A DNA stretch of 54,265 nucleotides, taken from NCBI GenBank assembly GCA_964486995.1, contig CAZAOV010000008.1, forward strand, positions 1 to 54,265, in the 5' to 3' direction. How positions within the stretch are numbered: position 1 is the first letter of the stretch; each line of letters starts with the position of its first letter. Shown here piece by piece: positions 1-54,265 of this stretch. The notes under the pieces are model-generated. The model searched no databases and was not told the origin of the DNA. It worked only from the letters and a program-made list of their open reading frames with translations. The position numbers were made by a program, and so were the translations under genes. Origin of the DNA: an uncultured Gammaproteobacteria bacterium. GTDB lineage: Bacteria; Patescibacteriota; Patescibacteriia; SG8-24.

Positions 1-66
1 CCACTCTACACCCTTTGACGAGAAAAGGTAACCCTAATTGCTGCAATCCTAACATCTAAGCGTCAA

Positions 67-91
67 GAAAAGGGCGGCTTGCACCGCCCTT
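67..91 (-). terminator. Rho-independent terminator after the surface protein gene
   Basis: AAGGGCGG-cttgca-CCGCCCTT stem, ending in a T-run on the minus strand about 20 nt past the stop. Confidence 0.7.
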
Positions 92-113
92 ATCTGCCTC
101 AACTTCTCCCTAG

Positions 114-1997
114 CTAGTTGATTTTCCAGACATGCACAATAGGCCTATCCTCATCAACGAGCGGTTCGAAAATGTAAACCAGCGAATTCTCGCGGTCAAA
201 TGCCATGGCGCCGACTTGAAACATGACCTGATCAGCTTCGCGATACATTTGCGGTTCCAAATCTATTACCGCATACGGCTGTGGCTCCCACGGTTCCATA
301 ACGCCCGCAGCCACCGCGGCCAGTTCAGCCGGATCAAATAAAATCATCTGCACCCCCATGTGCGTGCTCCACCAACCACGGTCCAGCTCGCAATCCATGC
401 ACGGACCGTTTATGTCACCATACCAATAATCACCAAACCCCTTGGTGCCGACGAACGCGATGGCCGAGCGGTCACCAACTGTAAACCATGATGCACCGGT
501 CCAGGTGTCGGTGTGGTGATAGTTGTCGAGCGTATGCGCAGTGTCGCTGAACAACGCATCGTTGACGTAGGAAGTATCGTACTGCAGCAACGTAATCGGT
601 TCGATGTGTGTACCCACGGGCGGCGGATTGCCATAACCCCACGGAGCGATGGCGTAAATCGACGGACCCTGACCTGACCAACCGCCATCGCGATATCGGC
701 CGGTCGCAAGCAGATTTCCGTCGGCATGTTCGCTGGCCCAACTAGCTGGAATGTCGAACATATAATCGTTCACGCTATAGATATTCTCACCATCAACCCA
801 CCATGCGCCATTAGTGTTCTCCAGACTCAGGTCGCACCACATATGTGATGGAATGAGTTCGGCCGAACCGGTTTCCTGAAAATGCTGACCGAACGCCATG
901 TGCAATTTTCCTTCGGCTTGGTCGTCCTGCGCTGGAATATAAGCCATACCAACGCGAATGATTTCATTTAGCGTATTAAATAAATCCCCGCGCACGTCAG
1001 TAAACGCCTGCAATGTAGCGGCACGATTCAGGTCTTCCGCATTCTTGCTGGCAGAAATCACCGGTGTCGGGATGCTAATTTCCGAGACCTCCATATTCCA
1101 AGCATGTCCTGTGCCGTACAGCGAACCCGAATAGCCATCGCCGCTGTCTCCAGGGTCTCCTGCTGGATAGTAAGTCATGGCGTCGCCACCCCATTCCCAG
1201 CCCATCCATTCCGGATGAGTCGGTAGACGAAACGCACCGCGGTACTCGAAGTCTGACGGCTGAATTAGTCCTTCACCTAGTCCGACGGTCGTATCTGGAC
1301 TCGGTTCCGGCTCAGGTTCTGGTTCTGGTTCTTCACCAGATGAACCACCGCCTCCAGAACTGCTGCTGCCACCGCCACCGCCCGAACCAATACCTGAACT
1401 GACACCACCGGAACTGGAGCCGGCGTGAGAACCAAGGGAAGTTCCGCTCGACGATTCCGAGCCTCCAGCTTTATCCTGCGCAATTGATGTCGTGCCTGCA
1501 GAAATAATCGCCGGCTTATGGTCGCAGGCACATGTAATCGGCCGCACTGAATCGACCTGATAATTCACAAAGAACTCATCCGGTACGTCGCGCACCATAA
1601 ACCGCCAGTCTGCCCCAAATAAATCCCGCGCCGCCTGCTCAGTTTGTACCCAGCGCAAAACGCCACCGCGCTCGACTGCATAAACGTTCGGCGAAGTGGT
1701 AATCTTCACCAGGTACTTTCCGGGGCGATACGTGACATTGCCGGCCAATGGAATGCTCGCCAACAAATCTGGCGCTATTTCAATGACGTCGCTGAAATCG
1801 TCATACCAAGTAAAAAATGTCTTCTCATTGGGGAAAACGTATCTTTTTCCGTTATTAAAATAATAGACCGCTGTGTAGTTATCAGATTTGATTAAAGAAT
1901 TGTCGGGCAAATCTCCGATTTCGGTTATTGCTGCAGCCGGAGCAAAGCTCAACAACATCGCCATGCATGCGGCCAGGGTTAAGAGTCGTTTTTTCAT
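114..1997 (-). CDS. Secreted/surface protein: CPR-type N-terminal duplicated domain, Gly/Ser and Pro-Glu linker, Trp-rich putative beta-propeller C-terminal domain
   Basis: Signal peptide MKKRLLTLAACMAMLLSFAPAAA; two related LIK/LVK...VY...G..R..F/V segments; GGGGSSSSGGGGS and (EP)n linker; C-terminal domain begins QPSDFEYRGAFRLP. Confidence 0.75.
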   Translation of the reverse strand: MKKRLLTLAACMAMLLSFAPAAAITEIGDLPDNSLIKSDNYTAVYYFNNGKRYVFPNEKTFFTWYDDFSDVIEIAPDLLASIPLAGNVTYRPGKYLVKITTSPNVYAVERGGVLRWVQTEQAARDLFGADWRFMVRDVPDEFFVNYQVDSVRPITCACDHKPAIISAGTTSIAQDKAGGSESSSGTSLGSHAGSSSGGVSSGIGSGGGGGSSSSGGGGSSGEEPEPEPEPEPSPDTTVGLGEGLIQPSDFEYRGAFRLPTHPEWMGWEWGGDAMTYYPAGDPGDSGDGYSGSLYGTGHAWNMEVSEISIPTPVISASKNAEDLNRAATLQAFTDVRGDLFNTLNEIIRVGMAYIPAQDDQAEGKLHMAFGQHFQETGSAELIPSHMWCDLSLENTNGAWWVDGENIYSVNDYMFDIPASWASEHADGNLLATGRYRDGGWSGQGPSIYAIAPWGYGNPPPVGTHIEPITLLQYDTSYVNDALFSDTAHTLDNYHHTDTWTGASWFTVGDRSAIAFVGTKGFGDYWYGDINGPCMDCELDRGWWSTHMGVQMILFDPAELAAVAAGVMEPWEPQPYAVIDLEPQMYREADQVMFQVGAMAFDRENSLVYIFEPLVDEDRPIVHVWKIN

Positions 1998-2094
1998 AGA
2001 GGGCTAACGGTTGTAGGTCTAAGTGAGTGTAAATAAATATGAAGCTCGTGTCATTCTAAGCCCAGTCGCGAGCCAGAGGCAAAAGTCTTGCGGA

Positions 2095-3413
<1,319 letters not shown>

Positions 3414-4409
3414 TTAATATGAAGTCGTTAGGGTGCAATGATGTCGTACGCTCATCTTTCCGATTCGTACACGCTCTTCCCAAATTAGATAATCAATTTC
3501 TCGAGAACTCGGCGAATGTCCGTTGTGAGCCATGAGCTGACGTAACATTTCCACCACATGAATGGTATTTGCGCGAATCTCGACTTCTTCCTGTGATCCA
3601 GCAATAATTTCTTTGCCGGCTTGAATTCGCTTATCCAGCTCGGGCGTGTAAATAAGCGCGCCGTGCGCTCGCATGAATTGAGGCAAACGATAATCCGCAA
3701 AGCAAGTCAGCTCATCCAACCCGGTCATTTTGCCCAAGCCTTCATTGCCAAACATCATTGCCGTGTCTGACACAAATATCTGTGCCCGCTTCAAGACCGG
3801 AAATTCAAAACCTAGATGCACACGATAATCTCGATATGACCTAAACTTTTCTACCAGCAGTCGAACCACATCGGGCGCATGCCAATTCGCGCAATCAAAC
3901 AATTTAACCGGACTTCCATCGAAGCCGTCAGCCAGCACACGCCCCACATCTCGTATATGATCAGTTCTCTCTTCGAGCAAGGGAACAATGCCGGTATCGG
4001 GTTTAAATATCTTATTAGTGTCGCGCAATTTAAGATTAGCGAGAAAATCAACGTCGTCGAGCGACATGCCATTTTCGAAAGCACGGGTCAGCATTGCGGC
4101 AACAGCGCGATACCGGCTGTCAGGACCGTAAATCTTACCCCGATACTCGACCGCAAACTTACTTGGCCAAAAACAAAAATTTACCGCATCGAGCAGTAAA
4201 ACATACATTAACGTCTTCTCTCTCCCGTCAAAAAAATGAATGGGGTCTTTTCCGACTGCGGTTGACTCACCCGCCAAACAAGACTTTAACCAAGCCGGCG
4301 GATTAACCTGTCGCAAATCAGCGGCCAAGCGCTCCAGCCCATTGACATCGATGCGTACATGCTCACTTTTCGCCGCGACCGCAGCCGCTGCATCCCTAAC
4401 TTCTTCCAT
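3414..4409 (-). CDS. qng1: Queuosine salvage protein, queuosine 5'-phosphate N-glycosylase (DUF2419/Qng1 family)
   Basis: LDAVNFCFW, KRAQIF, LTCFADYRLPQ, EVEIRA, DYLIW and C-terminal HH.T.T..Y family motifs; adjacent to tgt. Confidence 0.9.
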   Translation of the reverse strand: MEEVRDAAAAVAAKSEHVRIDVNGLERLAADLRQVNPPAWLKSCLAGESTAVGKDPIHFFDGREKTLMYVLLLDAVNFCFWPSKFAVEYRGKIYGPDSRYRAVAAMLTRAFENGMSLDDVDFLANLKLRDTNKIFKPDTGIVPLLEERTDHIRDVGRVLADGFDGSPVKLFDCANWHAPDVVRLLVEKFRSYRDYRVHLGFEFPVLKRAQIFVSDTAMMFGNEGLGKMTGLDELTCFADYRLPQFMRAHGALIYTPELDKRIQAGKEIIAGSQEEVEIRANTIHVVEMLRQLMAHNGHSPSSREIDYLIWEERVRIGKMSVRHHCTLTTSY

Positions 4410-4455
4410 ATTGAGTCAGTACTGTAAGGTATTTTCCACCAAACGTCAATGAGAG

Positions 4456-5985
4456 CTAATGCTCGAGGGCGCGACGGAGTGCGTCGGATATAACCATTTT
4501 ATCGGTCATGAATTCCACCGGCGCCCAATCGTCGGTCAATATCGGGATGTCCGGATTAAACTTAACTTTTTCGAAAGTCAGCAGCCCTTCAGCTACATCA
4601 CCATACAATTCAGGCAGCTTTTCGGCCGCATCAACATAATCCAATTCGTGTTCCGAAGCAGTAACCAACCAATTCCAAGTGCGGCCAGCCTTATGAATAT
4701 AGACATGCGGATACACCGCCGCCACGGTATTGCTAATTGCCAACAGTAATTCCGAATCTCTGGCAGGCGCGTTTACGTTCATTGAAACCAAGCCGCCCGG
4801 AGCCAGCCGCTGCTTGGTCAGTTCAAAAAATTCGATGGACACCATATGAGACGGAATATACATCTGGGTGCTATAAGCATCAGTAAAGATGACATCAAAT
4901 TCGCGCTCACTATTTGCCAAAAAAATTCGACCGTCCTCGTTAACAATGTCAATCGGCATCTCTCCGACCGCAAAAAACTCCCGACCGACTTCAATTACTT
5001 CAGGATCCACTTCGACTCCGATGATGTCCGGTTCAACGTCCGGCGGAAAAACGGTCAGGTATTGCCGAATGAGCGAACCGCCCGCCAATCCCAGAATTGC
5101 AGTACGGAGACGGCTGCCTTCCCCAGCCAACGGAACGATACCGGTCATATGGTCAAAATACATATCGGTGCGTTCGCTGCCGGGAAAGTAAACCGATTGT
5201 GTTCCTGAACCCTCGTTGAATATAAGGAACCGCTTACCGTCCTCGTGTTCTCTAACTCTAATCAGCTGGTACGGTGTTTCCTTGGCATACACATCTGAGG
5301 GTCGATTATCAGTAGTCTGACTAATTGCCACCAAGAAAGCCAAAGCTACTACGGTAACCGCCGCTAGACGAAACTTGCCCTTCAGCGCAGGCAAACCCAG
5401 CATCGCCAATATGCACGCCACCAATATGAAGGTCATCCGAACACCTATGTTAGGCACCAGCAGCAGCGACGGCAACACGGTGCCGATAACGCTGCCCGCG
5501 GTCGAAATGGCAAAATATTTGCCGGCAACACTACCCACGTCACCTGAGTCCGCAGTCCACAATTTAAGAATCACCGGACTGGACATGGCTAACACGAAAA
5601 CAGGGAACGAAAACAGCAGAAACGAAACCAGCAGCGCACCGATAAACAGTGCGCTAGACGCACCTCCCAGCAATTCAAACAGTACCGGCGCGCTGTTGCT
5701 CAAATTTGCCGAACCCCATATTCCGACCAGCAACAGCGCCGATGCACTGCTCAAAAGTAAGCCGAGCGGCTGGGTGTTGTCTGGCGTGCGTGTGGCATAC
5801 TTTCCGCCGACCCAATAGCCAAGCGACATGGACAGCAATACGGTAACGATAAGCGCAGTCCAAACAAAAAAAGACGCACCAAAATGCGGCGCCAGCACCC
5901 TCGACGCAGTCATTTCCACGGCCATCACCGAGGCACCGACCACGAAAGCGGTTAGGGGGAGAAATAACTTTTTTCCGTACAACAT
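4456..5985 (-). CDS. Fused multi-TM (MFS-like) / spermidine synthase-like SAM-binding protein
   Basis: About 7 N-terminal TM helices (GASVMAVEMTASRVLAPHFG), then ILGLAGGS, EVDPEV, EDGR, DVIFTDAY, LTDDWAPVE. Confidence 0.88.
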   Translation of the reverse strand: MLYGKKLFLPLTAFVVGASVMAVEMTASRVLAPHFGASFFVWTALIVTVLLSMSLGYWVGGKYATRTPDNTQPLGLLLSSASALLLVGIWGSANLSNSAPVLFELLGGASSALFIGALLVSFLLFSFPVFVLAMSSPVILKLWTADSGDVGSVAGKYFAISTAGSVIGTVLPSLLLVPNIGVRMTFILVACILAMLGLPALKGKFRLAAVTVVALAFLVAISQTTDNRPSDVYAKETPYQLIRVREHEDGKRFLIFNEGSGTQSVYFPGSERTDMYFDHMTGIVPLAGEGSRLRTAILGLAGGSLIRQYLTVFPPDVEPDIIGVEVDPEVIEVGREFFAVGEMPIDIVNEDGRIFLANSEREFDVIFTDAYSTQMYIPSHMVSIEFFELTKQRLAPGGLVSMNVNAPARDSELLLAISNTVAAVYPHVYIHKAGRTWNWLVTASEHELDYVDAAEKLPELYGDVAEGLLTFEKVKFNPDIPILTDDWAPVEFMTDKMVISDALRRALEH

Positions 5986-5986
5986 A

Positions 5987-6772
5987 TCAAGTATATCCGG
6001 TTAATCGTTTAAGGTTCCGCTGATTAAAAAGTATAAATAAACCGATGGCGACAAACAATACGCCGCCGTATTGTGATGGTGTTAGCATAAGATACCTAGT
6101 GTCGGAATGCGGTAGGTCCCAAGCACGAAAAAAATCTAGAATGAAACGATAACTGCCGTATGATATCAGCAATATCGGCAGGTATCTCCAGCGGTCAGCA
6201 CCAACGGTCCAAACCCGTCGACGCAACAACACGAACACTGCGAACAGCGAAAAGCCAAACATCGACAGCAGCAGACCATGATCTAGCCGCGGACCACCGG
6301 GAAATGCGACGGCCAAAAGACAGGAACACGGAATGCCGGGGTGGTCATGAATCAGAAAGCAGCCAATCCGACCAATGCCATAACCCAACGGCAATACGTA
6401 TGCGGCTATCTCGGCATAAGGCCTAAGCTTTATTTTCCTAACCTTGACGTAAGCATAGATACCCAATGCGGCGCCAATATATCCACCAAAACTGGACATT
6501 CCTCCTTGCCATATTTTTAGTACATCCAAAGGATGAGCGGTGATCATGGTTGGATTATAAAACACCACATGTCCAAGCCGACTAAAAATAAACGCCGGCA
6601 TTAATACCCAGAGTGCTAAATCAAATATCACCTCCCCGTCCAAGCCGGCTCGTTCAGCAATACGACGCGCTAAAAGTATAGCCGCCAGCATTCCGCTGGC
6701 GACAGCTAGTCCCCAAACATGAATCGTCAACGGGCCGACGGGGATGGACGTATAGCTAAAATATGGAATCAT
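5987..6772 (-). CDS. lgt: Prolipoprotein diacylglyceryl transferase family protein
   Basis: GPLTIHVWG, KIWQGGMSSFGG, GRIGCF, YRFILDFFR; ATG overlaps the upstream stop (ATGA). Confidence 0.85.
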   Translation of the reverse strand: MIPYFSYTSIPVGPLTIHVWGLAVASGMLAAILLARRIAERAGLDGEVIFDLALWVLMPAFIFSRLGHVVFYNPTMITAHPLDVLKIWQGGMSSFGGYIGAALGIYAYVKVRKIKLRPYAEIAAYVLPLGYGIGRIGCFLIHDHPGIPCSCLLAVAFPGGPRLDHGLLLSMFGFSLFAVFVLLRRRVWTVGADRWRYLPILLISYGSYRFILDFFRAWDLPHSDTRYLMLTPSQYGGVLFVAIGLFILFNQRNLKRLTGYT

Positions 6773-8505
6773 GGTTTTTTTCTTATTAACCAGAACAGCC
6801 ACAATACGATAATTATTGAGGCAACAAAACCCATTTTGCCAAGGGAGATACCGAAAGCCGCAGCATGAACATCCAGCCGCAATACGGCGCCCGAAGCCAG
6901 AAGCAGCGCCGCGGCCAGCAGGGCGAGAACCCGAACATCATTTTGCCGATCAAACTCCGCCTTCAAATCGCGTAACTCCTTCAGGTTCAACTTTACGCCG
7001 ATTTCCCCTGAATCCAGGCGATCCAGCAAGGCTTGAGTCTGTTCCGGAAGGCGGCGGGCAAAATACAAGGCATCGAAAGCGGAAGTCTTTAAATCTTTTA
7101 TCAGACGCCTTGGGTCTATCTCGGCGCGAACGATATCGGACAAAAAGGGACGCAATTCTTCCGCTAAGTCTATGTCCGGATATAGTCGAAAGCCGTTTTT
7201 TTCCACGGTCAAGAATGCTTTGGCTAGCAGCACCATATCGGATGGAAACATAACACCGTATTGCGCACCAGCCACCACGACCTTATAAAATGCCCGGGCC
7301 AACCCCTTCTTTTCGTTCGGTTTGTGCAATACGCCAGTTAGTATGCTATGAGTCTGACTCTCGAAAGACCGCACATCTGCATCCTCCTCAAATTCGGCAA
7401 TGTCCAGAACGTGCTTAATATATGAATCGACATCTCGCTCCACAAAACTCATAAAACATCCGATTAACTCATGACGATACCGATCAGAAATGCGACCGAC
7501 CATGCCAAAATCGAACATTCCGACGCGCAGCGGCTTAAGTTCGTTGCAATCCTCATCAAATTCCGGCGGCATTACTACTAGATTTCCCGGATGAGGATCT
7601 GCGTGAAAGAACCCATTTAGCAGGAACATCCTGACACCTGATTTCAACCCGATTACCGCTAATTGGTGACGATCTACATTGTGTTTATCCAACTCTTCTA
7701 GGTTGTCAATTTTGATTCCCTCTAGCAGGTCAGCCACTAAGACCCGTTTTGTTGTGTGTTCCCAATAAACTTTCGGGATAACGATTTCCGGCATGTCAGC
7801 AAAACTTTCCCGAAATAAATCGTTATGCGCTCCCTCAAGACCAAAATCTATTTCGCGTAAAGTCCATTCAGCAAATTCGCGAACTATCTTGATCGGCTTA
7901 TATTTTCGACTGACTTCAATATGCTTCTCGATCAACTGAGACAGATACGTCAAGATATGAATGTCGGTCTTGATGACATCCTCGATGCCGGGGCGACGCA
8001 CCTTAACCGCAACTTTTGTGCCGTCACGTAAAGTGGCTCGATGAACCTGAGCGAGCGATGCTGCGGCTATTGGCTCCATTTCGAAATCAATGAAAACGTT
8101 CTCAATTGAAGTTTTAAGCTCATCCTCTACGATTTTCTCGGCAACACCGGGATTTAAGATTGGGCCCTTATCCTGCAGCTTGGCCAGCTCCGCAATAAAC
8201 TCCGGAGGCATTATGTCCGGCCGGGTGCTCAGCAACTGACCTAACTTCATAAATGTGGGGCCAAGTCTTTCTAGAATCCGCCGTAGCCGCACCTCAGGTG
8301 GAATCTCCTTCTTATTCGCTCCGACTTTTCTTATGTGGTGCCTCAAGCCAAACAAAAACCTGGCTCGCAGCGGAACCAAATCTCGCAATTTCATTTCGTC
8401 CACCGCAAACGCAAAACCCTCTTCGAATAAAACCGTTACCACGGTTTGAAATCGCTTAATGTCACCGATGGTGTTCCTAAATTTGGCGAACGGCGAAATT
8501 TTCAT
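6769..8505 (-). CDS. ABC1/UbiB/AarF family atypical kinase-like protein
   Basis: LGPTFMKLGQLLSTRPD, AAASLAQVH, VAVKV, FFHADPHPGN, DFGMVG; C-terminal TM helices. Confidence 0.92.
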   Translation of the reverse strand: MKISPFAKFRNTIGDIKRFQTVVTVLFEEGFAFAVDEMKLRDLVPLRARFLFGLRHHIRKVGANKKEIPPEVRLRRILERLGPTFMKLGQLLSTRPDIMPPEFIAELAKLQDKGPILNPGVAEKIVEDELKTSIENVFIDFEMEPIAAASLAQVHRATLRDGTKVAVKVRRPGIEDVIKTDIHILTYLSQLIEKHIEVSRKYKPIKIVREFAEWTLREIDFGLEGAHNDLFRESFADMPEIVIPKVYWEHTTKRVLVADLLEGIKIDNLEELDKHNVDRHQLAVIGLKSGVRMFLLNGFFHADPHPGNLVVMPPEFDEDCNELKPLRVGMFDFGMVGRISDRYRHELIGCFMSFVERDVDSYIKHVLDIAEFEEDADVRSFESQTHSILTGVLHKPNEKKGLARAFYKVVVAGAQYGVMFPSDMVLLAKAFLTVEKNGFRLYPDIDLAEELRPFLSDIVRAEIDPRRLIKDLKTSAFDALYFARRLPEQTQALLDRLDSGEIGVKLNLKELRDLKAEFDRQNDVRVLALLAAALLLASGAVLRLDVHAAAFGISLGKMGFVASIIIVLWLFWLIRKKP

Positions 8506-8960
8506 ATCGCCCCGATAAGCTTAAGCGCGTCACGAAAACTGCGGATGGCCTTTCTGGCCACGACCCGATCTAATCGATAGCTGGCTTCATGCACTAATCG
8601 GTTACGTACTCGATGCGCCCACCAGACCTGCTGCAGTTTGGGATATTTATATGCCGCGAACTTTAACCTTTCTCCCAGTGTTTCTCCCGGCATGGCCATA
8701 GCTTTCAGGGCGTGATCTAGCAATTTATCCGCTTCAATTACCGCCAATTTAGGACTCATCTCTCCTGGTGCATCCAACAACGATTCAACCTCATTCCAAC
8801 GTCGTTGCATAGCCTTACGGTCGCCGACTTCATATTGCCTAGATGCCAAGAGACTCCTAGTCTTTACAAACATTAGCCATACCAAAAAGACTGCTAGTAC
8901 TACGACTAGCGTAATAATAGCGAATTTTGCGAGGCTGATTAAATCAAACGTGACCGTCAT
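8502..8960 (-). CDS. Membrane-anchored hypothetical protein, possibly HEPN/DUF4145-like helical domain
   Basis: N-terminal TM; AVIEADKLLD, GETLGERLK, AHRVRNRLVHE (RxxxxH-like); stop overlaps next start. Confidence 0.7.
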   Translation of the reverse strand: MTVTFDLISLAKFAIITLVVVLAVFLVWLMFVKTRSLLASRQYEVGDRKAMQRRWNEVESLLDAPGEMSPKLAVIEADKLLDHALKAMAMPGETLGERLKFAAYKYPKLQQVWWAHRVRNRLVHEASYRLDRVVARKAIRSFRDALKLIGAI

Positions 8961-8961
8961 A

Positions 8962-9459
8962 TCATTCGGCGTCAGCGCACCAGACTACCCTGACCGGCAA
9001 GTCGAAATGTGACCAAGTAATGGTTAGCTCTCCACCCTTTCTTGCTCGATGCAGTTTCTTACCGATTGCCACAGCCAGCTGAGGTTTGCTGGTATAAACC
9101 AGAAAACCGTCCTTGGTCGATTTGATGCTAATAATTCGATTTTCTGAATTTTTTTCCTCTTTAGCTGAACCAATTTTTTCTACCATCCGAATCAATTCCT
9201 TTTTTTCTGTCCTGCCAAAACAACCGGACGCCTTAATCTCTCCACCAAAATTTACGACCTTGCCGGCTTCTTTAATATAGCGATTCGGTTTATCGTGCGT
9301 TGGCGCGTCCTCACCGACCATAACCTCACGTCGGGCCCGATGATGAAAAGTGCCAACATCCTGCGAGCGCCCCTTATCGCTTCGCATTTGCCCATTCTTC
9401 TTTTTAGTCGTTTTTTTTCGAATGATTCGTTTTCCGGGTTTCATGGAATTACCAGGCAT
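8962..9459 (-). CDS. Hypothetical basic protein resembling BCAM0308/NMD3-related family
   Basis: C-terminal RIISI...TSKPQLAVAIGKKLHRARKGGELTITWS...VRVVW pattern recalled for that family; start uncertain (9459 or 9444). Confidence 0.6.
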   Translation of the reverse strand: MPGNSMKPGKRIIRKKTTKKKNGQMRSDKGRSQDVGTFHHRARREVMVGEDAPTHDKPNRYIKEAGKVVNFGGEIKASGCFGRTEKKELIRMVEKIGSAKEEKNSENRIISIKSTKDGFLVYTSKPQLAVAIGKKLHRARKGGELTITWSHFDLPVRVVWCADAE

Positions 9460-9523
9460 AGATTGTGTGTTCAAAAATAAATAATCGTGAAAAGCGAATA
9501 CACTCTCCGAACTGGCGACGAAA

Positions 9524-10984
9524 TTACGCCGGAATGAAGTCAGCAAAACCGCCGCGCGCCTGTTCGTAAGCGTTAGCGGCATCTAGAATGGTCTTTTCAT
9601 TGAAATGACGGCCAATAAGCTGAAAGCCAACTGGCAAGCCGCCCGTCATACCACATGGCAGGCTAATCGCCGGCAAACCAGCCACATTAACGGAAACCGT
9701 ATAGACATCCTGTAGGTACATGGCCAACGGATCGTTGACCATTTCACCAAGCTTCCATGCCGTTGTCGGGGTGGTCGGCGTCAGGATGCAATCAACCACA
9801 CCAAACGCCTTGGTAAAATCATTCGCAATTAAACGACGCACCTTAAGCGCCCGCTTGTAGTACGCGTCGTAGTATCCCGAGGATAAGGCATGAGTCCCAA
9901 TCATGATTCTGCGCCGCGTCTCAGCTCCGAAACCCTGCCCGCGGGACCGGCGATACGTTTCGACCAAAGTTTTGGCAGGCACACGCAGCCCGTAGCGTAC
10001 CCCGTCGAAACGAGCCAAGTTAGCGCTCACCTCACTGGGCATTATAATATAGTAGACAGCCAGAGCGTAATCAGTATGCGGTAACTCTATATCAAGTATT
10101 TCTGCGCCCATCTCCTCGTACTTGTCGATGGCGGCTCGAACCTTTTCCTCCACTCCCTTTTCAAGACCTGACACGAAATATTCTTTAGGGACGCCTATCT
10201 TCAGACCTTTAACCGATTCACTCAGCACTTCCGGAATCTGCCAATTCTTGCTGCTCAATTCCACGCTCGTAGAATCATTTGGGTCACGCCCCTCGATGAC
10301 CCGCAATAACTCAGCGGCATCAGTGACGGTGCCGGTGACTGGACCGATTTGATCTAAGCTAGAAGCCATGGCGATCAAACCATATCGAGAAACTCTTCCG
10401 TACGTCGGTTTCAGGCCGACGGTGCCGCACAGAGCAGCCGGCTGTCTAATAGACCCACCAGTGTCAGAACCTAACGCCACCGGCGCTGAACCTTCGCTCA
10501 CCGCCGCCACCGAACCGCCGGACGAACCACCGGGCACGCGCTCATGATCCCACGGATTGGTGGTTGGCCCGTGGCAAGATGTTTCGGTCGATGACCCCAT
10601 CGCGAACTCATCCATGTTCGTCTTGCCCAAAATCACCATTCCGTGCCCCTTGAGACGTTTTATAACAGTAGCGTCGTACGGAGCCACATAGTCACGCAAT
10701 ATATTTGAGCCGGCTGTGGCATTGCGCTCACTGACCAAAATGTTGTCTTTTATCGCAATCGGCAATCCATCCAACTTAGATAGCTGTTCGCCCTTAGCGC
10801 GCCTGGCATCTGAAGCCTCAGCTAAAGACAGCGCCAAATCTGTAGCCACATCAACATAAGCGTGCGTACTCTCCTGCGTCTCCTGGGCACGCTTAAGATA
10901 TGCCTGAGCTAATTCACGTGCACTCCACTCACCTCTTTCCAGGCCGGTGCTAATCTCTTTGATGCTCAATTTCTTGATATCCAT
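9524..10984 (-). CDS. gatA: Asp/Glu-tRNA amidotransferase subunit A
   Basis: IKDN, GKTNMDEFAMGSS, PGGSSGGS, GSDTGGSIRQPA, NLARFDGVRYG. Confidence 0.98.
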   Translation of the reverse strand: MDIKKLSIKEISTGLERGEWSARELAQAYLKRAQETQESTHAYVDVATDLALSLAEASDARRAKGEQLSKLDGLPIAIKDNILVSERNATAGSNILRDYVAPYDATVIKRLKGHGMVILGKTNMDEFAMGSSTETSCHGPTTNPWDHERVPGGSSGGSVAAVSEGSAPVALGSDTGGSIRQPAALCGTVGLKPTYGRVSRYGLIAMASSLDQIGPVTGTVTDAAELLRVIEGRDPNDSTSVELSSKNWQIPEVLSESVKGLKIGVPKEYFVSGLEKGVEEKVRAAIDKYEEMGAEILDIELPHTDYALAVYYIIMPSEVSANLARFDGVRYGLRVPAKTLVETYRRSRGQGFGAETRRRIMIGTHALSSGYYDAYYKRALKVRRLIANDFTKAFGVVDCILTPTTPTTAWKLGEMVNDPLAMYLQDVYTVSVNVAGLPAISLPCGMTGGLPVGFQLIGRHFNEKTILDAANAYEQARGGFADFIPA

Positions 10985-10986
10985 AC

Positions 10987-11280
10987 TTATTCGAATACCG
11001 CCTTAACCTTCAGCATATTATCTTTGCTTTCTGGAAACGAATCAATAATTCCGGCACGAACATCTTCGGCACACGCCACAGGTTCATCCTCGCGCAGAAC
11101 GTTTTTGACCGGAATGCTATGACTCATTGGTTCTGTATCCTGCGTATCTACCTCGGATAACTTGCCAACGTATTCCAAAATAGTGGAAAGCTGTTCGCGA
11201 AACGATGAATGTTCCTCTTCATTTAGCTCCAAACGAGCTAGCTCCGCGATTTTATCGACTTCTTCTTGGGTTAATGACAT
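10987..11280 (-). CDS. gatC: Asp/Glu-tRNA amidotransferase subunit C
   Basis: IAELARL, NVLREDE, FPE...LKVKAV; directly upstream of gatA. Confidence 0.96.
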   Translation of the reverse strand: MSLTQEEVDKIAELARLELNEEEHSSFREQLSTILEYVGKLSEVDTQDTEPMSHSIPVKNVLREDEPVACAEDVRAGIIDSFPESKDNMLKVKAVFE

Positions 11281-11294
11281 ATCGATTCTTAGTA

Positions 11295-13435
<2,141 letters not shown>

Positions 13436-13448
13436 TTGGAAATTATTA

Positions 13449-14282
13449 TCACGGACAACTTACCGGTCTGCCCTTAACTAACGAGCATTCACTAAATAAT
13501 ACAAAATCAAATATCCCGGATAGCGGCGCCCCGCGAGGCATGGTCGCAATCAATCGTCGGCTTGAATTTGAGAATCGGCCCATGAAATCAATTACCACTT
13601 GTCCGGGCAGCGGCTGGGGATTGTTCGCCGCGTCATAAGCGCGTATCTCCACGTTCTCGAGCGGCTGATCTTTGGCGCGCAACCGCAACTTGTATAATGT
13701 ATTCGGAGTTAACGATAAATTTGCCGTACCGCCGACAAATTCAAACGTATTCTCGTACCGAGCCGAATCCTCTTCCCACACCACCTGACCACCATGAGCC
13801 CACTTTACAAGGTAAGCGCGCAAAACCGAACATCCGCCGCATAAATCCGACCAGGCAACCTCTATGCGAGTGATGTTGGATTGACCAAAGTCGGACGGCG
13901 CGTCCGGGTTGAATAAATTAACCTCCTCAAAGCCGTAGGAATCTATATCAGTGTAAACAATTTCCGTTGTTCCGGTGATATCACCCCACCACTTCGACTG
14001 ATTAGCCAGCAATCGAGCATCGTCCGCGTCATATGATGGCGGAATATTGCCGGTCTTGCGTGCGTTGTAGATTGCTTCCTCGACCCCGGATTCTGCCGCA
14101 TAGTAAGCCAAAACCGCACCATCGGAAATCCTCGTCTGCTGCAACATGTCCAATATAATCGTCCCCAAGCCAATGGAACCGATTACAACCGAGGACATTA
14201 TCAGAAGAGCGAAAAGCAGCACCGCACCAATTTGATTCGGCGTAGACTTGTGCTGACGTTTATGCCAATTTTTGTGCGTCAT
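13449..14282 (-). CDS. PilX-like minor pilin
   Basis: G|AVLLFALL hydrophobic helix without Glu5; AYYAAESGVEEA motif of PilX N-termini. Confidence 0.8.
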   Translation of the reverse strand: MTHKNWHKRQHKSTPNQIGAVLLFALLIMSSVVIGSIGLGTIILDMLQQTRISDGAVLAYYAAESGVEEAIYNARKTGNIPPSYDADDARLLANQSKWWGDITGTTEIVYTDIDSYGFEEVNLFNPDAPSDFGQSNITRIEVAWSDLCGGCSVLRAYLVKWAHGGQVVWEEDSARYENTFEFVGGTANLSLTPNTLYKLRLRAKDQPLENVEIRAYDAANNPQPLPGQVVIDFMGRFSNSSRRLIATMPRGAPLSGIFDFVLFSECSLVKGRPVSCP

Positions 14283-14284
14283 AT

Positions 14285-14923
14285 CTATCTAGCGTAGATC
14301 CTACTCGTGGCCGTGGTCTGTAAATCCAAATAAGTTCGCTCACCCGACTTTCGACCCACACTCTCCAGTGCCAACAAAATAGTTACCGACGGCTGTACGT
14401 CAGAACTATAGCCAGTTGTTGGATCGAAAGCCGTTGGATTCTCGTCGGGGCTGATGAAAAAATGGGCCGACTGCACTTTTACGCCGCGCGGACTTAACGG
14501 TGCCGGATCATACGAACCGACCTTTACTAGCAGGCAGGGACGGCTTTGCTCATCAAGACAGAACTGTTGATTGGTCTGGTCACTCTCAAAAAATCTAATT
14601 GGCATTTCCTCGCTATCTATGAGGGCCAACTCTCGCTCCTGCTGCTGAAGTCCGGGCTCCCGTTGGGCGTAATAATCATAATCAATCATGCCGGTACGTA
14701 TTTCGCGCACCATGGCCTCGATCGTAAAGCGCGAACTGGCTTGCATGGCCTGTAAATCAAAAATCTTCCGCTGACTGCGGCTGGCCATCATGAAAATGTC
14801 AGATGCGGTTACGATCAGCATCACGAAAACGGTAACGGCGACCAACATTTCCATTAGCGTAAATCCGTGCGCGCCGGAAGATGCGATTCGTCTTTTCTTA
14901 ATTGTATTTCCTATATTATTCAT
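14285..14923 (-). CDS. Minor pilin (PilW/PulJ-like)
   Basis: Class III signal G|FTLMEMLVAV; MVREIR; start overlaps the upstream stop. Confidence 0.88.
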   Translation of the reverse strand: MNNIGNTIKKRRIASSGAHGFTLMEMLVAVTVFVMLIVTASDIFMMASRSQRKIFDLQAMQASSRFTIEAMVREIRTGMIDYDYYAQREPGLQQQERELALIDSEEMPIRFFESDQTNQQFCLDEQSRPCLLVKVGSYDPAPLSPRGVKVQSAHFFISPDENPTAFDPTTGYSSDVQPSVTILLALESVGRKSGERTYLDLQTTATSRIYAR

Positions 14924-15579
14924 CGCCAATCAAACATTCTTTCAATGACGTGCACTTGATATTCCCCTCCGCCCGGGCGATCCCACCGCACATGCGAATT
15001 AACCTCGAAACCGACGTTTTCTGTTCCAGCGGGACACGGCTGTGAATCGCTGTACAGATTATAATCTATAAAGTTAGCTGTGCTTCCGGCTGGATTACTG
15101 CAAAGTTTTTTGAGATTGATGAGTCGCCGAAATCTCGTTGCCACGGTGCCGTCAGGCTGTACAGCGGCTTGACGATAAAGCCCAACAGGAGCGCCCCCTT
15201 CGATCACAGTTTGCTTATACACCCTCACTTTGTCCTCATCCCAATCTGTATCGCCAAAATCCAATTGCCAAATGCTGGTCTCGGGATCAAATGTAGGAAT
15301 ACTATTTAAAATATAGCCCGGACCGATAATATTCTCGTCATAATCCCGGCCAGCCAACCAATTAGAGTCTCGAATCTGACGCACCACTTCGATACTCTCA
15401 CGCGCCAAACTATAAGCCACGATCTGTTCCTCACTGGACTTAGCGCCATTAATTGAGCTTTGAACCAGCGTTAGCGCGGCGCTGACTGCAGTCACAATAA
15501 TACCCGAAGCCACGATGGCCTCGAGCATGCTTTGTCCGCCACTTCCTCGCAAATATCTATTGTGTCTGACTAACTTCAT
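14920..15579 (-). CDS. Minor pilin (PilV-like)
   Basis: G|QSMLEAIVA; LARESIEVVRQIRDSNW; C-terminal DWR. Confidence 0.85.
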   Translation of the reverse strand: MKLVRHNRYLRGSGGQSMLEAIVASGIIVTAVSAALTLVQSSINGAKSSEEQIVAYSLARESIEVVRQIRDSNWLAGRDYDENIIGPGYILNSIPTFDPETSIWQLDFGDTDWDEDKVRVYKQTVIEGGAPVGLYRQAAVQPDGTVATRFRRLINLKKLCSNPAGSTANFIDYNLYSDSQPCPAGTENVGFEVNSHVRWDRPGGGEYQVHVIERMFDWR

Positions 15580-16212
15580 TTAATCTACGCTGATTAACCC
15601 GGAAACGCGATTTATGGTAATGACTGCTATATCGTTGGTGTTGGCATGCTTTAACTCTACGGTCGCGATGCCATCGGCAATCGTACCGTTAAAACTCAAT
15701 ACTGGCTTAGGTGGAGTAAACACGATGTCCAGCTCGTTCACATCAGCTGGCGAAACACTAGCCAATTCGACAAACGGTCCTGGAGATATCGAATCAAACC
15801 GAAGCGCCTCGCCGTCATCGTAACGTTGGTTATCGTTGATATCCGCAAATATTCGTACTTCGCGGTTCAAACCAGAAGCCGCAGAAATATTAATTCCATA
15901 AGCCGGCGGAATCGCCGGTTCGCAAGTACCGCCATTGCAATCAGCATCTTCCCCTGATAGACACAATTTTCCTTCTTCGTTTCCTCCGTGACACATGTTG
16001 ACTTCGTATCCGGCAACGGTTTGCGTACGCGCTCGACGAATAAATGAAGCCACCTGTCTCGCACTTAGTCGCAATTCATCTCCCTGTTGACCAGCTCGGA
16101 AATTAGCCATAGCGAAAGCGGTGATTATGCCAAAAATAGACAATGAAATTAGCATTTCTACCATGGTAAAGCCGCGTCGCCTGTTTTCACTTGACCGATG
16201 AGAAAGCGACAT
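15580..16212 (-). CDS. Minor pilin (FimT/FimU/GspH-like) with small Cys-rich insert
   Basis: G|FTMVEMLISL; C-terminal ITINRVSGLI; insert CHGG...LC...DCNGGTC. Confidence 0.87.
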   Translation of the reverse strand: MSLSHRSSENRRRGFTMVEMLISLSIFGIITAFAMANFRAGQQGDELRLSARQVASFIRRARTQTVAGYEVNMCHGGNEEGKLCLSGEDADCNGGTCEPAIPPAYGINISAASGLNREVRIFADINDNQRYDDGEALRFDSISPGPFVELASVSPADVNELDIVFTPPKPVLSFNGTIADGIATVELKHANTNDIAVITINRVSGLISVD

Positions 16213-16213
16213 A

Positions 16214-16996
16214 TTACAGAAGGCCAAAATACCATTTAGTTATTTCACTGCCGTATAGCAAGACCATAACCGTTGCTGCCGCTAAAAAAGTCCCAAAAGG
16301 CAATTCGCTTTTCCAACCCTTTCGTCGCAGGCTCAACAGTAATATACCTATCACCGCACCAAAAATATAGGCTAAAAACATCGCCACTAGCACGTACGGA
16401 TAACCAAGCGCAGCCCCCATTAAGACACCGAGATGAACATCGCCGCCACCTATCCATTTTCCGTGCGATAAGACGCGCTGCAGCCAGAAAAAACCGGCAC
16501 AAACTAAGATGCCAAGCCCCAACCGCCAGAACTCAACTCCTAGCGCTAAGTTTGCGGCAAGAGCGATTGCAGCGGCCGGCAAAGTGACTGAACGCAGTAT
16601 CAGCATATATTTTAAATCAAACACGAAAACAACGGCCAAAATTGCAATCAAATACCAACTCAGAAGCAGGTTGGCCAGCGCCATCGCAGGAATTGCGGCT
16701 AAACCAGGCTCAAAAAATCTTAGTGCAGCTAGCAAAAACAAAATCCCGACCGTGAGTTCGACTATAAAATAGGATGGGTTAATTTTTTTGGCACAGTACC
16801 GACACTTACCGAGTAACGCTAAATAGCTCAACATGGGAATTAAATCCAGCGGCGATAAAATATGTCGGCAGTGCGGACAATAGGATCGCCCCGATACAAA
16901 ACTTTCCTTGGTTCGGAGTCGCCAAACAACGGCATTTAAAAAGCTGCCGACAACCGTTCCGAATACGAAAATGAAGACCTGAAGCATTATGGTCAT
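16214..16996 (-). CDS. pilD: Prepilin peptidase/N-methyltransferase (A24)
   Basis: GSFLN, RSYCPHC...GKCRYC, FDLKY, GGGDVHL, LPFGTFL; start uncertain among nearby Met codons. Confidence 0.95.
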   Translation of the reverse strand: MTIMLQVFIFVFGTVVGSFLNAVVWRLRTKESFVSGRSYCPHCRHILSPLDLIPMLSYLALLGKCRYCAKKINPSYFIVELTVGILFLLAALRFFEPGLAAIPAMALANLLLSWYLIAILAVVFVFDLKYMLILRSVTLPAAAIALAANLALGVEFWRLGLGILVCAGFFWLQRVLSHGKWIGGGDVHLGVLMGAALGYPYVLVAMFLAYIFGAVIGILLLSLRRKGWKSELPFGTFLAAATVMVLLYGSEITKWYFGLL

Positions 16997-17121
16997 ATAC
17001 ATCAATATAGCACGAATATGACATAGCGAGTAACTCATCACCCCACATAAATCCAGCCGATACGGTCGTAAAAAATTACAAGAAGTAGAAGGGCTTGAAA
17101 AAGCAAAAAACACGGAAATAA

Positions 17122-17156
17122 TAGCAAAGCATCCTGTGACTACAGGATGCTTTGCA
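17122..17156 (-). terminator. Strong hairpin after the major pilin gene (terminator or mRNA stabiliser)
   Basis: GCAAAGCATCCTGT-gact-ACAGGATGCTTTGC perfect 14-bp stem. Confidence 0.7.
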
Positions 17157-17225
17157 TTTTGCCGAATTCGGCTACGAATCTGCCCTGAGTGATTTTATGT
17201 CACTGCAGGACAAAAGCGAAGCTCT

Positions 17226-17690
17226 TTATTGAGTGATGCCGTTTGGATTGGCAGTCGCAGTACCCGACTCCAAATCACCAACAGATCCACCGAGACAGAA
17301 CTCCAATGTGTATGAAGTACCACTGCCGACCTGGGTATATGAGTAAGCGGCTTCAGCCTCTGTTCCGCAACCGTCTGTTGGCAGAGGGTTGGCTGGGACG
17401 AGACCCATGTAAGTTGTTCCGGTGGAACAGGACGTTGCCCATCCACTAGAACACAGAGCGGCACAGCTACCGGCACCCAAAACTGCACAGTCGCCCGGAT
17501 AGCCATTCTGATCTGCGAAGTACAGCTCGAGAGCGGTCTGAACCTGCTTTATGTCAGCGACACGCTTTGAGTCACGTGACTTCTGACGGGCGCTGTTTAA
17601 GGCGACCACAGCCAGAGTTGACAGCAGACCGATGATTGCGATAACCACCAGTAGCTCGATGAGAGTAAAACCCTTGTTAGATTTGCGCAT
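17226..17690 (-). CDS. Major type IV pilin (PilA/GspG-like)
   Basis: MRKSNKG|FTLIELLVVIAIIGLL; SRDSKRVADIKQVQTALELY; six Cys; strong RBS AAGGAGGT. Confidence 0.93.
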   Translation of the reverse strand: MRKSNKGFTLIELLVVIAIIGLLSTLAVVALNSARQKSRDSKRVADIKQVQTALELYFADQNGYPGDCAVLGAGSCAALCSSGWATSCSTGTTYMGLVPANPLPTDGCGTEAEAAYSYTQVGSGTSYTLEFCLGGSVGDLESGTATANPNGITQ

Positions 17691-17766
17691 ATTGCACCTC
17701 CTTTCATGGTTAGAATTTCCTCCAGACGTCTGGAGATAACGCGCAGTTAATCCACACGTTAAATTA

Positions 17767-17775
17767 ATTATACCA
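17767..17775 (-). promoter_or_regulatory. Extended -10 promoter (TGgTATAAT) for the major pilin
   Basis: TGTGGTATAAT about 77 nt upstream of the ATG; 16-bp palindrome CTCCAGACGTCTGGAG (17720-17735) in the leader. Confidence 0.6.
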
Positions 17776-17881
17776 CATTTAGCCTAGATAACATGATTCT
17801 ACGGTGTACAACCATGTCCAATTAGGGCTTGCAGTCTTCAATGTGCAACATCCATAATGTTACACGCTGAAGCTCAAAAAC

Positions 17882-19090
17882 CTAGAATTGGCTCGCCAAA
17901 CTATACATAGGCAGCATGATGGCCGCTACCATTATCCCAACTGCGGCCCCCATGATCATCATGATTAGTGGTTCTATTGCGTGCACCAGATTGGACACCA
18001 TGTTGGACAACTCACGCGAATAGAAGGCGGTCAAACGATCTAGTACCTCAGACAAACGACCAGTTTCTTCTCCGACAGATATCATCTGAGGCACCATTTT
18101 CGGCATGGATTTATCGCGTACGATTACGGTAGTCAAAGCGTTACCATCCGTTACTTCTTTCTTTGTCTCCAATAGCTGATGGCGGTAGTAGGCATTGCCT
18201 ACTACCTCTGCACAGATATCCAAACTGCTAGGAATATCCACGCCACCAGTCATCATAGTGCCAAAACTCTGCGTAAAGCGCACGACATAAATACGCTGAA
18301 GCAGTGGACCAAAAATTGGAATCTTGAGTTTGTATTTATCCCAAAGCATCCGTCCGGTATCAGTGCTTGTCCACCAACGGAACGCTATTAAGCCGATACC
18401 GGCTACAACGAGCATCTGAACCCAGTAGGCCTGAAAAAAGCCGCTCACCGCAATTAACAAATTTGTTGTCCAGGGGAGTTCAGCCCCTGATTGGGTCAAG
18501 GTTTCTGTGAGCTTTGGTACTACAAAAGTCATCATGATGAAACCGACGATAACCAAACCGACAATAACAAAAATGGGATAAATCATGGCGCCACGAATGC
18601 GCTGATTCAGGTCATAGTCCTTTTCCATTTGGTCTGCCAGATAATTCATCACGTCTTCCAGTTTGCCCGTTGTTTCGCCAGAGCGAATCATGTGAATAAA
18701 AAACTGCGAAAACGCCTTCGGGTATTGTTCCATGGCGTTCGACAACGCCGAACCAGCCTCAACATCATCAGCCACTTCTATGAGTATCTTTTGCAGTCGT
18801 GGATTGCGAGTCTGGTTTGCCACGGTCTGAATCGATTGAACCAGCGGCACAGAGGCTCCCATCAAGACCGAAAACTGACGTGAGAAAATAACGGTATCCT
18901 TAATTGGAATCTTATTCAGGAAAGGTAGTTCCAATTCCAGGATACTCGCCTTCTTGGCTGCCTCTAGCGAAACTACAAAAAATCCCCTGTCACGCAGGGT
19001 GTCCATGGCAATTTCTTGGTTTGGTGCTTCGATTACACCTGTAATCGCCTTACCCTCGGTGGTACGGACACGATAATCAAATCTCGGCAT
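17882..19090 (-). CDS. pilC: Type IV pilus platform protein (GspF/PilC)
   Basis: FSRQFSVL, GETTGKLE, AMIYP, VGEETG, IEPLIM, AIMLPMY. Confidence 0.95.
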   Translation of the reverse strand: MPRFDYRVRTTEGKAITGVIEAPNQEIAMDTLRDRGFFVVSLEAAKKASILELELPFLNKIPIKDTVIFSRQFSVLMGASVPLVQSIQTVANQTRNPRLQKILIEVADDVEAGSALSNAMEQYPKAFSQFFIHMIRSGETTGKLEDVMNYLADQMEKDYDLNQRIRGAMIYPIFVIVGLVIVGFIMMTFVVPKLTETLTQSGAELPWTTNLLIAVSGFFQAYWVQMLVVAGIGLIAFRWWTSTDTGRMLWDKYKLKIPIFGPLLQRIYVVRFTQSFGTMMTGGVDIPSSLDICAEVVGNAYYRHQLLETKKEVTDGNALTTVIVRDKSMPKMVPQMISVGEETGRLSEVLDRLTAFYSRELSNMVSNLVHAIEPLIMMIMGAAVGIMVAAIMLPMYSLASQF

Positions 19091-19135
19091 GGTTGTGATA
19101 GCAAGTGTTTATTCAGCGCGAACGCCGACCATATG

Positions 19136-19528
19136 CTATTTATCCATTTTAAGGACGCTCTTAATTTTATCGACCGCTTCAGCCGGCACAAAATGTGCTT
19201 TAATCAAATAATCCTCGGCGCCGTCCTGTAGCGCCTGCTCAATATCTTCTTTCTGACCTAAATTGGTCAGCATAATAACCGGAATATCCTTGGTGTTGAC
19301 GTCAACTTTAAGACGCTTGAGAGTTTCGAAGCCGTCGAGCTTGGGCATCAAGACATCCAAAAGGATTATTGCCGGCTTTTCTTCAGTCGCCTTTTTTAAA
19401 CCTTCTTCGCCATCCCGAGCGGTTAAAACCTGAAACCCCTCCAATTCAAGCTTGGTGGCATAAATACTGGAGAGAAACGAGTCATCGTCAACGATGAGAA
19501 CTTTAAATTTTCCGCCTTTATCAGTCAT
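19136..19528 (-). CDS. Single-domain response regulator (CheY/PilH-like)
   Basis: VLIVDDD, LLDVLMP, MLTN, YLIK receiver motifs; no output domain. Confidence 0.93.
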   Translation of the reverse strand: MTDKGGKFKVLIVDDDSFLSSIYATKLELEGFQVLTARDGEEGLKKATEEKPAIILLDVLMPKLDGFETLKRLKVDVNTKDIPVIMLTNLGQKEDIEQALQDGAEDYLIKAHFVPAEAVDKIKSVLKMDK

Positions 19529-19550
19529 ATGTTTTTTGGTAAGTAAGCGT

Positions 19551-21299
19551 CTATTCTGAAGTTATGCGCATAACCTCCTCAATTGTAGTGAAACCTTCAA
19601 GCGCTTTCAACAAGGCATCTTGCCTAATATTAATTAGTCGCTGTCCTTTGATGATTGCTCTCACCTTCTCTGCGTCAAAACCATTGGCAATCAAATCTCT
19701 CAGTTGGTCATTATACTCAATAACTTCGGCCACCGCTACACGCCCTACATATCCGGTATCCTGACAGCGAAGACAACCACGCCCCTTATAAAATACTGGC
19801 GGACCATCTTTTGACAGACCGACTTCCTCAAAATACTCATCGGGAATTTCCTGTATCTCTTTGCTCACCTGTTCTATCACATCTGGCGGAACTTCTACAG
19901 GCGCCTTGCAACGTTCGCATAATTTACGCGCCAAACGCTGGGCGATGGCTATGTTCATTGTTGCGCTCAACAAAAATGGCTCAAGATGCATGTCAACTAG
20001 GCGCGGCACTACACCCAGAGCATCATTGGTATGTAACGTTGAAAAAATTAAATGGCCAGTCAGTGCGGCATGCACCGCCAACTCACCCGTCTCACCATCA
20101 CGAATTTCGCCAACCATTATAATATTCGGGTCTTGTCTTAACAGGGCGCGCAACCCACTCGCAAACGTAAAGCCGACTTCTGGTCTAACCTGTGACTGAT
20201 TTACGCCCTTAATTTGATACTCAACCGGATCCTCCAACGTAGAGATATTTACCCCCTCTTCATTACGCATATTCAGAATGGTGAAGAGGGTGGTCGATTT
20301 ACCAGAACCGGTCGGACCGGTAATTAAAAACATTCCGTGTGGATGTCGAATCTGCTGCTCAATAATTTTTACATAGCGTGGCCTGAAACCAAGATGGGTT
20401 AACTTCGGTACGCCTTGATTGGTGTCCAAAATACGCATCACCACCTTCTCGGTTCCAGTCAGAGGCAGTGTCGATACACGAAAATCGATTACCTTATCGC
20501 CAATAGTATCACGAATGCGTCCGTCCTGCGGTATTCTAGTTTCATCCAGTTTCATGTCAGACAAGACTTTGATACGTGAAACTATGGAGGGGTGAATATA
20601 CTTTGGCAATGAAATTGAAGTTCTAAGTACTCCATCGACTCTATAGCGAACTCGAGATTCATCACCGTAAGGCTCAATATGAATATCCGATGCGCCACCC
20701 TCTACCGCATGCCTCAAAATAACCGACACTATTCGTGAAACCGGCGCCCCCTTGATTACCTCTTCTATTCGCTCCTCCTGCTGTAAGTCGGTTTTCTCTT
20801 CCGGGCCTTCGTACTTTTCCTTGGCTACCTCAAGCGCCACCGCAACCTCCTCGCCAATTTTTTTATAGAGTTTGTAAGCGCTGTTGAAAGATGCTTTTGA
20901 AATTATAAAATAGTGCGGCTTAAACTTTCTGGTTCGGGCCAAGAAATCAATCGCCTGCACGGCGCGCATGTCACGCGGATTAACCATGCCGATATTCACG
21001 CCGTCTCCGTCACGCTCAAAGGCGATGGCCTGATTGGTATCCGAAACTTCGCGCGGGATTAAATTCAACACTTCCAGCTCGATTTTTTTACCGACTAAAT
21101 CAAAATAGGGCACGCCCAAAATCGTTCCCCCGGCTTTCGTCAGCAACTCATCATCGATGATGTTCTTTTCTGCAATCAGCTCATCGTAAGGTCTGCCGCT
21201 TATCTTATGCTCTTCGACCAGCTCATTATGCTGACTTTCGTCAATCTTCCCCGCTTCGAGCAAGACATCTAATAATTGTGTGTCATTGCCACCAGACAT
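19551..21299 (-). CDS. pilB: Type IV pilus extension ATPase (GspE/PilB)
   Basis: ASDIHIEP, GPTGSGKST, LEDPVEY, LRQDP, GEIRD, TLHTN, Zn CERC/CLRC. Confidence 0.96.
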   Translation of the reverse strand: MSGGNDTQLLDVLLEAGKIDESQHNELVEEHKISGRPYDELIAEKNIIDDELLTKAGGTILGVPYFDLVGKKIELEVLNLIPREVSDTNQAIAFERDGDGVNIGMVNPRDMRAVQAIDFLARTRKFKPHYFIISKASFNSAYKLYKKIGEEVAVALEVAKEKYEGPEEKTDLQQEERIEEVIKGAPVSRIVSVILRHAVEGGASDIHIEPYGDESRVRYRVDGVLRTSISLPKYIHPSIVSRIKVLSDMKLDETRIPQDGRIRDTIGDKVIDFRVSTLPLTGTEKVVMRILDTNQGVPKLTHLGFRPRYVKIIEQQIRHPHGMFLITGPTGSGKSTTLFTILNMRNEEGVNISTLEDPVEYQIKGVNQSQVRPEVGFTFASGLRALLRQDPNIIMVGEIRDGETGELAVHAALTGHLIFSTLHTNDALGVVPRLVDMHLEPFLLSATMNIAIAQRLARKLCERCKAPVEVPPDVIEQVSKEIQEIPDEYFEEVGLSKDGPPVFYKGRGCLRCQDTGYVGRVAVAEVIEYNDQLRDLIANGFDAEKVRAIIKGQRLINIRQDALLKALEGFTTIEEVMRITSE

Positions 21300-21301
21300 A
21301 A

Positions 21302-21592
21302 TTATTGCTCCTCGTCACCCCCAGCGACTGAGGTAACAAAAGGTCTGTCGTTACCAAGCCCCATGGGTCTAACAGGCACAACACCATATTCTTTGAGTCC
21401 TTTATAATCTTCTCTCTTGAAGAGATTTTTGGCACCCTCTATGTCAATCTGGAGCTCAGCTTTCGGCAGATCGATATCAGATCCAAGTATGGCCCTTGGT
21501 TTTAGTTGATCATAATTAAAATAAACTATGACCCCGATAATGCCTACGATGAGCATGGCCAGAAATAAAATTTGTTGCTTTTCCTTTTCCAT
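21302..21592 (-). CDS. Small membrane protein at the PilP position of the pilus operon
   Basis: One TM plus C-terminal G..RPF motif; lies between pilO and pilB. Confidence 0.65.
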   Translation of the reverse strand: MEKEKQQILFLAMLIVGIIGVIVYFNYDQLKPRAILGSDIDLPKAELQIDIEGAKNLFKREDYKGLKEYGVVPVRPMGLGNDRPFVTSVAGGDEEQ

Positions 21593-21603
21593 ACTTTCAG
21601 ATA

Positions 21604-22230
21604 CTAAAAGGCGGGTTGGGGCGGGGGTTCGTTGGTGCCCCGTTTAACCCCCAAGTCATTCGTTATAAAATACGTAGTCAGCATGAGGCTATAGTTTCCA
21701 CTGCCCGCAGAAAACGCAATTGACTGCACGTCGGTAACACGGATCAGACTCTCAAGATCATTTAGAATCTTTAGGAATTCATCGTATGTACCACCAGAAA
21801 AATTCGCCGCCACATTAACCGGAGTAACTCCTTTTCCACCGATTCCGGCTGGATCAACAATCGTGTCGACCGATGAAAGCACCATGCCATTCGCTCTGGC
21901 CACTTCATCCAACTGCACAAACAAGCCTGGAACGTCCTCGCTCGGCGGAAGCATTAAATTAAGCTTATTCTTGTGCGCATCGTTAATCGCCCTATAGTCT
22001 GCTAGCGCATTTTCTAGACGAGCCATATAATTTTCGTCATCCTCGATGCGAGCTTCGAGTGGTTTGACGTCATACTCACCGCCAGTCATGAATTTACCCA
22101 CCTTGGGCATAAACAAAAGCAGGTAGGCCATGGCTGCATACGCCAAAATCAATGCAATCCCAATCAGGGGCATAAATTTCACAATCGGTGACTCTGGTTG
22201 TTTTTTCTTCTTATCAACCATATTATTCAT
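21604..22230 (-). CDS. pilO: PilO-like alignment protein
   Basis: TM, coiled coil, MLP..EDVPGLF, GGTYDEF...LE...R..DV; gene order. Confidence 0.82.
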   Translation of the reverse strand: MNNMVDKKKKQPESPIVKFMPLIGIALILAYAAMAYLLLFMPKVGKFMTGGEYDVKPLEARIEDDENYMARLENALADYRAINDAHKNKLNLMLPPSEDVPGLFVQLDEVARANGMVLSSVDTIVDPAGIGGKGVTPVNVAANFSGGTYDEFLKILNDLESLIRVTDVQSIAFSAGSGNYSLMLTTYFITNDLGVKRGTNEPPPQPAF

Positions 22231-22972
22231 CGTTTTCTTCAGTACCCGTTTCAGCTGGCATGACCCACATATAATCCTCTAGAGTTAAAACCAGGCTGAA
22301 CCCTACCCCATCAATCTCACCGAAGTCATTAAGGCGCGCTGCAGCAGATGTGGTAATCACGTTAGTGACCGCATCATCCTCCTGCCAAGCAACGATTTGC
22401 TCAGCCACATCTCGATAGCTATCGCCAGATGCATCAAGGGCAACGGTTCTGGAGGCAAAGTCACCAGCAAAACTGCTATATGTGACGGTTTTCTTGGTGC
22501 GACTACTCAAATGCTCAAAAAATTTAGTCCACCGCAAATGACCATCTAACAAATCCTCGGCATGCCGAGCCTTGGTGCCCAAAAGTGATACTCGTACGGC
22601 GTCCTCCTCTGCTTCAGCGATTGCCTGCTTCTTGCTTTCAATTATTTTTATGAGTTCAGCGCGACGATTCTGAAAATTTTGCTCCTGATTAACTAGATAC
22701 ACGTAGCCTCCACCAATCAATAAAGTCTCGACCAGCAAAGAGCCAAACAATATGATAAGCCATCTCCTCATCCCTCCACCATCTTCTTCATCACCGGCAG
22801 GCATCAATTGAACCTTCAGCCCGCTTCCGCTAAATCCATCCGAGATGTCATTGGCGGACGCGGATGAAGGTGGCGGAAGTGACGAAGCAGATGTATCAAA
22901 TGCAGAAGCAGGCACCGACGGCGCCTCTCTCTCATTTGCCCCTTGATTTTTCTGACCCGATAAACGGTTCAT
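22223..22972 (-). CDS. pilN: PilN-like alignment protein
   Basis: VQLMP before the TM, coiled coil, H.RWTKFF; between pilM and pilO. Confidence 0.75.
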   Translation of the reverse strand: MNRLSGQKNQGANEREAPSVPASAFDTSASSLPPPSSASANDISDGFSGSGLKVQLMPAGDEEDGGGMRRWLIILFGSLLVETLLIGGGYVYLVNQEQNFQNRRAELIKIIESKKQAIAEAEEDAVRVSLLGTKARHAEDLLDGHLRWTKFFEHLSSRTKKTVTYSSFAGDFASRTVALDASGDSYRDVAEQIVAWQEDDAVTNVITTSAAARLNDFGEIDGVGFSLVLTLEDYMWVMPAETGTEENDE

Positions 22973-23002
22973 AAATAAATATCTGCTAGGAGTCGGAGCA
23001 TT

Positions 23003-24106
23003 CTATTCTACGTTCTGCATGGCCAAGCCAATAGAAACGGCAAAACGCGGTCCAATCTCATCCAACACCGGTCGCAATCCATCGGGATAGGCCACCCGGG
23101 CCCACGGATCACCGACATAAGTCTTCATGTTTAGTTGCTCAGAGAAATAACTAGATAGTACCGGCAAACCGGAAGTGCCACCGGTTAAAATAATCTTCTC
23201 AACTTTTTTCTCGCTCCCGTCTTCATCGATCTGACCAGCGTATAAATTAACTGAATACTGCAGTTCCGTGACCATTGGTGCCATGGCAGATTCAAAAATC
23301 TTCGGCAAGCCTTCGCCAGGATAAATGCTCTGCACGCTCCTAATGTCACACTTCATCTCTTCAGCTTCCTTCAAGCCCAAGTCGAGCGCCTTGCCCATAG
23401 CCTTGGTTAAGGTGGTGCCACCCATATCCACACTACGCGTAACATACGGGATGCCGTTGTCAACGATGATGATATTAGTTCGCACACTGCCTATATCAAC
23501 TATCATTGTTGTTGATCTGTCTTTGCCAATAAGCGAACGAATCAACGCAAAAGTTTCAGTTTCCAGACTGGCCAACTCCAGACCGGCTTTACGAAATACG
23601 GTCATGTATTTCTGAATCATGGCATTTGCTGCTCCTGTAATCAGCACCTGAACGGTTTTCTTTTCAGCCTCCTTATCGGCCGCCTCATCTTTCTTTGTCT
23701 TTTTTTTCTTGTCATTTATGTCGATAATCTTAAAATCCAAAGTCATCTCTTCGAGCGGTACGGGGATAAGTTTTTTAGCCTGCCAACGAGCAGCTTCTCG
23801 AATATCATCCACTTTTTTGGTTTTTGGTACGGTCACTACCGAACTGAACACTGAAGCTACCGGCAAACCGCCGACCGCCTTCATCGTAGTGACTTTAGCT
23901 TTCTTAAGCATGTCGCGAAGGAGCTTGGCCGTACCGTTTATGTCATCCACCATATTTATCGGCTCGACTCCAGGCATACGCTCAGTAAATGAATACGTAA
24001 AAAGACGAAAACGCCCCTTCTCGTTCTTCAGTTCAACCAGTTTTATTCCTCCTGAACCGAAATCGATGCCAAGATAGCTCTGTTTCTTAGACCCGAATAG
24101 GCCCAT
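23003..24106 (-). CDS. pilM: Type IV pilus assembly actin-like protein
   Basis: LGIDFGSGGIKLVEL, IPVPLEE, VDIG, ILTGG, AVSIGLA. Confidence 0.95.
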   Translation of the reverse strand: MGLFGSKKQSYLGIDFGSGGIKLVELKNEKGRFRLFTYSFTERMPGVEPINMVDDINGTAKLLRDMLKKAKVTTMKAVGGLPVASVFSSVVTVPKTKKVDDIREAARWQAKKLIPVPLEEMTLDFKIIDINDKKKKTKKDEAADKEAEKKTVQVLITGAANAMIQKYMTVFRKAGLELASLETETFALIRSLIGKDRSTTMIVDIGSVRTNIIIVDNGIPYVTRSVDMGGTTLTKAMGKALDLGLKEAEEMKCDIRSVQSIYPGEGLPKIFESAMAPMVTELQYSVNLYAGQIDEDGSEKKVEKIILTGGTSGLPVLSSYFSEQLNMKTYVGDPWARVAYPDGLRPVLDEIGPRFAVSIGLAMQNVE

Positions 24107-24227
24107 ACAGTGATTTCGTTACTCGAAAAAGTTCTAAATAAACTTCCCCATCTATATATATTATACACCTTTTTACCTTAAAATACAGGGTGTGAATAAC
24201 CGTGCATTTTGTTTTTCGCTGGGTTGA

Positions 24228-27200
24228 CTATGGAGTATCGGTTATAGTGGGTAGTGACCTAGTAACGTCAGCGAAACCAGGTGGCGGATTAACCACGGCA
24301 CGGCCGTCATATATAAACTGTTCAGAACCTCTATCCACGTTGCGAAAAGCCCTTTCCAAAATCATTTTTCGACCGACAACCAAACCGTAAACCCGCAACG
24401 GAATCTCACTAATTTCGAGTGGTGGGGCAACCGTATCTAGACCGTCCTCACCAGCAATCAAGAAAGAGCCGACCACCTGCATAACGTTGCCATCTACGAT
24501 GACGTTTCCATAGTCCCCATTGTTATCGGGCAAAACTATCCATCCGAGTGACGCCAAGTTATTTAATCGGCTGACTGGCGCGTCTTCATATTGCAAATTG
24601 CCGACAATTTTTAGATTGCCGCCATCAATGATAACGGTTCCGTCTCCCCGTCCGTCAAATGTGCTGTTTCTAATTTCTCTGGCAGAAATCTCGATATCCT
24701 GACCACCAGCTTGCACGTAAATCACCTGACCTTCCAGTGGCTGCATCGGCAGAACATTATTCCAATAATGAACAAAAGACGCTTCGGTGTGGGTTTGAAC
24801 ATCGCCGTATTTTCCGTCAATCAATCCATTGATGTCCACCATGCCAAGAATGGTTGTATAGGCATTGTCTTCCTTTGGCCGTTCTAACTCGGTGTCAGAA
24901 TCTGTTTCTAGGCAAGGGTTGCCGTCAGCGCCCTCCATTTCGGTATTGAAATTCAGAATGCTACCCTTGGCGGTAACGCAATAGGTGGCGTTATAGCGAT
25001 CTTCTGGTGGTGGAACTGGTGCCATTATCTTCATTTCGGAAAACACGTTACTGGATTGTGTCTCGAGCCACGGGAAAACCAGCTGATCGCAAACGTTGGC
25101 GTCAATGCACGGCCCAATAGCCCCAGCGTCCATGCAATCAATATCTCTACGACAGGTTTGAGTCGGATCGTCTTGACAGACACCATCTCCAGAACCGCAA
25201 CTCCAGCTGCCATCATGAACCGTGCAGTCTTCATTTAGACGACAGCCAACCGGCGGATCTAACTTGTTACCGCTGGCATTGAGACACCAACCACAATCAG
25301 CATCGTTATTATCTAAGCGGCAAATATCAAAATCATGCAGGCATAGGCCCCAGTCCTGCACACACTCTTCCGGCTGCCCCGTACCGCCGTCGATGGGGCA
25401 GCATTTTAGGTCCGGGTCAATCTGCGGATTACAGTCGGCCGGGTCAAGACCAACTTCGCAAACTACATCGCGCGAAATTTGACAACGGCCGAATATGTCG
25501 TCCGGCTCGCACATCTCACCGACTCCGTTGGCGTTACGGTCGTTCTGTCCTGGGTTGTAATAATTCAAACAGTTATCGCACGGTTTATAGTCATTGGAAT
25601 AGACATTCTCAAACAGGGCGTCCGAAACGCCATCACCGTCAAAATCGGCCCATGAGCAAATATTTTCTACCTCAAAAAAATCCGGTTTAGAACTGCAGAC
25701 ATAAAATACTTGCCGATTAGAGAATACGGTATCGCCGTCATTATCTGTTGCTGAAACTTGAACAAAATACTCACCGTCACCCCACGCCGGAACGATACCG
25801 GTTAAATCAATAGTGTCACTGCAGTCGATATGGCTGGCGATTGTGTTATCGCCCAACATGGAAGTTGAAGGACCTACCGGGCCACCGATCAAGGTTCCGG
25901 CGGCGTTGTAAATCCATACGCCGCATGTCGCCAACGGAAACCAATCGCTGTTTGCCGACTGAAATCGCACTTCCAATTCCATGTTCATGCGATCGTCTTG
26001 GCGAAAATAGGGACTGTCCTTCCAGCCGCTCGGAATGCCAGCTGGGGCGATGGAAAGATTTGGGTCAATCATCTGCGGAGTCACGTTGACGTTAAACAAC
26101 GACATTGCGGAATAGTTTCCGACGTTATTGACTCCATCCTCACTTTTTCCGCGCACGTTTATGGTCGCATCATCCAAAAAGGCACCGGAAATAGGATCGG
26201 TAACACAAGTCCCGTCTGGTGTGCTATATTCGTCACCGTCAATCTCAATCGTACAGGAACAAATGTCACTGCTTCCGTTACCGAGATCCGGATCTTCAGC
26301 AATCATTCTAAATCTCCGAGCTTCGCCACGTTGCACAGTTATTGTGTTCGGCGGACCTTCTCCCTCGGCCTCGATTGAATTTACCAACGGCAAATCATCC
26401 TCGTACAGAATATTACTTATGATGATATCTCCACTTTCGGTTAATCCGGTGCCATCATGCTGAACTGAGATACTAATTGGATAGCTGCGCCACGTTTCGG
26501 GAGTGGCCGGTGTAGGGCAGGTAAACGTCAGGTCAAAACCATTCAAAACTTCACCAGCAATATTGAAAATATGAGCCACGCGAGTAGGAACCGCAACAAA
26601 ATCCAGCTTGCCCGAACCTGCCCCAGTGAGGGTGCAGTTCGGATTAACATCCGCATACGGATACACGGCATTATCATCGGTGTTATCACCAATCACAATA
26701 GCTATGGATGAATATGTACCGCTCCCCACCAGGCGAACCACGTCCTCTGAATTAACTCGCGAAGCCTCATAAGCCGCACCGGTTACGGTCGGATCGACTG
26801 ATGTGAAAGAGAAAAAAGAACTCAATCTAGGCACGGTTTGGCAGGGTACAGTGACCCATGGGGCAGCGCAATCAACACCGTTCCAACAATTTGAATCCAT
26901 ACAGTCCATAAACCCGTTGCCGTCATTATCAAATATGTCGGCGCATGACGCCTCTGATGACTCGCAAAAAACCGGCGCCAAATTAACCACTCCTCCACGT
27001 TTGGTGTCGCATTGATCGTCAGCGCAGTCAGTCAACGAATCAGCGTCGTTATCCCAATTGTCCGAACATAGGTCGTCATTGTTTTCGTCTGCGGCACATC
27101 GAGCAGCGTCATCTAAATACCCAAGACTCAAACGCGGACCTGGCCCGACGGTCAAACAGTCATCGATGTCCGCACAGTCGGTCAACCCGTCTCGATCGTG

Positions 27201-28601
27201 ATCAATCCCGTCCGCACAAGAATAATAGGTGATGTCCTCTCGTTCAGGACACGGGCCGCAGTTACCAAACTTGCGTTCGCAATCGGTGTCGGCACAATCG
27301 TATGGTGCATCAGCATCATCGTTGAAATTGTTGTTGCATAACATGTAGCGGTCGTCCAAATTAAATTCGAACTCGAAGCACATGTTCGGATTAACGCCAC
27401 CCTCATCCATGCCGATGCAGTCAGGGTCAGCGCAATCAACCAATCCGTCTAGGTCATCATCCACCCCGTTAAAGCACTGCAGGTCCGCATTCACACTAGA
27501 TGCGTCTCGATGTTCGACCGACGGGCAGGCAACATCACCCTGACAATCATAATCCATGCAATTGACGCCGGTGGTCGGCTCATCGTCCCAGTCGTGAGAC
27601 GGGCTGTATGACTGGTCTTCGTCGTCATCCACTCCGGTGGCGCAATCTTCAGTTGCCGGACAGCCGTACCCGGCATTCTTCCAGCAAGAACGCCCGACAA
27701 CCGTTTCCAGGTTATCCAAACAGTCGATTAGACCGTCTCCGTCATTATCAAAACCATCGGCGCAACCAGCCACACCAAACTCGTTTTCGTATTGACAGAT
27801 ACCGCCGCCGCCGGACAAGCTATTGCAATCTGGATCCAGACAATCTATTAGTCCATCCGCATCATTATCAAAACCGTGCTCGCATATTGTCTCTGATGAC
27901 TCACAATCGGCACCCAAAACCGCAACTTTTCCGACTGAACCGACGCAGGCGGAATCCTCGCAATCTGAATAGAAATTCAGGTCATTGTCGATGGCATCTG
28001 CGCATGGCTCATCCATATTTGGTATCGCCACCCACGACTCCGATTCATCATCATTGGATGGCGTTGCGGCGTCAACGTAGAACGATAGATTATTTTTTGT
28101 TCCTGATGCGCCATTATGAAACACGGCCAGATCAAATGTATATGAACCTGTAGCTAAGGCAGCGTACGTCACCGTCAATACCTGATCGACTATGCAGCCG
28201 GCACAACCATCACTATCATATCGTTCATATGCGGTCTGAGTGGGATTAATGTCTTCAAGAGGCAATACGACAGCGCCGTTGGCTGGATTGGCATACTTAT
28301 CAACGCTATCGAATGCGGGCAAATTGTGAATCATGTGTGATATCAACGTTCCGGTATTGTACACGCCGCCGTTCAAGCGGATTTTAAATGTGCCGTCGGG
28401 TCGAACGTGCTCAGTATAGGCGTACTGAACGGTCTGACCACCAACTATTATTTCTCCGGTGCAAATATTTCCATCACACGGGGCAGGAGAAACCGCTGCT
28501 TTTATCGAAACTGGTACCCAGGCAAACACAAAAACAAGCGCGAAACAAAATCCTGCTGAGGCGAGCAATAACGTATTTTTATTTATCGATATCCCACTCA
28601 T
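24228..28601 (-). CDS. Large secreted Cys/Asp-rich repeat protein (putative Ca2+-binding adhesin)
   Basis: Signal peptide; about 9 CxxxxDxDxDxxxDCxDxxC repeats; TSP3-like repeat; further Cys modules; C-terminal PWLET...YDGR...PPPGF domain. Confidence 0.85.
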   Translation of the reverse strand: MSGISINKNTLLLASAGFCFALVFVFAWVPVSIKAAVSPAPCDGNICTGEIIVGGQTVQYAYTEHVRPDGTFKIRLNGGVYNTGTLISHMIHNLPAFDSVDKYANPANGAVVLPLEDINPTQTAYERYDSDGCAGCIVDQVLTVTYAALATGSYTFDLAVFHNGASGTKNNLSFYVDAATPSNDDESESWVAIPNMDEPCADAIDNDLNFYSDCEDSACVGSVGKVAVLGADCESSETICEHGFDNDADGLIDCLDPDCNSLSGGGGICQYENEFGVAGCADGFDNDGDGLIDCLDNLETVVGRSCWKNAGYGCPATEDCATGVDDDEDQSYSPSHDWDDEPTTGVNCMDYDCQGDVACPSVEHRDASSVNADLQCFNGVDDDLDGLVDCADPDCIGMDEGGVNPNMCFEFEFNLDDRYMLCNNNFNDDADAPYDCADTDCERKFGNCGPCPEREDITYYSCADGIDHDRDGLTDCADIDDCLTVGPGPRLSLGYLDDAARCAADENNDDLCSDNWDNDADSLTDCADDQCDTKRGGVVNLAPVFCESSEASCADIFDNDGNGFMDCMDSNCWNGVDCAAPWVTVPCQTVPRLSSFFSFTSVDPTVTGAAYEASRVNSEDVVRLVGSGTYSSIAIVIGDNTDDNAVYPYADVNPNCTLTGAGSGKLDFVAVPTRVAHIFNIAGEVLNGFDLTFTCPTPATPETWRSYPISISVQHDGTGLTESGDIIISNILYEDDLPLVNSIEAEGEGPPNTITVQRGEARRFRMIAEDPDLGNGSSDICSCTIEIDGDEYSTPDGTCVTDPISGAFLDDATINVRGKSEDGVNNVGNYSAMSLFNVNVTPQMIDPNLSIAPAGIPSGWKDSPYFRQDDRMNMELEVRFQSANSDWFPLATCGVWIYNAAGTLIGGPVGPSTSMLGDNTIASHIDCSDTIDLTGIVPAWGDGEYFVQVSATDNDGDTVFSNRQVFYVCSSKPDFFEVENICSWADFDGDGVSDALFENVYSNDYKPCDNCLNYYNPGQNDRNANGVGEMCEPDDIFGRCQISRDVVCEVGLDPADCNPQIDPDLKCCPIDGGTGQPEECVQDWGLCLHDFDICRLDNNDADCGWCLNASGNKLDPPVGCRLNEDCTVHDGSWSCGSGDGVCQDDPTQTCRRDIDCMDAGAIGPCIDANVCDQLVFPWLETQSSNVFSEMKIMAPVPPPEDRYNATYCVTAKGSILNFNTEMEGADGNPCLETDSDTELERPKEDNAYTTILGMVDINGLIDGKYGDVQTHTEASFVHYWNNVLPMQPLEGQVIYVQAGGQDIEISAREIRNSTFDGRGDGTVIIDGGNLKIVGNLQYEDAPVSRLNNLASLGWIVLPDNNGDYGNVIVDGNVMQVVGSFLIAGEDGLDTVAPPLEISEIPLRVYGLVVGRKMILERAFRNVDRGSEQFIYDGRAVVNPPPGFADVTRSLPTITDTP

Positions 28602-30167
28602 CTATTGAACCGTTACATCATTATTTTCGTTGCAGCATAGGTCGCCGGATGAATAGCCGGGACTAAAACAATCATCGCTCGGGCTTTCATTATATCTAGT
28701 AGAGTTAGTGCAGTCGCAATCAAAGTAGCCGTCCTTAGGATCGCCATAGGTACACTCCAAGCCATTTACGACATTATGTATCGACTCACTCTCGCTACGC
28801 GGTTGTTTGCTGCAGCACAGCATGCCGGCTTCGTATCCGGTGTCGGTGCAATCCATTATGCCGTCACCGGTCGCACCCCAGATACATGATGTTCTGGGCA
28901 GAGTTTGACAGCGATAAGAAATACCCTGGCAATGACGATCGGCACAATCAATCTCACCGTTGCCGTCGTCATCGATTCCGTTGTGACAATCGCCTTCTAG
29001 CGGCACGCCGCGTCGCATCAGCAACGAAAATGATGCGTCTCCGGAAAAATCGCAATTAGCAGCATTATTGAAATAATTGCCCGGAAATCCGGAATGGCAT
29101 CGCAGGGCTTTATATTGATCCTCCTCGGAATCCAATCCAGACCATGTATTGTCATGAGTAAATATCGGCCACTTACGAATCTTTTCCCGTAGCTTGATGC
29201 GGCAGAATCCGGAAGTTTCGTCACAAAACTGAAATGCGTTGCAGTTTGCGTCTGATGCGCAGGCGGTCAAGGTCGGCGGACTGCCGATGCGACAGGAGTT
29301 TATTGTCCAGAGTTGCCCCGGCACTGTGGAATCGGAATTTTGCACGGTGTACTGCAGTGCTGCGGTGCCGTTACGAACGGCAGTTGGAATTATCGACTGC
29401 AAAATTTCAAACGTACCGTCCGACTTTTCCATCTCGCATTCAAGTAATGAATTTCCACTAGCAGAAAATTGGGTGAAGCCGATGTTCATTTGACTGAGAT
29501 GAGTTCCACGAAGTCCGGTGTTGTCCGGTTCATAAACACCCTCCGGACGGGCGATTTTTCCCAGTCGAGCAAGTACCCAAGTGGTGCGCACGGGACTAAA
29601 ATCAATCCAACCAGCACCGCGAACGTCATCGGTGCCGCCCCATGCCCAGTGGTCATTGAAATTCCCTTTTTCAAATTCCCCGGTAAGCGGATCAAGTACG
29701 GTGTGATAATTAGAAATCATGCATTCATTCAAATTCTCGCAATTGAGAGATATCCAACCATCGTCGCCCAGCGCATCAATTTTCGCCCAACCATACAGCT
29801 CATCAATCTTGCTGTTATATTCATCACGATATTGTGCGTATGGTGCACCGCCTTCTGGAGTGGTGCCGGAACAGGATTGACCAAAACAAATCCAGCCCAC
29901 GGTTTCGGACCAGGCCCAACCCATTAAGTGTGCCCAACCGATTTGCCCTTCGACATCCACAAAGGTGACACCGTAATCAACGGCGCCACAGGTTCCAGTG
30001 TTGACGCAATTCATGGAAATCCAACCAATAGAACCGGACCAAGCCCACTCAAAAACGTTCTCGGACAATCCGGCGTGTGCGGTGCGAGGCATGAATAACA
30101 AGAAAGACGCCGCTAGCATGGCGGCGGTGATAATAATTCGCAAATTTAACGGGCGTAGGGTTTCCAT
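28602..30167 (-). CDS. Secreted protein with WAW..GWI repeats and Cys-rich C-terminus
   Basis: Signal peptide ending AHA; 4 WAW/GWI repeats; CHNGIDDDGNGEIDCADRHC; stop abuts the next ATG (TAGATG). Confidence 0.85.
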   Translation of the reverse strand: METLRPLNLRIIITAAMLAASFLLFMPRTAHAGLSENVFEWAWSGSIGWISMNCVNTGTCGAVDYGVTFVDVEGQIGWAHLMGWAWSETVGWICFGQSCSGTTPEGGAPYAQYRDEYNSKIDELYGWAKIDALGDDGWISLNCENLNECMISNYHTVLDPLTGEFEKGNFNDHWAWGGTDDVRGAGWIDFSPVRTTWVLARLGKIARPEGVYEPDNTGLRGTHLSQMNIGFTQFSASGNSLLECEMEKSDGTFEILQSIIPTAVRNGTAALQYTVQNSDSTVPGQLWTINSCRIGSPPTLTACASDANCNAFQFCDETSGFCRIKLREKIRKWPIFTHDNTWSGLDSEEDQYKALRCHSGFPGNYFNNAANCDFSGDASFSLLMRRGVPLEGDCHNGIDDDGNGEIDCADRHCQGISYRCQTLPRTSCIWGATGDGIMDCTDTGYEAGMLCCSKQPRSESESIHNVVNGLECTYGDPKDGYFDCDCTNSTRYNESPSDDCFSPGYSSGDLCCNENNDVTVQ

Positions 30168-30177
30168 ACGCGAATAA

Positions 30178-30186
30178 ATTATAGCA
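30178..30186 (-). promoter_or_regulatory. Extended -10 promoter TGcTATAAT, near-leaderless
   Basis: Only 10 nt between TATAAT and the ATG at 30167; no SD sequence. Confidence 0.6.
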
Positions 30187-30286
30187 CAGCGGTCGTTATA
30201 TAAGGAGAATTTATCAACAGAAAATGACTGGATCTAGACACTGTCGCTCCGAGCTAGTCTAGGACCAAGAAAGAACGCTATTGCGC

Positions 30287-30386
30287 AAAAACCGTCTGAC
30301 TTGTTTTAAGGTGGAGGTAAAGCCTCTCCCCTAAAACAAGTCAGACAGTTTTTCGAGATGTTCCGCCTTAAAATAAGTCTGACGGT
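30287..30386. repeat. Three copies of a 25-29 bp unit, one inverted relative to the other two
   Basis: A 30287-30315; B 30325-30353 matches reverse complement of A at 25/29; C 30362-30386 matches at 22/25 (counted by eye). Confidence 0.85.
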
Positions 30387-30471
30387 GCAATCAATAACAT
30401 CCTCCCTGGATTCACCGGACCGGGTAGGGGCAAGCACCGACAGATACGGAACCAAAATTAATTTCACATAT

Positions 30472-30495
30472 AAAAGCCGACCGAATGGTCGGCTT
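30472..30495 (-). terminator. Terminator of the orphan gene
   Basis: AAGCCGACC-attc-GGTCGGCTTTT on the minus strand. Confidence 0.75.
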
Positions 30496-30501
30496 AAGCA
30501 G

Positions 30502-30954
30502 CTACCAATGAATGACGATGGCAAAAGGGTGGGCAATAGCCCCGTACTTCTCGATAGTCGGATTTCGCCCGGTTTCAGCGCAGAATTCATAGACGGCTTT
30601 GGCCGGACTGAGAAGCCATCCCGAATCACATCGATCCAGTTCGGAATTGTTCAGCGGACGTCGGAAATGGAAGTCGCGATGCAGTTTCATGACCACCACA
30701 CAATCCTGCCCCTGGTCTGCGGCTGCGGCCATTAGGGTCGGAATTGCTTCGACGATATCGTTGAACTCTTTCTCTTCCCGCTGTCGCTGACCTTCCTCGT
30801 TCTTCAATTCTTCGGCTTCACATTCAGCACGCAGACGTTTACGAGCGGCCTCGGTGCGACGCCGCATTTCAGCGTTGAACTCTTCGGTGGTACTGACTGG
30901 CGGAACTCCCGACGGCCGCCTAAAAAGTTCGCGAAACCATGACTTGAATCCCAT
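30502..30954 (-). CDS. Hypothetical protein (coiled coil plus small alpha/beta domain)
   Basis: RBS AGGAGGT before MGFKSW; own terminator; decayed paralog upstream. Confidence 0.75.
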   Translation of the reverse strand: MGFKSWFRELFRRPSGVPPVSTTEEFNAEMRRRTEAARKRLRAECEAEELKNEEGQRQREEKEFNDIVEAIPTLMAAAADQGQDCVVVMKLHRDFHFRRPLNNSELDRCDSGWLLSPAKAVYEFCAETGRNPTIEKYGAIAHPFAIVIHW

Positions 30955-31007
30955 TTCTACCTCCTGGCTGGAAGATGAAATTATCACCATTCGCATCTAA
31001 TGTAAAG

Positions 31008-31031
31008 AAAGGCCGACCTAAAGGTCGGCTT
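31008..31031 (-). terminator. Terminator of the pseudogene, similar to the one at 30472
   Basis: AAGCCGACCT-tt-AGGTCGGCCTTT on the minus strand. Confidence 0.7.
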
Positions 31032-31042
31032 GATGATCAATC

Positions 31043-31538
31043 CTAAAAGATGTGAATCTCCTTGCGTGAGCCGGCACTTGGATCTTCCATGCAAGCGTCG
31101 CTAACATCAACGACCTTTGGTCGAAGCCCGAGCCGTTCGCACTGTTCAAACACCAGCTGGGCGAATTCCGTGAACCGCGGTTCTTTCGGTGGTGGCATCA
31201 CACGAGCGAAATCGCATCTGGAGATACATCACCGAAGTGATTTTCTTTCCCCACTTTTCTGCGTTGCGAATGCGCGCTGGAATCTTGTCGGTGATTGCCT
31301 TGGCGTGCCGCACATACTCGACCTGTTCGCGCTTGGCTGTGCACTGTTGCCTCACCTCTAGCTCCCGAATTTGCTCTAGCACCCGCTCACGACCCCGATG
31401 ACCGTCGCACTTGGCCTACTGAATACGCTTCATAATCAATTCGTCTTCTGCCGAAAGATATTCTTCAGAAAATGGCCCCAATCCCCGCAACTCCTATTTA
31501 TCGCGCTCATCACCGACGATACTTCTATCGATGCCCAT
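31043..31538 (-). pseudogene. Pseudogene paralogous to 30502-30954
   Basis: RBS AAGGAG plus ATG at 31538; two in-frame TAG and one frameshift; reconstructed AITDKIP...SVMYL..DF...AQLVFEQCERLGLRP...IHIF aligns with IVEAIP...VVMKL.RDF...AKAVYEFCAETGRNP...IVIHW. Confidence 0.7.
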
Positions 31539-31547
31539 TATTACTCC

Positions 31548-31952
31548 TTACTCCGCTCGATCCATCGCCTCGTTAGACAACCGGTCGGCGTCTTTGTTTT
31601 GTTCTCTTCTTACGTGGGTGAAAGTTGCTTTGGCAAATCCTAATCGCAGGTTGTGGATTTTCAGATACAATTGCGCGAGCGTTTGATTTTTCACCTTGTA
31701 CAGACCGTTGAGTTGCCGCACAACCAATTCGGAATCCAAAAAGAAGTCGACATGTTCTGCCCCAAGCTCTTTTGCTATTTCTAACGCATCGATGACTGCG
31801 GTGTACTCGGCGACGTTATTCGTGGTTTCACCAAGGTATCGAGAGTGTTCGTACGCCACATTACCCTGCTCATCTTGAATATAGACACCGATGCCGGCCG
31901 GACCGGGATTGCCGCGCGCGCCGCCGTCGGTGTGTATGATTAGTCGTTTCAT
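31548..31952 (-). CDS. rnhA: Ribonuclease HI family protein
   Basis: TDGGARGNPGPAG, TNNVAEY, DSELVVRQ, HVRREQN..AD. Confidence 0.95.
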   Translation of the reverse strand: MKRLIIHTDGGARGNPGPAGIGVYIQDEQGNVAYEHSRYLGETTNNVAEYTAVIDALEIAKELGAEHVDFFLDSELVVRQLNGLYKVKNQTLAQLYLKIHNLRLGFAKATFTHVRREQNKDADRLSNEAMDRAE

Positions 31953-32017
31953 ATTTTTTGCAGTTGTTGAGTGGGCACTTAAATAATCCTAAACAGCTCA
32001 ACAACTTTACAATTTAT

Positions 32018-33790
32018 CTATGCCTCCGCCTTTTTCTTAGTTTCGACTCGTTCCATTTTAGCAGATTCACTCGACTGCACATCAACCATACGCACCTGGA
32101 TAGTCTTGGTGCCGTTCCATTCGTTCACACCAATCTCGGCTACAATATCTAATTGGTCGCTTGGATTAAATTCTTTCATGCGCTCGGCAAAACCGAACGC
32201 GATTAGTCGCGTTTCGCGCGGTACGTCGCCGCGCACCGAAACCCGGACGTGTTTGCCGTCCTTGCCGACTGTAGTGGTCGATAACAACATCACGTTTCGC
32301 AACAGGAACAAGGGTTTGGGATTACCAATGCCAAACGGCTCAAAACGTTCGATTTCATTTATCAACTCCCAATTAATCTGGCTGGTTTCCAATTCTCCGT
32401 CTAGCCGAATGGCCGGACGCAAATCTCGGTCGGCCAGTTTCTTCTCGGCAAACTCCCAGGCGCGATAAATAAAATTGTTTAAATTTTCTTCGCCTTCGAT
32501 GGTGAGGCCGCACGCTTCGGGATGACCGCCGAAACGAGACAAAAACCCGGCTGAATCACGCAACAGCTCCACCACATTAAAATCCGGAATGCTCCGGCCT
32601 GAACCCACAACCTTTCCGTCGTTCCGTCGCCCCATCACAAATACAGGCACGCCCCATTGAGTGACCAGCTTACCGGCCACTATGCCGATTATGCCCGGCG
32701 ACCAATCATCCCCAACTATAATCTGCACTTTTTTGCCTGGCTCGGCCATCTCTAACGCCTTACGATAAACTTCTTCTGTGGCACGCTGACGTTCAGCATT
32801 GCAAATATTGAGTTCACGCGCCAAGCGGGCGGCCTCCATATCGTCTTCCGCCATTAATGTCCGCAACGCCAAACTGGCGTGATCCATACGTGAGGCCGCA
32901 TTGATACGCGGCCCTAAATAATATCCGATCGAAATAGTGTCTAGCTTGCCGAGCTCCAAGCCAGCGGCTTCGATAAGTTTTTTTAGCCCGGGTCGCTGCG
33001 TTTTATTCAAAACGACTAGCCCCCATTTTTCCAGTATTCGATTCTCGCCGGTAAGTTTCATGAAATCGGTCACCGTGGCAATAGCCACCAAATCCAGCAA
33101 CCACTTTTCACGACCTTCCTGAACATCCAGTCCCTGCTCGCGCGCGAACTGGTAAAGCGCCGATGCAAACTTGAAGGCCACTGCCGCACCAGACAACGAG
33201 CCGTTAGGATAGGTCTCATTCGGCGCAAGCGGATGAATCAAAATGCACTCGGGTACCTCCTCTGGCACTTGATGATGGTCAGTGATAATCACATCCATAC
33301 CCAGTTCCTTGGCTAATTTGACCTCACTGGCGTTACTGATGCCGCAGTCCGTGGTGACCACCAACTTAATGCCGTCTTTAGCCAGCTTCCGCACAGCATC
33401 ATCGTTCATGCCGTAACCTTCGTGCTCGCGATGCGGAATATAGCTTACTATGAGCTCGCTGTCGCTGCCGGCCAACTCCGCGACTTCTCGCAGGGCAGTG
33501 AGCAAAATTGTAGTTCCGGTAACGCCGTCAGCATCGTAATCGCCAAAGACGACAACCTTCTCTCCGTTCTCAATGGCCTGCCATACACGTTCGCAAGCCG
33601 CGATCATTTGCCGAAACAAAAACGGGTCATGCGTATTCTCCCCATAATCCGGCAGCAAAAACTCATCCACTTGCTCCTGAGTTTCGATACCACGATTCTT
33701 GAGCAATTGGAGGGTTATTGGATGAAGTTCCGGAAACTTATCACGGAATTTGTCTGTAATTGGTTTAGCTAGCTGCCAGCGCTTTTCCAT
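32018..33790 (-). CDS. recJ: ssDNA-specific exonuclease RecJ
   Basis: GDYDADG, EGYG, DCG, TDHH, PRINAASR, GSGRS, GGH, EPFGIGNP; start MEKRW. Confidence 0.97.
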   Translation of the reverse strand: MEKRWQLAKPITDKFRDKFPELHPITLQLLKNRGIETQEQVDEFLLPDYGENTHDPFLFRQMIAACERVWQAIENGEKVVVFGDYDADGVTGTTILLTALREVAELAGSDSELIVSYIPHREHEGYGMNDDAVRKLAKDGIKLVVTTDCGISNASEVKLAKELGMDVIITDHHQVPEEVPECILIHPLAPNETYPNGSLSGAAVAFKFASALYQFAREQGLDVQEGREKWLLDLVAIATVTDFMKLTGENRILEKWGLVVLNKTQRPGLKKLIEAAGLELGKLDTISIGYYLGPRINAASRMDHASLALRTLMAEDDMEAARLARELNICNAERQRATEEVYRKALEMAEPGKKVQIIVGDDWSPGIIGIVAGKLVTQWGVPVFVMGRRNDGKVVGSGRSIPDFNVVELLRDSAGFLSRFGGHPEACGLTIEGEENLNNFIYRAWEFAEKKLADRDLRPAIRLDGELETSQINWELINEIERFEPFGIGNPKPLFLLRNVMLLSTTTVGKDGKHVRVSVRGDVPRETRLIAFGFAERMKEFNPSDQLDIVAEIGVNEWNGTKTIQVRMVDVQSSESAKMERVETKKKAEA

Positions 33791-33793
33791 AAA

Positions 33794-33866
33794 AAAGTAA
33801 GAAAGTTTGAAAGTTAGAAAGTCTGAAAGCCATCTTAGGACTTTCAGACTGTCCGACACTCAGACT
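33794..33866. repeat. Octamer-period imperfect inverted repeat
   Basis: aagtaaga aagtttga aagttaga aagtctga ... ttcagact gtccgaca ctcagact. Confidence 0.65.
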
Positions 33867-33872
33867 ATCAAA

Positions 33873-33995
33873 CTACCAACTAAACGCCGGCGCCACGGTC
33901 CAAGCTACCATGGAGATAACAACCACGCTGTAAAGCGTAATCCAACCAATCTTAAACAGTTGACGTTTTTTAATTTTACGATTGAAGATTCGCAT
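33873..33995 (-). CDS. 40-aa single-pass membrane protein (absent from the ORF track)
   Basis: MRIFNRKIKKRQLFKIGWITLYSVVVISMVAWTVAPAFSW*: basic N-terminus plus TM, co-oriented between lepA and recJ. Confidence 0.7.
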   Translation of the reverse strand: MRIFNRKIKKRQLFKIGWITLYSVVVISMVAWTVAPAFSW

Positions 33996-34089
33996 GCTTT
34001 ATACATAGCGACGGGGCTTGCCCCTGCCCGTCATAAATTTATCTATAAAATTACTTCGGATGAGCAGAGACAAGCTCTGCAGCTAGCGA

Positions 34090-35904
34090 TTAACTATCAC
34101 GTTTCAATACAGCGAAATACGCCTCGGGCGGAATATCGATACGTCCTCCCTTGCCCATCTTCTTCTTGCCCTTCTTCTGCTTTTCAAGCAATTTCTGTTT
34201 GCGTGACACATCTCCACCGTACAGTTTGGCAGTCACATCCTTTCGGTATGGAGCGATACGCGATGAAGCTATGATCTTTCCACCCAACGCCGCCTGAATC
34301 TTAATTTCGAACTGCTGGCGCGGCAAAGTTTCCTTGAGCTTTTCGACAATGCGACGACCTTCACGCTGAGCCGAGTCACGATATACGATTAACGCCAGTG
34401 CCTCTACTGGCTCTTCATTAACCAAGATGTCCATACGCACCACATCGGCTCGACGATACCCCGCCACCTCATAATTAAGTGACGCATAGCCTGATGTCGC
34501 CCCTTTCAACTTATCATAGAAGTCAACCAATATCGAAGATAACGGCATGTCGTAATGAACGATAACCCGACCGGCATCTTCTGCATGGGCAGCTAGATAC
34601 TCTGTATTCAAATATACACCTCGTTTTTCCTGCGCCAATGCCATAATTGCACCAACGTGTTCCTTTGGCGCGACAATATCCGCTTTTACCCACGGCTCGG
34701 AAATATGATCGATATAAGTCGGATCCGGCAAATCGGCCGGACTCTTGGCGATAATCTTCTCGGCTTTGATGCTGATGACCTCATAAGCAACGGAAGGTAA
34801 AGTCACGACAATGTCCATGCCGTGCTCACGGCGCAGTCGCTCCTGAGCAATTTCGAGATGCAGCATACCAAGAAAGCCACAACGAAACCCAAAGCCCAAA
34901 GCTGACGAATGCTCCGGCTCGAAAGTTAGAGCAGCGTCATTCAGTTTAAGTTTTTCCATGGCATCACGCAGATGCTCAAAATCGTCGCCTTCTTTGGGGA
35001 AAATCCCCGCAAACACCATAGGACTGATATCACGATATCCGGGAAGCGGTTTCACGCCACGCTTGCGAAAGTGGGGCACGGTGAATGTATCACCCACGCG
35101 ACAGTAGTCTATTTCCTTAAATCCAGTCACCATATAACCGATTTCACCGGCGGACAATCGATCGGTCTTTAGCATCTTCGGCGTGAATACACCCACTTCA
35201 AGCATTTCACCTTCGGCGGCAGTGGCGACCATGGTGAAACCGTCGCCACGCGATGCCTCACCGTCAACAACACGAACATACGCCACCACTCCCCGATACG
35301 GATCGAATACCGAATCAAATACCATGGCGCGCAATGGTGCTTCAATGTCACCCCCAGGCGGCGGAACTCGTTTTACAATTTCTTCTAGAACCGTAACTAC
35401 GCCTTCGCCAGTCTTACCGGAAGCAAACAGCACCTCGCTCTTGTCACAGCCCAACAAGTCACAAATTTCCTGTGCCACTTCATCGGGCTGGGCGTTCGGT
35501 AAATCCATCTTGTTTACCACCGGAATGACGGTCAAGTCCTGATCTAACGCCAAATACAAATTACCGATTGTCTGTGCCTGCACGCCCTGAGCGGCATCCA
35601 CCAACAACACCGCACCTTCGGCCGCGGCCAACGATCGCGAAACTTCGTAATTGAAGTCGACGTGTCCCGGAGTATCAATCAAGTTCAAAATGTATTCTTG
35701 CCCGTCTTCTGCCTTGTAGTTCATGCGAGCGGGCTGCAGCTTAATGGTAATCCCACGCTCACGTTCTAAATCCATTGAGTCTAATAGCTGTTCCTTCATC
35801 TCGCGCTTGCTGACTGTTTCTGTCTGTTCCAAAAAGCGGTCCGCTAGCGTGGACTTGCCGTGATCAATATGGGCGATAATACAAAAATTTCTAATGTTGG
35901 TCAT
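34090..35904 (-). CDS. lepA: Translation elongation factor 4
   Basis: IRNFCIIAHIDHGKST, ERERGITIK, DTPGHVDF, GFRCGFLGMLH, KLYGGD. Confidence 0.98.
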   Translation of the reverse strand: MTNIRNFCIIAHIDHGKSTLADRFLEQTETVSKREMKEQLLDSMDLERERGITIKLQPARMNYKAEDGQEYILNLIDTPGHVDFNYEVSRSLAAAEGAVLLVDAAQGVQAQTIGNLYLALDQDLTVIPVVNKMDLPNAQPDEVAQEICDLLGCDKSEVLFASGKTGEGVVTVLEEIVKRVPPPGGDIEAPLRAMVFDSVFDPYRGVVAYVRVVDGEASRGDGFTMVATAAEGEMLEVGVFTPKMLKTDRLSAGEIGYMVTGFKEIDYCRVGDTFTVPHFRKRGVKPLPGYRDISPMVFAGIFPKEGDDFEHLRDAMEKLKLNDAALTFEPEHSSALGFGFRCGFLGMLHLEIAQERLRREHGMDIVVTLPSVAYEVISIKAEKIIAKSPADLPDPTYIDHISEPWVKADIVAPKEHVGAIMALAQEKRGVYLNTEYLAAHAEDAGRVIVHYDMPLSSILVDFYDKLKGATSGYASLNYEVAGYRRADVVRMDILVNEEPVEALALIVYRDSAQREGRRIVEKLKETLPRQQFEIKIQAALGGKIIASSRIAPYRKDVTAKLYGGDVSRKQKLLEKQKKGKKKMGKGGRIDIPPEAYFAVLKRDS

Positions 35905-37510
35905 ACTCTTCAATCGCCGAAACCGGCACAAACCGTACCGTAAGGGTTTTTATCATCTGCCGCGCCTCCTCGCTACCCAGAAGGTACGTCACCAGCAAGT
36001 ACATGGCAATACCCGCCAGACCAGCCACCGCACCTTGGGAGAAAACCCCAAGGAAAGTTTGCATGTCCACCGCATTGCCGACCAATACCTTGATGCCTTG
36101 CATCGTAATGCCCATGGCCACCGCCGCAACCATCATTAGCGCAACTGATTTTAGGATGCGTTTTTCGTCGAGCGCACCGATCAATATCCGCAACAGCATC
36201 CACAGTAAAATGATTCGCAGCGCCGCGCTAACAGAATGCGCCAAAACCAGACCGGAAATCCCCATACCGAAATCAATCAACTGCCAAGCTAACAGACGCT
36301 CGAAAATGATGCTACAGACAGCCACAATAAGCGGCCATTTAACATTATGAAAGGCAAAAAATGTTTTTACGATGAATGGCAACAGCGCCTGAGCGAACAA
36401 GCTCACGGAAAACAAAGCCAGTGCATCGGCCGTGTCTACCGTATTGGACCAGTCAAAATTACCGGTTCCAAGAATCACGCGTACCACCTGCGCACGCAAC
36501 AGCAGCAACGCCACGGTAGCCGGTACAATCAGATACATCACCGTCCTGACGATGCGTGAAAATTCTCGCTGTACTCCGGCTCGATCGCCGCGCTCAACCA
36601 ATTCGGCAATAAAAGGAAACGAAGCCACCGCAAATGAAATACCAAATAAACCGACCGGCAGGCTCTGCAGATTAAGCGCCAAATTGAACACGGCGATGCT
36701 TCCAGCTCCGAGTGTCGATGCGACTCCCGTCAAAATTATCAGATTCACATGCTCAAGCGCTAAGCTAGTAGTGCGCGGCAGCATCATCCGTCCCATCTCT
36801 CGCATGCCTCTCTCACGAAAATCAAATAGCCAAGAGAACCTGAAGCCCGATCCCAGGACAGAAGCGAGCTGGATGCCCATATGAAGAAACGCACCGATAA
36901 CCACACCTATGGCCACACCATATATTCCAAACGTATCGGCAAAAAAAACCACACCAGAAATTATGCCAACGTTATAAACGACTGGCGCCAGCGAATATAC
37001 AACAAACCGCTTGTATGTTTGCAAAATACCGGAAAACACCGCGGATAAGCCCAAAAAGAAAATGGCCGCGAACATTATGCGAGTTAGTGATATCGCAGTT
37101 TGTTGTGTCGCAAAATTAAAACCAGAGGTGTACCAGGGCACAAACCACTGGGCAGTGGACGCACCGATAACCGAAAACACCGCTAAACCGGCACCTAAAA
37201 CGGAGATAACTCGAGACGCGAACTCGCTGGCGATTCGCCCAATTCGTCCAGAAGAATCCCGTGAAACATATTTAGTGTAGACCGGAATAAATCCTGCACT
37301 AATCGCCCCACCGACAAACAAAGCAAACATCAAATCCGGTCCGCGAAAAGCGGCATAATAGGCGTCTAATTCGGCACCGGCACCAAATTGTCCGGACAGC
37401 AGCCGATCCCTAAACATACCCAAAAAACGACTCACCAAAGAAGCGACCCCAAGCAATGCGGCGGCCCAAGTCACCGAACTGGATGTTTTCTTAATAAAAC
37501 TACCTAACAT
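35891..37510 (-). CDS. murJ: Lipid II flippase MurJ
   Basis: SRFLGMFRD, FGAG..LDAY.AAF..PD, FIPV, LP.GLFG; many TM helices. Confidence 0.95.
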   Translation of the reverse strand: MLGSFIKKTSSSVTWAAALLGVASLVSRFLGMFRDRLLSGQFGAGAELDAYYAAFRGPDLMFALFVGGAISAGFIPVYTKYVSRDSSGRIGRIASEFASRVISVLGAGLAVFSVIGASTAQWFVPWYTSGFNFATQQTAISLTRIMFAAIFFLGLSAVFSGILQTYKRFVVYSLAPVVYNVGIISGVVFFADTFGIYGVAIGVVIGAFLHMGIQLASVLGSGFRFSWLFDFRERGMREMGRMMLPRTTSLALEHVNLIILTGVASTLGAGSIAVFNLALNLQSLPVGLFGISFAVASFPFIAELVERGDRAGVQREFSRIVRTVMYLIVPATVALLLLRAQVVRVILGTGNFDWSNTVDTADALALFSVSLFAQALLPFIVKTFFAFHNVKWPLIVAVCSIIFERLLAWQLIDFGMGISGLVLAHSVSAALRIILLWMLLRILIGALDEKRILKSVALMMVAAVAMGITMQGIKVLVGNAVDMQTFLGVFSQGAVAGLAGIAMYLLVTYLLGSEEARQMIKTLTVRFVPVSAIEEYDQH

Positions 37511-37565
37511 CAGCACTAAAACAAACTTCCCCGCGGATATTTCGCAGGGATTTCTTATCTGTAAG

Positions 37566-37594
37566 ATTATAGAGGTTTAAGGCGAAGTGTTCAA
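37566..37594 (-). promoter_or_regulatory. Sigma70 promoter for murJ-lepA
   Basis: TTGAAC-17 nt-TATAAT. Confidence 0.6.
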
Positions 37595-37717
37595 GTTTCT
37601 AAGACGCGCAATAAAACCGCTCCCATAAAGTAGGAACGGTATTGGATTTACCCGGTCAGAACAAATTGAGGCATAGTCTCACAATCTTCTCGCTGACGAT
37701 GGGTTGTAGCGCTATAT

Positions 37718-38863
37718 TTAGACGCCAACGGTATCTTGCGCGATTTCCAGTTCCTCGTTGGTTGGTATGACCATGGTCTTGAGACGTGGTTTCAATTTGA
37801 GCATGGACATAATGCGTTTGCGAATAAATGCGTTACGCTCCCCCACCCCAGCAGTGAACACTACTGCATCAACCCGCCCGAGCAGCGCGGCATACTGACC
37901 GATGTATCGGGCGATGTCGTAGCAAAATTTATCAACGGCTAGCTGAGCTTTTTTCTTGTCGTCCTTGGTTGGGCGACGCTTAGGTGTAAAGCCTTCGAAC
38001 TCATGACCAAGAATGCTTAATATGTCACGCAAATCCGCATAACCGGACAGACCGTACAAACCAGATTCTTTATTCAGCGTTTCATACACCTCTTCAATCG
38101 ATTGTCCGAGCTGATCCACCATGAATAGCGGAATAGACGGATCGATGTCTCCGCAGCGGGTGGACATGGTGACACCCTGCAGTGGCGTCAAACCCATGGA
38201 GGTATCGATGGATTCGCCATTACGAATCGCGCACAACGATGATCCGCTGCCTATATGACAGGTGATCAAGTTCGTCTTGCTTGAGGATTTCTTTAGTTTA
38301 CGAGCCGCTTCTCTGGCAACGTAGCTATGAGAAATTCCATGAAAGCCGTATTTGCGGACGCCAAATTTTTCGTACAGCCGATGCGGCAGTGCATATATGT
38401 AGGCGTAATCCGGAATTGTCGCATGGAACGCGGTATCGAACACTGCCACTTGTTTCGCATCCGGCAACAATCCCATGGCCGCTTCAATGCCGGCTAGGTT
38501 AGCGGGATTGTGCAGCGGTGCGAGCTGTTCGTAGCGACGCATGCGTTCCAGCACCACCTTGTTCACTCGCGTGGGCTTAATGAACTCCTCGCCGCCGTGC
38601 ACTACGCGATGTCCGACCTGCTTGATTTCCTGCACATCCATTCCCTCATCCATAAGTACCGCAAATACCTCTTTTAGTGCGTCGCTATGGTTGTGCAACC
38701 CACCGGCAAAAGTTCGTCGCCCGGATTCTTTGCCGAACTGATACTCCAAAAAGGACCTCGTCAATCCGAGACGTTCAACGATTCCACCAGCTTGTTGCTT
38801 CATTTTTTCGTCGAAAACGCGAAACTTCAAGGAGGAACTGCCGGAATTGATTATGAGAATCAT
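37718..38863 (-). CDS. ackA: Acetate kinase
   Basis: INSGSSSLK, GHRVVHGG, APLHN, VFDTAFH, YGFHGISH, TRCGDID, PTNEE. Confidence 0.97.
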   Translation of the reverse strand: MILIINSGSSSLKFRVFDEKMKQQAGGIVERLGLTRSFLEYQFGKESGRRTFAGGLHNHSDALKEVFAVLMDEGMDVQEIKQVGHRVVHGGEEFIKPTRVNKVVLERMRRYEQLAPLHNPANLAGIEAAMGLLPDAKQVAVFDTAFHATIPDYAYIYALPHRLYEKFGVRKYGFHGISHSYVAREAARKLKKSSSKTNLITCHIGSGSSLCAIRNGESIDTSMGLTPLQGVTMSTRCGDIDPSIPLFMVDQLGQSIEEVYETLNKESGLYGLSGYADLRDILSILGHEFEGFTPKRRPTKDDKKKAQLAVDKFCYDIARYIGQYAALLGRVDAVVFTAGVGERNAFIRKRIMSMLKLKPRLKTMVIPTNEELEIAQDTVGV

Positions 38864-38865
38864 GT

Positions 38866-39453
38866 CTAGGATTCTTTAATGATTTCTCCTACACCACCAC
38901 CCACAGCTTGCCAGGCGGCGTTACCTTCGTCAGTGTCGAGATGCATATGAAGATCAAAGCTCGGGTCGCTGCGCAGGATGACGTTATGAAACGTGACACC
39001 GCGCTCGCCGCCGATTTTCACCGATACGGTCTGACCGCCTTCGAGTCCGCGTTCCGCAGCCTGATCGTCAGAAAGATGAATGTGTCGCTTGGGCACAATC
39101 ACGCCGGACTGCAATTCAACTTCCCCTTTCGGACCGATTAAGGTGCAGCCCGGTGTCCCATCGTGGTCGCCAGATACGCGCAGTTTCGGTTCGATACCGA
39201 GCCGGAAACAAGATGTTTTAGATAACTCGACTTGAGTAGCTTTGCGACATGGTCCAAGCACTCGACACTTCATTTCACCGCGCGGACCACGCACGATAAC
39301 CTTATCCTCACCAGCCCATTGACCGTGCTGAGACAAGTCTTTAATTCTTTCCATTTCGTATCCCTCGCCGAACAGCGCGTCATAATCTTTTTGCGAAGGA
39401 TGAATGTGCCTAGCGGAAACTTCCACTGGGACTTTCATTAAATCGTCTGACAT
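38866..39453 (-). CDS. pduL: Phosphate acyltransferase PduL (phosphotransacylase)
   Basis: VSARHIH, LSQHGQW, RVLGP, SGD, RHIH, MHLDTDEGNA. Confidence 0.94.
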   Translation of the reverse strand: MSDDLMKVPVEVSARHIHPSQKDYDALFGEGYEMERIKDLSQHGQWAGEDKVIVRGPRGEMKCRVLGPCRKATQVELSKTSCFRLGIEPKLRVSGDHDGTPGCTLIGPKGEVELQSGVIVPKRHIHLSDDQAAERGLEGGQTVSVKIGGERGVTFHNVILRSDPSFDLHMHLDTDEGNAAWQAVGGGVGEIIKES

Positions 39454-39781
39454 ATTTTTGTTGGTTAACGAAGTTAATTATAAACGAGAGAGCGAATGTG
39501 GGAAAGTTCGGTGATGATATAGTCTGACAGCCCGAAAGTATGATGGCCATCAACAGTCGAGTCCCGATGATCTACGGGCTTTCTGTCTTTCAGGTTAATT
39601 TCAAAAAGTTATTCACCTAGATTATTTATCTTTGTGGGTGTATTATGTCGGCGGTTCATTGGAAAATGTGCATCCCGTTCCAAGTTTATGCCATAATCTG
39701 CGCAGGACGGGGCAGGCAAGCGCCTGCCCATCCCGTCTCGTGCGGCTCGAAACAGAAACCAGAAGCGGGACAGAGGATAAA

Positions 39782-40735
39782 ATGAGAAAAATCCGTCATG
39801 TCGTCGAGGCACAGCAGTGGGATCGCGAGGGGCTCGAGGAGCTATTCGGCATGGCCCGCGAAATGCGGGAGAGCCGTAAGCATCGCTATCCAAAATCGCG
39901 CAAACATCGCGACTGCCTTTATGGCTACATCATGGCGGCGTTGTTCTACGAAGAATCCACTAGGACGCGGTTCTCACACGAGGCCGCAATGATGCGTTTA
40001 GGTGGACGCGTAATTTCGACCGAAAATGCTCTTAAGTTTTCCTCGGTCTCGAAAGGTGAGACCCTGGAGGATACTATTCGCACGATCGCCGCTTATGTTG
40101 ACGTGATCGTTCTGCGACATTTCGAGCAGGGCATTGCCATGCGCGCGGCAGCAGCAAGTCCGGTGCCGGTCATCAATGCTGGTGACGGTCCGGGTCAGCA
40201 CCCGACCCAAGCGCTGCTCGATGTTTTCACCATCGAAGACGAACTAGGAGCCATCGACGGCAAGACCATTACGTTCGTCGGCGACCTGGCCAACGGCCGG
40301 ACAGTGCGTTCGTTGTGCTACATGCTCGGCAAGTTCCAGCCAACCAAGCTGTCGTTCGTCACACACGAACTGGTGCGGATGAAGCAAGACATCAAGGACT
40401 ACCTTGATCGTCACGGCGTCGCCTGGGAAGAGCTCGAGGATTTGGACGCGGCAGCCGCACAGTCCGACGTGCTGTACGTTACGCGGATTCAGCGGGAGCG
40501 TTTTGGCGACCGTATCGCCGAGTACGATCAGGTGTACGGCAAATACGTCGTAACCCAAGCCACCCTGGCGCTGATGAAAGAAAAATCCATCATCATGCAT
40601 CCGCTGCCGCGCAAGGGGGAAATCGCAGACGAGTGCGACACCGACCCGCGCGCCGCGTATTTCCGCCAAGCCGAGAACGGCATGTACATCCGCATGGCGC
40701 TCCTGCACAACATCCTCAACGAAAACTGCCACTAG
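39782..40735 (+). CDS. pyrB: Aspartate carbamoyltransferase catalytic subunit
   Basis: FYEESTRT, KGETLEDT, NAGDGPGQHPTQALLD, GDLANGRT, TRIQRER, HPLPR; start MRKIR after GAGG. Confidence 0.97.
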   Translation: MRKIRHVVEAQQWDREGLEELFGMAREMRESRKHRYPKSRKHRDCLYGYIMAALFYEESTRTRFSHEAAMMRLGGRVISTENALKFSSVSKGETLEDTIRTIAAYVDVIVLRHFEQGIAMRAAAASPVPVINAGDGPGQHPTQALLDVFTIEDELGAIDGKTITFVGDLANGRTVRSLCYMLGKFQPTKLSFVTHELVRMKQDIKDYLDRHGVAWEELEDLDAAAAQSDVLYVTRIQRERFGDRIAEYDQVYGKYVVTQATLALMKEKSIIMHPLPRKGEIADECDTDPRAAYFRQAENGMYIRMALLHNILNENCH

Positions 40736-40741
40736 GCAATC

Positions 40742-40773
40742 AAAAAACGCCGACTTTGTTCGGCGGTTTTTTT
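40742..40773. terminator. Bidirectional terminator between pyrB and mgtE
   Basis: A-run, CGCCGA-ctttgt-TCGGCG, T-run. Confidence 0.8.
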
Positions 40774-40830
40774 ATAGCATTTAGCGCCTAGTCTTCATTT
40801 ACCACAAAAAAACACGACGATTCAAGTTAT

Positions 40831-42186
40831 TTATAACAAAATAGTCGCCAAACCAAGAAGGGCAAAAAAGCCGAATATATCAGTCGTCGCGGTAATAAAC
40901 ACCGTGGATGCAAGAGCTGGATCCGCTTTCATGGCGCGCATCGTAAGAGGTACGGCAACGCCGACAAGCCCTGCCATGAATAGGTTAACGGTCATAGCGA
41001 GAACGATAACGATACCAATGGTTGGGTTGCCGGTCCAAATCGCCGAGAGCAATCCAGCTATAACACCCGCGAGGAAACCATTCATGGTTCCGACTAAAAC
41101 TTCTTTAGCCACCACTTTCATTATTCGTAGATGGCGAAACTCCCCCACTGCCATGGCACGAACCGTAACCGCAAGCGACTGTTGCGCGGCGTTACCGCCC
41201 ATACCAGCAACCACCGGCATGAACGCGGCCAGTATTACGACTCGTTCGATTGTTCCCTGGAAAAAACTAACCACCGTAGCCGCCAGCATCGCCGTAATCA
41301 AATTAACCCCGAGCCAGGGTATCCGCCGCCGTGCCGACAGCCAAATCGGATCGCTGATGTGCGCGTCCTCATGCACACCAGCCATGCGCGACACGTCCTC
41401 GGAGTGCTCTTCTTCCATGACCGCAAAAATATCATCCGCTGTAATCACGCCCAACAGCTTATTGCGATGACTAATTACCGGCAGCTCAATCGCGCTCTGC
41501 TCATCAAATAAAATCGCCACGTCTTCCTGGTCCATGCTCGCCGGCAGAGCCACAACCTTGGGATCCATTATGTCGACAATCGTCTTGTTTCCTTCGGCCT
41601 GCACCAACTTGATAAGCGACAGGCGTCCCAACAGGGTGTCGGTCTTATCAACCACATATAAGTAGTGAGATTTCTGGCGCGCCTGTGCATCGGAGGAAAT
41701 CAGGCGACGAACCTCTTCTACGGTCCTGGTACCACAAAACTTTAAGGTCTCCGATTTCATTCGACCGCCAGCGCTCTGCTCATCAAAAACCAGAAGCGGC
41801 AATAATCCATGCGTGTCACCCTCTTCGCGCAAATGCTCAGTTATCTTTTTACGCATGGACTTGTCGAGCCATTGGATGATGTCGGCTGCATCATCGGATT
41901 GCGCCGCATCAATCAATTCGATCAGTTCCTCAAACTGCAATTGTGGCATGACGGTTTCTACCGAATAGTCGCTCATGTCCAGAATAATCTTCACGCGCCG
42001 CTTGGCCGACAATGCTCGCAGCACGCGCATCTTATTCTTAACCGAAAGCTGATCGATGGTGTGAACCAACTCGTCATCCCCCACCTTGGGTACCAGCTCC
42101 AACAATAAATCGTCACCACCGCCAAACAAGGCCGCCTTCAATCGATGACCCAGTGTCTTATGGGGTGTGGGAACTCTAACTGCCAT
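40831..42186 (-). CDS. mgtE: Magnesium transporter MgtE
   Basis: DDAAD, CBS pair, RRIPWL, AGMGGNAAQQ, DPALAS, TTD. Confidence 0.95.
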   Translation of the reverse strand: MAVRVPTPHKTLGHRLKAALFGGGDDLLLELVPKVGDDELVHTIDQLSVKNKMRVLRALSAKRRVKIILDMSDYSVETVMPQLQFEELIELIDAAQSDDAADIIQWLDKSMRKKITEHLREEGDTHGLLPLLVFDEQSAGGRMKSETLKFCGTRTVEEVRRLISSDAQARQKSHYLYVVDKTDTLLGRLSLIKLVQAEGNKTIVDIMDPKVVALPASMDQEDVAILFDEQSAIELPVISHRNKLLGVITADDIFAVMEEEHSEDVSRMAGVHEDAHISDPIWLSARRRIPWLGVNLITAMLAATVVSFFQGTIERVVILAAFMPVVAGMGGNAAQQSLAVTVRAMAVGEFRHLRIMKVVAKEVLVGTMNGFLAGVIAGLLSAIWTGNPTIGIVIVLAMTVNLFMAGLVGVAVPLTMRAMKADPALASTVFITATTDIFGFFALLGLATILL

Positions 42187-42743
42187 TATTTCTCAATTAA
42201 ATTAAAACCAATCTCGAATGCCTGATGATTCATTTCCTTTAGTTCGGAATCGCGTTCGTACTTGTCTTTGAACTGCTTTTCCAAGGCCGCTTCAAAACCG
42301 TCCTTGCTAACATCGGGCACAAAATTCAGCATCGCACCCATGATGATCATGTTGAACGTGCGCGGTTTCTTGAGCTGCTCTTTAGCAATGGTGGTGGCAT
42401 CGATTTCATAAGGATGCCACCTGACTATAGCGGACACGTCCTTAACCAAAAACGAATTCACGATGACCACGCTGTCGTCTTTCAAGAACGGCTTAATGCG
42501 CTCCACCGCGCGTTGCGACAGGGCCACCCACAAGTCAGCCTGACCGAATTTTGGAAAAGAAATCGGCACGTCGCCAATCCGAGCCATTGCCGTAGAGATG
42601 CCGCCACGCTTCTCCGTGCTGAAGTACGGCACATAGCTCGTCTGCTTGCCCTGCACCCACGCGGCCTTGGCGATAATCTTGGCTATCGACAGTACGCCCT
42701 GACCGCCCTCGCCGGAAATAATGATGTTGTAAGTATCTGACAT
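42186..42743 (-). CDS. 2-oxoacid:ferredoxin oxidoreductase gamma subunit
   Basis: SGEGGQG, PYFSTEKRGG, NMIIMGA, N..AF..G. Confidence 0.92.
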   Translation of the reverse strand: MSDTYNIIISGEGGQGVLSIAKIIAKAAWVQGKQTSYVPYFSTEKRGGISTAMARIGDVPISFPKFGQADLWVALSQRAVERIKPFLKDDSVVIVNSFLVKDVSAIVRWHPYEIDATTIAKEQLKKPRTFNMIIMGAMLNFVPDVSKDGFEAALEKQFKDKYERDSELKEMNHQAFEIGFNLIEK

Positions 42744-42753
42744 GATGATACGG

Positions 42754-43491
42754 CTAGAATTTCCCGACCGGGAATACTTTAGCGTGTTGCTCTTCCAGTA
42801 TTTTGAAAGTGGCCTCGGCGTTATCCATGGTCTTCCAGTTCAACGGACATTGCGAAAGAACCTCCAGGAAAGCGAAGCCCTTGTTGTCCATGACGTGTTG
42901 CAACGCTTCTTTCATTAGCATGCGCAACGGCAGCTGCTGAGTAGTAATGCCACGCGCCACGAACGCGGACGGATTAACGTTGCGAATAATTTCCGGCGCC
43001 TTGATATAGTACTCGTCCGCGCCGCAGGGGGCAGTCGTTACTTCCCATCCCGGATGCGTGGTTGGCGCTTCCTGACCGCCAGTCATGGCGTAAACACCGT
43101 TATTCACTACGACAACCATTATGTTGTCGTTACGAATCGCCGAATTTAACAAACTGCCGGCACCGATCGCATATGCGCCACCGTCACCCACATACGCCAC
43201 GGCCACAGCATCTTTGTTCGCCTTGCGAAGACCAGCCATTACCGGAACGGTCCGGCCATGATGTGTTTCCACCGTATCGAGATCAAAGAAGTCCCAGGAC
43301 AGCAGGGAACAGCCTATATCAACGCCGAACGCCACTTTCTTTTGTATATCCAACTCATCAATCGCGAAGCCAAGCGCCTTTAGCACCTCCGGATGACCAC
43401 AGCCCCCGCAAAAATAGTGCGGCTTCGAAGCGATGCGAACGCATTTTGGAAACGGTGAACGAATCTCGTCTTTTTGCTTGGTATCTGACAT
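42754..43491 (-). CDS. 2-oxoacid:ferredoxin oxidoreductase beta (TPP-binding) subunit
   Basis: FCGGCGH, DIGCS, HGR, GDG...NNGVYAMTGGQ, CP. Confidence 0.93.
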   Translation of the reverse strand: MSDTKQKDEIRSPFPKCVRIASKPHYFCGGCGHPEVLKALGFAIDELDIQKKVAFGVDIGCSLLSWDFFDLDTVETHHGRTVPVMAGLRKANKDAVAVAYVGDGGAYAIGAGSLLNSAIRNDNIMVVVVNNGVYAMTGGQEAPTTHPGWEVTTAPCGADEYYIKAPEIIRNVNPSAFVARGITTQQLPLRMLMKEALQHVMDNKGFAFLEVLSQCPLNWKTMDNAEATFKILEEQHAKVFPVGKF

Positions 43492-43495
43492 ATGC

Positions 43496-44614
43496 TTAGG
43501 CCTTTAGCAGTTCGGTAATTTCTTCTGACAGGATACTGATGGAAGGTCGGTAATGCTCGGTAATAGGAACCTGGCAGTGACCGTACAGAGCATTTTTGAT
43601 AATGCGGCCGAGCTGATTATACGCCGACTCAGCCACGATAATGCGATCCGCTTCGGCCACGGCATCGCGTAGCGCATCGACCGGGAACGGGTTCAGCGTT
43701 ATCGGCCTGAATAGAGCGAACGATTCATCGCCCAAATCCTGAATGGCCTGCTTGGCGGCTGCTCCCACAATACCATGCGCAATCAGGACTGTATTGGCGT
43801 TCTTCACACCGACATACTCATGTTCCATGACGTCTTTAGCCATCTCATCCCAGGCGGCCATGATTTCGTCGTTCACGGCCAGTGTCTCCTCTTCCCGATT
43901 GAGGCAGTTCCGGAGGCAGGCGTACTCCACTCCGTCTGAATATCGCACGTCCAGTTCGGGCGACGGAATCACCTTGGCCAAATCAACTACACGTTTCTGC
44001 TCTAACATGTAGGCTTCGGTCGGAACCATCTCTATGCCGCGCTCGGACGGATCGTACAACTCCACCTCACCCATCATTTTGGCGCTATAGCCATCGCTCA
44101 ACAAAAATGTCGGGAAACGATATTTCCATGCGGTATTAAAAACCTTAATGCCATAGTCATACATCTCCTGCAAGCTGCCTGGCGAGTAGACGATGCGGAA
44201 CCCGTTACCGTTACCGCCGAAGCAGGTCAGGTTAACTTCTTGCTGAGAGTAGATGACCGTTGAAGTGGACGGACCACCGCGCTGCATGATGTAGGCCACG
44301 GTCGGAATACGCATGGCTTCGGCCATAGCAAACGCGTCCTGCATTAAGATATGTCCGGGTCCGGCGGTCGCGGTAAACGCTCGACGTCCGGCCAGCACTC
44401 CACCAATCAGCATAAAACCGGCTGCGATTTCGTCCTCAGCCTGCTGGAATACCAAACCGTCTTTCTGCCCCTGATCGCTGCAGTGCTCATCAGCCCAAAA
44501 ATGCATGATTTCCGACGCTGGGGTTATCGGGTATCCGTACATCGCATCCGCACCAGCCGCCCGGGCAGCTCGACCAGCCACTTCATTACCCATTAAAAAT
44601 TTCTTTTCTGGCAT
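43496..44614 (-). CDS. 2-oxoacid:ferredoxin oxidoreductase alpha subunit
   Basis: GNE, GYPITPASE, AEDEIAA, TATAGPG, QRGGPS, RPITLNPFP; start MPEKK. Confidence 0.93.
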   Translation of the reverse strand: MPEKKFLMGNEVAGRAARAAGADAMYGYPITPASEIMHFWADEHCSDQGQKDGLVFQQAEDEIAAGFMLIGGVLAGRRAFTATAGPGHILMQDAFAMAEAMRIPTVAYIMQRGGPSTSTVIYSQQEVNLTCFGGNGNGFRIVYSPGSLQEMYDYGIKVFNTAWKYRFPTFLLSDGYSAKMMGEVELYDPSERGIEMVPTEAYMLEQKRVVDLAKVIPSPELDVRYSDGVEYACLRNCLNREEETLAVNDEIMAAWDEMAKDVMEHEYVGVKNANTVLIAHGIVGAAAKQAIQDLGDESFALFRPITLNPFPVDALRDAVAEADRIIVAESAYNQLGRIIKNALYGHCQVPITEHYRPSISILSEEITELLKA

Positions 44615-44956
44615 AAAAACACTTGAGGGACCGGCTGTTCGCATATCCTTACGCGGACTGCCCTGCCCACAACAGTTATTCCCAATTTTTTAATAAAATT
44701 ATCCACGGCGATGGCGTGGCTCCTCAATATTATAGAAAAGCTTGGTGGTTAAAGCCAGGCAATTCGTGTGTCCATGCGGTTTTTTTCTGCAGCCTGTCCG
44801 ATATTTCTCTTATCGCATCTGATAATGCCGATTAATCATAACCGTGCATCAATGCGTCACAACCGTCGGTCACAACCGATACGCCGCAAATTTAATAATC
44901 ATTTACCCTGAATTCTATCTCGTGATGACCGTCGTCATGCTGACTTTTGGTCAACG

Positions 44957-45688
44957 TTAGTCGTTTTTGTTGTCATCGGATACATCCTTGTCATCATAGC
45001 CAAAACGATATTTGAATAAGTCTGACTTAATTGCGCCTTTGGTTCGCAAGTGAACTTCGGCGGCCAGATATTTGATGAACGTTTTAAAACGACCGTCCTT
45101 GTCTAGTCGGCGAACCGAAACCGGAATACGATGTGACTTAAGTACCCTGAACTTCGCAACCTTGCCGGCTCGTTCAACGTAATCGTGATCTTCGGCCAAT
45201 TTGATTTCCTCGTCGAAGCCGTTGATTTCATCGTGAACGGTTTTACGTGCAAAAATGCAGAACCCCGGGGCATGTGGTTTAACCGCCGATGTCACCCACA
45301 TAAAATAATTGAATCCTTCATGCAGGTACTTGTCGACTTTTTTGGTGGACAACGGCTCGACTTTGCACGTAGCTACGCCGAGTTTTCGTTTGCGGAACTC
45401 GGCGACCGTGTCTTGGATGAATTTCGGATCAGGTAAAATCACGTCCGCATCTAAAAACAGCAGGATGTCACCTTCAGCTACGGCCGCGCCGGCATTACGA
45501 CCTGCTGATGGCAGCCCACCGCCAACTATTCTGGCTCCGGCTGCCTCGGCCAGTTCGCGGGTTTTATCTTTGGAATGATTGTCCGCAACGATTATCTCGT
45601 AATCTTCCGAGGTCTGCGCAGTAATCGAACGCAAGAGAAACGGCAGATACTTCTCTTCGTTATAAGTTGGAATTATGATTGATAGCAT
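44957..45688 (-). CDS. Glycosyltransferase family 2
   Basis: SIIIPTYNEE, EIIVAD, RNAGA, FLDAD, GFDE, EDHD, VSVRR. Confidence 0.93.
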   Translation of the reverse strand: MLSIIIPTYNEEKYLPFLLRSITAQTSEDYEIIVADNHSKDKTRELAEAAGARIVGGGLPSAGRNAGAAVAEGDILLFLDADVILPDPKFIQDTVAEFRKRKLGVATCKVEPLSTKKVDKYLHEGFNYFMWVTSAVKPHAPGFCIFARKTVHDEINGFDEEIKLAEDHDYVERAGKVAKFRVLKSHRIPVSVRRLDKDGRFKTFIKYLAAEVHLRTKGAIKSDLFKYRFGYDDKDVSDDNKND

Positions 45689-45816
45689 ACGGATACATAA
45701 TAGGGGCAAAGAGACAAAGGGGCAAAACATTTCCGGCTACACGTCTTCACTCTAACTTAAGCCGCGGAGGTTCAACAATATCAGCACAAAAGGAGAGCCG
45801 CCCCGGCTCTCCTGCA

Positions 45817-46110
45817 TTAACAAGTTTCGAACTCTCGAATCGCTGCTTTGGCGAAGCCCGGATCGTGCACCGCTCTCGTCACGTCATTGAAGTAACCGCC
45901 GAGCTTTGGCCGACCTTCAAGCAGCCATAAAAAATGTGCGCGGCGATAAGCCATGACCCAAGTCTTGGGAACCAGCTTGGAATCATTGCGTAAATACTGA
46001 GCGAAGAAAGTGCCGAAATCAGCTACGTGTTCCGGCAGGTCGGGATAAATTTCAGAGAGCCGTCGCAATCGATCGCGAATATCCTTGGCGTTCGGCACGA
46101 ACCAAACCAC
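45817..46110 (-). CDS. Small hypothetical protein
   Basis: Strong RBS AAGGAGG before GTG; fills the intergenic gap; no family recognised. Confidence 0.55.
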   Translation of the reverse strand: MVWFVPNAKDIRDRLRRLSEIYPDLPEHVADFGTFFAQYLRNDSKLVPKTWVMAYRRAHFLWLLEGRPKLGGYFNDVTRAVHDPGFAKAAIREFETC

Positions 46111-46269
46111 GTCCCCTCCTTTTCATGAGCCATTACATCTTATGGTGGAACGGCAATATCAGCAAGCCGTCGCACCGTTGACCTCTTGCTTTAATGGACA
46201 AACCGGACAAAAATTTCCGCTTTTGTTCGCTGGACTAACCAGCTGTTATTCGGTAACGTCCCATAAGTT

Positions 46270-47586
46270 ATGAGATACGGGGAGCAAAAAAAATTCGAGA
46301 TAACACATATGGACCGCAAGGGGCGCGGTTGCGGTTTAGTGAACGACCGGCCGGCTTGCGCGCATTTTGTGATTCCTGGTGAGACGATCGAGGGAAAGTT
46401 TGTTGGTCGCAAAAAAGGGGTGAAAAAATTCGAGGTAGAACGGCTCACCAATCTATCGCCGTACCGAGTTAATCCGGAATGTCGGCACGCCGGAGAATGC
46501 GGCGGCTGCGCGTGGCAACACATCGATTATAGCTACCAGCTGACACTCAAACGTGATTTGATAAACGATACGCTATGCACCAATAATGTTGACCACCAAA
46601 TCAACGCGGTTATCCCCTGCCCGCATCCGTATCGCTACCGCAACCGAATGGATTACTGCGTAGGTGACCGCAATGAGGTCGGCCTGAAGAAACCCGGGCG
46701 CTGGAACCAGTACGTTGATTTGCAAGACTGCCGGCTAGTATCTGATATGGCGGTGGCGGCACTGATGGAATTTAAAAAATGGCTGCGCGAAAACCGGATT
46801 ACGCCGTGGAATGTGTTTCGTCATGAAGGGTATGCGCGGTACCTGGTGATTCGTGAGGGCAAAAATACCAATAGACGCCTGCTGACTATCGTTACTGCAC
46901 CGGGTGAATTACCGAAGCGTGACCAGCTATTGAACCGGCTTAAACCGTACGCCACCTCGATTTATCACGGCATCAATCCAGAAATCGCCGACCTATCCAT
47001 TGCGCCACAGATGGAACTGCTGTATGGCGAGCCCTATCTGACCGAAAAAATTGCCGAACGCAAATATTGCATTCCACCGAATTCATTTTTCCAGACCAAT
47101 TCGGTCATGGCGGAAAAGCTGATGGAAGTTGTGCGTGACTACGTGGTCGGTGCGGATACAAAAAAACTGCTCGATTTGTATTGCGGCGTAGGATTCTTTG
47201 CTGTCGGACTAGCCGACGCGGCCGCGGAAATATACGGCATTGAATTGGATGATGCCGCCATTCGAGCCGCGCGCAATAACGCTGAACTGAACCAAATCAG
47301 CAATGTGCGATTCGATAGCGCTAAAGCCGAATCGCTAATTTGGGAAGATTTCGGACCAGACACCGTTATTCTAGATCCGCCACGCTCCGGACTTCACCCA
47401 AAAGTTATCGATACGTTACTGGGACGCCAACCGAAGACCATCGTCTATGTTTCGTGCAAATACGAAAGTTTTATCCGTGACTGGCAATTGCTGTCAGCCG
47501 AGTATGAACTGACGGACATGAAGGCGCTAGACCTATTCCCCCACTCCCCGCATGTCGAAGTGGTATCGCTACTGCAACTGAAATAA
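46270..47586 (+). CDS. rlmD: 23S rRNA (uracil-C5)-methyltransferase, RlmD/TrmA family
   Basis: Fe-S motif CRHAGECGGC, YRNR, SFFQTN, DLYCGVG, DPPRSG, YVSC, DLFPHSPHVE. Confidence 0.93.
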   Translation: MRYGEQKKFEITHMDRKGRGCGLVNDRPACAHFVIPGETIEGKFVGRKKGVKKFEVERLTNLSPYRVNPECRHAGECGGCAWQHIDYSYQLTLKRDLINDTLCTNNVDHQINAVIPCPHPYRYRNRMDYCVGDRNEVGLKKPGRWNQYVDLQDCRLVSDMAVAALMEFKKWLRENRITPWNVFRHEGYARYLVIREGKNTNRRLLTIVTAPGELPKRDQLLNRLKPYATSIYHGINPEIADLSIAPQMELLYGEPYLTEKIAERKYCIPPNSFFQTNSVMAEKLMEVVRDYVVGADTKKLLDLYCGVGFFAVGLADAAAEIYGIELDDAAIRAARNNAELNQISNVRFDSAKAESLIWEDFGPDTVILDPPRSGLHPKVIDTLLGRQPKTIVYVSCKYESFIRDWQLLSAEYELTDMKALDLFPHSPHVEVVSLLQLK

Positions 47587-47587
47587 G

Positions 47588-47618
47588 TCAAACCCGTGTC
47601 GAAATGACACGGGTTTGA
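47588..47618. terminator. Hairpin between convergent genes
   Basis: TCAAACCCGTGTC-gaaat-GACACGGGTTTGA perfect 13-bp stem. Confidence 0.75.
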
Positions 47619-47631
47619 AGTTGGAGTTAGG

Positions 47632-47856
47632 TTAGTTTCCGACAACCGCACAATAGGTGCCGTCCGGAAGTCGAATGAACGGATGGTTGAGCATCAGTAC
47701 TGCCGAAAGGGGCTCATCCCAAGTGGTTATGCGACCGCAACGCGAATATCGCGTCACGAATAAGCGCTCCTCCTTGATTTGATGATAATATTCATGGACG
47801 CCATCTTCGATTTCCTGACGCAGGCAGTTCTCCTGTCGACCGGATTCGATTCTCAT
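47632..47856 (-). CDS. Small hypothetical protein
   Basis: GGAGG RBS before MRIES; ends near the shared hairpin. Confidence 0.5.
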   Translation of the reverse strand: MRIESGRQENCLRQEIEDGVHEYYHQIKEERLFVTRYSRCGRITTWDEPLSAVLMLNHPFIRLPDGTYCAVVGN

Positions 47857-48086
47857 AACGCACCTCCAAGGCAAATGACGCAAGCCAATAAAGTGGCGAC
47901 AGGCGACTTACGTTAAACCGAGCGTATCATCGTGATATATACGCGTCAATGCATCAGAAGATGGGTTCACAAGTTCAGGGGGCTCTAATCCGTACACATG
48001 CCGCACTGGCTCTTGGCACGCCCGTGCCACTTACCCCTTTTCAAATTAAGGTATTTCGTGTATCATGCTTGGACAATCAACAATAT

Positions 48087-48947
48087 ATGGATATAGAAAA
48101 GAAAAAATCGGGCTTCGCCGTGCTGATAGGACGCTCCAATGTGGGTAAATCCACACTTTTAAACGCGCTCGTCGGCACCAAAGTAGCCATCACCACCCCG
48201 AAGCCACAGACCACTCGCCACGCAATCCAAGGGGTAATTCATGATCAGCGCAGTCAGGTGGTTATCGTCGATACCCCAGGTATCTTTACGCATGTGCCGG
48301 ACAATTTAACCGCTAAACTGAACGAAACCGCCCGCAAGTCACTGCAGGATATCGATGCGGTAGTGTATGTCGTGGATCCCACTCGTCATGTAGGTGACGA
48401 GGAGCGCTTAATCCACGGCTTAGTTAGTGTTTCGGACAAACCAAAAATATTGGTCATCAACAAGTCTGATTCTGACGGAAAATTCGCCGATGAGTACCGC
48501 GCCTGGTCAAATGAATTTGATGCCGTATTTGAAGTGTCGGCATTGCAGGGTCACAACCTGAAGGCTCTCATGGAAAAACTGATTGAGCTGATGCCGGAAG
48601 GTGAATACATGTACCCGGAAGAACAGCTCACCAATGCGGACCGCGAGTTCCGAATTGCTGAACTGATTCGGGAAAAAACATTCTTGCGACTGCGCGACGA
48701 GGTGCCATACAGTACGACGGTAGAGGTTGACGAGGTAACGGACAGGGATAATGGAATGATGTATATCAAAGCGCGTATCCTGACCAATGCCGCGAGATAC
48801 AAACGAATGATTATCGGGCACGGGGGCAAGAACATCAAGTCAATCGGGCAAGCAGTGCGCAAAGAAATGGAAATGATCACGAACCGTAAGATATATTTGG
48901 ATTTGGACGTAGAAGTTGAGGAAAGATGGCAGGAGAGATTTGAGTAA
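48087..48947 (+). CDS. era: GTPase Era
   Basis: GRSNVGKST, PQTTR, DTPG, NKSD, KH domain IIGHGG; start MDIEKK. Confidence 0.97.
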   Translation: MDIEKKKSGFAVLIGRSNVGKSTLLNALVGTKVAITTPKPQTTRHAIQGVIHDQRSQVVIVDTPGIFTHVPDNLTAKLNETARKSLQDIDAVVYVVDPTRHVGDEERLIHGLVSVSDKPKILVINKSDSDGKFADEYRAWSNEFDAVFEVSALQGHNLKALMEKLIELMPEGEYMYPEEQLTNADREFRIAELIREKTFLRLRDEVPYSTTVEVDEVTDRDNGMMYIKARILTNAARYKRMIIGHGGKNIKSIGQAVRKEMEMITNRKIYLDLDVEVEERWQERFE

Positions 48948-49087
48948 GGCAGAAGAGTACCGAAGCAGAGAAGCAGAAGAGCGATGGAACTGGCGCATGC
49001 ACACGCCCGTTTCATCGCCCTTCATTTTTTTATTCTTATGCTCTTCTACCGCGATGCGCTATACTAAAATCACTTAACCAAAACATT

Positions 49088-49801
49088 ATGATTGAACGGA
49101 AAAACGGTGACCGCAAACAAAGAAAAATTCCGGGCACAGACGAAAAGCCGGTCGAGGAGTTCAAGGATTTTCGTGAGGGAGCAAGCTGGAAAATTTTTAG
49201 AATAATGGCTGAGTTCACCGAGGGCTTTGAGTTTTTGGCCGATCTAAAGCACGAGGTCACATTTTTCGGTTCAGCGCGAGTCGAAGAGGGTAACGAACAT
49301 TATGAAGAAGCGCGCAAACTCGGTCACCTGCTCGGCAAGGCCGGCTTCACTGTCGTCACCGGTGGTGGGCCGGGGATTATGGAAGCCGCGAATCGCGGAG
49401 CTTCGGAGGCGGGTGCCGAATCGGTAGGTCTAAACATACAGCTACCGCGTGAACAAAGAATCAACCCATACGTAAAGCACGGCAAAGGTTTCTATTATTT
49501 CTTCACGCGAAAGGTGATGCTGTCCGCATCCGCACAGGCGTATATTTATTTCCCGGGCGGTTTCGGCACGCTCGATGAACTGTTCGAAATCGTTACGTTA
49601 GTGCAGACTGGCAAGACCCAACCCATTCCAATCGTGCTGGTGAGCAAGACATTCTGGCAGGACCTGTTCAAATGGGTTAAGGACAACCAGCAGGATCGTG
49701 GCTATATTAACCCCGAAGACCTGGACCTAATACATATTGTTGATACGGCTGAAGAGGCGTTCGAGATTATCAAGGACTCGCCGGAACGACCATATTTCTA
49801 G
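49088..49801 (+). CDS. LOG/SLOG family (TIGR00730-like) nucleotide monophosphate nucleosidase
   Basis: FGSAR, TGGGPGIMEAAN, FFTRK, PGGFGTLDE. Confidence 0.92.
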   Translation: MIERKNGDRKQRKIPGTDEKPVEEFKDFREGASWKIFRIMAEFTEGFEFLADLKHEVTFFGSARVEEGNEHYEEARKLGHLLGKAGFTVVTGGGPGIMEAANRGASEAGAESVGLNIQLPREQRINPYVKHGKGFYYFFTRKVMLSASAQAYIYFPGGFGTLDELFEIVTLVQTGKTQPIPIVLVSKTFWQDLFKWVKDNQQDRGYINPEDLDLIHIVDTAEEAFEIIKDSPERPYF

Positions 49802-49808
49802 AGAATCA

Positions 49809-49837
49809 ATAAAATCGCCTAAAACTGGCGATTTTAT
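49809..49837 (+). terminator. Terminator hairpin after the LOG gene
   Basis: ATAAAATCGCC-taaaact-GGCGATTTTAT. Confidence 0.7.
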
Positions 49838-49928
49838 AATTATTCACACTTGACACAAGTACAGCTTCCGGTTAAGTTAGATTATCGTTTTAATAATCGA
49901 GACGAGGGTTTCCTTAATAAGGAGCGGG

Positions 49929-50771
49929 GTGATGCATATCGATCTTCAAAAGCTGCCTGAAGAGCTTTGTCTGCCCGACAAGGTCGCGCCGGTAATCATC
50001 AACGCCAAAGTTGCGGCGATGCGCGCATACTTCAGCTCATCGGGTTTCCGCAAGGCGGTCATCGGACTTTCTGGCGGCATCGATTCGGCCGTATCGGCCG
50101 CACTCGCGGTTCGAGCATTGGGCATCGAGAACGTAATCTGCGTTCGGTTGCCATACGGCAATCCCAAGGAAAGCTATTACCGAGCGGGCGAAATCTCCCA
50201 AAGCCTCGGCATTCCGGTCGAAAATTTGCTGACTGTCGATATCACTCGAGCAGTTGATAGCCTGACCATTGCCCACGGAATCGCACCCAAAACCGCAAAC
50301 AGGCAAGAACTTCTCCGCATCGGCAATTTTGCCGCGCGCATGCGAATGATCGAACTGATGGATGCCGCAACTGTGTATCGCGCTCTGCTTGTCGGCACAG
50401 AAAACCTGACCGAACACCACATGGCATATTTTACTATCGGTGGTGACGCAGTCAGTAACTACGAGCCATTCGTTGGTGACCTTTGGAAGGTGCAGATCTT
50501 TCAGCTCGCCGCAGCTCTCGAACTGCCCGAATCGGTGCTGAACTGCGCTCCCTCGGCCGAGCTATGGGTCGGACAAACCGACGAGGACGAGATGGAAGCG
50601 AGTTATGTCGCCATCGATATTGTTCTGCATCGACACATCGAGCGAGGCGGCGAGCACTATGACCCGAAGTATCTGTCACCCTTCGGTATAACCGAAAGTA
50701 CGTACAACAAAATCATAGCTCGATTCAACAAAATGAAGAACAAGGCCAATGCCCCGTTCATTTCGCCATAA
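49929..50771 (+). CDS. nadE: NH3-dependent NAD+ synthetase
   Basis: GLSGGIDS, GNFAARMRM, GTEN.TE, YFTIGGD, PSAELWVGQTDE; no glutaminase domain. Confidence 0.95.
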   Translation: MMHIDLQKLPEELCLPDKVAPVIINAKVAAMRAYFSSSGFRKAVIGLSGGIDSAVSAALAVRALGIENVICVRLPYGNPKESYYRAGEISQSLGIPVENLLTVDITRAVDSLTIAHGIAPKTANRQELLRIGNFAARMRMIELMDAATVYRALLVGTENLTEHHMAYFTIGGDAVSNYEPFVGDLWKVQIFQLAAALELPESVLNCAPSAELWVGQTDEDEMEASYVAIDIVLHRHIERGGEHYDPKYLSPFGITESTYNKIIARFNKMKNKANAPFISP

Positions 50772-50780
50772 TTGAAATGC

Positions 50781-50812
50781 AAAAAACCCCGAATTTAAAT
50801 CGGGGATTTTTT
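50781..50812. terminator. Bidirectional terminator between nadE and pncB
   Basis: A-run, CCCCGA-atttaaa-TCGGGG, T-run. Confidence 0.75.
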
Positions 50813-50850
50813 ATCCACATTTTGGTCCCTGGCACCTATTTAGTGGATAA
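50811..50850. repeat. Intergenic element copy 2: TTATCCACA-tttt-GGTCCCTGGCACC-tattt-AGTGGATAA
   Basis: Near-identical to 3375-3413. Confidence 0.75.
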
Positions 50851-50862
50851 CTTTTTTAGACT

Positions 50863-52146
50863 TTAGTAGACGCACTCCTCGTACTGGAAGTTGTCGGGGT
50901 TGTAGCCGAAAACGCGCTGGAAACGCGCAATCGTGTCGGTCGGACCTATTGCCTTGGCTGGATTGTCGGACAGCTTGACCGTAGGCAAAAAGTTCGATTC
51001 CACTACCTTCATGACAATCGACAGCGGTCGTACACCGAACCTGTCTTGAGCCGCAGACCCAAAATCGTTAGTCAGGTTGGTGCCCCAGCCATACTTACAC
51101 TTGATGTGCCGGCCGAACTCCTCGTTGATTGCTAAAATCACCTCGGGTGACAGTCCGTCTGACCAGACCACGGTCTTACATTTCGGATCGACATCATGTC
51201 GTTTATAGAATGAGACTACCTTCTCACCGAACGGCTTCCACGGACCGGAGTCATGCCGCAGACCAAGCCAGTTGCGAACCTGCGACGGAAGCATGTCACG
51301 GAAGAAAAAATCCGTGCCATAGGTATCGGTGAGTGCAACGGATAGGGGCTCACCGTAGAGTTCCCACCAGTCCAGCATCATCCGACCGTGTGAACGGCGA
51401 ATATCATCGTCCGAATCGCCAAACAGGCGGGAATACACCATGTCCATCTCATGGGCAAAAGTTCCGACAGGTCGCAAACCCAGCTCCATAGCCAGATGCA
51501 CGTTCGAGGTTCCGGCAAATATGTGCGGAATCTCGCCACTCATCATCATGGTCACCTCACGTTGCCAAGCACGCGACTCACGCCGACGAGTACCGAACTC
51601 AATCAGGCAATTCGAGACCAACGCATCGCTTAGTCTGCTCATGGCCAGCAGTTGAATCTTATCAGCGAGAACTCTATAGCCGAGCGGCCAAAGCTCATCA
51701 CGTTCATCTCTACCATGCTCCTTAAGCTGGTAGTGATTGTACATCTCGTTGACGACAGAAAGCACCAGCGTCTCGGTCAGCGTAACCACCGGCCACTCAC
51801 CCTCGGATTCAATGATGAAATCATTTCCACTTACTCCGAGAATAATTTCTGGCAGCTGCAGATTACCTAGGAATTCCAGATACCTGTCACGAAACATCCC
51901 ATGCGGAATATATCTGCTATGACGCAGAAACGACAACTCCTCATCTGTGACGCGAAGCTCTCTCAAGTGATCCAACTGCTCCCGAAGCGCTCCGACAGGA
52001 ATCACTTCAGGCAGGTTAACACCCCTTGTTCGACATTTGAATCGCAGCTTGACCCTTGCGCTTGGATGCCGCAGGTACTGCAGCTGCTGCATGGTGAGCT
52101 TGTAGAAATCCAAGTCGAACAGAGACTCAATTATGGTCCGATCCAT
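50863..52146 (-). CDS. pncB: Nicotinate phosphoribosyltransferase
   Basis: DFYKLTM, EFGTRRR, GTSNV, GTFAHE, TDTY, RHDSG, SDGL, GTNLTND, KLSD..K. Confidence 0.95.
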   Translation of the reverse strand: MDRTIIESLFDLDFYKLTMQQLQYLRHPSARVKLRFKCRTRGVNLPEVIPVGALREQLDHLRELRVTDEELSFLRHSRYIPHGMFRDRYLEFLGNLQLPEIILGVSGNDFIIESEGEWPVVTLTETLVLSVVNEMYNHYQLKEHGRDERDELWPLGYRVLADKIQLLAMSRLSDALVSNCLIEFGTRRRESRAWQREVTMMMSGEIPHIFAGTSNVHLAMELGLRPVGTFAHEMDMVYSRLFGDSDDDIRRSHGRMMLDWWELYGEPLSVALTDTYGTDFFFRDMLPSQVRNWLGLRHDSGPWKPFGEKVVSFYKRHDVDPKCKTVVWSDGLSPEVILAINEEFGRHIKCKYGWGTNLTNDFGSAAQDRFGVRPLSIVMKVVESNFLPTVKLSDNPAKAIGPTDTIARFQRVFGYNPDNFQYEECVY

Positions 52147-52245
52147 GACACCTCCTTATTCTATGGAACTTTCCCTCAATTCGTACCGACATGCCACATG
52201 CATACCGGCAGGAAAAAGGGGGCAAGCGTTCGCTTGCCCGGGTTG

Positions 52246-53661
52246 TTATTTTACAACGAGGTCGATGCGCTTAGCGGTAAGGTCCGCACCGGGAAAGAAC
52301 GCCAGCTCGGCCGCAGCCACGTTGCTCAGCCGCACCTTGAAGCGCTCCACCTGACCGATCTCTCGGTTATCCGCGCACAGAACTCCTTTGCGGTAGCTCT
52401 TGCTGCGTAACCGCACCTCGACCACAGAACCAGCATCCAGACTAATCTGGCGCAAGCGTCTGGCGCAGATGCCTTTGACCAGCCACTTTCGGTCCGCGCT
52501 CAACGAGAGTGGTTCGGCGTCAGCTTGATAGGCATACCCCGTGGAACCGGCTTCGGTCGCGCAAATCAAGCCATCCCCCATTACACTCTCGAACAACCAT
52601 TCGCGGCCGTGACTGCGCACAACGACGTCCATGCTAACCGGAATCGTGTGCGAGGCCGACTTCACATAGATATCATTGAAGCCATAGTGAACGGTCGGAC
52701 TGTCGTCGACAGTTGTGGCAAGAAGCGGCAACTGTAGGCTGGTTAGCCTGGCCGCAGCGATTTCCTCAAGCAACTTAACGGCATCCTGTTCGGCCACCCC
52801 TGGCAAACGGTTCATGAGAAAACCAGCATGACCCAAGTTTAAGCCCAGAAACGGCAGGCGCTGCCGCCAATGCTCATGTACCGCACGCAACATTGTGCCG
52901 TCACCACCCAAAGCGATAATCAAGTTGGCGTACTTCAATGCGACCGCACAGAAGCCCATCGTCGTCTCAACGAACGCCAGCGCCCGCTTATTGTACTCAT
53001 CAGTGTACACATAAGGCCTCGGCTCAGTAATCTGCAGGTGCGTCACACCGCTTGACGGTCGCCCGCGATACAAACCGTGCCGGTTGATATAGTCCTCAAT
53101 TTCAGGCAGTACCATGCCGGCAATAGATTCGTGCTCAAACGTGCACCGACGAATGTCACTGCTGGAACCTTCAGCAGCAGAGATTGACTGAAGTCGATAT
53201 CGCAGTGGCAACGGCGTACCTTCGGACAGCTCATAGCCTAGGCGCAGCACAACCAACCAATTAAGGTTGTTCCAGATTTCCTCGCCATGCTTCCAGCTGC
53301 GCTGAATCTTGTTCAGCCCGTCGCAACCAACCTGCAAAAGGTCAGAGCCGATAACATGCCAAACTTCAGCGCCACCCGCAGCATATCGCTGCTGCAACTC
53401 CCAGTTGCTCGTGAATTCCGACTGTTCCAAGTCGTAATAGTCCACCCGCAAGTTCGGGGCGATGCCCCGAAAGCTCAGGCTGCACATCACGGCGCGATGA
53501 TGCACTGACATGTCATTAGTGACTTCCTTGTCCTTGCGGTGGCCGCAAGGAACAATAATCACCTCATCGAAATGCTGAGCCAACCACGTCACAATCTGCC
53601 GATGCCAAACATGCGGTGGGTTGAAGCTTCCGCCATAGAGAGCGATTTTTTTTACGGTCAT
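52246..53661 (-). CDS. Fusion of nicotinate-nucleotide adenylyltransferase (NadD-like) and NAD kinase (NadK-like)
   Basis: N-half GGSFNPPHVWH, IGSD, W, SSSDIR, YI..HGLY; C-half LGGDGT, GHAGFL, FND, GDGL...GSTGY; RBS GGAGG before MTVKK. Confidence 0.9.
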   Translation of the reverse strand: MTVKKIALYGGSFNPPHVWHRQIVTWLAQHFDEVIIVPCGHRKDKEVTNDMSVHHRAVMCSLSFRGIAPNLRVDYYDLEQSEFTSNWELQQRYAAGGAEVWHVIGSDLLQVGCDGLNKIQRSWKHGEEIWNNLNWLVVLRLGYELSEGTPLPLRYRLQSISAAEGSSSDIRRCTFEHESIAGMVLPEIEDYINRHGLYRGRPSSGVTHLQITEPRPYVYTDEYNKRALAFVETTMGFCAVALKYANLIIALGGDGTMLRAVHEHWRQRLPFLGLNLGHAGFLMNRLPGVAEQDAVKLLEEIAAARLTSLQLPLLATTVDDSPTVHYGFNDIYVKSASHTIPVSMDVVVRSHGREWLFESVMGDGLICATEAGSTGYAYQADAEPLSLSADRKWLVKGICARRLRQISLDAGSVVEVRLRSKSYRKGVLCADNREIGQVERFKVRLSNVAAAELAFFPGADLTAKRIDLVVK

Positions 53662-53714
53662 CACGCTGACCTCCGTCAAGAAACTTGCCGAATGGCTTCA
53701 TTAAATGACGTTGC

Positions 53715-53743
53715 ACCATAGCAAAATTGTCGTTCGGTGTCAA
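53715..53743 (-). promoter_or_regulatory. Sigma70 promoter for the nadD-nadK fusion
   Basis: TTGACA-17 nt-TATGGT with extended TG. Confidence 0.65.
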
Positions 53744-53798
53744 TCATTTTCGCTATTAAGAAACAAAAAAGCCGCATCGTTTTGATGCGACCTAGCGC

Positions 53799-54164
53799 TT
53801 AACACGCGAAGCAAACTCTCTTCGCCATTTCGGCTCCGAGATCTTTCTCGAGATGCTCTTTGAGCCACTCTTTCATTTCCTGTTCGAGTGGCTCAACCTG
53901 AACATGCTCTACTCCATCCTCGATGACGGTAGCCACCTTGGATTCTTCCATCTTCACCCGCCCAAGCACCTCGAAGTACTCGAACGAATCAATAATTTCC
54001 GGATCCTCGTAAGTCTCACGTACCCGCCGCACCCCAAACTCGGCATATAGCACGAGAACGGGATCGTATTCTCTGACGGAATACGGTTCGCCCAGTACCA
54101 AAATCGGTGCTGAATGGGCGCCTAGTGGGAAACGGAGCAACTTGTCACCGGATTGCCTAGTCAT
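53799..54164 (-). CDS. Acidic hypothetical protein
   Basis: AGGAGG RBS before MTRQS; TTGACA upstream (54213-54218); hairpin downstream. Confidence 0.6.
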   Translation of the reverse strand: MTRQSGDKLLRFPLGAHSAPILVLGEPYSVREYDPVLVLYAEFGVRRVRETYEDPEIIDSFEYFEVLGRVKMEESKVATVIEDGVEHVQVEPLEQEMKEWLKEHLEKDLGAEMAKRVCFAC

Positions 54165-54265
54165 TGCAACCCTCCTATGTTGACAGGAAACACTAACAAA
54201 AAATGACGGATTTGTCAAGGGTTGTACTGTTGCAGCGTTCCAGTTACCAAATGTGGATAATGAAT

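Follow-up and report, generated by a model that had tools for sequence, protein, structure and literature searches.

Two abutting genes ahead of pilM form the split, expanded version of a pilus-linked and probably adhesive protein family of ultrasmall Patescibacteria

Two long open reading frames head a type IV pilus operon in the window, that is, in the whole 54,265-nucleotide stretch of contig CAZAOV010000008.1 that was analysed; the operon lies on the minus strand. The frame for the small protein (P0002, 521 amino acids, 28602..30167) is followed by that for the large protein (P0001, 1457 amino acids, 24228..28601). Stop and start codons abut at the junction (...CAA TAG ATG AGT...), and there are no other long frames across 24228-30167. 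The pilM gene (23003-24106; PF11104, E = 2.4e-37) begins 121 nt past the large frame on the same strand, which confirms the arrangement given in the earlier note, a TAGATG-coupled pair upstream of a co-oriented pilM. The remaining operon (13449..24106), assigned from Pfam, weak NCBIfam matches and the sequences themselves, encodes after PilM a PilN-like protein, PilO, PilB, a receiver-only response regulator, PilC, a pilin, PilD and minor pilins, with a 96-aa frame between PilO and PilB. The minor pilins are FimT/GspH-like, PilV/GspI-like and PilW/GspJ-like, and a 277-aa PilX/GspK-like protein, two homologs of which are named PilX by their sources, is also encoded. The small cysteine module previously noticed in the FimT-like pilin can indeed be seen there. 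Upstream of the small gene (30168..30360) we found a strong inverted repeat resembling a terminator hairpin (~30290-30355) and a TATAAT box about 10 nt ahead of the ATG, and read the interval as the probable start of the operon. A 164-aa frame upstream of the small gene has no Pfam family and gave no tblastn match in 79 related loci.

Both proteins begin with Sec-type signal peptides, as read from the sequence (...SIKA/AV and ...TAHA/GL), and lack the pilin N_methyl motif (PF07963) that Pfam searches detected in the neighbouring pilins. Cysteine accounts for 75 of 1457 residues in the large protein and 28 of 521 in the small one; the view of both as exported, disulfide- and acid-rich proteins is supported. 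Pfam searches with the two sequences returned nothing at E <= 0.01, the only matches being Y_Y_Y and Big_3_4 at E 0.07-0.17.

The small protein consists of its signal peptide, a GW beta-barrel, an Ig/CBM-like sandwich and a Cys-rich C-terminal part. Four W.W...GW[IV] units, with ...GW[IV] motifs at residues 48, 91, 137 and 186 as the reported GW repeats would have it, make up residues 33-198 (29574..30071) and are predicted by modelling to form a small closed barrel that resembles OprF-N, NspA and the TbpB/hemophilin barrels. The fused, single-gene forms described below have a domain homologous to this barrel at their N-terminus. The beta-sandwich spans residues 199-342 (29142..29573), and the C-terminal part, residues 343-521 (28605..29141), has many invariant cysteines and a single acidic double-disulfide repeat (residues 393-416; 28920-28991). 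A whole-model Foldseek search with this protein gave only matches at TM <= 0.16, to integrin headpieces and Ig/CBM domains, which were not read as homologs.

The large protein starts with a domain (residues 36-190; 28032..28496; conservation 0.49) that is conserved in split forms only. It continues with an array of at least eight acidic double-disulfide repeats (residues 191-585; 26847..28031) carrying a net charge of -84. The curated NCBIfam model of this repeat, NF033662, matches the large protein with 125 bits (cut-off 41; E = 6.3e-37) in 8 stretches, placing it in that repeat family, and matches one unit of the small protein with 30.7 bits (E = 1.9e-7), under the 41-bit whole-protein cut-off. 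The same model found only one further place in the genome, on another contig, and a strict regular expression recovered 6 units in the large protein and 1 in the small one. Of the repeat numbers first proposed, 1 and about 9, the former stands, and the latter becomes 8 units supported by the model plus degenerate ones. The suggested likeness to teneurins is supported by a phmmer match in the PDB between residues 235-259 and teneurin-4 (7PLP_A, E = 0.002), a short match of 25 residues. According to the accessible text of PMC9058538, the C-rich domain of teneurin-4 binds three Ca2+ ions, which acidic residues coordinate in a TSP3-like manner, and its six cysteines are paired 1-3, 2-5 and 4-6. 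The same C....DNDxDGxxDCxDxDC unit is found in the teneurin C-rich domain, NF033662, TSP type 3 repeats and the large protein; judged by its sequence, the repeat is a teneurin C-rich/TSP3-like motif with candidate Ca sites. The teneurin domain, however, is a single six-Cys domain, whereas the family name and the sequence here indicate tandem arrays of a four-Cys unit, and these stand in a bacterial pilus operon with Ca sites that are putative.

Structural models of the large protein cover the chain beyond its N-terminal 589 residues. Three tandem Ig-like domains form a stalk (residues ~586-980; 25662..26846), modelled at pLDDT ~85-95 over residues 1-390 of the model. Its Foldseek matches are SiiE (2yn5, E = 3.4e-8), the Ig-like domains of PrgB (8beg), an ice-binding adhesin extender (5irb), AgI/II (3qe5) and InvD (5ldy). 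The stretch that follows (residues ~981-1170; 25092..25661), TSP3-like and with small Cys-knot modules, is the most variable region (conservation 0.33, gap fraction 0.22; model pLDDT 36-80). The proposed thrombospondin type 3-like repeat is not supported by Pfam, as TSP_3 (PF02412) matched neither protein at E <= 10; the sequence does contain CDNC...YNPGQNDRNANGVGEMC, around residue ~1008, where the model is of low confidence. A distant relative of the small protein (P0099) carries TSP_3 (E = 6.4e-6). Every domain is acidic, and the net charges of the five tallied regions of the large protein sum to -184.

The C-terminal domain (residues 1171-1457, ending in ...YDGRAVVNPPPGF..SLP; 24231..25091) is the module that defines the pilus-linked family, and the YDGR...NPPPGF tail singled out before is the most conserved motif of its about 288 residues. 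It is modelled as a right-handed triangular beta-solenoid with one flanking alpha-helix, as in the DUF3494/IBP-1 fold. The best structural match is ComZ, a competence pilin at the pilus tip of Thermus thermophilus (PDB 6QVI), which binds a minor pilin and DNA and has an ice-binding-type beta-solenoid of the kind predicted here; ice-binding proteins tie with it in Z. No sequence similarity to ComZ was detectable when the profile was compared with PDB sequences; in the same comparison a stretch of the phage gp5 beta-helix gave the best value (E = 2.9), not significant, and was rejected as a relative. When 33 C-terminal domains were searched against Pfam at E <= 10, only DUF7305 (4/33, best E = 5.8e-4) and pAdhesive_15 (1/33, E = 0.11) matched, and DUF3494 was absent both there and in the large protein. 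The nearest ESM Atlas clusters are unnamed Patescibacteria proteins (0.94-0.95), and the named leads pAdhesive_15, DUF7305 and DUF4900 reached only 0.84-0.85; DUF7305 was not found in the genome, and literature on the three gave nothing useful. The net charge of the solenoid is -23 in the large protein, and the median for the C-terminal domain family is -2.

The earlier note had suggested surveying relatives for fused and split forms. Among 79 related loci, 47 hold a single frame of 517-809 aa with the GW beta-barrel and the C-terminal domain, and 22 hold the split form; the two proteins of the window are thus the split, expanded form of one gene. In the tree, where besides the window only 11 of the 22 split loci passed the filter, the split forms make up one derived clade. 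The pilM gene lies 2-376 nt downstream in all 65 loci with enough sequence to show the neighbour, and in most loci the family gene stands directly before pilMNO, often only 2-7 nt away. Pilus genes also flank 17 of 20 distant matches, and in some lineages (L105 and L119) the family gene is found at the minor-pilin end of the cluster; the homologs are thus linked to pil loci, as had been anticipated. The passenger segments differ greatly between lineages and include lectin-like, FG-GAP, PKD and Ca-repeat modules, with Laminin_G_3 and FG-GAP among relatives of the window's protein. PilM was found in 284 of 301 sampled Patescibacteria genomes. By profile survey the family occurs in about one third of the sampled genomes and is lacking from two thirds of those with PilM; a single-sequence survey (16/301) understated it. 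Neither the family nor its repeat is described in any paper that our literature search found: the family is previously undescribed, and the repeat is already curated as NF033662.

Within this genome (1.49 Mb, 92.4% complete) the family gene is single-copy and stands beside one of four filament systems. A genome-wide search for the PilY1 domain (PF05567) gave nothing at E <= 1, and a search of the two proteins nothing at E <= 10, in agreement with the reported lack of a recognisable PilY1. The further idea that the pair replaces PilY1 holds as an analogy only, the conserved domain being a predicted beta-solenoid and not a propeller. A search for oxidising enzymes found three DsbA-like genes but no VKOR. 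The genome also encodes ComEC, PilT and four PilB-like ATPases, with PilT, a PilB paralog and ComEC together on another contig.

From these observations on gene structure, fusion and splitting, pilus linkage, repeat family and predicted folds, we lean towards viewing the two proteins as subunits of an exported, non-pilin adhesin dedicated to the downstream type IV pilus. With genes that almost always neighbour those of the pilus and a tail predicted to fold as a tip-pilin domain does, the family probably makes the pilus sticky; because they are fused in relatives, the two proteins would work as a unit. The Ig stalk matches and the lectin-like passengers of relatives agree with the adhesin-like make-up proposed before. 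The nearest functional counterparts are PilY1/PilC of Pseudomonas, Neisseria and Myxococcus, non-pilin tip adhesins that are likewise large, Sec-exported and encoded in pilus operons. General knowledge and the portion of PMC11623550 available to us add further common traits: the C-terminal domain is conserved, the N-terminal part is adhesive and variable, and there are motifs for Ca binding. The placement of the family gene at the minor-pilin end in some lineages is another. On the other hand, the conserved domain of PilY1 is a seven-bladed propeller rather than a predicted solenoid, and its gene follows pilX, whereas the family gene usually precedes pilM and the protein here has two subunits. 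In ComZ the solenoid is an insertion in the sheet of a GspK-like pilin, whereas the large protein has no N_methyl or PilX_N match, its solenoid ends a Sec-exported non-pilin and, being C-terminal, is not placed as in a ComZ-type pilin, and the PilX/GspK-like pilin is a separate gene. Its strongly acidic solenoid also has a flanking helix like that of ice-binding proteins, where ComZ has loops. The stalks of SiiE, PrgB, MpIBP, Antigen I/II and InvD share tandem beta-sandwiches with the large protein (Foldseek E ~1e-7 to 1e-8), but here there are three domains only, the best Pfam Big match (E = 0.17) is not significant, and the sequence shows no signal of the T1SS, sortase or autotransporter type. 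Adhesive modules (lectin-like, propeller) are grafted on the pilus in a comparable way in the modular minor pilins of monoderm pili, PilB/PilC of S. sanguinis and PilX1/PilX2 of Saccharibacteria, as described in the accessible sections of PMC11623550; those proteins, however, are genuine pilins and carry class III signal peptides, unlike the Sec-type family without N_methyl.

We propose that the ancestral form was a single protein of ~520-810 aa in which a signal peptide and a GW beta-barrel were followed, with or without a passenger in between, by a C-terminal beta-solenoid. The gene would then have been split between barrel and passenger in this lineage, and the passenger would have grown: the small subunit may have acquired its Ig/CBM-like domain and Cys-rich module, and the large one its N-terminal domain, at least eight teneurin-type repeats, three Ig-like stalk domains and Cys knots. 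Both chains would leave through Sec, be oxidised outside the cell with the help of the DsbA-like proteins and re-associate there, the solenoid with the barrel coupling the assembly to the pilus. The likeliest docking site would be the pilus tip, on the PilX/GspK-like minor-pilin cap, which would make the assembly an in trans version of the single-chain ComZ architecture. The acidic repeats would probably be rigid once loaded with Ca. The long acidic passenger would point outward and bind a target surface, and PilT-driven retraction could then draw cell and target together.

The Sec signal peptides, the lack of a pilin N-terminus, the usual position directly before the pilMNO envelope alignment genes, often within a few nucleotides, and the likeness of the GW domain to OprF-N, NspA and TbpB/hemophilin barrels would suit a complex that is linked to the pilus but sits off the filament. 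Solenoid and barrel would then anchor it in the envelope near the pilus exit, as a collar, a conduit or an S-layer- or wall-anchored adhesin, so that the pilus draws a partner near and the co-regulated adhesin locks it; an exit structure is conceivable in monoderm-type cells without a secretin. We consider this unlikely: passengers so variable across lineages are unexpected in a structural collar, two thirds of the sampled PilM-bearing genomes lack the family, the gene can lie at the minor-pilin end, and the best structural match is a tip-pilin domain.

That match being to a DNA binder, and ComEC and PilT being encoded in the genome, the solenoid could instead bind extracellular DNA at the pilus and feed it to ComEC for nucleotide scavenging or transformation in a cell with reduced biosynthesis. 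The acidity of every domain and the negative charge of the solenoid argue against such a receptor, and a stalk of adhesin type, like the lectin-like passengers of relatives, is a better fit to surfaces than to DNA. There are, moreover, four PilB-like ATPases, and with PilT, a PilB paralog and ComEC grouped on another contig, another filament may serve uptake; we regard a role in DNA binding as quite improbable. A general surface, matrix or ice-binding-type protein, merely co-transcribed with the pilus and with no mechanistic tie to it, seems more improbable still. It would account for the tie in Z with ice-binding proteins, and these bacteria commonly have large extracellular proteins rich in Cys, for which a general role in attachment has been proposed, as far as the accessible part of PMC4736985 goes. 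Yet the linkage (65/65 and 17/20) is too constant over deep divergence for hitch-hiking and survives a move of the gene to the opposite end of the cluster; of the four filament systems in the genome, just one has the gene, a single copy, beside it; and DUF3494 has no match at E <= 10.

Returning to a dedicated pilus adhesin, a broader and rather doubtful possibility is that Patescibacteria have a third way to arm a type IV pilus, next to propeller proteins of the PilY1 type and modular pilins, in which a Sec-delivered ComZ-like solenoid and a Trp-rich GW barrel would sit in trans on a PilX/GspK-like cap and carry interchangeable passengers; the present lineage would have divided the protein into two subunits and equipped it with a stalk of teneurin-type Ca repeats. 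If so, host or surface recognition in many episymbiotic ultrasmall bacteria would depend mainly on this family, and the repeat would be a bacterial equivalent of the C-rich domain in animal teneurins. Of all surface machines, only type IV pili are kept by nearly all ultrasmall Patescibacteria, and the few species in culture use them to attach to their hosts, according to the available text of PMC11623550. For the uncultivated majority, the family offers, in about a third of sampled genomes, a sequence-defined candidate for what their pili grab with. The series of split and fused genes, including a natural re-fused minimal form, is a ready map of core and cargo parts, and since the putative docking end is conserved and the business end exchangeable, metagenomes could reveal determinants of host range.

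The two exported proteins at the head of the pilus operon are encoded on the minus strand by open frames of 521 aa (P0002, 28602-30167) and 1457 aa (P0001, 24228-28601) whose junction reads ...CAA TAG ATG..., just as the earlier note had described them. PilM (PF11104, E 2.4e-37), co-oriented with P0001, begins 121 nt after it and is followed by a PilN-like ORF, PilO, a 96-aa ORF, PilB, a receiver-only response regulator, PilC, a pilin, PilD, three minor pilins, a 277-aa PilX-like protein (two homologs carry the source name PilX) and then LigA. The operon appears to start with P0002, because the region upstream of this gene has a TATAAT box near the start codon, preceded by a strong hairpin. 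Between the upstream 164-aa ORF and this box, a long inverted repeat with almost perfectly matching arms (aaaactgtctgacttgtttta ... taaaacaagtcagacggtttt; 30290-30355, minus strand) could either terminate the upstream gene or have a regulatory function. RecJ and RNase H (31548-33859) on the upstream side and LigA (11295-13367) on the downstream side flank the cluster, as they do in many Patescibacteria lineages, and this neighbourhood is unusually stable. The presence of tblastn counterparts (29-84% identity) in many related loci suggests that the response regulator (19136-19528, minus strand; PF00072, E 3.9e-25), situated between pilB and pilC, is a conserved switch built into this pilus. The 96-aa ORF (21302-21592, minus strand), located between pilO and pilB and without a family, is matched in several of the related loci (L009, L012, L014, L017, L020; 31-44% identity) and may be a genuine small component of the pilus machine.

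Full-length relatives of P0001 and P0002 were found in Patescibacteria only, with adjacent locus tags in three assemblies. Many P0002 matches are 600-670 aa long, and the alignment is limited to the first third of P0002. The 635-aa protein P0072 starts with a signal peptide and a domain that shares 43% identity with P0002 residues 16-196, continues with a few acidic repeats and ends in a domain that shares 36% identity with P0001 residues 1177-1456. We refer to the N-terminal domain of P0002, built of W.W...GW[IV] units, as the GW barrel, and to the predicted beta-solenoid of P0001 (residues 1171-1457) as the C-domain. The earlier note had proposed a survey of fused and split forms upstream of pilM; we fetched 79 related loci, mapped the window proteins on each and tested whether barrel and C-domain share an open frame. 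They are fused in 47 loci (ORFs of 517-809 aa) and split in 22 (470-563 aa plus 1315-1654 aa). The C-domain was not seen in 10 loci, eight of which are cut by contig ends; one of the other two, on a contig of 5 kb, has an ORF of 1249 aa. The last (L070:4803-5567) carries a 254-aa barrel-only ORF directly before pilM, which is either a degenerate form or evidence for a role of the barrel alone.

In a maximum-likelihood tree of the C-domain (59 rows, the window and 58 loci, after a filter that left out 11 of the 22 split loci), the split forms group as a single clade (support 100/99) embedded among the fused ones. Judged by sequence, the P0001/P0002 pair is one gene split in two. Inside the split clade lies a fused protein, P0069, whose barrel, 58% identical to that of P0002, is immediately followed by a region resembling P0001 residues 1031-1453; we read it as a secondary deletion restoring the minimal form. 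Five more members of the family likewise have the GW repeats immediately before the C-domain, and these direct joins indicate that barrel and C-domain are the core of the protein, the remainder being a variable passenger. Because the core domains are fused in relatives, we infer, in the manner of gene-fusion arguments, that P0001 and P0002 very probably still act together.

Linkage to the pilus is consistent. pilM lies on the same strand, 2-376 nt downstream, in 65 of the 69 loci with a C-domain ORF, and the remaining four end at a contig edge. Most related loci have RecJ and RNase H before and PilN/O, PilB, the response regulator, PilC, pilin and PilD after. Since the 79 loci had been found via GW-domain patterns, the linkage test was redone with a C-domain profile (A3) on 301 genomes sampled across the phylum, and the flanks of 20 matches were inspected. 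pilM was directly downstream in 12 and other pilus genes were in the flank in five more (17 of 20), in agreement with the association proposed earlier; one flank had LigA only, and two, both of partial-profile matches, had neither a pilus gene nor LigA. At least 17 further genomes have a C-domain match 73-957 nt upstream of a same-strand pilM match, a lower bound drawn from the 150 pilM places listed, with the unpublished genome G154 excluded. Here and in the other tallies, related genomes do not give independent counts. In two of the five flanks with other pilus genes (L105 and L119), the C-domain gene lies beyond the minor pilins and before LigA, not before pilM. The protein of this one genome family (518-540 aa) lacks the GW barrel, and its gene lies at the opposite end of the cluster; L105 has it ~5 kb downstream of the PilX-like gene, with three or four ORFs between. 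Some locus-bearing contigs (L012, L014, L015, L018, L020, L060, L081 and others) carry the labels Gammaproteobacteria, Binatia, Methylomirabilis, Vicinamibacterales or Chlamydiae; such labels probably reflect binning or labelling errors or contaminated bins, and we do not take them as evidence of transfer.

Among the 301 sampled genomes, the C-domain family was detected by the profile in 102 (88 of the 254 high-quality ones) and PilM in 284, G154 being included in both tallies; the family is not universal. It occurs in 5 of 16 sampled genomes of the window's own class, and barrel and C-domain are each single-copy in the window genome. In an exhaustive HMMER search, 576 representative clusters proved to contain the C-domain (367 of them at E <= 1e-10); among the matches listed, it is C-terminal or nearly so in proteins of 130-2690 aa. 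Thirty of 40 such proteins scanned with Pfam had no family and ten had modules (Laminin_G_3, FG-GAP, PKD, fn3/Big, DUF2341 or CHB_HEX). Of the 20 distant loci, 8 have a GW barrel as judged by HMMs of both domains, seven in the same ORF and one in the adjacent ORF. In L106, L114, L116 and L117, inserts of ~40 to 270 residues break up the match to the C-domain profile, so some distant members seem to have additional modules within the solenoid and not just ahead of it.

Pfam recognized no family in P0001 or P0002. The NCBIfam model NF033662, "acidic double-disulfide repeat", matched eight stretches of P0001 (125 bits; cut-off 41) and one unit of P0002 (E 1.9e-7); the whole-genome scan returned these nine places and one more, a single repeat in a 605-aa open frame on another contig (C6:24063-24128, minus strand; E 3.4e-5). 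We found no paper with the name or accession of this repeat family. The likeness to teneurins put forward in the earlier note was borne out by an alignment of the teneurin-4 C-rich domain (7PLP_A), which binds three Ca2+, two of them in the manner of thrombospondin type 3 repeats (PMC9058538), although it is limited to P0001 residues 235-259 (E 0.002). The thrombospondin type 3-like stretch is recognizable in the sequence near residue 1008, in a low-confidence part of the model, but has no Pfam TSP_3 match. The small Cys-rich insert (CHGGNEEGKLCLSGEDADCNGGTCEP) noticed in the FimT/GspH-like minor pilin (15580-16227, minus strand) is present, with no NF033662 match in the genome scan. Repeat number, whose variation the earlier note proposed to survey, was counted by regular expression: 5-7 in 27 of 28 split large subunits, 0-4 in fused forms and none in 110 of 144 representatives, so the repeats are optional in the family.

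Predicted structures were obtained for P0002 (pLDDT 82.8, pTM 0.79) and P0001 residues 590-1457 (pLDDT 78.6). The latter has three confident Ig-like domains, a poorly modelled Cys-rich stretch and a confident C-domain. The Ig-like domains, as predicted, resemble the stalks of SiiE, PrgB, the Marinomonas ice-binding adhesin, Antigen I/II and InvD (Foldseek, E ~1e-7 to 1e-8). The C-domain is an orphan at the sequence level: it matches no PDB sequence and, in Pfam, only DUF7305, sub-threshold, in 4 of 33 members. A solenoid of its type is inserted in ComZ, a GspK-like pilin that was shown to bind the minor pilin PilA2 and DNA and that, as its authors argue, has to be located at the tip of the pilus (PMC6561018). 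In ComZ the solenoid sits within a pilin, whereas in the window it is predicted to be the C-domain of a Sec-exported non-pilin: P0001 and P0002 start with Sec-type signal peptides, read from sequence, and lack the N-methylation motif that Pfam finds in the neighbouring pilins. They contain 75 and 28 cysteines, respectively, whose disulfides could be supplied by three DsbA-like genes in the window genome; VKOR, suggested alongside DsbA, was not found there.

A DNA receptor like ComZ would fit this fold, but it is quite improbable here, because every domain is strongly negative (both proteins are very acidic; five tallied P0001 regions have net charges of -12, -84, -37, -28 and -23) and because a second filament system lies near PilT and ComEC. 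Four PilB-like ATPases are encoded on four contigs (C1, C4 and C7 besides the window), and PilT, one PilB paralog and ComEC are together on C7, so this 1.5-Mb genome probably runs several type IV filament systems; the GW/C pair accompanies only that of the window. A surface protein co-transcribed with the pilus but mechanistically unrelated to it is the least probable explanation, as the pilus linkage is constant across deep divergence. An envelope-anchored partner at the pilus base would share that linkage and the Sec export; we consider it unlikely. A search with PF05567 of the 92.4%-complete, 1.49-Mb genome found no PilY1.

We lean, with modest confidence, towards a non-pilin adhesin dedicated to the pilus, in which a conserved end serves for coupling and the outward end varies. 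Several observations fit this reading: the constant linkage, the conservation of the tail while adhesion-type heads are exchanged freely, export through Sec, a predicted tail fold known elsewhere from a protein of the pilus tip, stalk modules like those of adhesins, and the absence of PilY1 with PilT present. The solenoid, usually with the barrel, would form the coupling end; its docking at the tip on the PilX/GspK-like cap is a more tentative proposal. The outward end would be of a variable, adhesion type, and in the window's form this adhesin would be divided into two subunits, with a putative Ca-repeat stalk.
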